A DNA stretch of 49,128 nucleotides from Treponema sp. (GTDB lineage Bacteria; Spirochaetota; Spirochaetia; Treponematales; Treponemataceae): the NCBI GenBank assembly GCA_045643485.1, contig JAZUKU010000178.1, positions 1 through 49,128 on the forward strand, in the 5' to 3' direction. This document shows positions 1 through 49,128 of this stretch, one piece after another. The notes beneath the pieces are model-generated. The model had not been told where the DNA came from, did not search any database, and was given only the letters and a program-made list of their open reading frames with translations. Within the stretch, counting starts at the first letter, position 1, and each line of letters starts with the position of its first letter. The position numbers and the translations under genes are program-made.

Positions 1-1
1 T

Positions 2-250
2 GAAGCACTTCATGAAGTTGTAAAACAGATTGGTGTAAAAGACTGGAAAAAAATAACATTCCACAGCTGGCGTCATTTCTTTACTGCAAATATGGCAGAT
101 CATGTAGATGAACGAAAACTTCAGCTTGCAACAGGACATAAGACTTTGGAAATACTTGAACATTACGCAAGTCATGAATCTGAAAAGACACTAAAGGAAC
201 TAGGTACCGTTGCTGAAAAACTATTCCTTCCACTTGTAAAGACTGCATAG
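2..250 (+). CDS. Tyrosine recombinase/phage-type integrase, C-terminal fragment (truncated by window start)
   Basis: Not in the ORF track. Frame 2 reads ...KKITFHSWRHFFTANMADHVDERKLQLATGHKTLEILEHYASH...KTA*. This contains HxxR (HSWR), GH and the catalytic Tyr at tyrosine-recombinase spacing. Confidence 0.85.
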   Translation, partial: EALHEVVKQIGVKDWKKITFHSWRHFFTANMADHVDERKLQLATGHKTLEILEHYASHESEKTLKELGTVAEKLFLPLVKTA

Positions 251-294
251 AAAAAAAACTTAAGTTTTTAAATATGCATGAAAAGGTGTTTTTG

Positions 295-324
295 TTGACA
301 ATAAATACTTAGTAATTCTATAAT
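295..324 (+). promoter_or_regulatory. Sigma70 promoter for the lipoprotein gene
   Basis: TTGACA-N18-TATAAT. Inverted repeat AAATACTTA (303-311) / TAAGTATTT (330-338) flanks the -10. AAGGAGG RBS precedes ATG 355. Confidence 0.7.
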
Positions 325-354
325 TTAAATAAGTATTTTTTATAAGGAGGAGTT

Positions 355-3300
355 ATGAAAAAACTCATTTCCGGATTAGCAGCAGTGCTGTTAATTCTTT
401 CTTTGGTCGGATGTCCTTCACCTGAAACACCAGGTAAGGATCCTGAAACATTAACACAGATATTGAATGCTGGTGGAAATATTAATCTTGAAGGAAAAAT
501 ATTTTCAGAGGATGCAATTATTAACAAGACAGGCATTACAGTTGAGAATGCAGATTTAGGTGGAAAGACACTTACAGTAAATGCTGCAGGTGTTACACTC
601 AAAAATATTAAGAATGCAAATCTTGTTATCGGCGAATCAGTTGGTAACGGAGATGTATTTGTAGAAAGCTGTAACTTTTCTAATGTAACAGTTAATGGTG
701 GCGGTGCAAATTCTATTCATTTCAAGACAACAACAGTAACATATGTAAATGTTAAAAAAGAATCTGTTAGAGTTGTTCTTGAAGAAGGTACTATAGTAGA
801 AAACGCTACAATTAGTGCAGATAACGCAAAACTTGAAGCAAAGACTACGGAAGGAAATACAGATGCTTCTACAGTACCAAGTGTAGGAACCCTTGAAGTT
901 TCTGGAGATACAAAAGGTGTTCAAATTCAGAAAGTAACAGCAACAACAATTGTTCTTAAGAAAAATGTAAAGAACGTTACTGTTGAAGATGTAGCTGTTG
1001 AAAAAATTGAAGTTAAGGAAAATGCAAATACCACTACAATCAAAGGTGGTACTGTAAAAACTATTGAAGTTGAAAAAGAAGTAGAAAAAATAAAGATTGA
1101 AGATTGTAAAATTAAAACAGCAGAAATTTCAAACGAAGCCGGAAATATTGAAGTTGCCGGTGGTACAGTAGAAACACTGCATGTTGTTACAAAAACAACA
1201 ACTGAAATTAAAACTGTAATTACTATTTCAAAAGAAGAAACAGTAATTGAAAATGCTGCAGTTGTTGTAAAAGATGGAAAAATTACAACAGAAATTAAAA
1301 AGCCTCTTGAAGTTGTTGTTTCAGATGAAATTGCAGAAAAGGTTGACCTTCCTGAAACTGTAGAACAGGTAACAATTGTTGATAAAAAACTTTTTGTTGC
1401 TGAAACTAAAATATTGGAATTCAAAGCTGGAACAGAATTTGATAAGAGTGGAATCTATCTTATTTTGAAATACAGTAATGGTAATGAAAATACTATTGAA
1501 CTTGATCCTTCTGCAATAGAAGTAATTGGTTTTGATTCATCAGTTGCAGTTAAGGATATGCCGGTTACTCTTAAAACAGCATATGAAGGAGGAGATATTA
1601 GTACAAATATACACGTAACTATTTGCGAAATAATAGATTATGTTTCTCAGGCTGTAAGATTGATTTTCTCTCATGATTATGATGGTGCTGTTGAAAAGTT
1701 ACGTACTAATTATAAAGAAAATCCAAACAGTGATGAAGCAAAAATCTTCTATGCACTTTCTGAAATTGCTTCAATCAGTACTGATAAAAGCATTGCAGAC
1801 CTTTTGCAGAACCATTTTTCTATTGAAGAATATCCTGCAACAATGAATGCTTTGATTAATGGAAGCTGGCTTAAAGAATATTATGAACGTTCTCGAATTG
1901 ATACTTACATTCCAAAGGAAGCTGAGTATGGTTATTATTATAGATGTGACATTGATGAAAGCGAAGAAAAATATGAATATGAAATAGCATATATTCAGGA
2001 TGAAGACGGCGATTGGATTAATGCAGAAACACATGAATATAAGTATTATGACGATGGTAGAGAAACTATAATCAGAAGGCTCTCTGTTAGCGGTGTAGCA
2101 AAACCTTCTGAAACTGGAAAATACTTCATAAGAGTAGGTGACGTTCAATTTGCAAATCTGGTTGGAGAATCTAACTCTGTAGATCAGGAGATACCAAAGG
2201 GAACTCCTCGTTATAATTTATTATATGACAATGATAAATATGTAATCGATTATGATGAAATAATGACATTTGTTCCTATAAGAATGTCAGAAGAATTCAA
2301 GAATTCAAATGCCTATAAAAATTCATTGATAAAGGGAATTGAAAATGCAGAGACAGCTTCATTGGCACTTGCAGCTGGTTTCCTTGAATGTAATCCAAAA
2401 GGTGTAAATGAACTTGTTGATGACTGTATTGATGTATTTGATAATGACAGAATCGCTGATGCCCGCAAAGTAGTTGAATCGATGGAAGGAACTGTTTCAA
2501 TTCCAGCAATTCTTATGGAAGCATTTGAACTTGAAGATATCTTAGGTCCAGATCCTGTTGCTTTTGGAAAGACAGAATTTAATATTCTGCTTAGTGCTTT
2601 GGATATTATTAAAGGTACACTGCAGTACATCAGTTCATATGACTTAAGCTTTAATCTTTATGAACTTAAGGAAGCTTTGTATAAAGATTATGAAGATCTT
2701 CCTGACAGTACTTACGTTAATTTAATTAACAGTAATACTCTTGCTCCTCGCAGTGATGCTGCAGAAAGAATGGGTAACGCAAAAGATACTTACATTAATT
2801 CGCTTGGTACAATTCTTGATGCATACGAAGAAATGTTTGGAGAAGAAGGCTATTATCCGGAAGGATTAAAGCAGTATGTTAATGCTTTTGCTGGTTCAAT
2901 TATTCCTGGTGTTGAAGCTCTTAAGAAGTCAATCGAAGAAGAAACTGTATTCTATCTTCCAGGATTAGACATATATAATGGAAAATCTGTTCCTTCATGG
3001 GATAAAGAAGTAAACACTGAAAAAGATATCGGTATTGATATGGGTAAACTGTTTACTCCAGGATACTTCTCTGATATTCTCGCAAAAGACAATGATGGTA
3101 ATGGTGCTTTATATATTGGCGTAGAATATGAATTAAGCTATTTTAGTTCAAAAAAACCAGAAAAATTAACACCGGAACCTTCATTCGATGAAACTGAAAC
3201 AGATGAATGGGGAACATACTATGATTATTCATATGAAGTAAAAGAAAAACTTGTGTTGCCAGCAGAATTTGATATTAAAGCTAAAAAAGAAGAAATTAAG

Positions 3301-3492
3301 GCTTTATTTAAAGAGAGCGGATATGAACGTTGCGAATTAGATGTTTCAAAAGGTTATAAAATTAATCTTGAAAAGATCTATGCTTTGTTTGAAAACGTTC
3401 CAAAAGAATTCATGGTATCTACAGAAGAAGTTCTTTCGTTTGATTATCAATATTTCTATATGTATTCAGACGATCTGGATTGGGTTGAATAA
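355..3492 (+). CDS. Large surface lipoprotein (beta-solenoid-like N-terminal repeats, bacterial Ig-like domain, helical C-terminal region)
   Basis: Signal peptide MKKLISGLAAVLLILSLVG-C with lipobox. V/I/T/E/K-rich beta repeats over about aa 60-340. Ig-like motif FKAGTEFDKSGIYLILKYSNG...IGFDSS. Confidence 0.75.
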   Translation: MKKLISGLAAVLLILSLVGCPSPETPGKDPETLTQILNAGGNINLEGKIFSEDAIINKTGITVENADLGGKTLTVNAAGVTLKNIKNANLVIGESVGNGDVFVESCNFSNVTVNGGGANSIHFKTTTVTYVNVKKESVRVVLEEGTIVENATISADNAKLEAKTTEGNTDASTVPSVGTLEVSGDTKGVQIQKVTATTIVLKKNVKNVTVEDVAVEKIEVKENANTTTIKGGTVKTIEVEKEVEKIKIEDCKIKTAEISNEAGNIEVAGGTVETLHVVTKTTTEIKTVITISKEETVIENAAVVVKDGKITTEIKKPLEVVVSDEIAEKVDLPETVEQVTIVDKKLFVAETKILEFKAGTEFDKSGIYLILKYSNGNENTIELDPSAIEVIGFDSSVAVKDMPVTLKTAYEGGDISTNIHVTICEIIDYVSQAVRLIFSHDYDGAVEKLRTNYKENPNSDEAKIFYALSEIASISTDKSIADLLQNHFSIEEYPATMNALINGSWLKEYYERSRIDTYIPKEAEYGYYYRCDIDESEEKYEYEIAYIQDEDGDWINAETHEYKYYDDGRETIIRRLSVSGVAKPSETGKYFIRVGDVQFANLVGESNSVDQEIPKGTPRYNLLYDNDKYVIDYDEIMTFVPIRMSEEFKNSNAYKNSLIKGIENAETASLALAAGFLECNPKGVNELVDDCIDVFDNDRIADARKVVESMEGTVSIPAILMEAFELEDILGPDPVAFGKTEFNILLSALDIIKGTLQYISSYDLSFNLYELKEALYKDYEDLPDSTYVNLINSNTLAPRSDAAERMGNAKDTYINSLGTILDAYEEMFGEEGYYPEGLKQYVNAFAGSIIPGVEALKKSIEEETVFYLPGLDIYNGKSVPSWDKEVNTEKDIGIDMGKLFTPGYFSDILAKDNDGNGALYIGVEYELSYFSSKKPEKLTPEPSFDETETDEWGTYYDYSYEVKEKLVLPAEFDIKAKKEEIKALFKESGYERCELDVSKGYKINLEKIYALFENVPKEFMVSTEEVLSFDYQYFYMYSDDLDWVE

Positions 3493-3516
3493 CCTTTTCT
3501 CTGAATGATTAATTAT

Positions 3517-3567
3517 ACGGCATAATGATGGTGCTTTCTAAGTGCTTTCATTATGCCGTTTTTTTTT
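3517..3567 (+). terminator. Intrinsic terminator
   Basis: Stem ACGGCATAATGA / TCATTATGCCGT followed by a T run. Confidence 0.75.
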
Positions 3568-3644
3568 AAGTCTGTAGATGGTTGTTCTTATATTGAATAA
3601 CAGAAAAGGGTATGCTAAAATGGAAAAAATTTTGGGGGTAGAAA

Positions 3645-4568
3645 ATGCTACAGGGCAGACACCTTATAGAACCAGGTGATTTGACAGTTTCGGAAATTGA
3701 TGAAATTTGTTCATTGGCTGAACAGATTATTGTTAATCCAAGTGAATTTCAAGATGTGTGTCGCGGGAAAATTCTCGCGACACTTTTTTTTGAGCCAAGT
3801 ACTAGAACAAGACTTTCTTTTGAAGCTGCAATGTTAAGATTGGGTGGAAATGTAGAAGGATTTGCAGACGCAAGCATCAGTTCAACAAAGAAAGGTGAAA
3901 GCCTTGCAGATACAATAAGGACCGTAAGTTCTTACGTAGATGTAATTGCAATGAGGAATCCAAAAGAAGGTGCTGCTCTCCTTGCTTCACAATATTCTTC
4001 GGTACCTGTAATCAACGCTGGTGACGGTGGTCATTATCATCCTACACAGACACTTACTGACCTGCTTACAATACGCGCTTTGAAAGGCGGTTTTGAAGGA
4101 CACAAGATTGGCTTCTGCGGAGACTTAAAGTTTGGCCGTACAGTTCATTCCCTTGCAAAAGCAATGAGCCGTTACAAGAACAATGAATTTGTTTTCATAA
4201 GCCCAAATGAACTTACAATCCCTGAATACATAACAAAAAACGTACTTGATCCTGCTGGAATCAAATATACTACTTCAGAAAGACTTGAAGACGTAATTGG
4301 TGACTTGGACATTCTTTACATGACACGCGTACAGAAGGAACGCTTCTTTAACGAACAGGATTACATAAGGTTAAAGGACAGTTATATTCTGGACAGGTCA
4401 AAGATGGAACTTGCTTCACAGAAAATGATTGTGCTTCATCCTCTGCCTCGTGTTAACGAAATTGCTCCTGAGGTAGACTCTGATCCAAGAGCAGCTTACT
4501 TTAAGCAGGTTAAATACGGAATGTATGTAAGAATGGCACTTATTGCAAAACTTACTGGTGCCCTTTAA
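3645..4568 (+). CDS. pyrB: Aspartate carbamoyltransferase catalytic subunit
   Basis: [31 protein letters not shown] and HPLPR motifs. Confidence 0.97.
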
Positions 4569-4588
4569 TTCAGCAAGGAGAAGAAAAA

Positions 4589-5041
4589 ATGCTTAACGTA
4601 AACGAAATAAAAAACGGTCTTGTAATAGATCACATTAAAGCAGGAAAAGGCTGGAAGGTTTACCAGTGGCTTGGTCTTGATAAGGCAAAATTCTGCTGTG
4701 CTTTGATTCAGAATGTTGACTCTCAGAAGACCGGCAAAAAAGACATCATAAAAGTAGATAACATAATCAACATAGACTACAGTGTTCTTGGCTACATTGA
4801 CCCAAGCATTTGTGTAAACGTAATTCAGGATTCAAAGATTGTACGCAAAATTAAAATGCAGCTTCCGGAAAAAATTGAATCAGTAATTAAATGCAAGAAC
4901 CCAAGATGCATTACTACAACAGAAGGATATGTTTCTCAGGAATTCCGCCTTGTAGATAAAACTAAAGCCCAGTACCGCTGTGTTTACTGCGATGCACTTT
5001 ATACTGCAGGAACTTTGGGCGACTCAGAAGACCTTGTATGA
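4589..5041 (+). CDS. pyrI: Aspartate carbamoyltransferase regulatory subunit
   Basis: IKNGLVIDHI, KKDIIK, and Zn-binding CKNPRC...CVYC; follows pyrB. Confidence 0.95.
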   Translation: MLNVNEIKNGLVIDHIKAGKGWKVYQWLGLDKAKFCCALIQNVDSQKTGKKDIIKVDNIINIDYSVLGYIDPSICVNVIQDSKIVRKIKMQLPEKIESVIKCKNPRCITTTEGYVSQEFRLVDKTKAQYRCVYCDALYTAGTLGDSEDLV

Positions 5042-6372
5042 AAAAAACATTAATTTACAACGCAAGAATCATTGATAAGGAAAATGATTTTACCGGCGGC
5101 ATAATCATTAACGGTAAGAAAATTGAATCAGTGCTCAGGGCAAAGGAAGCAGCTTCTTTTGCAAAACAAGCTTCATTCGAAACGATAAATGCAAACGGTA
5201 TGGCATTAATGCCGTCGTTTGTTGACTTACACGCACATTTCCGCGATCCTGGCTTTACTGCTAAAGAAGACATTGAATCTGGAAGCAAAGCGGCAGTTGC
5301 AGGCGGTTACGGAACTGTAGTCCTTATGCCAAATACAAATCCGCCTGTTTCTACTGCAAAAGAAGTTCGTACAAACAATGCTAAGGCAAAACAGCTTGGG
5401 CTTTTAAACGTAATTCAGAGTGCAAGCATTACGACTCACTTTGACGGAGAAAATACGGCTCATCTTAACGAACTGAATGCAAAAGAAACTCCGCTTATTA
5501 CAGAAGACGGACGCGAAGTAAAAAGTTCTGCAGTTATGCTCGACGGAATGAAAAAAGCTGCTGCTAAGAAAATGATTGTTTCGTGTCACTGCGAAGATCC
5601 TTTCCTTGCAGAAGAAGCACGTCCGTTAAGAAAAGAAGCTCTTGCTAAACTTGCTAAGGCAAAAAAATCGCCGCAGTTAAAGAAAGAAGCTGCAGAAATC
5701 CTTACAAAAGCAAATACGCTTCTTGCACTTGCAGAAGACACAGCAACATTCAGAAACATACGTCTTGCTAAGGAAGCCGGCTGTCATTTACATTTGTGTC
5801 ACGTAAGCACAAAGGAATGCATTGAAGCAATCCGTAAGGCTAAGGCAGAAGGCATGAACATTACCGCAGAAATTACTCCTCATCACATTGGAATCTGCGG
5901 AACAAAAATGCCTCAGGTCTTTGAGATAGTAAATCCTCCGTTAAGAAGTCAGGATGACATTGATTCACTTATCGAAGCTCTTGATGACGGAACTGCTGAC
6001 TGTATTTCAACAGACCATGCTCCTCACACGGAACAGGATAAGCTTGGCGGAAGTCCGGGCTTTAGCGGTATTGAAACAAGTTTTGCTGTCTGCTACACAA
6101 CGCTCGTTCTTGGAAACGCATTTACTGTAAGCAGGCTTTCTGAACTTATGTCATATAATCCTTCGAGAATACTCGGCTTAAAAAATACGGGTCTTATTAA
6201 AAAAGGCTTTGCTGCAAATGTAGTACTTGTTGACCTTGAAAGAATATGGACTGTACGCGGAAAAGATTTTGTTTCAAAAGGAAAATATACTCCGCTTGAA
6301 GGACAGAAGGTCGTTGGCAAAGTAGTAAAGACTTTCTACGAAGGAAAAATTGTTTTCGAATTGGAAAAATAA
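5038..6372 (+). CDS. pyrC: Dihydroorotase
   Basis: DLHAHFRDPG, MPNT, HCED, HLCHVS, NPPLR and TDHAPH motifs; overlaps the pyrI stop. Confidence 0.93.
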   Translation: MKKTLIYNARIIDKENDFTGGIIINGKKIESVLRAKEAASFAKQASFETINANGMALMPSFVDLHAHFRDPGFTAKEDIESGSKAAVAGGYGTVVLMPNTNPPVSTAKEVRTNNAKAKQLGLLNVIQSASITTHFDGENTAHLNELNAKETPLITEDGREVKSSAVMLDGMKKAAAKKMIVSCHCEDPFLAEEARPLRKEALAKLAKAKKSPQLKKEAAEILTKANTLLALAEDTATFRNIRLAKEAGCHLHLCHVSTKECIEAIRKAKAEGMNITAEITPHHIGICGTKMPQVFEIVNPPLRSQDDIDSLIEALDDGTADCISTDHAPHTEQDKLGGSPGFSGIETSFAVCYTTLVLGNAFTVSRLSELMSYNPSRILGLKNTGLIKKGFAANVVLVDLERIWTVRGKDFVSKGKYTPLEGQKVVGKVVKTFYEGKIVFELEK

Positions 6373-6452
6373 TTTCGCTCGCAGCAGCTTCGGTTAACAA
6401 AAGCAAATGCTGTTTTGCTTGCGGCCGGGGTGCGTAACTTTTGGAGAAACAC

Positions 6453-7763
6453 ATGCAGTTATCAAACATATTCGTAAAAATATTTCTTGCAGGAACAATA
6501 TTGCATTTCGTATTGAATCAGGTGCTTGAGTTCATTGATTATCGTCACAGAAAGATTCACGGAAAAGAAATTCCTTCTGAGCTTGAAGGCTTTATTGATG
6601 AAGAAAAACTTTGCAAAACATGTGATTACGAAAATGCAAAATACTTTTTGTGGATACCTCACAATGTAATTAATGTTGTGCTTACATTAGCGCTCTGGTT
6701 CAGCGGTTTTTACGTTGTTCTGTTCAACTGGCTCTGGGGCTGGAGTTCAAACGTATATGTTACGGCAATTCTTTTTTCAATACTTGCTTCTGTTCCTGAA
6801 ACAATTGTGAGCCTGCCTTTTGAGCTTTATTCAGAATTCCGCCTGGAAAAAAGATTCGGCTTTTCTACAATGACTTTTAAGCTTTGGCTTACTGACACTT
6901 TAAAGGGCCTTGTTGTTAACGCAATACTTATTGTGCCGCTCATGCTTATTATGATTGCGCTTCTTTTGCATACTGCGGGCTGGTGGTGGCTTTTGCTTGG
7001 TGCAGTTTATGTGCTTTTCAGTTTAGGCATTTCGGTAATATATCCGCTTTGGATTGCTCCTTTGTTCAACAAATTTACTCCTGTTGAAGATGAAGAGCTT
7101 AAGTCACGCATTGAAGCTGTAATGCAGAAGACTGGCTTTAAGGCGAGCGGTATTTATCTGATGGATGCGTCTAAGCGAAGCAAGCACAGTAATGCTTATT
7201 TTACTGGCATTGGTAAATCAAAGCGCATTGTTTTGTACGACACGCTTGTTGAACAGCTTTCTGTTGATGAAATTGAAGCTGTTCTTGGGCACGAACTTGG
7301 TCACTACAAGAAAAAGCATATTGTTAAAAGATTATGTGTTTCAATTCCGCTTATATTTGCGGCTCTGTTTGTACTTAGCATTATTGTTACGATGCCGGCA
7401 CTTTATGAAGGCTTTGGCTTTAACCCGGACGTTTCTGTTTTAGCAGACGGGGCGTTTAAGGTTCTTCCGTACATTCAGTTCATTGGCTTAATGATTGCGG
7501 TTACGTGTTTTGAAGGATTTACTGACTTTACTGATTTGATTTCAAATGCTTCGAGCCGTAAGGATGAATTTGAAGCAGATAAGTTTGCTGCTGAGCTTTG
7601 CGGTTCCGGTAAGCCTTTGTCGACTGCACTCATTAAGCTTAACCGGGAAAACCTTAGCGAAGTTGTTCCGCCAAAGATTTACAGCGTGTTCAACTACAAT
7701 CATCCTCCTCTTCTGGAAAGAATACGGGCTGTTGAATCAGTTGGCAAAGATTCTGCTGAATAA
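6453..7763 (+). CDS. M48 family (Ste24-like) membrane zinc metallopeptidase
   Basis: Multiple TM segments; SKRSKHSNAYFTG, HELGH, EFEAD and HPPLLERI motifs. ATG 6453 follows GGAG. Confidence 0.92.
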   Translation: MQLSNIFVKIFLAGTILHFVLNQVLEFIDYRHRKIHGKEIPSELEGFIDEEKLCKTCDYENAKYFLWIPHNVINVVLTLALWFSGFYVVLFNWLWGWSSNVYVTAILFSILASVPETIVSLPFELYSEFRLEKRFGFSTMTFKLWLTDTLKGLVVNAILIVPLMLIMIALLLHTAGWWWLLLGAVYVLFSLGISVIYPLWIAPLFNKFTPVEDEELKSRIEAVMQKTGFKASGIYLMDASKRSKHSNAYFTGIGKSKRIVLYDTLVEQLSVDEIEAVLGHELGHYKKKHIVKRLCVSIPLIFAALFVLSIIVTMPALYEGFGFNPDVSVLADGAFKVLPYIQFIGLMIAVTCFEGFTDFTDLISNASSRKDEFEADKFAAELCGSGKPLSTALIKLNRENLSEVVPPKIYSVFNYNHPPLLERIRAVESVGKDSAE

Positions 7764-7798
7764 GTAGTATTTTCTAAGAAAAAATCCTTTCCTAACAC

Positions 7799-7828
7799 TT
7801 GACACAATCCCTTAATTCAGGGTATATT
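7799..7828 (+). promoter_or_regulatory. Sigma70 promoter of the tRNA operon
   Basis: TTGACA-N18-TATATT ending about 15 nt upstream of the first tRNA. Confidence 0.6.
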
Positions 7829-7842
7829 CTGTATACGATTTT

Positions 7843-7927
7843 GGAGCGATGGCAGAGAGGTCGAATGCGGCGGTCTTGAAAACCGTTATACCGCAAGGTA
7901 TCGGGGGTTCAAATCCCTCTCGCTCCG
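7843..7927 (+). tRNA. tRNA-Ser(TGA)
   Basis: Acceptor stem GGAGCGA/TCGCTCC, anticodon arm GCGGT-CT-TGA-AA-ACCGT, long variable arm, T loop GTTCAAATC; CCA not encoded. Confidence 0.95.
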
Positions 7928-7936
7928 TTATCTACT

Positions 7937-8021
7937 GGAAGCGTGGTAGAGCGGTAATACAACGGATTGCTAATCCGTCACTTCCGTAAGGGGTGGGCAG
8001 GTTCAACTCCTGTCGCTTCCG
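7937..8021 (+). tRNA. tRNA-Ser(GCT)
   Basis: Acceptor stem GGAAGCG/CGCTTCC, anticodon arm ACGGA-TT-GCT-AA-TCCGT, long variable arm, GGTTCAACTCC T arm. Confidence 0.95.
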
Positions 8022-8043
8022 TTTTACAACACATCAGTGTTAT

Positions 8044-8118
8044 GAGCCTGTAGCTCAGCTGGATTAGAGCATCACCCTGCGGAGGTGAGGGTCGCACGTT
8101 CGAATCGTGTCAGGCTCG
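8044..8118 (+). tRNA. tRNA-Arg(GCG)
   Basis: Acceptor stem GAGCCTG/CAGGCTC, D arm GCTC..GAGC, anticodon arm TCACC-CT-GCG-GA-GGTGA, T arm GCACG-TTCGAAT-CGTGT. Confidence 0.93.
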
Positions 8119-8463
8119 CTCGCAGAACCCTGTTTCAAAACGAAGCAGGGATTTTTTTTGCCCAAATGGACTTTCTAAAGCAAAGCACGGTTCGAAACGG
8201 AGTGAACGGTCTTGAAAAACGCGAGCAGTGCGGAGCGGTTTTCAAGATTCAACGACAGGAGGTCGTTGAAAGTGAACGCAGGCGCCTCGGAGGGAACAAA
8301 CAGGAGGTTTGGGCCCGGAGAGGCGAATCGTGTCAGGCTCGCTCGCAGAACCCTGTTTCAAAACGAAGCAGGGATTTTTTTTGCCCAAATGTATTTTCTA
8401 AAGCAAAGCACGGTTCGAACGTATCAGGTTCGCTCGCAGAAATCTTGGTTCAGAACGAATCTG
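8101..8463 (+). repeat. tRNA-linked direct repeats of the tRNA-Arg 3' end plus terminator
   Basis: 8101-8196 and 8324-8419 are near-identical 96-bp copies; a degenerate third copy lies at about 8408-8463. Confidence 0.9.
8128..8159 (+). terminator. Intrinsic terminator after the tRNA operon (duplicated at about 8351-8382)
   Basis: CCCTGTTTC-AAAAC-GAAGCAGGG followed by A and T8. Confidence 0.8.
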
Positions 8464-8612
8464 TGCGGAAAACAAAAAAGCCAGTCTGCAATGGGGGTTT
8501 AGGGGAATTGCAAACTGGCCGCAAGGGGTATATAACTTCAGCTGATTAACATAACTGCTTATTACCGGCAGAAGAAATTAGTAAAAAGACAGCATCCTGT
8601 TAAAGCCTGAAA

Positions 8613-8873
8613 TTATTTCATAATGAAATACATCATGAACGGTGTGCATGGAAAGAACAGCTTGCAGAACATAAACCATACGTTGTAAAAGTAACCGGCG
8701 CCATCGTTTGCATGAAGTGCGAATGTTGTAATAAGGGAAACAAATAAAGCTGCTGTAAGCGGAATAAACAGTGACATGATTGTCCTTACCATTGTAACGA
8801 TTGTCCTGCGGCTGTTTTCCTTTTTCTGTTCAGCTTTCATTCTGTTAACGAAAATTGTCTGATTCATTGTCAT
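8613..8873 (-). CDS. Small hypothetical membrane protein (2 TM)
   Basis: 86 aa with two hydrophobic segments; AGAGG RBS upstream of the ATG. Confidence 0.65.
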   Translation of the reverse strand: MTMNQTIFVNRMKAEQKKENSRRTIVTMVRTIMSLFIPLTAALFVSLITTFALHANDGAGYFYNVWFMFCKLFFPCTPFMMYFIMK

Positions 8874-8923
8874 ATAATTACCTCTTTGATTAGTTTTTAC
8901 ATGATTAATCTAGCATTAGTAGT

Positions 8924-8940
8924 GGGACATGGAATGTCCC
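8924..8940. promoter_or_regulatory. Palindromic operator GGGACA-N5-TGTCCC upstream of the small membrane protein gene
   Basis: Perfect 6-5-6 inverted repeat occupying the -35 region of an extended -10 (TG-C-TAGATT, minus strand 8907-8915). Confidence 0.55.
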
Positions 8941-9013
8941 TGTAAAGAAAATTTTTTATTTTTTTTTAGAAATATATTCTTGTTTTTGCTATAATGTTTA
9001 TGGGGATATTTGT

Positions 9014-9829
9014 ATGAAAATCAAAGTAATTATCGATAACATCACAAAAAGCACACTCTTAAAGGAATGGGGCCTCTGCATTTACATAGAAAACAACGGT
9101 AAGAAATACCTTCTTGATTCAGGCAGTTCTGCAAAGTTTGCACTTAATGCCGAAGAACTAGGTCTTGTTCTTTCCGAAATAGATTATGGTATTCTGTCAC
9201 ACGCACATTATGATCATTCGAACGGAATGAAGAAATTCTTTGAGCTGAACAGTACTGCTCCATTCATTCTTAGGGAAAGCGCCAGGGAAAACTGCTATCA
9301 TCACAGCTGGTGGATTTTTAACAAATATATTGGAATTAAGCGTGGATGGCTTAAAAAGTTCGCTGACAGGATAAAGTATGCGTACGGTAAATATGAGGTA
9401 ACAGACGGCGTCTATCTTCTTCCTCATTCAACAGACGGGCTGCATAAAATTGGCGAAAAGGCACATCTTTACATAAAGACAGGCGGCCGTATTGTACCTG
9501 ATTCATTCCTTCATGAGCAGAGTCTTGTTTTTGATACGCCAAAAGGCCTTGTAATCTTCAACAGCTGCTCTCACGGTGGTGCAGACAATATCGTAATGGA
9601 AACTTCAAGGGCTTTTAACGGTAAGCATATTTACGCTATTATCGGGGGATTTCATCTTTTCCATCTTAAGGATGATGAAGTACGTGCTTTTGCTGAAAGA
9701 CTGCGTAAAACTGGTGTTGAACATGTTATTACTGGTCATTGTACCGGTCAGCGTGCTTACGAAATACTTTTCCAGGAACTTGGCGATAAGGTCCAGCAGA
9801 TGTACAGCGGCATGGAAATGGAAATCTGA
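9014..9829 (+). CDS. MBL-fold metallo-hydrolase
   Basis: SHAHYDH, HEQSLV, CSHGG, GGFHL and GHCTG motifs. Confidence 0.9.
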   Translation: MKIKVIIDNITKSTLLKEWGLCIYIENNGKKYLLDSGSSAKFALNAEELGLVLSEIDYGILSHAHYDHSNGMKKFFELNSTAPFILRESARENCYHHSWWIFNKYIGIKRGWLKKFADRIKYAYGKYEVTDGVYLLPHSTDGLHKIGEKAHLYIKTGGRIVPDSFLHEQSLVFDTPKGLVIFNSCSHGGADNIVMETSRAFNGKHIYAIIGGFHLFHLKDDEVRAFAERLRKTGVEHVITGHCTGQRAYEILFQELGDKVQQMYSGMEMEI

Positions 9830-9837
9830 TTACTGAC

Positions 9838-9875
9838 AAAAAAAACGGCATGCGAGATGGGTCAACGCATGCCGT
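9838..9875 (-). terminator. Intrinsic terminator (minus strand)
   Basis: 10-bp stem ACGGCATGCG/CGCATGCCGT with an A run on the left, giving a U-tail on the minus strand. Confidence 0.8.
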
Positions 9876-10013
9876 GTAAAAAGGAAATTATTTTAATTGG
9901 CCTGAACCGTCCGGATGTGCTACTTGAACGGGCAGGGCCTCTAATCACAATTTAACGAATCACTTAAAGGAGGAAGAACAGCGATCCGTCTCTCTAGCTT
10001 TTTTCCTGCTGTT
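9838..10013 (-). ncRNA. Candidate small regulatory RNA (~175 nt)
   Basis: Own TTGACA-N17-TATAGT promoter, two internal hairpins, a terminator with U8, no credible ORF, and an anti-SD tract CUUCCUCCUUU. Confidence 0.55.
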
Positions 10014-10019
10014 GAGTGT

Positions 10020-10048
10020 ACTATATACTTGAAAAAAAAAGATGTCAA
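10020..10048 (-). promoter_or_regulatory. Sigma70 promoter for the candidate sRNA
   Basis: Minus strand TTGACA (10043-10048), 17-nt spacer, TATAGT (10020-10025). Confidence 0.7.
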
Positions 10049-10239
10049 TACTTTTTATGTGAAAATTTCACTTTTTTCGCGAAAATATTTTTGTTTATTA
10101 GAATATATTGCAAATAGTGCGGTTAGTTGACATTTTATACATAACAAAAACTTTCATTTCTTTGCAGGAACAGCCTGAATTTCACTATTCAATTGGTAAA
10201 AAATAATGTATCTTTTAATTAAGGGGTGTAATTTCAATT

Positions 10240-10710
10240 ATGGAAAAGAAATATAACGTAGACAGCTTTAATCTTGATCATACTAAGGTAAAGGCACCTT
10301 TTGTACGCCTTGCAGCTAAAAAAACAGGCGAAAAGGGTGATGTCGTAACAAAATTTGACATAAGGTTCTGCCAGCCGAACAAGGAATTCATGACAACAGG
10401 CGCAATTCATACACTGGAGCATCTTGTTGCTGAATATATCCGTGACGAAATGCCTGGAGTTATTGATTTTAGCCCTATGGGATGCAGAACGGGCTTTTAC
10501 TTTACAATCTGGGGCGACCGTGATGAAGCTTACGTTGCTGAACATATGCTCAATGTAGTAAAAAAAGTAGCCGTCTGGGACAAGGAAGTTCCTGCTACAA
10601 CAGAACAGGAATGCGGTAACTACAGGGACCATGATCTTGCCGGTGCAAAGGAATGGGCTGCAAAATGGGTTGCCGGAATCGAAAAAGACGGTTTTAACTG
10701 CTATAAATAA
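10240..10710 (+). CDS. luxS: S-ribosylhomocysteine lyase
   Basis: VDSFNLDHTKVKAPFVR, FDIRFCQPN, HTLEH, PMGCRTGFY and CGNY motifs. Confidence 0.97.
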   Translation: MEKKYNVDSFNLDHTKVKAPFVRLAAKKTGEKGDVVTKFDIRFCQPNKEFMTTGAIHTLEHLVAEYIRDEMPGVIDFSPMGCRTGFYFTIWGDRDEAYVAEHMLNVVKKVAVWDKEVPATTEQECGNYRDHDLAGAKEWAAKWVAGIEKDGFNCYK

Positions 10711-10757
10711 GCTTTTTTACAAATAAAATAAATATTTCATAATAACATGGAGAAAGA

Positions 10758-12305
10758 ATGAATCTTCTTGAAAAATTCAAGGAAACAATGGCCTCTGTGC
10801 TTCCAATTATGGCAATTGTACTGCTTTTAGGGCTTACAGTTGCTCCGTTGGGCGGATGGCTCATTCTTCGCTTTATAGTCGGCGGTATTCTGCTGATTAT
10901 AGGCCTTACATTGTTCCTTCTTGGCGTAGACATTGGTATATTGCCGATTGGTGAGCGGAGCGGTGCTGCTTTGACTGCAAAACGAAGTCTTCCGCTGCTG
11001 CTTGGAGCTGCTTTTGCAATAGGTTTCATCGTAACAATTGCTGAACCAGACGTACAGGTACTTGCTTCCCAGATTCAGGGGGTAAATGCTTCCGTAAACA
11101 AATGGCTTTTGGTTTGCATGATTGCTGTAGGAATAGGCCTTTTTGTTACTCTTGGCCTTATGCGTACGGTAATGAACCTTTCGCTTAAGGTAATGCTTAT
11201 TGTCTGCTATGTAATCGTATTTATCCTTGCATTCTTATGTCCTTCTGAATTCCAGGGTGTTGCTTTTGACTCAGGCGGCGCTACTACGGGACCAATGACT
11301 GTTCCGTTCATTATGGCGCTTGGTATGGGTGTAGCAGCTGTACGTTCAAGCGGAAAAGGCTCTTCTGATGACAGCTTTGGTTTAACAGGAGTTGCTTCTG
11401 TGGGACCTATTGCTGCTGTCTGTGTTTACGGAATTATTCTACGGCTTACAGGAAATGCCGGCGGTTCACAGAATGCTGCAGTTGAGGCATCTGGTGCTGT
11501 GGCTGAAGCTGCTGCAGAAGGTGCTGCTGTTGCGGAACAGGGACTTCATGTTTTTATAGAAATACTTCCTTCAATCTTTAAGGAAGTTGCTCTGGCAATG
11601 GCGCCACTTTTAGTACTGTTTGTTATACTGCAGCTGTTTCTTTTAAAAATGCCTCCTGTTCAGGTAAGGCGTCTTGTTAAGGGACAGGTTTATGCTTTTG
11701 CGGGACTTGTAATTTTCTTAACAGGAGTAAACGGCGGATTTATGCCGGCTGGCAGCAAAGTTGGTGAACTTTTAGGTCAGGCTGCTTCCGTTAACGGCGG
11801 CTGGTGGACGGTGCTTTTTGTTACCGTAGGCCTTATTTTTGGAGCAGTAGTTGTATGCGCAGAACCGGCTGTATGGGTTTTGACTGAGCAGGTAGAAAAC
11901 GTAAGCGGCGGTACAATCAAGCGCAAGGTAATGCTTTTTACGCTTTCATGCGGTGTCGCAATAGCAATTGGCATAAGCATGCTCCGTGTTTTATACAGAT
12001 TCAGTTTGTGGTACATACTTATTCCTGGATACGCAATTGCACTTCTGCTTACTGTATGGTGTCCTAAGCTGTTCGTAGGAATAGCATACGATTCCGGGGG
12101 AGTAGCAAGCGGTCCTATGACAAGCACATTCATTCTTGCATTTACACTGGGCGCATCTTCTGCTTCGGGCGGAAATCCGGTAACAGATGCATTTGGTGTT
12201 ATTGCGTTAGTAGCAATGACTCCGCTTTTAGCAATACAGATTCTTGGACTTATCTTTAACAGAAAAAATAAAAAGTCAGCAGCAGCTTTGGAGGAGGTAA
12301 AATGA
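10758..12305 (+). CDS. DUF1538 family multi-pass membrane protein (two fused repeats)
   Basis: Two copies of AEP and DSGG..(T/S)GPMT motifs; many TM helices. Confidence 0.85.
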   Translation: MNLLEKFKETMASVLPIMAIVLLLGLTVAPLGGWLILRFIVGGILLIIGLTLFLLGVDIGILPIGERSGAALTAKRSLPLLLGAAFAIGFIVTIAEPDVQVLASQIQGVNASVNKWLLVCMIAVGIGLFVTLGLMRTVMNLSLKVMLIVCYVIVFILAFLCPSEFQGVAFDSGGATTGPMTVPFIMALGMGVAAVRSSGKGSSDDSFGLTGVASVGPIAAVCVYGIILRLTGNAGGSQNAAVEASGAVAEAAAEGAAVAEQGLHVFIEILPSIFKEVALAMAPLLVLFVILQLFLLKMPPVQVRRLVKGQVYAFAGLVIFLTGVNGGFMPAGSKVGELLGQAASVNGGWWTVLFVTVGLIFGAVVVCAEPAVWVLTEQVENVSGGTIKRKVMLFTLSCGVAIAIGISMLRVLYRFSLWYILIPGYAIALLLTVWCPKLFVGIAYDSGGVASGPMTSTFILAFTLGASSASGGNPVTDAFGVIALVAMTPLLAIQILGLIFNRKNKKSAAALEEVK

Positions 12306-12946
12306 CAAAGTACACTCTTTTACTAAGCGTAGTTCCTCATGACAAGGGGGAATTGATAACAAATGCCGCAGTCAGCGCAGGAAGCTTTGGCGGTACAGTT
12401 TTAATGGGCCGTACAATTTCTGCAAGCGCATTTTTAAATGCAATAGGCATTGGCGAAAAATCTTCTGACATTGTATACATTCTTACTGACGAAGAAAAAA
12501 AGGATGCAATACGCAGTTCAATTGAAGAAGCATGTTCTGCGGAAAAAAGCAACTTTGGCTGCATGTTCAACGTAAGTGCAGATAATCTTTTAAAAACAGG
12601 AAACATTTCTGAAGGAGAAAACCAGATGAATGAAAATACACATAAGCTTATTACAGTAATCTTAAACAAGGGCTATGCTGATGATGCAATGGCTGCAGCC
12701 CGTAAAGCAGGTGCCGGCGGCGGTACTGTAATCAATGCACGCGGTACTGCACGCGAAGGTGATGCAAAATTCTTTGGCATGCATATTATTCCTGAAAAGG
12801 AAATGCTTCAGATTGTTGTGGAAAAGGAAAAAGAGCAGGCTGTTCTTGAAGCAATACGTACGCTTCCGTGTCTTGCTGAACCAGGCAGCGGTATAGCTTT
12901 CTGCGCCGGTGTTGACGGATTTACTGTTCTTGGAAAGAAAGACTGA
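12302..12946 (+). CDS. Tandem P-II-like protein
   Basis: Two P-II-like halves (GSFGGTVLMGR; GAGGGTVINARGT...EKE...PGSGIAF); coupled to the DUF1538 gene. Confidence 0.8.
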   Translation: MTKYTLLLSVVPHDKGELITNAAVSAGSFGGTVLMGRTISASAFLNAIGIGEKSSDIVYILTDEEKKDAIRSSIEEACSAEKSNFGCMFNVSADNLLKTGNISEGENQMNENTHKLITVILNKGYADDAMAAARKAGAGGGTVINARGTAREGDAKFFGMHIIPEKEMLQIVVEKEKEQAVLEAIRTLPCLAEPGSGIAFCAGVDGFTVLGKKD

Positions 12947-12975
12947 TTCTTACGCTTTTAAGTTGAGTTGTAGCT

Positions 12976-13833
12976 TTGGAAATAAAGTATTCATTTTACA
13001 GGGAAATAGACAGCACTAATTCTGAATGCCAGCGGATTCTTTCAAAAGCGGGTGCCCTTCATGATGAAAACGGGGAGCTTACGGAAGAAGGCTTGCGGCT
13101 TAACGGGACTGTTGTTGCTTCTGGGAAACAGTCTGCGGGGCGCGGGCGGTTGGGGAGAACGTTTTATTCTCCTGAGGGTAAGGGAATTTATTTTTCGGTG
13201 ATTTATGTCCCGCGCCACGGTGTTACTGATGCGGCTTTGTATACGGTTTCGGCTGCTGTTTGCGTACGGCGTGCAATAGGTGCGCTGTCCGGCAAAGATG
13301 CACTTATAAAATGGGTTAATGACATTTATGTTGAGCAGAAAAAGGTTTGCGGAATTCTTTCTGAAGGATTTATGTGTTCCGGAAGCAGAATTGTTGATGC
13401 TGTAATAATTGGCGTGGGAATAAATATATTTGCGGATGAGCAGATGCCGTCTGATATTGTGCAGAAAGCAGGTGCTGTGTTTGGCGAAGCAGAAGGTATT
13501 TCTTTTGCGGAAAAATACAGCGGTTTTTCAAAGGAAAATGATATTTGCGGCGACAGGGAATATCTTCTGCCGGGGCAGCAGGCGTTTCTTGAAAAATGTG
13601 TGCAGGAACTGACGGCTGTCCTTGATTCAGAAAAGAGTGTTATTCCTGAATACAGAAAATATTCCATGATTACGGGAAAGAAAGTAACTTTTTCGCCTGT
13701 AATCGATGATAAGGAAAAAGATTTTGAAGCAACAGCAGTAGACATTACTGATGATGCCGGTCTTGTTGTAGAACTTGCCGATGGAACCACGAAAATATTC
13801 CATTCCGGCGAAATATCCCTTCATTCAATGTAA
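12976..13833 (+). CDS. birA: Biotin--[acetyl-CoA-carboxylase] ligase (no N-terminal HTH)
   Basis: IDSTN, QSAGRGRLGR, KWVND, KVCGIL, GVGIN and SGEIS motifs; TTG start. Confidence 0.9.
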   Translation: MEIKYSFYREIDSTNSECQRILSKAGALHDENGELTEEGLRLNGTVVASGKQSAGRGRLGRTFYSPEGKGIYFSVIYVPRHGVTDAALYTVSAAVCVRRAIGALSGKDALIKWVNDIYVEQKKVCGILSEGFMCSGSRIVDAVIIGVGINIFADEQMPSDIVQKAGAVFGEAEGISFAEKYSGFSKENDICGDREYLLPGQQAFLEKCVQELTAVLDSEKSVIPEYRKYSMITGKKVTFSPVIDDKEKDFEATAVDITDDAGLVVELADGTTKIFHSGEISLHSM

Positions 13834-13945
13834 TTTTCTTAATAATAATTTAAATTACTTCCTAAAAGTTGATAGACTCAATTTGGCATGTTATAATATA
13901 TATTGTAATTTTCGTATGTAACATATAATTTGGGGACTTTATCTG

Positions 13946-15613
13946 ATGAGTGACGAATTAGATCCAAGCATTTTAGCTTTATTAAATAGTGCAAACGAAG
14001 GTACTTTACCGGAAGACAACGTACAGGCACCTCTTGTAAGTGGTGGAAGCAATGATGATTCTGATATGGATTCTTCTGCTCCAAAGTCAAATGAGGCTAT
14101 TCCTGTAGACTTAAGCAAAAAGAACTTTGCTCCTATAGAAAAATTTTTTGAAGATACGCCTTCAAAAATATTTGATGATCCTAACTACTACAAGGCAGCC
14201 CTTACCGGTGAAGGTGAAAGCTCTCAGCGTTTACATCAGCTGCTTGTAAAATACCTTAACTGTACTGATCCAAAGGATAAGACCGTTTACCGTCAGAATA
14301 TGGTTTCGGCATTCTGGAATTTCGTTACTACTCTTGCTCCAAAGCTTACTAATCCAAATCTTCCTGAATGCAAGCGCATGCTTTTACGCTACGGTGTTGT
14401 TTTACCGTCTCTTTTCAGTCCTGAACAGAAGGATTTCTTCTCAAGGGCAATCGTTAAGAACACAACAGGTGAACCTATTTTCTACATGGATGAATGGTTT
14501 AAGGAAATTGCAGCCGGCCGCGTAACACTTAGTGCAACAGATGAAGCGCCTGCAAGCCGTGCAAAAACTCCGGAAGCAGACCAGCAGCGCATCATGCAGC
14601 TTAAGAGCAAGAACAGCGGTAAGCTTCAGAGTTCAGAAAACCTTCTTAACTCAAAGGAAAGCGAACGTGCTTATGTTGAATCTGAAATTCAGGACAGACT
14701 TAAGCTTCTGTTTGAACATACACCTATCATAGGTCTTGAACCTCATACAAACAGCTATTCCGACATGCAGAAAAAGCTTTTTGTTGAGCTTGCAGAAAAA
14801 TTCAGAACCTTGCAGAGAATTGACCGTGAACTTGCCGGTTATCTTAAGGAATTTAAGGAAGCAAAGGAAATTGAAGAAAGCCTTAACATGAAGAGTCAGG
14901 ATATTCCTGTTGAAGTTGTAAATGTAAGCAAGGAACAGATTGATACTGAAATTGGAAGCGTACGTCAGATGGCTAAGATGACTGTAGGCCGTCAGGGTAA
15001 CCAGTTCCCTGTCTTTACTCGTGAATTCTTCCACTGTTTCGATAAATCAACCGGCTTCCGTGAAAATGTCCTTCGTGAGCTTTCATGGATTGAATCAATT
15101 GATCCGGGTTGTTTCTGCCGTATCCACAAGAATATGCCTCACCGTATTGTTCCTTATGTTCTTCTTGTACCAACATACGGTGACTTTGGTTTCTGCTGGG
15201 AACCGTTTGACCGCTTTAACAGAGTAACAAGCCGTGGCCGTATCATTATTCCAATGTATCCACGTGACTTAAAGACTGCATGTCTTGAAGCTGTTGCAGA
15301 CTTACGCTGGCAGGTTGCCAAAGAAAAAGCTTCTTACTACTGGATGGAAGAAGGTCTTACCGGTCAGTATTACCAGTGGATTGACAGCCAGAAGCTTAAG
15401 GGCGACTTGAAGCAGTACTTCATTGAAGATTACGTCCTCTGGATGACAAAAGAATCTGAAGGCGTTCAGCGCTTGAGCAAGGAAGTTCGTGCAATCTTCT
15501 GGCGATTCCTTCCATTCCCTCAGGAAAGAAAGGATGAGCTTAAGAAAAGAAGTATTGTTTATCAGGAACTCTTCCAGAGAGACATCAACCGCAGCATGAG
15601 TGACGGTTATTGA
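13946..15613 (+). CDS. Hypothetical protein (555 aa, coiled-coil centre, aromatic-rich C-terminal domain)
   Basis: Long ORF with typical codon usage and a downstream terminator; no catalytic motif recognised. Confidence 0.8.
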   Translation: MSDELDPSILALLNSANEGTLPEDNVQAPLVSGGSNDDSDMDSSAPKSNEAIPVDLSKKNFAPIEKFFEDTPSKIFDDPNYYKAALTGEGESSQRLHQLLVKYLNCTDPKDKTVYRQNMVSAFWNFVTTLAPKLTNPNLPECKRMLLRYGVVLPSLFSPEQKDFFSRAIVKNTTGEPIFYMDEWFKEIAAGRVTLSATDEAPASRAKTPEADQQRIMQLKSKNSGKLQSSENLLNSKESERAYVESEIQDRLKLLFEHTPIIGLEPHTNSYSDMQKKLFVELAEKFRTLQRIDRELAGYLKEFKEAKEIEESLNMKSQDIPVEVVNVSKEQIDTEIGSVRQMAKMTVGRQGNQFPVFTREFFHCFDKSTGFRENVLRELSWIESIDPGCFCRIHKNMPHRIVPYVLLVPTYGDFGFCWEPFDRFNRVTSRGRIIIPMYPRDLKTACLEAVADLRWQVAKEKASYYWMEEGLTGQYYQWIDSQKLKGDLKQYFIEDYVLWMTKESEGVQRLSKEVRAIFWRFLPFPQERKDELKKRSIVYQELFQRDINRSMSDGY

Positions 15614-15634
15614 TATTTCACTGCTGTATGGCGC

Positions 15635-15668
15635 AAAAAAAAGGCATCGTGTTAACGCGATGCCTTTT
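15635..15668. terminator. Bidirectional terminator between convergent genes
   Basis: A8-GGCATCGTG-TTAA-CGCGATGCC-TTTT. Confidence 0.8.
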
Positions 15669-15686
15669 GTGTTTTAAAAGAATGTA

Positions 15687-16220
15687 TCAGTCGTCGTGGT
15701 TAAGCGGGAACAGATTCTGTGCTGCAAGAATGTCTGCATTTTCATCTGTCATTTCTTCTGACTGAGGTATGTTAAGGGGAATCTCCTGGTTTAACGGAAG
15801 AATGTCCTGTGCCTGAGAGGCTTCTGCTGCTTTTTCTTCTGCCCATGTGTCCTGCTTGCGCTGAACTGAAGAAGGCATGTTTGTCTTTCTCTTAACAGGT
15901 TCTTCCTTTACTGTATTGTATTTTTTTCCTGTAACGGGAGAATACTTTCCTAAAACACGAGGATCCAGTTTGTCTTCAAGATTGAATTTCTTGATAACCC
16001 AGCCTGTAATCTTAACGAAAAGCCACATGCTCAAAGCCATTCCGCCAAAGAAGCTTACAATCCAGGCAATAGAAATTACTGTGCTGTTCTGAACTTTAAG
16101 CAGTCTGTAGATAAGTGCCGTACTAAGAATAACAAGGCTCATTATTATAACGAACATCATTATAATGTTGAGTATTGTAGAAATTACGGTAAAAAGTGCT
16201 GTAAATCCTTTTTTATTCAT
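15687..16220 (-). CDS. Hypothetical membrane protein (2 TM plus low-complexity tail), coupled to lspA
   Basis: Two N-terminal hydrophobic helices; start overlaps the lspA stop. Confidence 0.75.
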   Translation of the reverse strand: MNKKGFTALFTVISTILNIIMMFVIIMSLVILSTALIYRLLKVQNSTVISIAWIVSFFGGMALSMWLFVKITGWVIKKFNLEDKLDPRVLGKYSPVTGKKYNTVKEEPVKRKTNMPSSVQRKQDTWAEEKAAEASQAQDILPLNQEIPLNIPQSEEMTDENADILAAQNLFPLNHDD

Positions 16221-16786
16221 TTTGTTTCCTTTTGATTTTTAGATTCTTTTACTGACTGAACAATCAGCGAAATTATTAACAAGGCACCGCATACAACTAC
16301 TGCTGAATCAGCAACATTGAATGTAGGCCATCGTTCAATTCCAAAAATATTGAAGAAGTAGCAGTCAATGAAATCAACTACTCCCTGAGGACGGAAAAAC
16401 CTGTCTATTAAATTTCCAAGTCCTCCGCCAAGAATTCCACATATTGCCCATCTCTGGAGTTTGGTAAAATCATTGTTGCGGAAATAAATGACAAATACCA
16501 GTCCTATTACAATGAGCGGAAGAATTGCAAAAAGAACAGCACGTACATTGTCAGGAAGATTGTGTCCCATGCTGAATGCAACTGCATTATTCCTTACGTG
16601 GATAAAGCGCAGGTACTTTCCGAATACAGGAATTACTGCATCAGGATCCATTGTCTGAAGCTGTGGTATATATTTTACGACAAGACCTTTTGTTAACTGA
16701 TCAAGAAAAATAACTGCAGCTGTAAGAATAACTGGCAGAGTTTTCTGTTTTAAGGGTTGTTTTGTTTGATTTGTATTATCACTCAT
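16217..16786 (-). CDS. lspA: Lipoprotein signal peptidase II
   Basis: DQLTK, NNAVAFS, GGLGNLIDR, VVDFI and FNVADS motifs. Confidence 0.96.
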   Translation of the reverse strand: MSDNTNQTKQPLKQKTLPVILTAAVIFLDQLTKGLVVKYIPQLQTMDPDAVIPVFGKYLRFIHVRNNAVAFSMGHNLPDNVRAVLFAILPLIVIGLVFVIYFRNNDFTKLQRWAICGILGGGLGNLIDRFFRPQGVVDFIDCYFFNIFGIERWPTFNVADSAVVVCGALLIISLIVQSVKESKNQKETK

Positions 16787-16798
16787 TCTAATAATATA

Positions 16799-17566
16799 CT
16801 AAAGACCGGTATTAAAGTCTATAAAAACTGTCTCAAGTCCTTTTTCCTGCTGTAATTTCTGTCTTACAAGGTTTACGCCTACTGTTTCCGTCTGGTAATG
16901 ACCGCCTGCAATTACTGTAATGCCAAGCTCCTTTATCATATGGAACTGTTCGTGCTCAACTTCGCCTGTAATGTAAGCATCTACGCCTTCAAGTGCTGCC
17001 TGTTCTGCATCTTCGCCTGCACCGCCTGAAATTACTGCTACTGTTTTTATCTGCTGCTTTCCAAACGGAAGTATATGGAGTGGCTTTTCCCCGTCAGGAA
17101 ACAGTTTCTGGGAAAGCTGTTCAATGCTGCATTCTTCAGGAAGTTCTCCCTTAACGCCGATTGTCATTCCACGCCATTCGCCAAACGGCTGCATGTTCCT
17201 TAAGCCGAGCCTTTTTGCAATTCCGTAGTTGTTTCCGTAAGGATTGTTTGCGTCGAGCGGTATGTGGCATGCGTAAAGTGCAATATCATTCTGGATGAAA
17301 GGAGCAATGCGCTTGTACATTGTTCCGGTAACTGGCGTACAGTCGCCCCAGAATAGTCCGTGGTGAACAAAAAGAAGCTGTGCTCCTTCTTCTGCAGCTT
17401 TTCTTGCTGTAGCTTCACATGCGTCTGTAGCAAAAGCTATTTTTGTTATCTGCTTGCCGTCCGGGCTTGAGTTCTGAATCTGTATTCCGTTGCGTGAAGG
17501 GTCAGCCGGGTAATTTTCCCTGCAAAGAAATGAATTGAAATATTCATCAAGTTCGTTGAGTGTCAC
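16799..17566 (-). CDS. Nif3-like dinuclear metal centre protein (DUF34)
   Basis: NGIQI, HHGLFW, HIPLD, SGGAG, YITGE and GGHYQTE motifs; GTG start after GGAGG. Confidence 0.92.
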   Translation of the reverse strand: MTLNELDEYFNSFLCRENYPADPSRNGIQIQNSSPDGKQITKIAFATDACEATARKAAEEGAQLLFVHHGLFWGDCTPVTGTMYKRIAPFIQNDIALYACHIPLDANNPYGNNYGIAKRLGLRNMQPFGEWRGMTIGVKGELPEECSIEQLSQKLFPDGEKPLHILPFGKQQIKTVAVISGGAGEDAEQAALEGVDAYITGEVEHEQFHMIKELGITVIAGGHYQTETVGVNLVRQKLQQEKGLETVFIDFNTGL

Positions 17567-17578
17567 TGTCTGGCCTCC

Positions 17579-18634
17579 TTAATTTCCGTAATTTATTCTA
17601 TGAATATAATCTTTTACAAGAGCTTCTGTTTCTTTTGCAAGGTGGGCGCTCATGTAGAGGGAATGATCCCTTTTTAGCCCAAGAAAACGTCCTGTAAGCG
17701 GATCTGTCTGTTCTACAGGACCAAAGCCTGCTGATGTATATCCTGCTGTTTTTGAAAGGTCTATTGTCAATGAAGGAGTATTTAATCCTGTCTGCTGAAT
17801 TGCAAAACCGTTTGCCTGAGTTTTGTCGCCTATAAAGATAAAGTCTCCTTTTACTGAAATGCTTCCCGCAAGAGAGGCAAGGGCAGTATATTCTTCGGCA
17901 AGAAGGAATTTCTTTGATTTTAGAAGTTCTTCATACTCCTGCGGTGAAGAAAGCTGCTTTATGTGAAGTACAAACCTTCTCAGCAATGAAAAATCTTTAA
18001 TTTTACCTGCATAAGTTCTGTCCGGACTGTAAAATTCTGCTGCATAAACAGTATAGCCGCACTGTGAAAGCTTAATGAGGTAAGGTTCATAAGTTCGTAT
18101 GGAAGTAGATTTTTCCGGGATAAAGAAAAGGGTTACCCTCTGGTCAGCATAATATTCTTCCGGAGAATAGCGCCTGATTTTTGCTGTTGGAAGGCCGAAT
18201 CCTTTCTGATATTCAACAAAGCCTTTTTCGAATGAGCCTTTATAGTAAAATTCAGAAACAGATATTGTGTATTTCTTTGGTTCGCATCTTACCGGTCTGT
18301 TTATGTAGATGAAAACGGCTGCCGTAACTGCGAGGACTATGTTCAGCAGTGAAATAAGGATAAAGAGAATGCTGTACTGGTCAACGATAAGCCTTGCATT
18401 AAGCCTTATGATTGCACGGAAATTCCATACGACATTGAAAAAGGCAAGAACAAATACAATAAGTTCTGTTTCAGTAACGCCCCATGCAATTATTGAAAGA
18501 ATCGAAAAAATAAGCGAAATAACGGGAAGAATTGCTATTGAGTCAGATTTGATTTTTGTCTTAAAGAATATTCTTAAAAAAGAATAAAGTATTATGAAAA
18601 GAATTAACAATTCACTTATTGTCTGGTCACACAT
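17579..18634 (-). CDS. Hypothetical membrane protein (4 N-terminal TM plus soluble domain)
   Basis: 351-aa ORF with a hydrophobic N-terminus, first gene of the nif3-lspA run. Confidence 0.7.
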   Translation of the reverse strand: MCDQTISELLILFIILYSFLRIFFKTKIKSDSIAILPVISLIFSILSIIAWGVTETELIVFVLAFFNVVWNFRAIIRLNARLIVDQYSILFILISLLNIVLAVTAAVFIYINRPVRCEPKKYTISVSEFYYKGSFEKGFVEYQKGFGLPTAKIRRYSPEEYYADQRVTLFFIPEKSTSIRTYEPYLIKLSQCGYTVYAAEFYSPDRTYAGKIKDFSLLRRFVLHIKQLSSPQEYEELLKSKKFLLAEEYTALASLAGSISVKGDFIFIGDKTQANGFAIQQTGLNTPSLTIDLSKTAGYTSAGFGPVEQTDPLTGRFLGLKRDHSLYMSAHLAKETEALVKDYIHRINYGN

Positions 18635-18754
18635 AAGGTTATTTTAGCGTAAATCCATAAAAATTCATATATTTAACAAAAAAGTGTGATACTTAAAATA
18701 AAATTAAAAACAAGGCTAGAAAATACTTTTCTTTGAACTGAAATTATGGTAAAA

Positions 18755-18781
18755 TTATCGGAAGGATAATTGAGAAGCTTA
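18755..18781 (-). promoter_or_regulatory. Sigma28-like promoter for the membrane protein-nif3-lspA operon
   Basis: Minus strand TAAG-N15-TCCGATAA (consensus TAAA-N15-GCCGATAA). Confidence 0.45.
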
Positions 18782-20295
18782 TGGCACAGGACTCCAGAAT
18801 TTCGGTTGATTCCGAAAAGATTAAAACAGCTATAAATGCCGGCATCCCGTTGACTGTTACTACTTATACTCTGCCTCATGAAATGGAATGCTATATGCAG
18901 GATGTCCTTGTTGAATTCCTTAACCAGCTGAATCAATCACAATTCGTAGATTACCTCACATACAGTCTTGATGAACTTATAAGCAATGCCAAAAAAGCAA
19001 ACATGAAGCGTGCTTTTTTCCGTCAGCATAACCTTAATATTGAAAGTACCCGCGATTATGAACTGGGTATGCAGAAGTTCAAGAAAGAAACCCTTAAGAA
19101 TTTAAAGTATTACCTTTATATGCTTAAGGAAAAGAAGCTTTATGTAAAACTTATTCTTCAGACGCGCAAAAATAAAATCAAAATTGAAGTAAGGAACAAT
19201 TCCATCCTTACTTATCCTGAATACAAGAGAATACACGACAAGCTTAACAGGGCACAGCAGTATACTTCTGTTGATGAAGTCGTAAACAATGTTCTTGATG
19301 AGACAGAAGGTGCCGGACTTGGCCTTATAATCATGATTCTTATGCTCGAAAAAATAGGGCTTACGGAAGAAAATTATCAGGTTGTCTGTGAAAACGGTGA
19401 AACAATTACAAGGCTTATTCTTCCGTTTAACGAAAAGAAGCGCCGTGAAATATCTTTGTTCTCAGAAGAATTCATTAAGAATGTAGTAAACCTGCCGCCT
19501 TTCTCTCCTGACATTCTAAGGGTAACAAAGCTTTTGAATGATCCGGATGTAAGGCTTAATGAAATAAATTTACAGATTGCACAGGATGCCGTTCTTCTTG
19601 GCGAACTGCTTAAGATGATAAACAATACTTCCGTTGCATTCAACAAACCCTGCCGTTCTTTTGAAGAAGCAGTTAATGTTCTTGGAATACGTTCTGTTAG
19701 AAACATGCTTTATTCAATTGGAGCATTGAAGATTCTTAATACGCTCGATTCATTCAGACAGGATGATGTGCTTTGGGAACATTCAAACAGGGTTGCTTTC
19801 TATGCATATAACCTTGCCCGTAATTTCTGTAAGCCAAATGAGAAGGCTGTTCTTGATGACAGTTATCTTTGCGGACTTCTGCATGATGTTGGTAAAGTAA
19901 TTTTTGACAGCGAAAAGAATGTTCTTATAGAAAAGATGCAGAAGGAATTTGAAAACAAAGGCTATTCTGCAGATACTTACGAAAAGCTTACTGCCGGCGT
20001 TAATCACGGTGAACTTGGAGCACTTATTACTGACCGCTGGAGATTCCCTGTTTCAATTACGGAAGCAATAAGAAGTCATCATTATCCTGAAGAAGCTTCT
20101 GAAAATAACAAAAAGCTTACTGCAATCATAAATCTTGCAGACATGATGGCTCATTACAATGACCACTCTGTTGATTTCTATCAGTTTGATGATTCAATTC
20201 TTGAAATGTTCAACATTACTTCTGAGTCACAGATTAAGAATATGACTGAAAAAATGGAATACGCTTTTAAGGAAAAGCGAAAGTCTCAGAATTAA
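18781..20295 (+). CDS. HDOD domain protein with N-terminal HATPase-like domain
   Basis: N-terminal DELISNAKKAN and GAGLGL boxes; C-terminal LPPFS..., LWEHS, GLLHDVGK, HGELG..W.FP and HH motifs. Confidence 0.85.
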   Translation: MAQDSRISVDSEKIKTAINAGIPLTVTTYTLPHEMECYMQDVLVEFLNQLNQSQFVDYLTYSLDELISNAKKANMKRAFFRQHNLNIESTRDYELGMQKFKKETLKNLKYYLYMLKEKKLYVKLILQTRKNKIKIEVRNNSILTYPEYKRIHDKLNRAQQYTSVDEVVNNVLDETEGAGLGLIIMILMLEKIGLTEENYQVVCENGETITRLILPFNEKKRREISLFSEEFIKNVVNLPPFSPDILRVTKLLNDPDVRLNEINLQIAQDAVLLGELLKMINNTSVAFNKPCRSFEEAVNVLGIRSVRNMLYSIGALKILNTLDSFRQDDVLWEHSNRVAFYAYNLARNFCKPNEKAVLDDSYLCGLLHDVGKVIFDSEKNVLIEKMQKEFENKGYSADTYEKLTAGVNHGELGALITDRWRFPVSITEAIRSHHYPEEASENNKKLTAIINLADMMAHYNDHSVDFYQFDDSILEMFNITSESQIKNMTEKMEYAFKEKRKSQN

Positions 20296-21116
20296 CAGCT
20301 GCCTTCTTTTGTTAAGGCTTCAACCCATGCCTGCATTAAAATTCCAAAAGCTACACCTACGTTAAGAGATGCCTTCAGTCCAGTCATTGGAATTGTTACG
20401 CGTCCGTAATCTGCACGCTTTAATGCTTCGGGACTTACACCCAATTCTTCTGAGCCTATTATTACTATTCCTTCTTTTGGGAATTTGAATTCCTGTAACG
20501 GTGTACCGCCTGTTTCCAGAACAAATACGGGTTTGTCTTCTGGCAGTTCGTCGAGGGAGCATCTTGTCCAGCCCATTGTCTCTATGCAGCCCATGCCGCT
20601 TCTTATTGCGTGGCTTTGTGCAGGATCAGTGCAGTTGTTTGAAATATAGACTTTATCGCAGCCCATTGCTTCTGCCGTTCGGAATATGCTTCCTACGTTA
20701 AACGGTGAGCGTATGTCTTCTGCATACACGCATACTCCGGGAAAGAACTTCCTCTGTTCTACTGTAAGCTTTTCCTGTGCGTGCGGGGCAATTACTAAAT
20801 CCCACTCTGCAGGGAAAGTGCCTATTAATGCAAGAAGTGCGTTTCTTGCTGCGTTGCATGTGCGGCGCTCATCAAACTGCGGTTCTGCAAGAAGTGCTTC
20901 GAGTTCAGCTTTTGCTTCCGGCGGTAACTTTGGGTCTTCGAGTACAATTCTTGTTACGGCTTTTGTGTAGTCGGCGCGGCTCATCTGCGTAAAGTTGTAT
21001 GCTGTTCCTTTTTCGGAAATGCCTGCTATGTCGCGTTCGAGTTCGCCAAATGTTAAGGCAAGCTTTCTTCTTTTCTGGCCTGCCTTCAGCTGATAGAGTT
21101 TATTTGGTTCAATCAT
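20292..21116 (-). CDS. TrmH/SpoU family RNA methyltransferase
   Basis: IRSPFNVGSIFRTA, IGSEELG and IPMTGLKASLNV motifs. Confidence 0.9.
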   Translation of the reverse strand: MIEPNKLYQLKAGQKRRKLALTFGELERDIAGISEKGTAYNFTQMSRADYTKAVTRIVLEDPKLPPEAKAELEALLAEPQFDERRTCNAARNALLALIGTFPAEWDLVIAPHAQEKLTVEQRKFFPGVCVYAEDIRSPFNVGSIFRTAEAMGCDKVYISNNCTDPAQSHAIRSGMGCIETMGWTRCSLDELPEDKPVFVLETGGTPLQEFKFPKEGIVIIGSEELGVSPEALKRADYGRVTIPMTGLKASLNVGVAFGILMQAWVEALTKEGSC

Positions 21117-21140
21117 TTTGTCTGCGGTAAATTAATTTGA

Positions 21141-22289
21141 TTAGAATGCCTGCTTGAGCAAATCGAACAAATCATCTGCTGTCATGCTGCGTGGAAGTGC
21201 GTTCATTATTTCAAGATGACCTGCATCTTCTGCAACCATTGCAAGCTGTTCCATTGTTACCGAAAGTTCCTTTAAGCGTGTAGGAAGGTTTGCCTTTGCA
21301 AGATGCTGTCTTACGTATTCGATAAGTGCAGAAACTGCTGCCGGATCTTCTGCTTCTTCAGGACATGCCCTTAAGATGCGTGAAATCTTAGCAAGTCTGT
21401 CTGTACGGAATTTTGCGGCGTCTTCAATAATATATGGGAAAAGAATTGCAGTAGTAAGTGAGCGCGAAATGTTGTAGCGTGCGTTAATGCAGAGAGAAAG
21501 CATGCTTGCTACACCAAGTGAGCTTGAAGCTATTGCAAGAGAAGCCATACAACCGCCCTGGCTCAAGAGTATTTCCTGTGGTGTAACAACTGTAAGCGTT
21601 GGGCTTCCGTCCATTGCGTAACTTAAAAGCTGAACTGACTTTTCTACAAGCATGTCGCTGAAGAAAGATGCCTTCTGGCTTAAATAAGCTTCTATTGCAA
21701 GACAAAGTGTTTCAATTGACATTGAAGAAATCTGGTTTTCGGTAAGAGTTACTGAAAGGTTAGGGTCAAACAGCGCAAGCTTGCACAAACCGTTCTGAAT
21801 CTTCAGCAGCTTTACCTGAGAAGAGCGTGAATCTACGATTGGTGTTCTGTCTGTAAAGAGGGAAGCGTCACGCATTGTTGTAGGAACACAGATTAACGGA
21901 ATTGCACCTGTTGTAGGAAGAGCACCGTCTACATATGTATAGATGTCATGAGCTTCATTGTAAAGTGCACAAACGGCTCTTGCAACATTAAGTACCTTTG
22001 CACCGCCTACAGCTATAACTCCGTGAATATGGGCTTCTTTTGCAAGATTAAGCGCATTTGTAATTGCAGTTGTATCTGCAGTAGAATTTACTTCGTCAAA
22101 TGTAAAGAATTCGATTTTATGGTTCGTAAGAGACTGCTGGATTTTTTCAGCAGCACCAACTTCCTTAAGAATAGGGTCCATTATTACCATGAATCTTGAA
22201 CCGTAGTCGTGTGCGTACTGACCAAGACGGCTTGTTGTATAAGAACCAAGAATGATATTCGGCTGAATCTTAAAAATAAAGTCTCCCAT
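21141..22289 (-). CDS. Iron-containing alcohol dehydrogenase-fold protein with degenerate metal site
   Basis: Fe-ADH fold motifs (IAVGG, VPTT, FDPNL, AIEAY, LPTRL) present, but the canonical D/H/H/H metal ligands are substituted. Confidence 0.8.
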   Translation of the reverse strand: MGDFIFKIQPNIILGSYTTSRLGQYAHDYGSRFMVIMDPILKEVGAAEKIQQSLTNHKIEFFTFDEVNSTADTTAITNALNLAKEAHIHGVIAVGGAKVLNVARAVCALYNEAHDIYTYVDGALPTTGAIPLICVPTTMRDASLFTDRTPIVDSRSSQVKLLKIQNGLCKLALFDPNLSVTLTENQISSMSIETLCLAIEAYLSQKASFFSDMLVEKSVQLLSYAMDGSPTLTVVTPQEILLSQGGCMASLAIASSSLGVASMLSLCINARYNISRSLTTAILFPYIIEDAAKFRTDRLAKISRILRACPEEAEDPAAVSALIEYVRQHLAKANLPTRLKELSVTMEQLAMVAEDAGHLEIMNALPRSMTADDLFDLLKQAF

Positions 22290-22337
22290 GATTTACTCCG
22301 TTTGTTTTATAAATTCCCTGTTTTTTACGTTTTTTGT

Positions 22338-22395
22338 GAAAAAAAAAGACGGGTTTGCGTGAATACCTAAGGATATCCACCATTCTCCCGTCTTA
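22338..22395 (-). terminator. Possible terminator after flgM
   Basis: AAGACGGG...CCCGTCTT stem with a large structured loop and an A run on the left. Confidence 0.4.
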
Positions 22396-22419
22396 TTTAT
22401 TTCGTTTGTTTACAAAAAA

Positions 22420-22707
22420 TTACAAGCCGTATGCCGATAAAATGCGGTCAGCTGTTGCGCTGATAACTGCATCGTTAAGGTAATTTGGATCCTGTATCTT
22501 CTGTTTAATCTGTTCAACAAGTTCAGAACGTACTTCTGGTGTTTCTTCTGCTACCTTGCTGAGATAATAGGCATCAGCCATAGCTTTTGCTTCTTCAGAC
22601 ACGCTGATTGAATCAGGAGTAGATTTTACATTTTCTGAAGCAGATGTGCGTTTTGTGTTCTGCACATTGTTTAACGGATTTACACCTGAAATTTTGTCTA
22701 TCATCAT
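22420..22707 (-). CDS. flgM: Anti-sigma28 factor FlgM
   Basis: 95 aa with DSISVSEEAK, VRSELVEQIKQKI..PNY and A..IL pattern; sigma28 promoter directly upstream. Confidence 0.85.
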   Translation of the reverse strand: MMIDKISGVNPLNNVQNTKRTSASENVKSTPDSISVSEEAKAMADAYYLSKVAEETPEVRSELVEQIKQKIQDPNYLNDAVISATADRILSAYGL

Positions 22708-22722
22708 ACTTTACCTCTATAA

Positions 22723-23430
22723 TTAATTATCGGTATCTTCTTCCGAAAGTTTAACACTTTTTGTGCCAGAAATAAAGACGGCAAATTCACCTAAAACCTT
22801 ACTTCTTGCAGCATAATCGTCGCGGACATTGGCTGCCGTATCATCTGTAATTTCTTCGTGAAGTTTTGTCATTTCACGGCCAACTACAACACGGCGGTTA
22901 CTGTCTATATCGGCAATATCCGTCAAAAGCTTAACAATTCTGAACGGACTTTCGTAAATAATTATGGCATCTCCTGTTGCCATAAGCTCACGAAGGCGGC
23001 TTCTTCTTCTTCCGGGCTTTGGTGACAGAAATCCTTCGAAAATAAGGGTTTTTCCACCTGCTCCGGCTACACTTGCCAGTGTTGCAAATGCGCTTGGTCC
23101 TGGAATCGGCACTACTGTATGACCTGCATTTCTTGCCAAACCGGCTAAAATTGCGCCAGGATCGCTTATTCCCGGGGTTCCTGCGTCACTTGCATAAGCA
23201 ACTGTCTGTCCGTCATTAAGCAGACCTATGATTTTTTCTGATGCAAAGGACTCATTCTGGGCCCTGCAGCTTATCAAAGGCTTGCGTATGTCAAAATGCG
23301 TCAAAAGCTCTAATGTATGGCGGGTATCTTCTGCGGCTATGACATCTACTGATTTAAATGTTTCCAGTGCACGAAAAGTAATATCACCTAAATTCCCTAT
23401 TGGGGTTCCTACAATATATAGCGTTGACAC
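22723..23430 (-). CDS. rsmI: 16S rRNA (cytidine1402-2'-O)-methyltransferase
   Basis: LYIVGTPIGNLGDIT, AEDTR, SDAGTPGISDPG, YESPFR and REMTKLHEE motifs; GTG start. Confidence 0.95.
   Translation of the reverse strand: MSTLYIVGTPIGNLGDITFRALETFKSVDVIAAEDTRHTLELLTHFDIRKPLISCRAQNESFASEKIIGLLNDGQTVAYASDAGTPGISDPGAILAGLARNAGHTVVPIPGPSAFATLASVAGAGGKTLIFEGFLSPKPGRRRSRLRELMATGDAIIIYESPFRIVKLLTDIADIDSNRRVVVGREMTKLHEEITDDTAANVRDDYAARSKVLGEFAVFISGTKSVKLSEEDTDN
22727..22753 (-). promoter_or_regulatory. Sigma28 promoter of flgM, embedded in the last codons of rsmI
   Basis: Minus strand TAAA-N15-ACCGATAA, 20 nt upstream of the flgM start. Confidence 0.75.
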
Positions 23431-23500
23431 AAATAAATTATACCTTTTTAACGCTAATTTTACAAGGATAAACTATTTTTACTGCTTAAAGTTTTTTTCC

Positions 23501-23527
23501 TAAGATTAATTTTTTATTTTCCGATAA
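23501..23527 (+). promoter_or_regulatory. Sigma28-like promoter upstream of ftsK
   Basis: TAAG-N15-TCCGATAA, 40 nt before the ATG. Confidence 0.45.
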
Positions 23528-23567
23528 TAAATTGAATATCCGAGACTTTTTTTGAGGGGATAAGGAA

Positions 23568-26500
23568 ATGAAAAAAGAAGAAAAAATTGCTCCTGTAATT
23601 ACGGGTTTTATTCTTTATATACTGGCTGCTTTTGTTTCAGTAGGTTTACTGACGCAGCTTCCTTCGCTTGGAAACGAAAATGCCGGTGGGCTGGGCTTCC
23701 TTGCTTCTTTTGCACGTATTCTTGTAAATGCATACGGTTTTTCAAGCATATTGATTCCAGTATTTTTACTTGTTGCCGGAACTCTTTGTTTTCTTGATAA
23801 ATGGAACAGACAGAAGGCTTATTGTCTGCTTATAAGCGTTATTCCTTTCTTTACATTTGTTCTTGCTGAACGTATCTGCAGAAATTCTGTTGCTTATGAT
23901 GCTGGTATTGTTGTTTATGTAAAGACTGCTTCAATAATTCTTATTACTGTAGTTATTGTTATTGTTGAATATCTTGTTACTTCTATTCTTGCAGGAAAGG
24001 CAGAAAAATTAATTGAAGAAAAGAACTCTGCAGAAGAAGAATCTGAAAGCAGCAGATGGTCTTTTTCTAAGCTTATGAAATCTTCTGACAGGAATAATGA
24101 AAAAAAGAAAGACGAAGATGATGATGACGAATATGCTTCTGAATCTGATCCTGAAGAAGATGAAGAAATAAACAGAGCTGTTGATGAAAGCGTTAACCAG
24201 GCTTTAAGTTCAGACTGGACTCTTAAAGAACTTCTTGAAAGAAAAAAGAAGGAAAATGGAATTGGTACTTCAGCAGAAAATACATCTTTAGAAACTGATG
24301 CTGTTGAAGCAACTGTAGAAGAAGCAGAAGAATCTGAAGAAGCTGAAGAAGCAGAAGCTGAACAGACATCACAGGATGAGCCGGAAAAATCAGAAGAAAC
24401 TGTTATTGTTTTAAGCAGCGATGACAGCGAAAAAGAAACTGATGAAATTGATGTAAATTCTGATCCGTGGAATATAAGCGGAAACGGCGAAAGAATTAAA
24501 TGCATTGGAAAAGTAATTAAGCCTTCAAGAAAAAATGCAGGCGATGAATATACAGTTGATACTTCAAATGTAAGTTTCAGTGATATCAAAAAAGATGATG
24601 CTCCGGAAGCAGCAGAATCTTCTGAATCAGTAACTCCTGAAGCAGAAGCAGCTCCTGTTGAAAAAGCAGGTGAAAAAATAAATGCCTTGACTGGAACGAA
24701 AGATGAAATAAACACAGAAGCTTTATCTGACATAATGAATGATTTTGCTGAAGACAGTAATTTTGTTCAGGAAGATGATCCGGCCGGGCTTGTAGAAAAT
24801 GATATTTTCGAAATGAAGGAAGATTCTTCTGATATAGCTGATGAAGAAGATGATTTTACTGAAGAAGATATGCCGTCTGAGGAAGATGTATATTTTCCTG
24901 AAGAAGACGAAATAATTACTGAAGAAGATGAAGGCATTCCAGAAGAAGAAGCTCCTGTTACAGAAGATGAAACAAATCCTTCTGACAAAGATTCTGACGA
25001 TATTTTTGGAGACGATCCATTTTCCGTTTTTGATGAAATAGACGAATCTGTAACGGAAAAAAAAACTGACATTAAAAAACAGGAACCTGTAGTTTCTGAA
25101 AAAACTCCTGTTGAAGAAAAAAAAACTGAAGAAAAGCCACGGTCTCTGATTTCTTCATTAGACAGCGTTTTTGCCAAAATGGATGAAGACGCAATGGCAG
25201 AAGTAAATTCTGCTGAAAAAAAAGATGCTGCTTCAAGTGAAAATAATGATGCAATAAAAACATCTGTTCCTGTTTCATCAGTGTCATCATTAATGGAAAA
25301 ATCGAATAGCCTTACGGCAAAAGCAAATGAAGCGGCTGCAAAAAAAGCTGCTGCTGCAAAACCGGCCAGAAAAATTAAGCGTGGTGTTTATAAAATTCCT
25401 TACGACTTACTGACAGAGTATACAGAAAATCCTTACTGGATTATTGATGAAGCAACAAATATAGCTGCCCAGAATTTAAAGGATACAATGAATGAATTTA
25501 AAATCGAAGCAGAAATTACTGGAATCAAAAAAGGTCCTGTAGTAACAATGTTTGAAATGCTTCCTGCACCTGGTGTTAAGCTTAGCAAAATCGTAGCGCT
25601 TCAGGATAACATTGCACTTCGTCTTGCTGCAAGTTCTGTGCGTATTGTTGCACCAATTCCTGGTAAGCGTGCTGTTGGTATTGAAGTACCTAATGCTAAA
25701 CGCGCTATAGTTTCATTCCGTGAGTGTATTGAACAGAATCGTCCTGAATGGAAGAAGATGGCTGTTCCTGTTGTTTTGGGAAAAGACATTCAGGGTGAAA
25801 CACAGCTTATGGATCTTGTAAAAACTCCGCATCTTCTTATTGCAGGTTCTACTGGTGCCGGTAAATCTGTTTGTGTTAACAGCATGATCTTAAGTATTCT
25901 TTACAAGAGAAGTCCTAATGAAGTAAAGATGATTTTGATTGACCCTAAGATTGTTGAACTTAAGCTTTACAATGATATTCCGCATCTTCTTACTCCAGTA
26001 ATCACTGAATCTAAAAAAGCAATGCAGGCTTTGCAGTACTGTCTTTGTGAAATGGAACGCCGTTATGCTTTACTCGATGGTCTTGGTGTACGTGATATTT
26101 CCAATTACAACAAGCGTATTGAAGAACGCAAAATCTGTACGGAAAAGCTTCCTTACATTGTTGTTATTATAGATGAATTTGCAGACCTTATGGCTACTAC
26201 CGGTAAGGAACTCGAAAGCGTTGTTGCACGTCTTGCTGCAATGAGCCGTGCCGTTGGTATTCATCTTGTTCTTGCAACACAGCGTCCTTCTATTGATGTT
26301 ATTACTGGTCTTATCAAGGCTAACATTCCTAGCCGTATTGCATTCATGGTTGCAAGTAAGACAGACAGCCGCATCATTATTGATCAGGTTGGTGCAGATA
26401 AGCTTTTGGGTAAGGGCGACATGCTTTACGCAAGCGCAACTGATCCTTTCCCAGTCCGCATACAGGGTACTTTCATAAGCGATAATGAAGTTGAATCTGT

Positions 26501-26798
26501 TGTTGAAAGCGTTAAGGAATGGGGTGAACCTGATTACATTGATGACGAAATATTCATTGACGATGAAGATGACGGAGACGGTTCTGTTTCACTGTTCAAT
26601 CCTGGCGGAGAAGATCCGCTTTACGAAAAGGCTCTCGATGTTGTCATTCAGGCTGGAAAGGCTAGTGCTTCCTACATTCAGCGAAGGCTTAAGATTGGTT
26701 ACAATAGGGCTGCGCGTCTTGTGGAAGAGATGGAAGAACGTGGTATTGTTGGGCCGGCTAACGGGTCTAAGCCTCGTGAGATAATACATATGCCTTGA
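23568..26798 (+). CDS. ftsK: DNA translocase FtsK
   Basis: N-terminal TMs, long acidic linker, GSTGAGKS Walker A, IIDEFADLM, ATQRPS, and gamma domain IGYNRAARLVE. Confidence 0.96.
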   Translation: MKKEEKIAPVITGFILYILAAFVSVGLLTQLPSLGNENAGGLGFLASFARILVNAYGFSSILIPVFLLVAGTLCFLDKWNRQKAYCLLISVIPFFTFVLAERICRNSVAYDAGIVVYVKTASIILITVVIVIVEYLVTSILAGKAEKLIEEKNSAEEESESSRWSFSKLMKSSDRNNEKKKDEDDDDEYASESDPEEDEEINRAVDESVNQALSSDWTLKELLERKKKENGIGTSAENTSLETDAVEATVEEAEESEEAEEAEAEQTSQDEPEKSEETVIVLSSDDSEKETDEIDVNSDPWNISGNGERIKCIGKVIKPSRKNAGDEYTVDTSNVSFSDIKKDDAPEAAESSESVTPEAEAAPVEKAGEKINALTGTKDEINTEALSDIMNDFAEDSNFVQEDDPAGLVENDIFEMKEDSSDIADEEDDFTEEDMPSEEDVYFPEEDEIITEEDEGIPEEEAPVTEDETNPSDKDSDDIFGDDPFSVFDEIDESVTEKKTDIKKQEPVVSEKTPVEEKKTEEKPRSLISSLDSVFAKMDEDAMAEVNSAEKKDAASSENNDAIKTSVPVSSVSSLMEKSNSLTAKANEAAAKKAAAAKPARKIKRGVYKIPYDLLTEYTENPYWIIDEATNIAAQNLKDTMNEFKIEAEITGIKKGPVVTMFEMLPAPGVKLSKIVALQDNIALRLAASSVRIVAPIPGKRAVGIEVPNAKRAIVSFRECIEQNRPEWKKMAVPVVLGKDIQGETQLMDLVKTPHLLIAGSTGAGKSVCVNSMILSILYKRSPNEVKMILIDPKIVELKLYNDIPHLLTPVITESKKAMQALQYCLCEMERRYALLDGLGVRDISNYNKRIEERKICTEKLPYIVVIIDEFADLMATTGKELESVVARLAAMSRAVGIHLVLATQRPSIDVITGLIKANIPSRIAFMVASKTDSRIIIDQVGADKLLGKGDMLYASATDPFPVRIQGTFISDNEVESVVESVKEWGEPDYIDDEIFIDDEDDGDGSVSLFNPGGEDPLYEKALDVVIQAGKASASYIQRRLKIGYNRAARLVEEMEERGIVGPANGSKPREIIHMP

Positions 26799-27041
26799 GA
26801 GTGAAAATCCCTCCTTGGATTTTCACTCTCTGGAGTTTCTACGCAGTAGAAACTCCGGCTGTAATTGCAAAGAAAATAACGCGCCATCCTTGGCGCTTTT
26901 TTTATGTCAGGGGAGATTGAATTGCTTAGATTTAAAAAATCCATCCTTGGATTTTGTACCTCTGGAGTTTCTACTTTGTAGAAACTCCCATTTTTTTTGC
27001 TAAGAATATAACGCGCCATCCGTGGCGCTTTTTTTTATGTC
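26797..27041. repeat. Two ~105-bp REP-like units (period ~132 bp), each with three hairpins; the last hairpin can act as a terminator
   Basis: Unit AAAATCC(C/A)TCCTTGGATTTT ... GGAGTTTCTAC-N3-GTAGAAACTCC ... GCGCCATCC(T/G)TGGCGC-T7/8-ATGTC at 26804-26908 and 26936-27041. Confidence 0.85.
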
Positions 27042-27056
27042 GATTTGTGTTTTTGA

Positions 27057-27470
27057 TTAGAAATCGGAGAGGCTGAAGCTTTGTGGGAGTAGCTGGTCTA
27101 GGGTGTATTCTTTGTAATCAGATGGTGATTTTGCGCAGATGATTTTGAAATCTCTGCTGCAGAATTCGCGCATTACCTGACGGCAGACACCACATGGAGT
27201 GCAGTATTCAGTTACGTTGCCTTCGAGGCCACCAACTACGGCTATGGCAGTAAAGTCTTTGTAGCCTTCGCTGACAGCTTTAAAGATTGCAGTTCGTTCT
27301 GCACAGTTGCTTGGACCGTAAGCAGAATTTTCAATGTTGCATCCCGTAAAGATAGTGCCGTCATTGCAGAGAAGTGCTGCTCCTACATGAAAGTGTGAGT
27401 ATGGAACATAAGCCATCTTGAGCATGTCGAATGCCTTGTTTATAAGAAGTTCGTAATTGATGTCTGTCAT
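27057..27470 (-). CDS. cdd: Cytidine deaminase
   Basis: PYSHFHVGAA, GCNIEN, CAERTA and PCGVCRQ motifs; ATG 27470 follows AAGGAG. Confidence 0.95.
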   Translation of the reverse strand: MTDINYELLINKAFDMLKMAYVPYSHFHVGAALLCNDGTIFTGCNIENSAYGPSNCAERTAIFKAVSEGYKDFTAIAVVGGLEGNVTEYCTPCGVCRQVMREFCSRDFKIICAKSPSDYKEYTLDQLLPQSFSLSDF

Positions 27471-27498
27471 TATATTTCTCCTTATATATATTCTATAC

Positions 27499-27526
27499 AA
27501 AAAAAACGCATCCCGAAAGATGCGTT
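27499..27526 (-). terminator. Intrinsic terminator (minus strand)
   Basis: AACGCATC-CCGAAA-GATGCGTT with an A run on the left. Confidence 0.7.
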
Positions 27527-27553
27527 GACGGAAATCAAATAAATCTGTATTAT
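27525..27553 (+). promoter_or_regulatory. Sigma70 promoter of SRP RNA
   Basis: TTGACG-N17-TATTAT, about 10 nt upstream of the RNA 5' stem. Confidence 0.75.
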
Positions 27554-27562
27554 GCTTTTATT

Positions 27563-27657
27563 GGCCAGATGCTTCGCAATGCATCTCTCAAAAACCCGTC
27601 AGAGGGGGAACCCAGCAGCGGTATGAGAACCTTGCATGTGCCGGAGATTATCTGGCC
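27563..27657 (+). ncRNA. ffs: Signal recognition particle (4.5S) RNA
   Basis: Closing stem GGCCAGAT...ATCTGGCC; apical CCGTCAGA-GGG-GGAA-CCC-AGCAGCGG matches SRP domain IV (CAGG-nnn-GNRA-nnn-AGCAG). Confidence 0.85.
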
Positions 27658-27660
27658 TTT

Positions 27661-29706
27661 TTATTTACCTGCACTCTTTGCAGCAATGGCTTTTTTGATT
27701 GCTGCAGCAAACAGTTGATTCTGGTCTTCCCTTACCGGAACTGAGAACTGCGGTCCGCCGTCTGCTTCAGAAATTCTGTAGATTATATTTGAGTCTGATG
27801 AGTAAGCAGGACTCTGTTTATTGTTAATCCACCAGTCAAGAACTGCAACAATACAAAGCGTATACTTTAAAAGGTTAGCGTTTGTAGCATTACCGTTTGG
27901 TCTTTTTGCTCCAAGAAGAACATCAAGTCTTTTCGAAATAACATTTGGTATTTCAAAACTATATGCTTCCCAAGGATTTGTTATGCCAAGAACAGGTGAT
28001 TTTGAAGCAGAATTTTCATCAATGCGTTTTGCAAGAAGAGAGAATAATTCGCGAAGATAATCTGTTCTGTGCCACAAAGGTTTATGCTTGTTGTCGTTAA
28101 CAGGTTTTTCAAGAAGAATCTGTGTAAATTCAAAGAACGGCAGGAAGTAGTATTTTGTCTGCCAGAGCATATTTGAAACAGATTCCTTTCCGTATTGTGA
28201 TTTAGCAAAATCGCTTTGTGTGTATACGGAATTTACGAATGACTTTAAGTAATCGCAGTATTTTCTGTTGAAATATTCTTCGCGGTAATCAACCCATTCG
28301 TTCATTATGTTTTCAAGATTGTCTGTGTAAGCAGCAATTTTTTCGTCACCGCTGATGTTGAATTTGATTTTCTGGCAGCCCTGGAACAAGTCTTCAATAA
28401 TCCTGAGAAGAACAATTGTTACCTGAATGCCGTTCTGTGGGCTAAGGAGATTGAATCCATCCGGGAAATTATAGAGAGGCTGGAAGTAAGGGTACATGTC
28501 AGGATGATCTTCAAGATGATTGAATCCTGCTTCAGGGAACATTTTGTCCAGAAGCTTAAGGCCTGTGTTAACAAGCTCGTCTTTCTTGCCTGGAACGTGT
28601 CTGTTTTCTTCTTCTTTTTTAGCCTGTTCTTCTTTTTCAGCTTTAATCTGTTCTTCTGTCTTTTTCTTTTTGCCAGGAAGAAGCAGATCGAATTTTGTAA
28701 GACGTACAAATCCAAGAATGATTGAAATCTGCGAAGTAAAGAACTGAGGGAACGGTTCGAAAACAGGTGAACACATACGCATAAGAAGCGGATACATTCC
28801 CTTCATAATCTGATTGTAAACGTAAAGCCATTCAGTAATTGCTTCTTTTGCAAGCCCCTGAAGTTTAGCCTTGTCTGCATCCGGATATTTTAAAAGGTCA
28901 GCATAAACTTCCTTGATCATAGCCGGAACCTGCTGTTCACCAATGTAGTAAACTGTAAGCAGCATATTGTACATTGTGCGTACAAAAGGAATAAGCATTG
29001 AAACGGTAAGCTCATCAGTCTTGTTTTCAAGATCAAGTGCTATTGTCTTTAAATCTTTTGTTGTCCAGCGGCCTACTGTCCTTAAGAATTTAAACTTTAA
29101 GTCAGGGTCTGCTGCAATTTTGCTTTTATATGTATCCGGTGAAATCTGAATGAATGTCTTGATTGTACCAATAAATGTCTGCATGTGCTCAAGATGCTTT
29201 TTTATTGTATATTCACCGAATTCCTTTGTTACCTTTTCGCGTGACTTTGGGGAAAAAGACAAAAGGAAATTAAGGAGGCCATAGTTAGGCTTTATTGCGT
29301 ATTCATTGGAACGCATAAGTTTGTCCATAGCCTTTAAGTCTTTAGAGGTCAGAGCTGGTAATTCTTCTTCCGTTTTAATTCTCCTCCCAGAATTATTTGC
29401 TATCTGGTTTACATTTGCTGATTGTGTAAAATTATTAGAAGTTGCAGAAAGACTTGCACTTTTTGCTGCTATGTCTGCAGAAGAAAGACCTGTTGCCTTT
29501 GCCCTGCTTACAACAACTTTTTTCTGTTTAGGAAGTGAATCGTAATTGATTGGAGCAGAACGTTCAGGTAAAACTTCGCCGCCTAAAATGTCTGCCATAC
29601 GGTGTGCTTCTATAGCATCTACAGGACCAATGGCTTTTCTTGTCTTATCAAGTGTGCCTGGCGCAAAAGAACGAGCCGGTTTGCCTTCTGATTCATCGTC
29701 TGCCAT
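27661..29706 (-). CDS. Hypothetical protein (681 aa, largely helical)
   Basis: Long ORF with AGGAGG RBS; no motif recognised. Confidence 0.8.
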   Translation of the reverse strand: MADDESEGKPARSFAPGTLDKTRKAIGPVDAIEAHRMADILGGEVLPERSAPINYDSLPKQKKVVVSRAKATGLSSADIAAKSASLSATSNNFTQSANVNQIANNSGRRIKTEEELPALTSKDLKAMDKLMRSNEYAIKPNYGLLNFLLSFSPKSREKVTKEFGEYTIKKHLEHMQTFIGTIKTFIQISPDTYKSKIAADPDLKFKFLRTVGRWTTKDLKTIALDLENKTDELTVSMLIPFVRTMYNMLLTVYYIGEQQVPAMIKEVYADLLKYPDADKAKLQGLAKEAITEWLYVYNQIMKGMYPLLMRMCSPVFEPFPQFFTSQISIILGFVRLTKFDLLLPGKKKKTEEQIKAEKEEQAKKEEENRHVPGKKDELVNTGLKLLDKMFPEAGFNHLEDHPDMYPYFQPLYNFPDGFNLLSPQNGIQVTIVLLRIIEDLFQGCQKIKFNISGDEKIAAYTDNLENIMNEWVDYREEYFNRKYCDYLKSFVNSVYTQSDFAKSQYGKESVSNMLWQTKYYFLPFFEFTQILLEKPVNDNKHKPLWHRTDYLRELFSLLAKRIDENSASKSPVLGITNPWEAYSFEIPNVISKRLDVLLGAKRPNGNATNANLLKYTLCIVAVLDWWINNKQSPAYSSDSNIIYRISEADGGPQFSVPVREDQNQLFAAAIKKAIAAKSAGK

Positions 29707-29719
29707 TAGTGCCTCCTTT

Positions 29720-30790
29720 TTATAATCGTAACAAAAACTTTTTTGCTAAGCCGGAAAATCCGTGCAGTACAATCTTTTCTCCTGAAGGTGTAAGTAAAAC
29801 TCCTTCAAAGCTACCATATATTGTACGATATTGTGTGCGAAGAATAAAGATACTGTGCTTATGCATGTTTTCTGCGGCCGGGGTAAACGAAAGGTCTACC
29901 ATGTTTTCAGTATCCTGAATATTCCACTTGTTCATTGTACCAGAATTATGGGTTATTGTAACTGGAGGAAGTGGAATTGTCTGTCCGTCGTAGAACAAAA
30001 CGTTTGTATTGTAATTATCGCAGTCGTTTGCTTCCTGAGATGAAACGTTAAGGAAAAATACTACAGGCTTACCTTTTACTTCACCAAGACCTGTAAGCTG
30101 TTCGCCGTGAGTCCTGTAGCGTGAATAAATGCGGTTCATGTCAAACAGTGCAATTCCGTCTGACTGTGATGTAAGCTTCTGAGCTTCATTCTTTTTCTTA
30201 ATCGAAATGGAACCCTGCAGCGTATGAGCAGAAAGATAATATGCTGAACAGCGCCTCATTGTTGGGGCAGGGCATACAGCAGAATATTCAAGTGAATTGT
30301 TTTCGTTAAAGTGCGAAGAAAGTGCTGCGTTTGCCTTTGGCCTTACTGAATCGCCCTTAAGCTTGAACACAACAGAAAGCTTGTTGTGAATTCTGTCCCA
30401 GCTGATTTTTATGTAGCGCCATTTTCTGAAACTTATTACTGCTGACGGCTTTTCAAGATTATTTGGAATAAGACGGAATCTTGGACCCATTACTGAACGG
30501 TAAGCAAATTTCTGTTTAGTGCCTGTATTCCAGAAACATACTTCTGCAAAAGTAAAAATTTTTGCGTCAAAAAAATCTATTGTTCCAAGATATGGTCCTA
30601 AGTTAAAGAAAAACGAAAGGCGGCTCTTTATGCGGAGATTCGTTATGAATGTTGGTAACGGAAAAATACCGACCGGTCTGTAAACATTGCGGATATCCAG
30701 ACTGGCAGGATGTCTGTTGTAATTGCCAAAGACTGGTTTTCCTTTTTTTACGAGAGATGCTGGCGGTTCCGTTAATTTTCGAGTGTACAA
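29720..30790 (-). CDS. DUF2804-like protein
   Basis: Basic, beta-rich 356 aa; C-terminal NVLFYDG...W.I...VDLSFTP...YGSFEG pattern; GTG start. Confidence 0.6.
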   Translation of the reverse strand: MYTRKLTEPPASLVKKGKPVFGNYNRHPASLDIRNVYRPVGIFPLPTFITNLRIKSRLSFFFNLGPYLGTIDFFDAKIFTFAEVCFWNTGTKQKFAYRSVMGPRFRLIPNNLEKPSAVISFRKWRYIKISWDRIHNKLSVVFKLKGDSVRPKANAALSSHFNENNSLEYSAVCPAPTMRRCSAYYLSAHTLQGSISIKKKNEAQKLTSQSDGIALFDMNRIYSRYRTHGEQLTGLGEVKGKPVVFFLNVSSQEANDCDNYNTNVLFYDGQTIPLPPVTITHNSGTMNKWNIQDTENMVDLSFTPAAENMHKHSIFILRTQYRTIYGSFEGVLLTPSGEKIVLHGFSGLAKKFLLRL

Positions 30791-30905
30791 AATGCCTCCG
30801 GTAAACTCATTCCCTAATAGAAATTATATAGTAAACAATTTTCTTGTGCAAACAGATATTGTGTTTTAAAATATATATAGAAACAAAAGGAAGGAGGAAG
30901 AGTGT

Positions 30906-32480
30906 ATGTCAGTAAATTGCTATTCATTGGGTGCGGCTCAGGAAGTTACGGGCAGTAAGCATATCTTTGAGATTGACGGCAGGTGTTTCCTTGTTGACTG
31001 CGGCGCTTTTCAGGGAAAACGTGCTGAAGCTGATGCTAAAAACAGAAAATTTGAACTGGCTGCAGATAAAATTGAAAGCGTTCTTCTTACACATGCGCAT
31101 TATGACCACTGCGGACTTTTGCCTGTTCTTGTAAAAAACGGCTATGACGGTAACATCTACGCAACACCGGCAACACGCGATCTTGCAAATATTGTAATGA
31201 TGGACAGTGCACGCATTCAGGCTCGTGATGCTGAATTCCTTTTGAAAAGGGCAAAATCTAAGGGCGAAAAATTTACGTGGAAGCCTTTGTTTGATGAAGG
31301 AGACTGTACCAAGGCTGCCAATCAGATTGTTTCCTTAAGCTATAACCGCAAAATGTATATTGCTCCGGACGTTCAGCTGGAATATTTTGACGCGGGGCAT
31401 ATTCTGGGAAGTGCACTTGCTTCAATAACAATTACCGGTCAGCGCAATTCTTCTTCTGACAAAAAAATAAAGATTCCTTCTGCAGTTGAATTCTGGCACA
31501 GGCTGTTCAGCAAAAGAGATGCAAACGCTGCTAAGGCTGGCGGTTCGCAGAACGGTAACGGTTCGGCAAACAATGGCGCTTCGGCTAACGGCGGCGGTTC
31601 TGCAGATGACGAAATACGCATTCTGTATACGGGAGATTTGGGACGCATTGGCAAACCAATTATCCGTGACCCGGCTGTAAATTTCCCGGCTCCTGACTAT
31701 ATCTTTTTGGAAAGCACTTACGGTAACCGCCTGCACGAAGACCAGCAGATGGCAATGAAAGACTTGATCCGTATCGTTAGGCGCATTGTTGACCGCAAGG
31801 GTAAGCTTATAATTCCGTCTTTTGCAATAGAGCGTGCACAGGAACTTGTTTACTTTCTGCATCTTTTACAGGATCAGAAAAAGCTTCCTAAGATTCCGAT
31901 TTACGTTGACAGTCCAATGGCTACGAATGCAACTGGTATTTTTCAGCTTCATCCTGAATGTTATGACGATGAAACACACGAAGCATTCCTTAAGCACCAC
32001 AAGAATCCGTTTGGTTTTGGTCAGCTTTCGTTTACTTCGAGCGTAGATGAATCAAAAGAGCTTAACAACAAGAAAGGTCCTATGATTATCATAAGCGCAG
32101 ACGGTATGTGTGAAGCAGGACGCGTTCTTTATCATCTTGCAAACAACATAAGTAATCCGGCAAACACAATTCTTCTTGTAGGCTACATGGCAGAAGATAC
32201 GCTTGGCCGCAAACTTATGGACGGTGAAAAAGAAGTTAAGATTCTTGGCGACTATTACAAAGTAGAAGCTATGGTTGAAACAATAGGCGCATTCAGTGCA
32301 CATGCAGACTATCAGGAAACTGTTGACTGGCTTGAACGGATTGATACTTCGCGGCTCAAGAAAATATTCCTTGTGCACGGTGAAAAAGATGCGCAGGAAT
32401 TCTTGCAGAAACATCTTGTTGAAAACGGTTACCCGAATGTTGAAATCGTTAAGTATGGGGAAACGTACGAGCTGACTTAA
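30906..32480 (+). CDS. MBL-fold beta-CASP ribonuclease
   Basis: GAAQEVTGS, DCG, THAHYDHCG, AGHILGS, GDLG, ESTYG, FSAHAD and VHGE motifs. Confidence 0.92.
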   Translation: MSVNCYSLGAAQEVTGSKHIFEIDGRCFLVDCGAFQGKRAEADAKNRKFELAADKIESVLLTHAHYDHCGLLPVLVKNGYDGNIYATPATRDLANIVMMDSARIQARDAEFLLKRAKSKGEKFTWKPLFDEGDCTKAANQIVSLSYNRKMYIAPDVQLEYFDAGHILGSALASITITGQRNSSSDKKIKIPSAVEFWHRLFSKRDANAAKAGGSQNGNGSANNGASANGGGSADDEIRILYTGDLGRIGKPIIRDPAVNFPAPDYIFLESTYGNRLHEDQQMAMKDLIRIVRRIVDRKGKLIIPSFAIERAQELVYFLHLLQDQKKLPKIPIYVDSPMATNATGIFQLHPECYDDETHEAFLKHHKNPFGFGQLSFTSSVDESKELNNKKGPMIIISADGMCEAGRVLYHLANNISNPANTILLVGYMAEDTLGRKLMDGEKEVKILGDYYKVEAMVETIGAFSAHADYQETVDWLERIDTSRLKKIFLVHGEKDAQEFLQKHLVENGYPNVEIVKYGETYELT

Positions 32481-32497
32481 GCTGTTTTTGTGCGGAC

Positions 32498-32553
32498 AAA
32501 AAAATACCGGCAAACTGTTGTTGATTTTGTTAACAGCAGTCGTGCCGGTTTTT
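32498..32553. terminator. Bidirectional terminator
   Basis: A run, then ACCGGCA...CTGTTGTT/AACAGCAG...TGCCGGT, then a T run, between convergent genes. Confidence 0.65.
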
Positions 32554-32571
32554 TATTTATTAAGAAATAAT

Positions 32572-34329
32572 TTATTTCTTGTAGATGCGCTTTACTTTTT
32601 TAGTTGTTGTCATTTCGAGAGGCTTGTCGAGGATAACAACGTGAGTAATTCTCTGGTAAGGAAGAAGAGTGTGGTTTACCTTGTCGATGTAAACGTTAAT
32701 TTCTTCAAGAACATCAGAGTCGCTCATTTTGTCTGTGCGGCTTATCTTGAGGCGGTTGTACAAAGCATCTGACGGATAAATCAAAGCTTCAATTCCTTCT
32801 GACTTTGTTGCTTCGTCTTCAATGTAGCCCTGAACTGTAATCTGTTCAATTTCGTCGTAAAGCTGGAATGCGTTTTCAATTTCTTCAGGGAATACGTTTT
32901 TACCGCCTGAAGTTACAATCATGTTCTTTGCACGACCGCTTAAGATTACGTAACCCTGCTTGTCTACCCAGCCAAGGTCTCCTGTTCTGAACCAGCCGTC
33001 TTCTGTCATTACTTTTGCTGTTTCTTCCGGTCTGTTGTAGTAGCCCTGCATTACACAGTCACTCTTTGTAAGAATTTCACCAACGCCGTTTTCGTCAGGA
33101 TTGTCAATCTTAACTTCAATGCCCTTGTATCTTGGAGAACCTTTGAGCGGAATGCCGACAGATTCAATCTTGAATGCGTAAACAGGATTAAGTGTGATGA
33201 TTGGAGAAGTTTCCGTCAAACCGTAGCCCTGAACAAAGTCGATGCCAAGTTCGTTGTAGATTTTGAATACGCTTGGAGCAAGTGGACCGCCGCCGCAGAT
33301 AGCAATACGGAGTGTGTAAATGTTTGCCTGCTTGAGGACAGCCTTGAACATTGTCTTTCCTGGATTAACTTTAAATACCTTCTTGATGATGTAAGAAAGT
33401 GCAAGAAGGAATCTTATTACACCGTAAACAACTGGGCCTTTTGCCTTAATGCCTTTCATGATGCCTGCAAGAAGCTTGTTGAACAGCAGCGGTACGCCTA
33501 AGAGCATTGTGATGTGTCCTTCGCGCAGTTCCTTCATGAGACGGCTTACTGCCATGCTCTTACCGAATACAAGTTCAGCACCAACAGAAATTGCTTCGAT
33601 GAAAACAGCGAGCATTGTGTATGCGTGATGAATCGGGAGAAGTGCATAGAAAACATCATGTTCGTAAATGTTCATGTTTGTCTGTGCAAGATAACAGTCT
33701 GCTACAAGATTCTTGTGGCTTAACATTACGCCTTTTGGATTTCCTGTTGTGCCGCTTGTAAACAGAATTGCTGCGGTGTCATTTTCTGTTGCAGGAACAA
33801 TTTCTGCTTTTGTTTCAGCGCTTAAGTTGTATGCATAAAGTTCAGGATGCTTTGGGCTTAATGAATATGTTTTGAAAGAGAAACTGCCTGTTGAAAAGTG
33901 TTCGAATTTTTCTTCATCAACAAAGAAGAAATTTGGCTGGGCTGTATTAAGAAGATTTTCCAGTTCTGCATCATGAAGTGCGTAATCCATAGGACAGATT
34001 ATTGCACCTGCATAAAGTGCTGCTAAATAAACTACTGCCCATTCAGGAGAGTTTTTACCGCTTACTGCAACACGGTCTCCTTTCTTTACGCCGTTAACAG
34101 CCATCCAGTTTGCAAGAGTTGTAATTTTATTGAGTGCCGTTGTGTAATCATATGAATTGCGTGCACCGCCCGGGCCTTCAAAGTCTGTAAAGCAGGCATT
34201 GTTCGGAAATCTTTTTACTGTAATGTTGAACATTTCCGGTAATGTTGGCCATTCACCGTTAAAGTCTTTACCGCGGTATTCTTCAAGGAATGCTGTTGGG
34301 TCAAATATTTTCATGTTGATTGCTGGCAT
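32572..34329 (-). CDS. Long-chain fatty acid--CoA ligase (AMP-binding)
   Basis: FTSGTTGNPKGVMLSH, QGYGLTETSP, GWFRTGDLG, GRAKN and TTTKKVKR motifs. Confidence 0.92.
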   Translation of the reverse strand: MPAINMKIFDPTAFLEEYRGKDFNGEWPTLPEMFNITVKRFPNNACFTDFEGPGGARNSYDYTTALNKITTLANWMAVNGVKKGDRVAVSGKNSPEWAVVYLAALYAGAIICPMDYALHDAELENLLNTAQPNFFFVDEEKFEHFSTGSFSFKTYSLSPKHPELYAYNLSAETKAEIVPATENDTAAILFTSGTTGNPKGVMLSHKNLVADCYLAQTNMNIYEHDVFYALLPIHHAYTMLAVFIEAISVGAELVFGKSMAVSRLMKELREGHITMLLGVPLLFNKLLAGIMKGIKAKGPVVYGVIRFLLALSYIIKKVFKVNPGKTMFKAVLKQANIYTLRIAICGGGPLAPSVFKIYNELGIDFVQGYGLTETSPIITLNPVYAFKIESVGIPLKGSPRYKGIEVKIDNPDENGVGEILTKSDCVMQGYYNRPEETAKVMTEDGWFRTGDLGWVDKQGYVILSGRAKNMIVTSGGKNVFPEEIENAFQLYDEIEQITVQGYIEDEATKSEGIEALIYPSDALYNRLKISRTDKMSDSDVLEEINVYIDKVNHTLLPYQRITHVVILDKPLEMTTTKKVKRIYKK

Positions 34330-34429
34330 ATTTTTCCTCTTTTTAAAATCTGAATTCTGTTGTGAAAAAGTATGTCATAATTTAGACAAAAAGTCAAATA
34401 ATGTCAGAATAGAAATGAAAAATTTGCAA

Positions 34430-35296
34430 TCATTTTCTGAGCTGGTCGATTAAGTACGGAAATGCTGATTCAAAGTCAACGCCGTACCAGTTGTAGTCTT
34501 GGTGGCTCAATGTTGCGCGGATTGATTCTACAACGTAATCTGCTGACAGTTTGTATGATTCTTCAAGTGAAAGGCCCCTCATTAACGCACCAGTAAGCAC
34601 GCTTGCAAAAATGTCGCCTGTTCCGTGGAAGCTTTTTGGCATTTTTTCGTGGAAATACCATTTTACTTCGTCTGTCTGTGCATCGTATGAAGCAATGCCG
34701 ATTTTTCCGGTAACGTCCTGACCGTCAATCTTGTCGCCTAAGTTGAATTCGATGCCTTTAAGTACGATTTTCTTTGCGCCAAGAGCTGCAAGTTCCTTGA
34801 GCATTTTAATTACGTAGTCTGGAGAATAGCCTGAAGCAACGTACTGTTTGCCGAGCATAAAGCTGGCTTCAGTTAAGTTTGGAACAATTACGTCTGCCTT
34901 ACCGCAGAGTTTAGCCATTGCAAATGCAAATTCCTGTGTGAATCCTGGGTAAAGGTTTCCGTTGTCAGCCATGCATGGGTCTACGATGGCAAGTGTTCCG
35001 TTACCGCCAAAGTCTTCGATAAGCTTGTGCATTAAGTCGAGCTGCTCGAATGAACCAAGGTAGCCTGTGTATATTGCGTCAAAGTGGATCTTTTCGTTTT
35101 TCCAGTGGTCACAGATTGGCTTAATGTCTGAAGTTAAGTCGCGGAAAGTAAAGCCTTTGAATGCAGTGTGTGTTGAAAGAACTGCTGTCGGTAATACGCA
35201 TGCTTCTACTCCCATTGCCGAAATTATTGGAAGCGCAACTGTAAGCGAACATTTGCCAACGCATGAAATGTCCTGTACTGTAATGATTCTTTTCAT
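34430..35296 (-). CDS. pdxK: Pyridoxal/pyridoxamine kinase
   Basis: QDISCVGKCSL, LSTHT, TGYLG, VDPCMADNG, PNLTEA and GTGD motifs. Confidence 0.85.
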   Translation of the reverse strand: MKRIITVQDISCVGKCSLTVALPIISAMGVEACVLPTAVLSTHTAFKGFTFRDLTSDIKPICDHWKNEKIHFDAIYTGYLGSFEQLDLMHKLIEDFGGNGTLAIVDPCMADNGNLYPGFTQEFAFAMAKLCGKADVIVPNLTEASFMLGKQYVASGYSPDYVIKMLKELAALGAKKIVLKGIEFNLGDKIDGQDVTGKIGIASYDAQTDEVKWYFHEKMPKSFHGTGDIFASVLTGALMRGLSLEESYKLSADYVVESIRATLSHQDYNWYGVDFESAFPYLIDQLRK

Positions 35297-35429
35297 AATT
35301 GTGTACCTCTTGGGGAAAAAGATTTACAGCATTTGTTGTAGAATAAATTCAAACTTTGTGCAATATTTCTGCGGATTTTTTTTAATGATGGATATTTTAT
35401 CTTTTAGACTTATATAGTATATTATTTGT

Positions 35430-35762
35430 ATGGATGAACTGGATATTCAGCATATTAAGAAACTCTGTGAAGAAAAACGCATCCAATGGACAAATCATAT
35501 TCTGGTAAGGCTTTTACAGAGAGATATACTTCAGGAAGATGTTGAAAATGCAATTAAAACCGGAGAAATTATTGAATATTATCCGGATGATTATCCGAAT
35601 CCAAGCTGTTTGATTTTAGGAACAACAGTTTCTGGAAAACAGTTACATATTGTATGTGGAATATGTGATGATGTTCTCTGGATGATAACTGCATATTACC
35701 CGGATTCAACTATATGGAAAGAAGATTATAAAACTAGAATAGAAGGAGGAACAAAAGAATGA
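35430..35762 (+). CDS. DUF4258 family protein (RelE-like toxin candidate)
   Basis: H...RL.QR.I..EDV..AI..GEIIE.YPDD...PSCLILG...LHIVC...ITAYYPD...W pattern. Confidence 0.8.
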   Translation: MDELDIQHIKKLCEEKRIQWTNHILVRLLQRDILQEDVENAIKTGEIIEYYPDDYPNPSCLILGTTVSGKQLHIVCGICDDVLWMITAYYPDSTIWKEDYKTRIEGGTKE

Positions 35763-35986
35763 CATGTTTTATGTGCAAAGGAAATTTGGTTGCAGGAACA
35801 ACAACTTTCATGTGTGATATGGGAACATGTATTATCATTATAAAAAATGTTCCTTGCAATAAATGTACTCAATGTGGTGAGATTTCGTATTCAGATGAAG
35901 TCTCAAAAAAAATTCAGAAGATTATTTTTGATTTGAAAAAAAATGTGACAGATATTGCTGTTACGGATTATCAACAGGCTGCATAA
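35759..35986 (+). CDS. YgiT/MqsA-type zinc-finger protein (antitoxin candidate)
   Basis: MTCFMCKG...IIKNVPCNKCTQCGE; ATGA overlap with the upstream gene. Confidence 0.8.
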   Translation: MTCFMCKGNLVAGTTTFMCDMGTCIIIIKNVPCNKCTQCGEISYSDEVSKKIQKIIFDLKKNVTDIAVTDYQQAA

Positions 35987-36768
35987 TGATAATTGATTTT
36001 CACGCACATATATACCCTGAAAAAATTGCTGCAAAAGCTTCAAAGGCAATTGGTGACTTTTACAATACTACAATGGACCACGTAGGAAGCAGCGAAGGAC
36101 TTATTGAAAGCGGTAAAAAAATTGGTGTTACAAAATACGTAGTCCATTCAGCTGCAACAACAGAAAAACAGGTTGAATCAATAAATGACTTTATAATAAG
36201 CGAAACACAAAAGCACAGCGAATTCATTGGCTTTGGAACAATGCATCCTGATTACGCAAATTTTGAAGAAGAATTAAAGCGCATTAACAAAGCTGGCCTT
36301 AAGGGAATTAAGCTTCACCCTGATTTCCAGAAGTTTGAAATTGACAGCACAAAGATGGACGGTATTTACGAAGTTCTTGCCGAATTGAAAATGCCCGTAC
36401 TGTTTCATGCAGGAGACGCAAGATTCAGTTACAGCGGACCGGAACGCATTGCAAATGTAATGGAAAAGTTTCCAAAGCTGCTGATTGTTGCGGCACACTT
36501 TGGCGGTTACACTGAATGGGAAAAGGCAACGGAATATCTTGTTGGCAAAAACGTTTACTTTGACACTTCAAGTACGCTGTGGAAGCTTCCTGTTGAAAAG
36601 GCAAATGAAATGATGAAGAAACACGGTATAGAAAAAATGCTGTTCGGCTCAGATTATCCTATGTGGGACCACGAAGGTGAACTTGCCCGCTTTAACAGAC
36701 TTGACTTGTCTGCAGAAGAACGTGAGCTTGTAATGTGTGGAAATGCAAAAAATCTTCTGGGACTTTAA
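35986..36768 (+). CDS. Amidohydrolase family (amidohydro_2) protein
   Basis: IDFHAH, GIKLHP, FHAG, AHFGG, DTS and FGSDYP motifs. Confidence 0.9.
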   Translation: MIIDFHAHIYPEKIAAKASKAIGDFYNTTMDHVGSSEGLIESGKKIGVTKYVVHSAATTEKQVESINDFIISETQKHSEFIGFGTMHPDYANFEEELKRINKAGLKGIKLHPDFQKFEIDSTKMDGIYEVLAELKMPVLFHAGDARFSYSGPERIANVMEKFPKLLIVAAHFGGYTEWEKATEYLVGKNVYFDTSSTLWKLPVEKANEMMKKHGIEKMLFGSDYPMWDHEGELARFNRLDLSAEERELVMCGNAKNLLGL

Positions 36769-36789
36769 CAGTAAGCTGTGGAGGAAATT

Positions 36790-37491
36790 ATGGAAGAAGA
36801 TCTTGCAAAACATTTTGACAGTGACGTAAAGAGATTTACCAATCTTGCAACAGGTCAGGCTTCTTTTGTTGACTCAACTGTAATTCTTGAAGAATTTGCC
36901 TTTACAGCAAAAACATTAAAACCTGAAGCAAAGACATTACTTGATATTGGAACAGGCGGCGGTAACCAGACGCTCAATCTGCTGAATGTTTTGCCACAGC
37001 TTGAATGTACTGCAATTGACGTAAGCCCAAAGATGCTTGAAGCTGCTCGCGAAAGAATAGGACAGGTTTGCAAAAGCGTAAATGTAATTGAAGGCGACGT
37101 AAGAAACGTTTGTTTACAGAGCGGAAAATATGATCTTGTTACTGCAAGCGCAGTGCTTCATCATTTGCGTGGAACAGACGAATGGCTTGATGTTTACGCA
37201 AAGATTTTTGATGCAATGGCTCCAGGCGGTTTGCTTTTGATTTCAGACTTTATCTGTTACGACAACAGCGATATTCAGAAAGGGCAGATGGAACGGTATA
37301 AGAATTTCCTTTACGAAAAACTAGGAGACGCTGAAGCAGAAAGAATTCTGAAAAGCATTGCTGAAACAGATACACCACGTTCTATGGAATGGCAGCTTGA
37401 AATAATGCAGAAGGCCGGTTTCGCAAACATAACTGTTCTTCACAAGAATATGCTTTTTGGCGCATGGTACGCAGTTAAGCCGGCACTTTAA
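36790..37491 (+). CDS. Class I SAM-dependent methyltransferase
   Basis: LDIGTGGG, DVSPKML, VLHHL and PGG motifs; ATG follows GGAGG. Confidence 0.88.
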   Translation: MEEDLAKHFDSDVKRFTNLATGQASFVDSTVILEEFAFTAKTLKPEAKTLLDIGTGGGNQTLNLLNVLPQLECTAIDVSPKMLEAARERIGQVCKSVNVIEGDVRNVCLQSGKYDLVTASAVLHHLRGTDEWLDVYAKIFDAMAPGGLLLISDFICYDNSDIQKGQMERYKNFLYEKLGDAEAERILKSIAETDTPRSMEWQLEIMQKAGFANITVLHKNMLFGAWYAVKPAL

Positions 37492-37528
37492 TTGTTTGCG
37501 GAAAAAAAACTGTTCAGAAATAATTTTA

Positions 37529-39463
37529 TTAACGGAAACTCTTTTTGATAAAGTCAGTAAAATTTTCTTCAGGCATTGGTTCAGCAAAATAGTATCCCTG
37601 AACATAATCGCAGTTGAGTCGTTCAAACTGTTTGAGAGAAGCTTCTGTTTCAACACCGCCGATTACGGTTTCAAGATTAAGTGTTTTTGCAAGATTGAGA
37701 ATGCTTTCAAGAATAATGTTTGCCTTGCTGTAATTTGAATTGTCTGCAAAACTTTTGTCTAATTTAATTGCCCTGAAAGGAAGTTGTGAAATCTTCTGTA
37801 AGTTAGAATAGCCCTTTCCAAAATCATCAAGTGTAATTGAAACGCCTGCGTTAACAAGAGTATCCAGTGTGTTTGTAAGCTGTGACTTTGACTGAGAAAT
37901 TGCTGTTTCTGGAATTGAAATGCTTAGCTTTGACGGAGAAACATTGAATCTTGTTAAAGTAGAAATGATTGTTTCGGAAAGATGTTCCTGCATGCATTCT
38001 GCTGCCGAAAGGTTTACTTCTACGTACTCAAGGCCAATGTCGTCAAATGTCTTGCTTGCAATAAAACGGCATACTTCTGAAAAAACAAATTCACCTATTC
38101 TGTGAATCATGCCGTTCTTTTCTGCTGCAGGAAGGAACATGTCCGGATATAAAATACCGTAGTCGTTGTCCTTTAAGCGCAGAAGTGCTTCGGCACCCTT
38201 AAAGCATTTGTCTTTTACGGAATAGATAGGCTGGAAATAAAGTACGAAGTTTTCGTTTGAAATACCGCGTTCAATAATTTTGTTTATGTTGCGTTTTTTT
38301 ACGTAATAGTCAGGATGATAAAGTGATGATGCATACAGGACATTTCCAGTGTAGTAGAATGCATTGTTTAAGTCTTTGCTGAAAAGAATAAGCGAATCGA
38401 AATCAGAAATATCATGCGGACATCTTATTATGCAGACACAAGCTATAAGTGTAAGCTTTAAGTCCTGGAAAGGAAGAGGTCTTTTTAACGTATCATTTAG
38501 TTTTTCTACAGTAATATCTACTTTGTCAAAGCATTTTTCTTCTACAATCATGCGGTATTCGCCGTTGCGTATGTAGAATAATTCTGCGTTAAGAGAATAT
38601 TCATTGTTGATTTTTTCTATTATCGAAGCAATTCTTGCAGACAAGTCGCTGTTTGTTTCATAACCTGTCATTTCCCTCAGGGAATTGTAGTTTGTTATGT
38701 TAATGACAATATGTATTGTATCTTTTCCATTTATGAATGCTTTTTTTGTAATATTTGTGTAATACATGTTGTTACCGAATTTAGTTTCAGCATTCAAAAG
38801 TTCTTCCGGTTTTTGAATTGTGTATGTTACAAGAAGAATTGCCAGTGTGTGACAGAACATTTCAATCTTAATCTGCGGAAAGAAAAATTGTATTGCAGCT
38901 GCAATAATAAAAAGAGGATAGAGCGAAAGGATATAGAATAATTCTGATTTTGAAAAAAGATATCTTCGTTTGATTATATGAACAATTCCGTAAATAATGG
39001 AAATTGATGCGTTCAAATAAAGAAGAATAAAATAGGGTCCACGGACATATAATTCTGTTACAGGATCTATATAAAAAATCTTTGGAACGAAAAAGTTTAC
39101 TACAAAAAGAAAAACGTTAATAAGTATTGGAAGGAAAAGGAAAATTTTCAGGACTATATGCTGTTTAATTTTATGCCAGGTGTCTGTAAGGGAAACAAGA
39201 AAGCAGAAATACAGAATTGAAGTAAAGTTGTGAAGCAGAAGATAAAACCAGTGTGAAATATATTTTGCTAAGACATTGCTGGCACCTAAATTATCAATAT
39301 AAACAGAAGCAGTAGAAAAAATTGTCGTAACGAAAATTTCAATTGTTGTTATTATAAGGAATTTATTTGCTTTGCCTTTTATAAGACGGCGTTGAAATAT
39401 TGAAATGAGGATAATTATTTGAATTACCAGTGCACTGTAATTGAAATAATTTATTTTAGGCAT
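37529..39463 (-). CDS. Membrane-bound GGDEF-EAL protein, both domains degenerate
   Basis: About 7 N-terminal TMs; GGDEF site reads RNGEY; FQPI..AEALLR, DDFGKGYS, KLDKSF and QGYY present. Confidence 0.85.
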   Translation of the reverse strand: MPKINYFNYSALVIQIIILISIFQRRLIKGKANKFLIITTIEIFVTTIFSTASVYIDNLGASNVLAKYISHWFYLLLHNFTSILYFCFLVSLTDTWHKIKQHIVLKIFLFLPILINVFLFVVNFFVPKIFYIDPVTELYVRGPYFILLYLNASISIIYGIVHIIKRRYLFSKSELFYILSLYPLFIIAAAIQFFFPQIKIEMFCHTLAILLVTYTIQKPEELLNAETKFGNNMYYTNITKKAFINGKDTIHIVINITNYNSLREMTGYETNSDLSARIASIIEKINNEYSLNAELFYIRNGEYRMIVEEKCFDKVDITVEKLNDTLKRPLPFQDLKLTLIACVCIIRCPHDISDFDSLILFSKDLNNAFYYTGNVLYASSLYHPDYYVKKRNINKIIERGISNENFVLYFQPIYSVKDKCFKGAEALLRLKDNDYGILYPDMFLPAAEKNGMIHRIGEFVFSEVCRFIASKTFDDIGLEYVEVNLSAAECMQEHLSETIISTLTRFNVSPSKLSISIPETAISQSKSQLTNTLDTLVNAGVSITLDDFGKGYSNLQKISQLPFRAIKLDKSFADNSNYSKANIILESILNLAKTLNLETVIGGVETEASLKQFERLNCDYVQGYYFAEPMPEENFTDFIKKSFR

Positions 39464-39481
39464 TCTCTCTCCACATAAAAA

Positions 39482-40147
39482 TTATTTTCTTAACATGAAG
39501 ATGCAAAGAAGTGTAACTGCAACAGCTACGCCAATTCCTATGAAAACAAGTATTTGTTTAAGATTAAGTTTTTTTATTTTAATTTCTGCTATAAACAAAA
39601 ATCCTAAAAGTATAATGAAGAATACATATATTAAAGCAAAATCAAATGAAAGTGCAAACTGAAGGAAAACTAAGAACGGAAAAACAAAAACAGCTGCAGT
39701 AATTGGAACTCCTGAATAATACTCACGAACACCGCTTTCTGACTTCTGTCTTTCATCTTCAGTAACATTGAAGTGTGCAAGCCTTATTAATCCGCAGAGT
39801 GCATAGAAAACATTTATGATTAAGCAGATTTCCTTAATGATTGAAGGAAAATTTGCGAATGTTTCTGACTGATTGATTATTGAAATACCAAGACATGCCG
39901 GAAGAATACCAAATGCAATTACATCTGAAAGGGAATCAATCTGGATTCCGAATTTACGTTCATATTCAGTACGGTTTTTCTTAGTTCTGGCAACTTTGCC
40001 GTCGAATGCATCTAATATTCCGCAAATAAGAAGACAGCATGCAGAAACTACAGCTTTATGTGGAGTAAAAGCACAGATAATGCCGTATGTAGCAGATGCA
40101 ACTGAAAGATAAGTAAGAATAACTGTATAATCGTAAACGCCTAACAT
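39482..40147 (-). CDS. CDP-alcohol phosphatidyltransferase (PssA-like)
   Basis: DAFDGKVAR...FGIQIDSLSD signature; RLAHFN motif. Confidence 0.88.
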   Translation of the reverse strand: MLGVYDYTVILTYLSVASATYGIICAFTPHKAVVSACCLLICGILDAFDGKVARTKKNRTEYERKFGIQIDSLSDVIAFGILPACLGISIINQSETFANFPSIIKEICLIINVFYALCGLIRLAHFNVTEDERQKSESGVREYYSGVPITAAVFVFPFLVFLQFALSFDFALIYVFFIILLGFLFIAEIKIKKLNLKQILVFIGIGVAVAVTLLCIFMLRK

Positions 40148-40222
40148 TGTGATTCCTTAAATAGATTTTCTATTCATTATATCTCACAAGGTCAGGCGTT
40201 TCAACTGATATACCGTAATAGA

Positions 40223-42850
40223 TTATCTGATCTTAATACCGGCTGAAATTGACGGATAAACTGCAAACTGTGAATTACTCCATTCCCATGTACGCTTGTA
40301 GCCTTCATCAAATGCTTTGTCGTTCCAACCGTTAAACTTAATGTCAAATGTTCCTGATGCAAATAATGTAAGGTGTTTGCCAAGTCCAAGGTTAACTGTA
40401 AGCCTTGCAGCAGGAATCTGGTAATTATTTACTATATTGAAGAATGTTCCAGTTGCTTTGATAGCAGTTGAATTGAACTTAAGCAGTGAACTCCATGATA
40501 AACCTTTTCCAGTTTCGCTCTTTACGCTGTTCTTAAGTCCCTTCATGTTTTTAGAAGAGATTTTCCAGAGGAATTCAAAGTCGATGCTGTCATCGTCTCC
40601 TAAATTAAATCTTGAGCCTATGCCTACAAAAGTCATGTTCTTCTGGCTGAATGCAGGATCGTAGTTAACGCTCTTTTTTGATGTATAAGCAACGCCGATT
40701 GTAGTAAACAATGTGTTGGAACCACTCTGATACTGGATTATATGTTCCTTGTCTGTATCGAAACTGTATCCAAAATCATGTACACCGTTCTTGATGTAGT
40801 TGAAAAGACCAATTCCAAAACCGTGTCCTTCATCAGAAATGTTGATTAAACCAATCTGTACACCGTTAAGTGTTTTTGCATAGTTAACGATTGGTGAAAT
40901 CTGCATACCCCTTACATCATCTGCGCTGTTTGAAATTCCAGCCCACTGAATGCCGCGAAGTTTTTCTGCATGGTTAGCAATGCCTGAATACTGTGAACCG
41001 TAAACTGATTTTGCTCCGTTGTAGATTCCTGCACTCTGCATGCCATAAATTACGTCTGCTGTACATGAAATACCAGCTGTCTGTATACCGACAACTTTTC
41101 CACCTGAAACACAGATACCACCAGTCTGCACACCGCAGAGATTGTCAGCTTTTGCCGTAATACCGCTTGTCTGAATACCAAACAGATTGCCTGCTGTTGC
41201 TGTAATGCCTGCTGTCTGTACACCAATCAGGTTTTCCTTTGCAATAGTTGAGAATGAAGCTGTCTGTATACCAAGAATATTCTTTGTTGATGTTCCAAAA
41301 ATACCGAATGCAAACATTGTTGTGCTTTTTCTTACAGCAAGAAAATCGTAGCTTGTTGTAAATGACAACTGGAACGGAACAAAGCCTTTGTCATTAGCCA
41401 TAGCCCATGAAATATTCTTAACAGTTGTTCCAATGATTGATTTTGGAATAATCTTTTCAGAAGTATTTTCGTCGTTTCCAGGAATTTTTATTGAGAGGTT
41501 AAAAGATGATTTTTCCTTAGGTTCTCCGCCGTCTTCACTTTCTTCTGTCTTCTTTGAATATGAGAACTTAAGTATTGAGTCTTCATCAGTTTCCTCTTCT
41601 TCTTTTTCAACTGGAACTGCTATTTCTTCAGGTTCTGATGATTCAGAAGGAGGTGTGAATGAAAGGAATTCTTCATTTTCTTCAGCTACATATTCTTCTT
41701 CATAATCATCTGGTGCTTCAAGATATTCTTCTTCTACAACAGGTCCTTCTGTAACAGGTGCATTTGGTATTTTCTTACCGCCGCGCTGCTTTGTTTCCTT
41801 GCGTGTTACTTTCTGCATTCCGCTTTCTTCAATTAAGAATGTGTCGTCTACGTTAAGGATGAATGTTCCCTGCTTTGTAGATGTATCTGTAATTACAACA
41901 ACTGTATATGTTCCGGCTGAAAGAGCCATTGTTATAGGAATACCCTTTGATTTGTTGATTTCAGAAATAAGCTTGCCGCGTGCATCACGGATAATGAAAC
42001 GTCCTTCTGCTTCCTTTGCAATTACAACAGAAGCTTCTGCAGTAGAAATGTCGCTTAAAATCAAGTCTCCTGAACCAACAAGCGTAATGTTGTAGTTAGG
42101 GTGCTGTGGACCAGCGTCAGTTTCTTCTGTCTTAGAAAGAGTGTCGTTGAATGCATAAGAGTAAAGTTCAGTAAGTGAAACCTTGTTGTCTCCGGAAGTA
42201 TCAGCTGCACCGCGCAAGCCTGTAATCATTGCGTTTGTAAAGTAAGAAGATTCAATTTCATCTGATTCCTGTGAAGATTCTTTTTCTGAACTTGAAGAAA
42301 GGTATGCGTGACCTTTTACAACAGATGAATCGTCCATAAGGAACGGCTTCTTTTTCTGACCGCCTTTTGTTCTGATAAAGTTACCAGAGTAGCATGAGTC
42401 AAGAATTACAACGTGAATGTCGCTTGGAACTTCTGTGATTGCTTTTTTAAGTGAAGAATAATCGTACTTGTCGTCGCCTAAAAGAAGTTCGTCTTCTGTA
42501 GAATGTCCTGAATAGTAGAAAAGGAATTCTGAACGCTTAGCAAGATTGTTTTTCTTTTCGATTGTTGCAGAAACGCTTTCGATTGCTTCTTCTACAGTTT
42601 CTTTTGTCGGATCAATAAGAAGCCAGCTGTTCTTTTCAGGAACACCGCCAATTTCGGCCATTGTCTTCTGAAAATTCTGTGCATCGCTTCCTGCATACAG
42701 TAATTTTTCTCTTTCCTTTCCCCCGTAGTTTGATCCTATATAAATAGCGTATCTTTCAACGCCTGCTTCTGCTTTCTGATTTGCACTGTTTGCTGCAAAT
42801 GCTGCTGTACTAAGCAAAAGGATTGCTGCTGCTAAAATTATCTTCTTCAT
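40223..42850 (-). CDS. Exported caspase-family (peptidase C14) protein with G-x-Q surface repeats and a beta-rich C-terminus
   Basis: Signal peptide ending AFA; FYYSGHS (His) and ILDSCYSG (Cys); SQESD, SYFT..GLRGAAD and QHP motifs; ~15-aa GxQxxG repeats; ATG 42850 follows AGGAG. Confidence 0.88.
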   Translation of the reverse strand: MKKIILAAAILLLSTAAFAANSANQKAEAGVERYAIYIGSNYGGKEREKLLYAGSDAQNFQKTMAEIGGVPEKNSWLLIDPTKETVEEAIESVSATIEKKNNLAKRSEFLFYYSGHSTEDELLLGDDKYDYSSLKKAITEVPSDIHVVILDSCYSGNFIRTKGGQKKKPFLMDDSSVVKGHAYLSSSSEKESSQESDEIESSYFTNAMITGLRGAADTSGDNKVSLTELYSYAFNDTLSKTEETDAGPQHPNYNITLVGSGDLILSDISTAEASVVIAKEAEGRFIIRDARGKLISEINKSKGIPITMALSAGTYTVVVITDTSTKQGTFILNVDDTFLIEESGMQKVTRKETKQRGGKKIPNAPVTEGPVVEEEYLEAPDDYEEEYVAEENEEFLSFTPPSESSEPEEIAVPVEKEEEETDEDSILKFSYSKKTEESEDGGEPKEKSSFNLSIKIPGNDENTSEKIIPKSIIGTTVKNISWAMANDKGFVPFQLSFTTSYDFLAVRKSTTMFAFGIFGTSTKNILGIQTASFSTIAKENLIGVQTAGITATAGNLFGIQTSGITAKADNLCGVQTGGICVSGGKVVGIQTAGISCTADVIYGMQSAGIYNGAKSVYGSQYSGIANHAEKLRGIQWAGISNSADDVRGMQISPIVNYAKTLNGVQIGLINISDEGHGFGIGLFNYIKNGVHDFGYSFDTDKEHIIQYQSGSNTLFTTIGVAYTSKKSVNYDPAFSQKNMTFVGIGSRFNLGDDDSIDFEFLWKISSKNMKGLKNSVKSETGKGLSWSSLLKFNSTAIKATGTFFNIVNNYQIPAARLTVNLGLGKHLTLFASGTFDIKFNGWNDKAFDEGYKRTWEWSNSQFAVYPSISAGIKIR

Positions 42851-42879
42851 TTTTCTAGTTCTCCTCTTTTTCAATCCAG

Positions 42880-43698
42880 TTATTTAACCAGCAGGAATGA
42901 TTTGCCTTCTGTGTTTCTTGGAAGGTATGACATTTTTTCTATATACGAAAGGCTTGTTCTGTCCATTAATTTTTCTTCAATGTTCTCAAGATTGAACGGC
43001 TTGTTTGATGTTACCAGAATGAAGCATTCAAAATCCGGAGCATCATCAAGTTCGTAAGAAAAGTCTAAAGGAACTTCTGTTGACTCTTTTGATAATTCTA
43101 CACTGTCCCAGCCTTCTTCAGGGAAATGCTGTGTTACGTTACCGTTTCCGTCTACGCTGAAAATAAAGCCGTATTTTTTCTGGCCGGCGTTGTATGTAAT
43201 CTGGATAACGTCTCCTTCTTCTGCTTTAGAACCGTCCTTAAGCTTTTCTGCCTGCTTACCGTCCTGTCTGTAAAGTGTAAGTGCTGGAACATTTGATTTA
43301 GCTGCTCCCTTAAGGCGAACACCTGTTGTCTGTGGCTGTACTGCAGCTGTGTTTTCTGCTGCAAGTGATTTCTTTTCTGTAAGTGTTAACGGAAGAACAA
43401 CTGCTGCTGCAAGAACTGCGGCTGCGGCTAATGTTATTCTTGTTAATTTAGTAAACGGAATTACCTTTGGCTTTGTGTTTTTATCTGCGGCTTGTTTTTC
43501 GTTTTTGTTGCTGTTCATTTTGTTAAGAACTGCAGTCTTCATGTCCTCAATTGAGTACTGTTCAAGAATTTCAGCATCGGATTTTCTTAAAGATTCAACT
43601 ACTTCTTCTACGTTTTCTTTGCCGTAGAGTTCGTAGTAATCCTCCGCCTGTAACTCGTTGTTTTTGATTGCTTCAGCAATTCTTGTTGGAATCTGCAT
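42880..43698 (-). CDS. Putative anti-sigma factor (1 TM plus DUF4384-like C-terminal domain)
   Basis: Short helical N-terminus, TM TLAAAAVLAAAVVLPL, then GDVIQITY...YGFIFSVDGNGNVTQHFP...SYELDDAP..E.FILV; overlaps the sigma gene by 26 bp. Confidence 0.7.
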   Translation of the reverse strand: MQIPTRIAEAIKNNELQAEDYYELYGKENVEEVVESLRKSDAEILEQYSIEDMKTAVLNKMNSNKNEKQAADKNTKPKVIPFTKLTRITLAAAAVLAAAVVLPLTLTEKKSLAAENTAAVQPQTTGVRLKGAAKSNVPALTLYRQDGKQAEKLKDGSKAEEGDVIQITYNAGQKKYGFIFSVDGNGNVTQHFPEEGWDSVELSKESTEVPLDFSYELDDAPDFECFILVTSNKPFNLENIEEKLMDRTSLSYIEKMSYLPRNTEGKSFLLVK

Positions 43699-44182
43699 AC
43701 TTTTCTCCTGCTTCTTTCTTTAGTTTTCCAAGTCGCTTTCTTATGCCAGAAACAGACATGTTTACCATTTGTGCTGTTTCTTCCAGTGTGTAACCGTCAA
43801 CATAATGCAGTGTTGCAATTTCACGGTCTTTTGAGTCTCTTTCCGAAAAAATACATTCCAGCAAAAGACTTGTACTGATGTTTTCTTCCTGCATAGAAGA
43901 AGCTGTATCTTCTATGGTTTCTGCAATTAAATCGAACTGCGGACCGGAGCGGATCTTGTCGGAACGGATTTTGTTCAGGCAGACCCTTGTAGCTGTTGTG
44001 TAGAACAAACTTGAACACACATCAGTCAGCTTGTCTTTATGCTCGATTATCCTTAGGAAAACATCCTGCATTGCATCAACCGCTTTTTCTTCATCCTTAA
44101 GAATGAATCGGCAGCGTCGCAATACCATTGGACCATACTGACGGTACAATTCATCAAAATCATTCATTGACAAAGTTTTCAT
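43673..44182 (-). CDS. ECF RNA polymerase sigma factor
   Basis: 169 aa; region 2 FDELYRQY..V.R.C...A.DAMQDVF; region 4 LHYVDGYTLEETA...SVSGIRKRL. Confidence 0.92.
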   Translation of the reverse strand: MKTLSMNDFDELYRQYGPMVLRRCRFILKDEEKAVDAMQDVFLRIIEHKDKLTDVCSSLFYTTATRVCLNKIRSDKIRSGPQFDLIAETIEDTASSMQEENISTSLLLECIFSERDSKDREIATLHYVDGYTLEETAQMVNMSVSGIRKRLGKLKKEAGEKYADSNKNC

Positions 44183-44210
44183 TGTACAATTATTTTCCTG
44201 TCATTAAATT

Positions 44211-44238
44211 AAACACACTGACGGTAAGAAAATGTTCC
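44211..44238 (-). promoter_or_regulatory. Possible ECF-type autoregulatory promoter
   Basis: Minus strand GGAAC-N17-GTGTTT, about 30 nt upstream of the sigma ATG. Confidence 0.45.
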
Positions 44239-44385
44239 TTTAAAAAATAAATTAAAGAAATTCCAACTAACAAATACTTTTTTTTATGGAATAAGTATAT
44301 AGAATAATTAATGAGAATAAAACACTATACTGTGTTATAGCAATAGTGTTCTGTCTGTGGATATTGCGAAAGTTAGGAAGCTGAA

Positions 44386-45033
44386 TTAAAGGTCGACTGC
44401 TTCCTTTTCAGGTTCTGACGAAGCTTCGTTTGTCCTGCGGTACTGGTGAACTTTTTTTACAACAACAAAAGCCATTGTGGCTATGAGCATTACAAAAAGC
44501 ACAATTCCGGTAACCTTAAACCATACGCTTGCAGATTCTCCTATGGCAAATACAAGGAAATACAGCGTTGAAGAGCTTATGAGTACTGCAATTGAGTCAA
44601 ACAGTATGAATTTCTTTATTCCAAGGTGAACAAAGCCTGAACTTGTAAACAGTAAGTTTCTTACGCCAAATGGTATGAAACGGCAAATGATGAATGTCCT
44701 GAAACCGTTTTTGTTAAGTTCGTACTTGATTATTGAAAGGCGTTCCTTTGTTAATTTACCGCGTATTTTGCGGAATTTGAGCGCACCTTTAGAAGTAACC
44801 CTGCCAAAGTAGTAACAGATTATGTCGCTTAGGAAAATGCCTGCAAAAAGACCTGCGTATGTTGGCAGAAGAATCTTGTGATCAGCCTGAGCAACAGCAG
44901 CTGAAAGTATTATAACTGCGTCTTCGGAAATTGGCAGATTGAATCCGGCTGGAATGAGTACAAGAAAAGCAACTAACGGCCAGTATGAAATGTGTGAAGT
45001 AAGATTTGCAAGCAAAAAATCCATGCGGGGCAT
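44386..45033 (-). CDS. DedA family membrane protein
   Basis: LPISED, SD..CYYFGR and RFIPFGVR motifs. Confidence 0.88.
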   Translation of the reverse strand: MPRMDFLLANLTSHISYWPLVAFLVLIPAGFNLPISEDAVIILSAAVAQADHKILLPTYAGLFAGIFLSDIICYYFGRVTSKGALKFRKIRGKLTKERLSIIKYELNKNGFRTFIICRFIPFGVRNLLFTSSGFVHLGIKKFILFDSIAVLISSSTLYFLVFAIGESASVWFKVTGIVLFVMLIATMAFVVVKKVHQYRRTNEASSEPEKEAVDL

Positions 45034-45125
45034 TCTATAGAATAATTAAATTAATGACAATAAGTAATGTTATTGAATTTTAACGAAAAAATGATAAAAT
45101 AGATAAATCTGGGGGTGACCAATAA

Positions 45126-45584
45126 ATGGACGTTAAGATTATCAATCCTTTTTTATCAGCAGGGCTTTATACATTTGAGCAGATGTTTGGAATTAAGCCT
45201 GATTACAAGGAACCGTTTGTTCTTGAAATAAATTCAGGTCATCCATGGGAAGTTTCCGGACTTCTTGGCGTTACGGGCGACTATAACGGTGTAATTGCAT
45301 TCCGGCTTCATAAAACTCTTGCATATAAGCTGCTTGATTTGTCAGGACTTATTGTTCCACCGGAAGAAAAAAATGATATGGCACAGCAGCTTGTAAGTGA
45401 ATTTACGAATATTGTTGCAGGAAGCGCTGTTTCTGCAATTAAAGATATGAATCTCTGCATTTCGCCGCCTGTTACCATTGCCGGTCCTAACCATACAATA
45501 CAGTGGCCTCGCAGCTACCCTGTTGTAGGCATTCCGTTTGTTACGCCTTATGGACCTTACGAAGTAGACGTTTGCTTTAAATAA
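45126..45584 (+). CDS. cheX: Chemotaxis phosphatase CheX
   Basis: INPFL, SGLLGVTGD..G, SEFTNIVAG and ISPP motifs. Confidence 0.85.
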   Translation: MDVKIINPFLSAGLYTFEQMFGIKPDYKEPFVLEINSGHPWEVSGLLGVTGDYNGVIAFRLHKTLAYKLLDLSGLIVPPEEKNDMAQQLVSEFTNIVAGSAVSAIKDMNLCISPPVTIAGPNHTIQWPRSYPVVGIPFVTPYGPYEVDVCFK

Positions 45585-45612
45585 TTACGCTTGTCTGCAG
45601 AAGATTTGCTTT

Positions 45613-45707
45613 TTTGCGGACAGTGCGCGGTTTGCAAAGAGTTTATTGCTTTGCGGACAGTGCGCAGTTGGCTAAGAAAATACTGCTTTGCAGACAGTGC
45701 GCGGTTT
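45613..45707. repeat. Three direct repeats with 37-bp period
   Basis: TTTGC(G/A)GACAGTGCGC(G/A)GTT at 45613, 45650 and 45687. Confidence 0.85.
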
Positions 45708-45723
45708 TGAGTTAGAAATATAT

Positions 45724-46557
45724 ATGAAGAAAAGTGTTTTTTGGGAAGGTGTTCGTGACGGACTGCCAATTGGCTTAGGATATTTTGCCGTTGCGTTTTC
45801 ACTTGGAATTGTTGCCCAGGCTGCAGGGCTTACTGCAGTTGAGGGATTCATTGCCAGTTTTTTTAATGTCGCTTCTGCCGGTGAATATGCTTTGTTTACT
45901 TCAATTCAGGCTGGTGTTTCTTACGCTGAAGTTGCTTTGATTACGCTTGTTGTTAACGCACGCTATCTTTTGATGAGCTGTGCACTTTCGCAGAAGTTTT
46001 CTCCTGATACAAAAATGATTCACCGCTTTGGAGTTGGATTTGGCGTTACTGATGAAATATTCGGTATTACGATTGGACGCGGCGGTTATATAAATCCTGT
46101 TTACAATTACGGGGCTATAGCGATTGCGGTTCCTTTGTGGAGTCTTGGGACTGCATTTGGTATTCTTGCTGGAAATTTACTGCCTCTGCGGATTGTAAGT
46201 GCGCTTTCTGTTGCGCTTTACGGAATGTTCCTTGCGATTATAATTCCTCCTGCAAAGAAGGATATTGTTATTGCAATTGCTGTCGGATGCAGTTTTTTGC
46301 TTAGCTGGGCGTGCGGCGTGCTTCCTTATGTGAAGGAGCTTTCCGGCGGCAACAGGACGATTATTCTTACGGTGCTGATTTCTTCCGTTGTGGCAATTGT
46401 TAAGCCCGTTAAGGATGATGATGACGGTTTGCAGAAAGGCGAGGCTGCTTTGCAGACTGAAGCTGCGGGCGCTGAAGATGCTGCCAGTCTGGTAACTGAA
46501 GCTGCGGGCGGTAAAGAAAGTTCTGATTTGCAGACTGAAGAAGGGGGCGCAGAATGA
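45724..46557 (+). CDS. azlC: AzlC family branched-chain amino acid exporter subunit
   Basis: GLPIGLGYF, NARY.LMS, TDEIFG and AL..MFLAI motifs; ATG 45724 preferred as start. Confidence 0.85.
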   Translation: MKKSVFWEGVRDGLPIGLGYFAVAFSLGIVAQAAGLTAVEGFIASFFNVASAGEYALFTSIQAGVSYAEVALITLVVNARYLLMSCALSQKFSPDTKMIHRFGVGFGVTDEIFGITIGRGGYINPVYNYGAIAIAVPLWSLGTAFGILAGNLLPLRIVSALSVALYGMFLAIIIPPAKKDIVIAIAVGCSFLLSWACGVLPYVKELSGGNRTIILTVLISSVVAIVKPVKDDDDGLQKGEAALQTEAAGAEDAASLVTEAAGGKESSDLQTEEGGAE

Positions 46558-46862
46558 GTGGCAACGCTTACGCATACATTTTTACAGCATTCATTGTGTC
46601 ATATTTGATTCGTGTACTTCCGCTTACGTTGATACGCAAACCAATCAGGAACAGATTCCTGCGTTCGTTTTTATATTACGTGCCTTACGTAACGCTTGCC
46701 GTTATGACATTCCCTGCAATCATTGAAGCAACACAATCTACTCTTGCCGGAGTAATTGCACTTGTTGTAGGAATTGTCCTTTCGCTTATTGGAGCTGGTC
46801 TTCTTCCGGTAGCGTGTGTCTGCTGCGTTGTAGTTTTTGTTGCAGAATTATTTCTTGTCTGA
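46554..46862 (+). CDS. azlD: AzlD family protein
   Basis: YLIRVLP...FLYYVPY..LAVMTFP pattern; coupled to azlC. Confidence 0.85.
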   Translation: MSGNAYAYIFTAFIVSYLIRVLPLTLIRKPIRNRFLRSFLYYVPYVTLAVMTFPAIIEATQSTLAGVIALVVGIVLSLIGAGLLPVACVCCVVVFVAELFLV

Positions 46863-47711
46863 CAACTGATTCAGTCTGTTTTTCAATGACTCTTTTCTTT
46901 CCTTGACTGTCTGTCTTATGTGGTCAAGAACAGTGCCGTATTCAGGGGCTTTCATTGAAGGGTAGCGCTTTAGCCAGTCTTCAATAACTGCCTGTCTGCG
47001 TGAATAATTTTCTGCGGCTTCAAGAAGTTTCCTGTTGAATTTAGTTTTGTCTACTGCAGCTTTTTCTTTGACTGAAGCAATCATTTCGTGGAGGGAATGA
47101 CTTCTGAACCATGCTTCTCCTTCGTAACGTTCGCTCAGCTGTTCTGCAAATGTCTTGAGCCGGCCCATTGCTGTGTTAAAGTCAACAAGCTTACGGATTG
47201 TAAGCATTATGTCTGTTGCCAGAATGAGTGCAATGATTATGTAGATTGTACGCACATACGGCTGAAGGAATTCCATGTAAAGCAGGCGGTAAACAAACGG
47301 TTCTACAAAATGCCACTGCGCTACACCAAGCAGTCCGAACAGTGTTGAGTTAAGAAGGCAAACCCTTCCGTGAATGTTGAATTTTCTTGAAGAATAGTCC
47401 CACCATTTTGCGTGAAACATTTTTTCCAGAATCCAGCTTGATGCATATTCAAGAAGTGAAGTTAAAATCATTGACGCTAAGAAAAGAATCAGCCACGAAT
47501 TGCGCCACGGGTACAGACAGTAAACGATTATGATTCCACCAAAGCCGTATATCGGACAGATAGGGCCGTAAAGCATTCCTCGGTAAACAAAACGCCTGTT
47601 TGCAAAAGAAACATAAAATTCTTCGCACACCCATCCAATGAATGCAAAGATAATGAACATAAGGAAAAGATGTTCTATGTCGGTGTTAAGCATCTGAAAT
47701 ATTGAAATCAT
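46848..47711 (-). CDS. Putative ABC transporter permease-like membrane protein (CmpB/DUF1113-like)
   Basis: FIGWVCE, RGMLYGPICPIYGFG and WWDYS...NIHGRVCL motifs. Confidence 0.8.
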   Translation of the reverse strand: MISIFQMLNTDIEHLFLMFIIFAFIGWVCEEFYVSFANRRFVYRGMLYGPICPIYGFGGIIIVYCLYPWRNSWLILFLASMILTSLLEYASSWILEKMFHAKWWDYSSRKFNIHGRVCLLNSTLFGLLGVAQWHFVEPFVYRLLYMEFLQPYVRTIYIIIALILATDIMLTIRKLVDFNTAMGRLKTFAEQLSERYEGEAWFRSHSLHEMIASVKEKAAVDKTKFNRKLLEAAENYSRRQAVIEDWLKRYPSMKAPEYGTVLDHIRQTVKERKESLKNRLNQLSDKK

Positions 47712-47835
47712 AACAGCCTCCTTTACGCAGGTTTCATGTCTGAATTCAATATACGAAAATTTCTGTGTGAAGACAAATTAATGATTTGTAATTGCGGAAA
47801 CGAAAACTGTTTGTGCTAACAGGCGCTGTTCAGAA

Positions 47836-48489
47836 TTATTTAATTGCGTTAACAAACTGCTCAATGTAATAATCAACTACAGCAAATGCCTTTTCATCAG
47901 AAGGAAGCGAGAATAATTCTCCTTCACCGTCTGCCGGATTGTTTATTACAAGCTGCTTGCGTTCAAGAAGATACTGGCTTAGGAAATCGCGTATTGCCGA
48001 ACAGAACCATGTTGCTGCACTCTTAACATCCATTGCTGTAATGCTGATTTTTCCTGCGTTAACAAGTGCCGTAAGAATTTCTTCTGTCTGCGAAATGAGT
48101 TTTGCTTTTTCAGCCTTAACAATATCTGCTGACTTGCTTGAAAAATATTTTGTGCTTTCTACAAAAGTGTAAATCTGAAAGAGGGGAGCCTTTTCGTGCA
48201 TCTTGAAGTAACGGTTAACCATTCCCTTTAAGACAATTACAGGAGTGTATTTGTTTGTAACAGCTTCAATGTCGCCTGGCTTAAACGAAATCTCATTCAT
48301 GTATTCAGAACATGCATCTGAAGTGTAGTCGAAAATTTCTTCGCGGCTTGCAAAATGATTGTAGAGGGAAGCCTTTTTTATTCCAAGCTCACTCGCAATG
48401 TCGTTAAGGCTTGTTGCTCCGGCTGATTTGTAAAATGTTGTTTTAAGAACTGCATTAACAATTTCATCTTTTGAAATTTTTTCTGACAT
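47836..48489 (-). CDS. TetR/AcrR family transcriptional regulator
   Basis: HTH ATSLNDIASELGIKKASLYNHFASREEI; ATG 48489 follows GGGGA. Confidence 0.9.
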   Translation of the reverse strand: MSEKISKDEIVNAVLKTTFYKSAGATSLNDIASELGIKKASLYNHFASREEIFDYTSDACSEYMNEISFKPGDIEAVTNKYTPVIVLKGMVNRYFKMHEKAPLFQIYTFVESTKYFSSKSADIVKAEKAKLISQTEEILTALVNAGKISITAMDVKSAATWFCSAIRDFLSQYLLERKQLVINNPADGEGELFSLPSDEKAFAVVDYYIEQFVNAIK

Positions 48490-48532
48490 AATGTCCCCCT
48501 GAATGCCTATGTCTTTTTGTGATGCCGTATTT

Positions 48533-48552
48533 AAACTAACGACCGTTAGTTT
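48533..48552. promoter_or_regulatory. Probable TetR operator
   Basis: Perfect 9-2-9 palindrome AAACTAACG-AC-CGTTAGTTT just downstream of a TTTACA-N17-TAAAAT minus-strand promoter. Confidence 0.7.
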
Positions 48553-48769
48553 TATTTTATAGCAGGAATTTGTGTTTGTAAACACTTGAAGCCTTTTCTT
48601 TTAAAAACAAATTCTGTACTTAAATTTTTGCTTTAGCGCATTCAGTAAAAATTGAATGTATGTTCTGCGGAATCAGGGAAAATTTAAAATTCTAACAGTC
48701 GTTCAAATTTTAACAAAATCGCTGGTAAAATGATAATTGTTGAGGAACAGACATTTTGCGGACGGGTAG

Positions 48770-48805
48770 TTAAACGATTAACTTAATTAAACGATTAACT
48801 TAATT
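48770..48805. repeat. 17-bp tandem duplication
   Basis: TTAAACGATTAACTTAA twice, in tandem. Confidence 0.85.
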
Positions 48806-49032
48806 TGAGCGGTTCCTTTAAATTTTTCAATCAGCTAATTGTTTGAATGAAGTTTTTGTAAGAAAATATAGAATAATTGCGTTATTTTATAGTAATATAG
48901 CGATATTTTAAGACGAATTCATTGTATTTAACAAAAGTGAAAGGTATAATTTCATTAAGTTTAACAAAAATTATGAAAATGTCATTTTGTTAAGTGCTAT
49001 AAAAAAGTTGAAAGTTTTTTAAGAGGATCAAT

Positions 49033-49128
49033 ATGGAACAGACACTGCCAAAAATGCTTCGTCATAGTGCAGAAAAATGGCCTGAACTTAACGCACAATA
49101 TTCCCGCACAAAGAAAGGTGATTTCATT
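49033..49128 (+). CDS. Partial CDS, probably the N-terminus of a long-chain fatty acid--CoA ligase
   Basis: GAGGA RBS; MEQTLPKMLRHSAEKWPELNAQY resembles the TLPEMF..TVKRFP N-terminus of the ligase at 32572-34329. Confidence 0.5.
   Translation, partial: MEQTLPKMLRHSAEKWPELNAQYSRTKKGDFI

What the first reader, a model, noticed from the sequence alone, without database searches (positions are those of the whole stretch)
40223..44238. ECF sigma / membrane anti-sigma / exported caspase operon: candidate protease-gated trans-envelope signalling system
Seen: three tightly linked genes (26-bp overlap, then a 29-bp gap). They encode an ECF sigma; a 272-aa protein with a cytoplasmic helical N-terminus, one TM and an extracytoplasmic DUF4384-like domain; and a signal-peptide-bearing C14 protease with an intact His-Cys dyad (SGHS, DSCYSG). 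Established: ECF sigmas are usually released by regulated proteolysis of a co-encoded anti-sigma, and caspase-like proteases control a sigma factor in type III-E CRISPR systems (Csx29/Csx30). Inference: a periplasmic caspase acts as a dedicated site-1 protease, triggered through its C-terminal repeat domain. I know of no experimental description of this arrangement in spirochetes.
Basis: partly seen in the sequence, partly recalled or inferred. Interest (0 to 1): 0.85.

Follow-up and report, generated by a model that had tools for sequence, protein, structure and literature searches.

The report
Outer-membrane caspase switch for sigma factor
Three linked genes, conserved across several bacterial phyla, encode a stress-type sigma factor, its likely membrane inhibitor and a caspase-like protease predicted to hang from the outer membrane; inhibitor and protease share one short conserved motif, so the protease likely switches the sigma factor on by cutting the inhibitor there, which would give bacterial caspases a signalling job that point mutations can test.

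Summary
Observation confirmed: ECF sigma, single-pass membrane protein and signal-peptide C14 protease (H116, C153), with the stated overlap and gap. The genes travel together: the same 59 of 401 Spirochaetota genomes carry anti-sigma and caspase; 150 distinct triads were seen, also in Myxococcota and other phyla. Additions: the protease is predicted to end in an 8-stranded OmpA-like barrel, with a beta-helix stalk that many relatives lack, so the repeats are not a general trigger. Lys-Gly (mostly R-x-K-G) is invariant in 126 of 126 anti-sigma linkers and 126 of 126 caspase post-Cys loops. A bipartite promoter precedes the sigma gene (26 of 28 held-out myxobacterial loci); its best other sites here precede exported proteins. 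The middle protein belongs to the ActD family, and RseP is present. Best reading (0.6, inferred): caspase as site-1 protease, then RseP, then sigma release. Prior art: sigma/metacaspase operons noted in silico (2012); DdvA autoproteolysis proposed (2024). This scan's earlier AI notes report the same triad on other DNA (26 findings, at least 24 genomes). New variant of a known kind.

The parts
44210..44239 (-). Predicted promoter of the operon, probably read by the encoded sigma: GGAACA (44238-44233), 17-base spacer, TGTT (44215-44212), ending 27 bases before the sigma start
   Evidence: Motif found de novo upstream of sigma genes (score 1215 against about 500 in shuffles); this site; held-out test 26 of 28 against 1 of 27 control windows
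43673..44182 (-). ECF sigma factor, 169 aa, regions 2 and 4 only
42880..43698 (-). Likely anti-sigma factor, 272 aa, ActD family
43480..43698 (-). Helical N-terminal domain (residues 1-73), zinc-less relative of ZAS anti-sigma domains, predicted cytoplasmic
   Evidence: model helices; hhalign probability 96%, E 2e-9 to HxxxCxxC-bearing relatives; no Cys before the membrane helix in 111 of 126
43369..43446 (-). Single membrane helix (about residues 85-110), predicted N-in
   Evidence: more Lys/Arg on the N-terminal side in 107 of 126
43306..43317 (-). R128-L-K130-G131 in the low-confidence linker outside the membrane: candidate site-1 cleavage site
   Evidence: K and G 126 of 126, R 122 of 126, flanking linker 9-15% conserved; pLDDT under 50 at 114-127
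42886..43284 (-). Ig-like beta-sandwich (residues 139-271), DUF4384-like
40223..42850 (-). Exported caspase-fold protease, 875 aa from the ATG start
42794..42850 (-). Predicted signal peptide (about residues 1-19)
   Evidence: sequence; hydropathy; similar N-termini by eye in the 59 relatives printed
42050..42760 (-). C14 protease domain (31-267) with H116, C153 and invariant D56, D151
   Evidence: metacaspase 4 Z 20.1, rmsd 2.7, 203 aligned
42359..42373 (-). R160-T-K162-G163-G164 in the flexible loop after the catalytic Cys: candidate self-processing site
   Evidence: K and G 126 of 126, R 110 of 126; pLDDT under 50 at 162-167
41810..42034 (-). Beta-sandwich domain after the protease (273-347)
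41780..41785 (-). R356-G357 at the start of the disordered acidic linker: candidate release site
   Evidence: at least 90% conserved in A5, mostly close relatives; [RK]G in 90 of 126 row ends
41444..41791 (-). Disordered acidic linker (about 354-469), much shorter in most relatives
40784..41392 (-). Beta-helix of LA_2272-type repeats (about 487-689)
   Evidence: beta-helix matches Z 16.3 (rmsd 2.7, 197 aligned) and Z 14.4
40226..40783 (-). Predicted 8-stranded outer-membrane beta-barrel (690-875)
   Evidence: eight strands in the model; OprF barrel Z 15.1, rmsd 2.9, 123 aligned; OmpA Z 13.6; NspA Z 13.3

Best explanation
The three genes form a conserved unit in which a caspase-fold protease, predicted to be anchored in the outer membrane and to face the periplasm, likely acts as the dedicated first protease that cuts the probable anti-sigma factor at its R-x-K-G motif and so would free the ECF sigma factor. 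Steps: (1) shown: gene linkage, domain content, intact His-Cys pair, invariant Lys-Gly in both proteins, a conserved upstream motif. (2) predicted: signal peptide, protease, beta-sandwich, linker, beta-helix stalk, 8-stranded barrel, with the protease on the periplasmic side. (3) inferred: an unknown envelope cue, perhaps at the barrel's variable outer loops or through clustering, activates the zymogen, which cuts its own loop after K162 and probably frees itself at R356-G357. (4) inferred: the freed protease cuts the anti-sigma after K130, about 17 residues from the membrane, shedding the Ig-like domain. (5) inferred from known pathways: RseP cuts within the membrane and the cytoplasmic remnant is degraded. 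(6) inferred: the sigma transcribes its own operon and a few genes for exported proteins.
For: Same 59 of 401 genomes hold both genes, with matching copy numbers in G264 and G057. Order sigma, anti-sigma, caspase in 58 of 60, 72 of 80 and 27 of 30 loci; the misses in the first two sets are at contig ends. His and Cys intact in 126 of 126. Lys-Gly invariant in the anti-sigma linker although neighbouring positions are 9-15% conserved; R.KG in 123 of 126 sequences against a mean of 7.3 in shuffles. The same motif is invariant 9 residues after the catalytic Cys, in a low-confidence loop. D56 and D151 are invariant and align with the aspartates of metacaspase 4; characterised homologues prefer basic residues (PMC8283722, passages). 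Long barrel loops lie opposite both termini. RseP present. RseP degrades DdvA once its periplasmic domain is removed (PMC11506125, passages). Promoter motif in 26 of 28 held-out loci.
Against: No cleavage, binding or signal is shown. The P2 residue does not co-vary between the two motifs (identical in 23 of 126), so there is no pairwise co-evolution signal. An invariant Lys-Gly could be a docking or inhibitory motif rather than a scissile bond. In G529 and G523 a sigma/anti-sigma pair keeps the motif while its third gene has lost the protease domain; in G523 a caspase copy elsewhere could act in trans, which is untested. L213 has no caspase within 14 kb and L215 no sigma. The caspase gene probably lies under the sigma's own promoter, as an output gene would. 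Genome-wide the promoter matrix gives no more hits than shuffled DNA (138 against 136 and 136), and candidate targets are not orthologous between genomes.
Confidence: 0.6

Rival explanations
1. The caspase is an output of the sigma factor, an envelope quality-control or remodelling protease, and the middle protein's R-x-K-G loop is a bait or inhibitor that restrains it; another protease or cue releases the sigma.
For: The caspase gene lies downstream of the conserved promoter. A co-encoded caspase inhibitor exists in another system: PCi inhibits PCaspase and is itself cleaved (10.1101/2023.06.23.546230, parts 1-2 of 5 read). In L203 and L204 anti-sigma and caspase stay together without a sigma gene.
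Against: Cutting a bait loop that lies between membrane and Ig domain would still shed the domain that is expected to shield the membrane helix from RseP (inference). Strict one-to-one linkage across phyla fits a regulator better than an output, since other candidate targets are not conserved.
Confidence: 0.15
2. Cleavage at Lys-Gly is constitutive maturation, or the motif only docks in the protease; the real switch is a signal-driven change in contact between the outer-membrane protein and the anti-sigma Ig domain, as in cell-surface signalling.
For: Self-cleaved anti-sigma factors whose fragments stay associated until a signal are described (discussion of PMC11506125). The Ig-like domain holds most of the anti-sigma's invariant residues (S181, D183, D218, E224), which suggests a conserved partner surface.
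Against: The catalytic pair is intact in all 126. Stalk-less forms of about 545-560 aa could hardly span the periplasm while tethered (inference), which favours release of the protease.
Confidence: 0.13
3. The protease is displayed on the cell surface or shed, like an autotransporter passenger, and acts on outside substrates; it never meets the anti-sigma.
For: Beta-helix plus C-terminal barrel resembles autotransporters, and the repeats match adhesin beta-helices; NCBIfam calls them surface repeats.
Against: The barrel has 8 strands and matches OmpA/OprF/NspA, which have no passenger channel (recalled); long loops lie opposite the N-terminus. It would not explain the shared motif or the strict linkage.
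Confidence: 0.07
4. An anti-phage or cell-death module like the CRISPR- and CBASS-linked caspase systems.
For: Related architecture in DdvA/DdvS, Csx29/Csx30 and PCaspase loci; weak PADLOC 'caspase' match, E 1.4e-4.
Against: No cas, cyclase or effector gene is evident among the ORFs of window 34000-49128 (read by eye); candidate targets are exported envelope proteins. Defence linkage of the other loci was not tested.
Confidence: 0.05

Closest known systems
DdvS/DdvA of Myxococcus xanthus (PMC11506125; abstract and passages read)
   Same: ECF sigma, single-pass anti-sigma with a ZAS-type domain, a periplasmic clan-CD protease proposed to cut the juxtamembrane linker before RseP
   Different: There the protease is a TPR-CHAT domain fused to the anti-sigma, site-1 cleavage was not demonstrated, and the regulon is a defence island. 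Here it is a separate C14 protease with a predicted outer-membrane anchor and a defined candidate site.
Sigma-70/metacaspase operons of M. xanthus, Anaeromyxobacter, Haliangium, Sorangium, Ralstonia, Fibrobacter (Asplund-Samuelsson 2012, PMC3501461; passages read)
   Same: Very probably the same cassette: a sigma factor in an operon with a metacaspase, in myxobacteria and Fibrobacter
   Different: The passages seen name no anti-sigma, barrel, motif or mechanism, and no spirochetes for this operon; Figure 5 itself could not be seen.
ActD and the following gene of the myxobacterial act operon (database names; genetics recalled, papers not held)
   Same: A protein that sources call 'ActD protein' aligns over 258 columns with this anti-sigma family (probability 100%); the next gene is a caspase 42% identical over 332 residues; the same promoter motif precedes it
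   Different: No sigma gene between promoter and actD; the pair follows REC-GGDEF, REC-sigma54 and epimerase-GNAT genes. I recall actD affecting the timing of C-signal production, with no mechanism.
E. coli sigmaE/RseA/DegS/RseP and B. subtilis SigW/RsiW (recalled; summarised in PMC10028731 passages)
   Same: Two-step proteolysis of a single-pass anti-sigma
   Different: DegS is an inner-membrane serine protease encoded apart (recalled); here a cysteine protease is co-encoded and predicted to be outer-membrane anchored.
Type III-E Csx29/Csx30/CASP-sigma and type III-B SAVED-CHAT/PCaspase
   Same: Caspase-like protease cuts a sigma regulator; one group of Csx30 C-terminal domains is DUF4384
   Different: Cytoplasmic, triggered by RNA or cyclic nucleotide, tied to CRISPR; none of those parts is encoded in this operon.
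ECF25 group (Casas-Pastor 2021, PMC7826278, supplement part 9 read)
   Same: Anti-sigma at +1, mostly single-pass, with zinc-binding domain and/or DUF4384; includes Spirochaetes, Fibrobacteres and Deltaproteobacteria
   Different: No caspase listed in its gene context; promoter given (subgroups 1 and 2 only) is GGAAC/GTC; membership of this sigma not tested.

Membership tests
ECF (group IV) sigma factor | Regions 2 and 4 only, short protein | tested here: met
   (TIGR02937 65.6 bits over 42.9)
Peptidase C14 (caspase-fold) | Caspase fold with His-Cys pair | tested here: met
Peptidase C14 (caspase-fold) | Proteolytic activity | not testable with these tools
   needs assay
Arg/Lys-specific meta-/orthocaspases | Acidic residues at the substrate-pocket positions | tested here: met
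   D56 and D151 invariant and aligned with Asp in metacaspase 4; their role as pocket residues is recalled
Caspase, EACC1-associated type (NF047832) | Score over curated cut-off 140 | tested here: not met
   69.4 bits
Membrane anti-sigma factor | Gene at +1, helical N-terminal domain, one membrane helix N-in | tested here: met
Membrane anti-sigma factor | Binds and inhibits the sigma | not tested
   complex prediction not available; inhibition needs experiment
ZAS (zinc-binding) anti-sigma | HxxxCxxC zinc motif | tested here: not met
   absent from P0002; no Cys before the membrane helix in 111 of 126; present in 11 of 15 distant relatives
DUF4384 (PF14326) | Score over gathering cut-off 27 | tested here: inconclusive
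   20.1 bits; 55 of 126 relatives match at E up to 0.05, best 2.6e-6
ActD family | Full-length similarity to proteins named ActD | tested here: met
OmpA-like 8-stranded outer-membrane barrel | Eight strands, fold match, short turns on the side of the termini | tested here: met
   predicted model only; the window protein ends in Arg rather than the aromatic residue of most relatives
Classical autotransporter | 12-stranded translocator barrel (recalled) | tested here: not met
   8 strands
TonB-dependent cell-surface signalling (FecA/FecR/FecI) | TonB-dependent receptor with plug in the cassette (recalled) | tested here: not met
   no such domain in the three proteins
DdvA/DdvS | TPR-CHAT domain fused to the anti-sigma | tested here: not met
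Type III-E craspase | Cas7-11 with TPR-CHAT Csx29, cytoplasmic | tested here: not met
   signal peptide and C14 domain, no TPR-CHAT; no cas gene evident in 34000-49128
ECF25 | Anti-sigma at +1 with one membrane helix and zinc domain and/or DUF4384 | tested here: met
ECF25 | Placement in the ECF25 clade by group models or tree | not testable with these tools
   no ECF group models held
ECF25 | Promoter GGAAC/GTC (given for subgroups 1 and 2) | tested here: inconclusive
   family motif GT[AG]ACA-N16/17-TGTT; the window's own site begins GGAAC; no motif given for the spirochete subgroup
Regulated intramembrane proteolysis pathway | Site-2 protease RseP in the genome | tested here: met
Regulated intramembrane proteolysis pathway | Signal-induced site-1 cleavage | not testable with these tools
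   needs experiment

The most novel reading that the evidence does not exclude
A self-contained, TonB-independent trans-envelope signalling class: an outer-membrane barrel senses an outside cue through interchangeable loops, its tethered caspase matures and cuts itself loose at Lys/Arg-Gly sites, crosses the periplasm and cleaves its own anti-sigma at the same motif. Interchangeable C-terminal modules (barrel with or without stalk, CsgG-like plus Kelch) would be the sensors, and the myxobacterial actD/caspase pair would be the same switch wired into development.
Probability: 0.35. Interest if true: 0.88.

Novelty: new variant of a known kind. Interest (0 to 1): 0.7.

Why it matters
Most bacterial caspase homologues have no known substrate. 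This cassette offers a named substrate, a candidate bond (after K130), a candidate self-processing site (after K162), a promoter to use as reporter, and a genetically tractable host, since myxobacteria carry it and one copy sits in the act operon. If true it adds a new kind of site-1 protease, placed in the outer membrane, and a route for outside signals to reach an ECF sigma factor without TonB. The family is large: 2,207 clusters at 50% identity match the anti-sigma profile at E up to 1e-10.

Tried and rejected
Complex prediction of caspase with the anti-sigma periplasmic part was not available, so no binding was modelled, nor for sigma with anti-sigma. The Atlas held neither the protein nor the homologue tried. 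An apparent anti-sigma/caspase fusion in G325 is a run of N in the assembly. Fold searches with the anti-sigma model gave only general Ig-like matches (no Foldseek hit at E up to 0.001; best Z 8.8 and 8.6), and its profile found no solved relative. Co-variation of the P2 residue between the two motifs: none. The whole-genome count of promoter-matrix hits equals shuffled DNA. Candidate target genes share no orthologues across five relatives. Expression: one RNA run held one 493-base contig over 42838-43330 and short unrelated pieces, which shows nothing about transcription. Pfam found no family for 42 of 46 caspase C-terminal parts. A genome search with PF00656 missed this genome's own caspase, so that route was dropped. 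Of 15 Fibrobacterota loci fetched only 2 were read, because the script machine was lost. Literature: ten searches listed no paper on this triad's mechanism; the library lacks most subscription journals, the act-operon papers were not held, the Casas-Pastor supplement is cut, and bioRxiv supplements are closed.


Full report
Observation. The three genes are on the minus strand at the stated places: sigma 44182-43673, middle gene 43698-42880, protease 42850-40223, with a 26-base overlap and a 29-base gap. The sigma has regions 2 and 4 only. The protease has a Peptidase_C14 domain with H116 and C153, the Cys codon at 42392-42394. The middle protein has one hydrophobic segment and a DUF4384 match below Pfam's cut-off. 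Each gene is single-copy in this genome by tblastn. Named close relatives are labelled Treponema.

Conservation. An anti-sigma profile matched 64 of 401 Spirochaetota genomes; 59 are strong (E below 1e-27) and five are weak partial hits. A caspase profile at E up to 1e-30 matched 59 of the same 401, and these are the same 59 genomes. Of the 62 strong places outside this genome I fetched 60: 58 show sigma, anti-sigma, caspase in order, and two end at a contig edge. Their titles include Myxococcales, Bacteriovoracaceae, Chitinispirillaceae, Acidobacteriota and Aminicenantes. In Myxococcota 98 of 151 genomes match; 27 of the best 30 loci are triads and 13 of 15 weaker loci that I picked. In Fibrobacterota 33 of 61 genomes match; the two loci read are triads. 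After removing duplicates the first three sets hold 150 distinct triads. Kin are not independent, and the distribution is patchy: 1 of 24 other genomes of this genus has the caspase.

The protease. The model (mean pLDDT 82) reads signal peptide, caspase domain (31-267), beta-sandwich (273-347), disordered acidic linker, beta-helix (about 487-689) and eight strands (690-874). The last part matches the OprF, OmpA and NspA barrels (Z 15.1, 13.6, 13.3) and the first matches metacaspase 4 (Z 20.1). Three long loops lie on the side opposite both termini, so the N-terminal domains are predicted to be periplasmic (inference from outer-membrane barrel topology, recalled). The repeats are optional: relatives of about 545-560 aa exist and the two tested have no LA_2272 match; two carry CsgG-like and Kelch domains; three stop at 309-414 aa.

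The anti-sigma. The model shows a helical N-terminal domain, a membrane helix, a low-confidence linker and an Ig-like domain. The N-terminal domain has no zinc motif, but 11 of 15 distant relatives carry HxxxCxxC and their N-termini align with this family at probability 96%. Sources name members of the family 'ActD protein' or 'ActD-like protein'. Sigma binding is inferred from position, topology and homology only.

The shared motif. In matched alignments of 126 loci, K130-G131 of the anti-sigma is invariant and R128 is kept in 122, while neighbouring linker positions are 9-15% conserved; the Lys lies a median 17 residues from the membrane helix. In the protease K162-G163 is invariant and R160 is kept in 110, nine residues after the catalytic Cys in a low-confidence loop. 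A third Arg-Gly follows the beta-sandwich. D56 and D151 are invariant and align with aspartates of metacaspase 4, and characterised homologues cut after basic residues (PMC8283722 passages). The simplest reading is one recognition motif used for self-processing, release and substrate cleavage. Against it, the middle residue does not co-vary between partners (23 of 126 identical), and a motif can dock or inhibit without being cut.

Promoter and output. A sampler run on 126 upstream regions found GT[AG]ACA, 16-17 bases, TGTT (score 1215 against about 500 in shuffles); 82 of the 126 sites fit it well. It was then found in 26 of 28 held-out myxobacterial loci against 1 of 27 control windows. The window's site is 44239-44210. 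The motif is nearly an inverted repeat, so an operator for another regulator is not excluded; its spacing and place fit an ECF promoter. In this genome the matrix gives no excess of hits overall, but at gene starts the eight best of 1,828 genes are the sigma itself, six genes scored as exported by my rough rule and one other; 341 of 1,828 are scored as exported, and 6 of the 10 best are (Fisher p 0.004). The strict pattern occurs 52 times against 21 for its reversed control in five genomes with the triad, and 17 against 34 in five without. Of 30 of those 52 sites examined, 12 lie at gene starts (three sigma genes, six exported proteins, three others), against 2 of 17. Targets include DUF4097, LPP20, SH3, barrel and TonB-receptor-plug proteins but no orthologous set. 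RseP is encoded in this genome.

A natural split. In G523 and G553 the anti-sigma and caspase follow REC-GGDEF, REC-sigma54 and epimerase-GNAT genes without a sigma gene (for G523's families), the layout I recall for the act operon, and the same promoter motif lies just before the anti-sigma gene. In G523 and G529 a second locus has sigma and anti-sigma followed by a 202-aa exported protein that is 49% identical to the barrel of a full caspase but lacks the protease. This fits action in trans, but also shows that a sigma/anti-sigma pair can persist without an adjacent protease.

Mechanism and rivals. Best reading (0.6): the caspase is the site-1 protease, RseP follows, the sigma is released and drives its operon and some envelope genes. 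Shown are linkage, domains, motifs and the upstream element; topology is predicted; every cleavage, the binding and the signal are inferred. Rivals: caspase as output restrained by a bait loop (0.15), constitutive cleavage or docking with a contact switch (0.13), surface display (0.07), defence (0.05).

Known systems and novelty. It works like DegS/RseA/RseP and like the model proposed for DdvA/DdvS (PMC11506125, abstract and passages), but is a member of neither. Sigma-plus-metacaspase operons were noted in silico in 2012 (PMC3501461, passages), and ECF25 anti-sigmas with DUF4384 in 2021 (PMC7826278, passages and supplement part 9). CRISPR-linked systems were read in passages or parts. Ten searches listed no paper on this mechanism; the act-operon papers could not be read and unseen supplements may bear on this. 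Earlier AI notes of this scan describe the same triad, barrel, motif, promoter and act link on other DNA; I had reached those points before seeing them, and they are not independent evidence. Verdict: real, widespread, a new variant of a known kind, untested; interest 0.7.

Noticed in passing
L204:2684-9869 and L203:5728-12981: Anti-sigma and caspase without a sigma gene at the end of an act-operon-like run (REC-GGDEF, REC-sigma54, epimerase-GNAT); the cassette's promoter motif lies just upstream of the anti-sigma gene.
   Followed up: partly
L205:4691-6968 and L202:3824-5768: Sigma and anti-sigma followed by a 202-aa exported protein that keeps only the barrel of the caspase gene, near dnaN; databases still call it 'peptidase'.
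   Followed up: partly
L086:4791-7160, L087:4651-7026, L088:4851-6770: Caspases whose C-terminal part is a CsgG-like domain, in two cases followed by Kelch repeats instead of a barrel; their post-Cys loop reads TLKG.
   Followed up: partly
L045:4826-6064, L122:5911-7155, L120:1751-2680: Short caspases (412, 414, 309 aa) that stop before repeats and barrel; natural truncation or frameshift not checked.
   Followed up: no
G000 contigs C114, C87, C115, C69, C171, C141 (L221-L226): Six genes for predicted exported proteins carry the promoter motif 35-62 bases upstream; Pfam: DUF4097 for one, weak SH3 and LpoB-like for two, none convincing for the rest.
   Followed up: partly
L293:3-1706: Apparent anti-sigma/caspase fusion, caused by a run of N in the assembly.
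   Followed up: yes
G391:C96:8740-9510 and L200: One caspase match holds an internal TAG and lies on another contig than its anti-sigma; in L200 the sigma match is split over two frames and the anti-sigma match holds a TGA. Decay or assembly error not resolved.
   Followed up: no
window 40204-40176 (-): Sigma-70-like site (11 of 12) just after the caspase stop, ahead of the CDP-alcohol phosphatidyltransferase-like gene at 40147-39482, which suggests that the operon ends with the caspase; such sites were fewer than in shuffles.
   Followed up: no
window 35430-35762 (+): 110-aa ORF that looks by eye like a DUF4258/BrnT-type toxin-antitoxin gene (label recalled, not tested).
   Followed up: no
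Spirochaetota sample: Patchy distribution: several large families have no match (for example f19 0 of 75, f24 0 of 38), while G264 has four copies.
   Followed up: no
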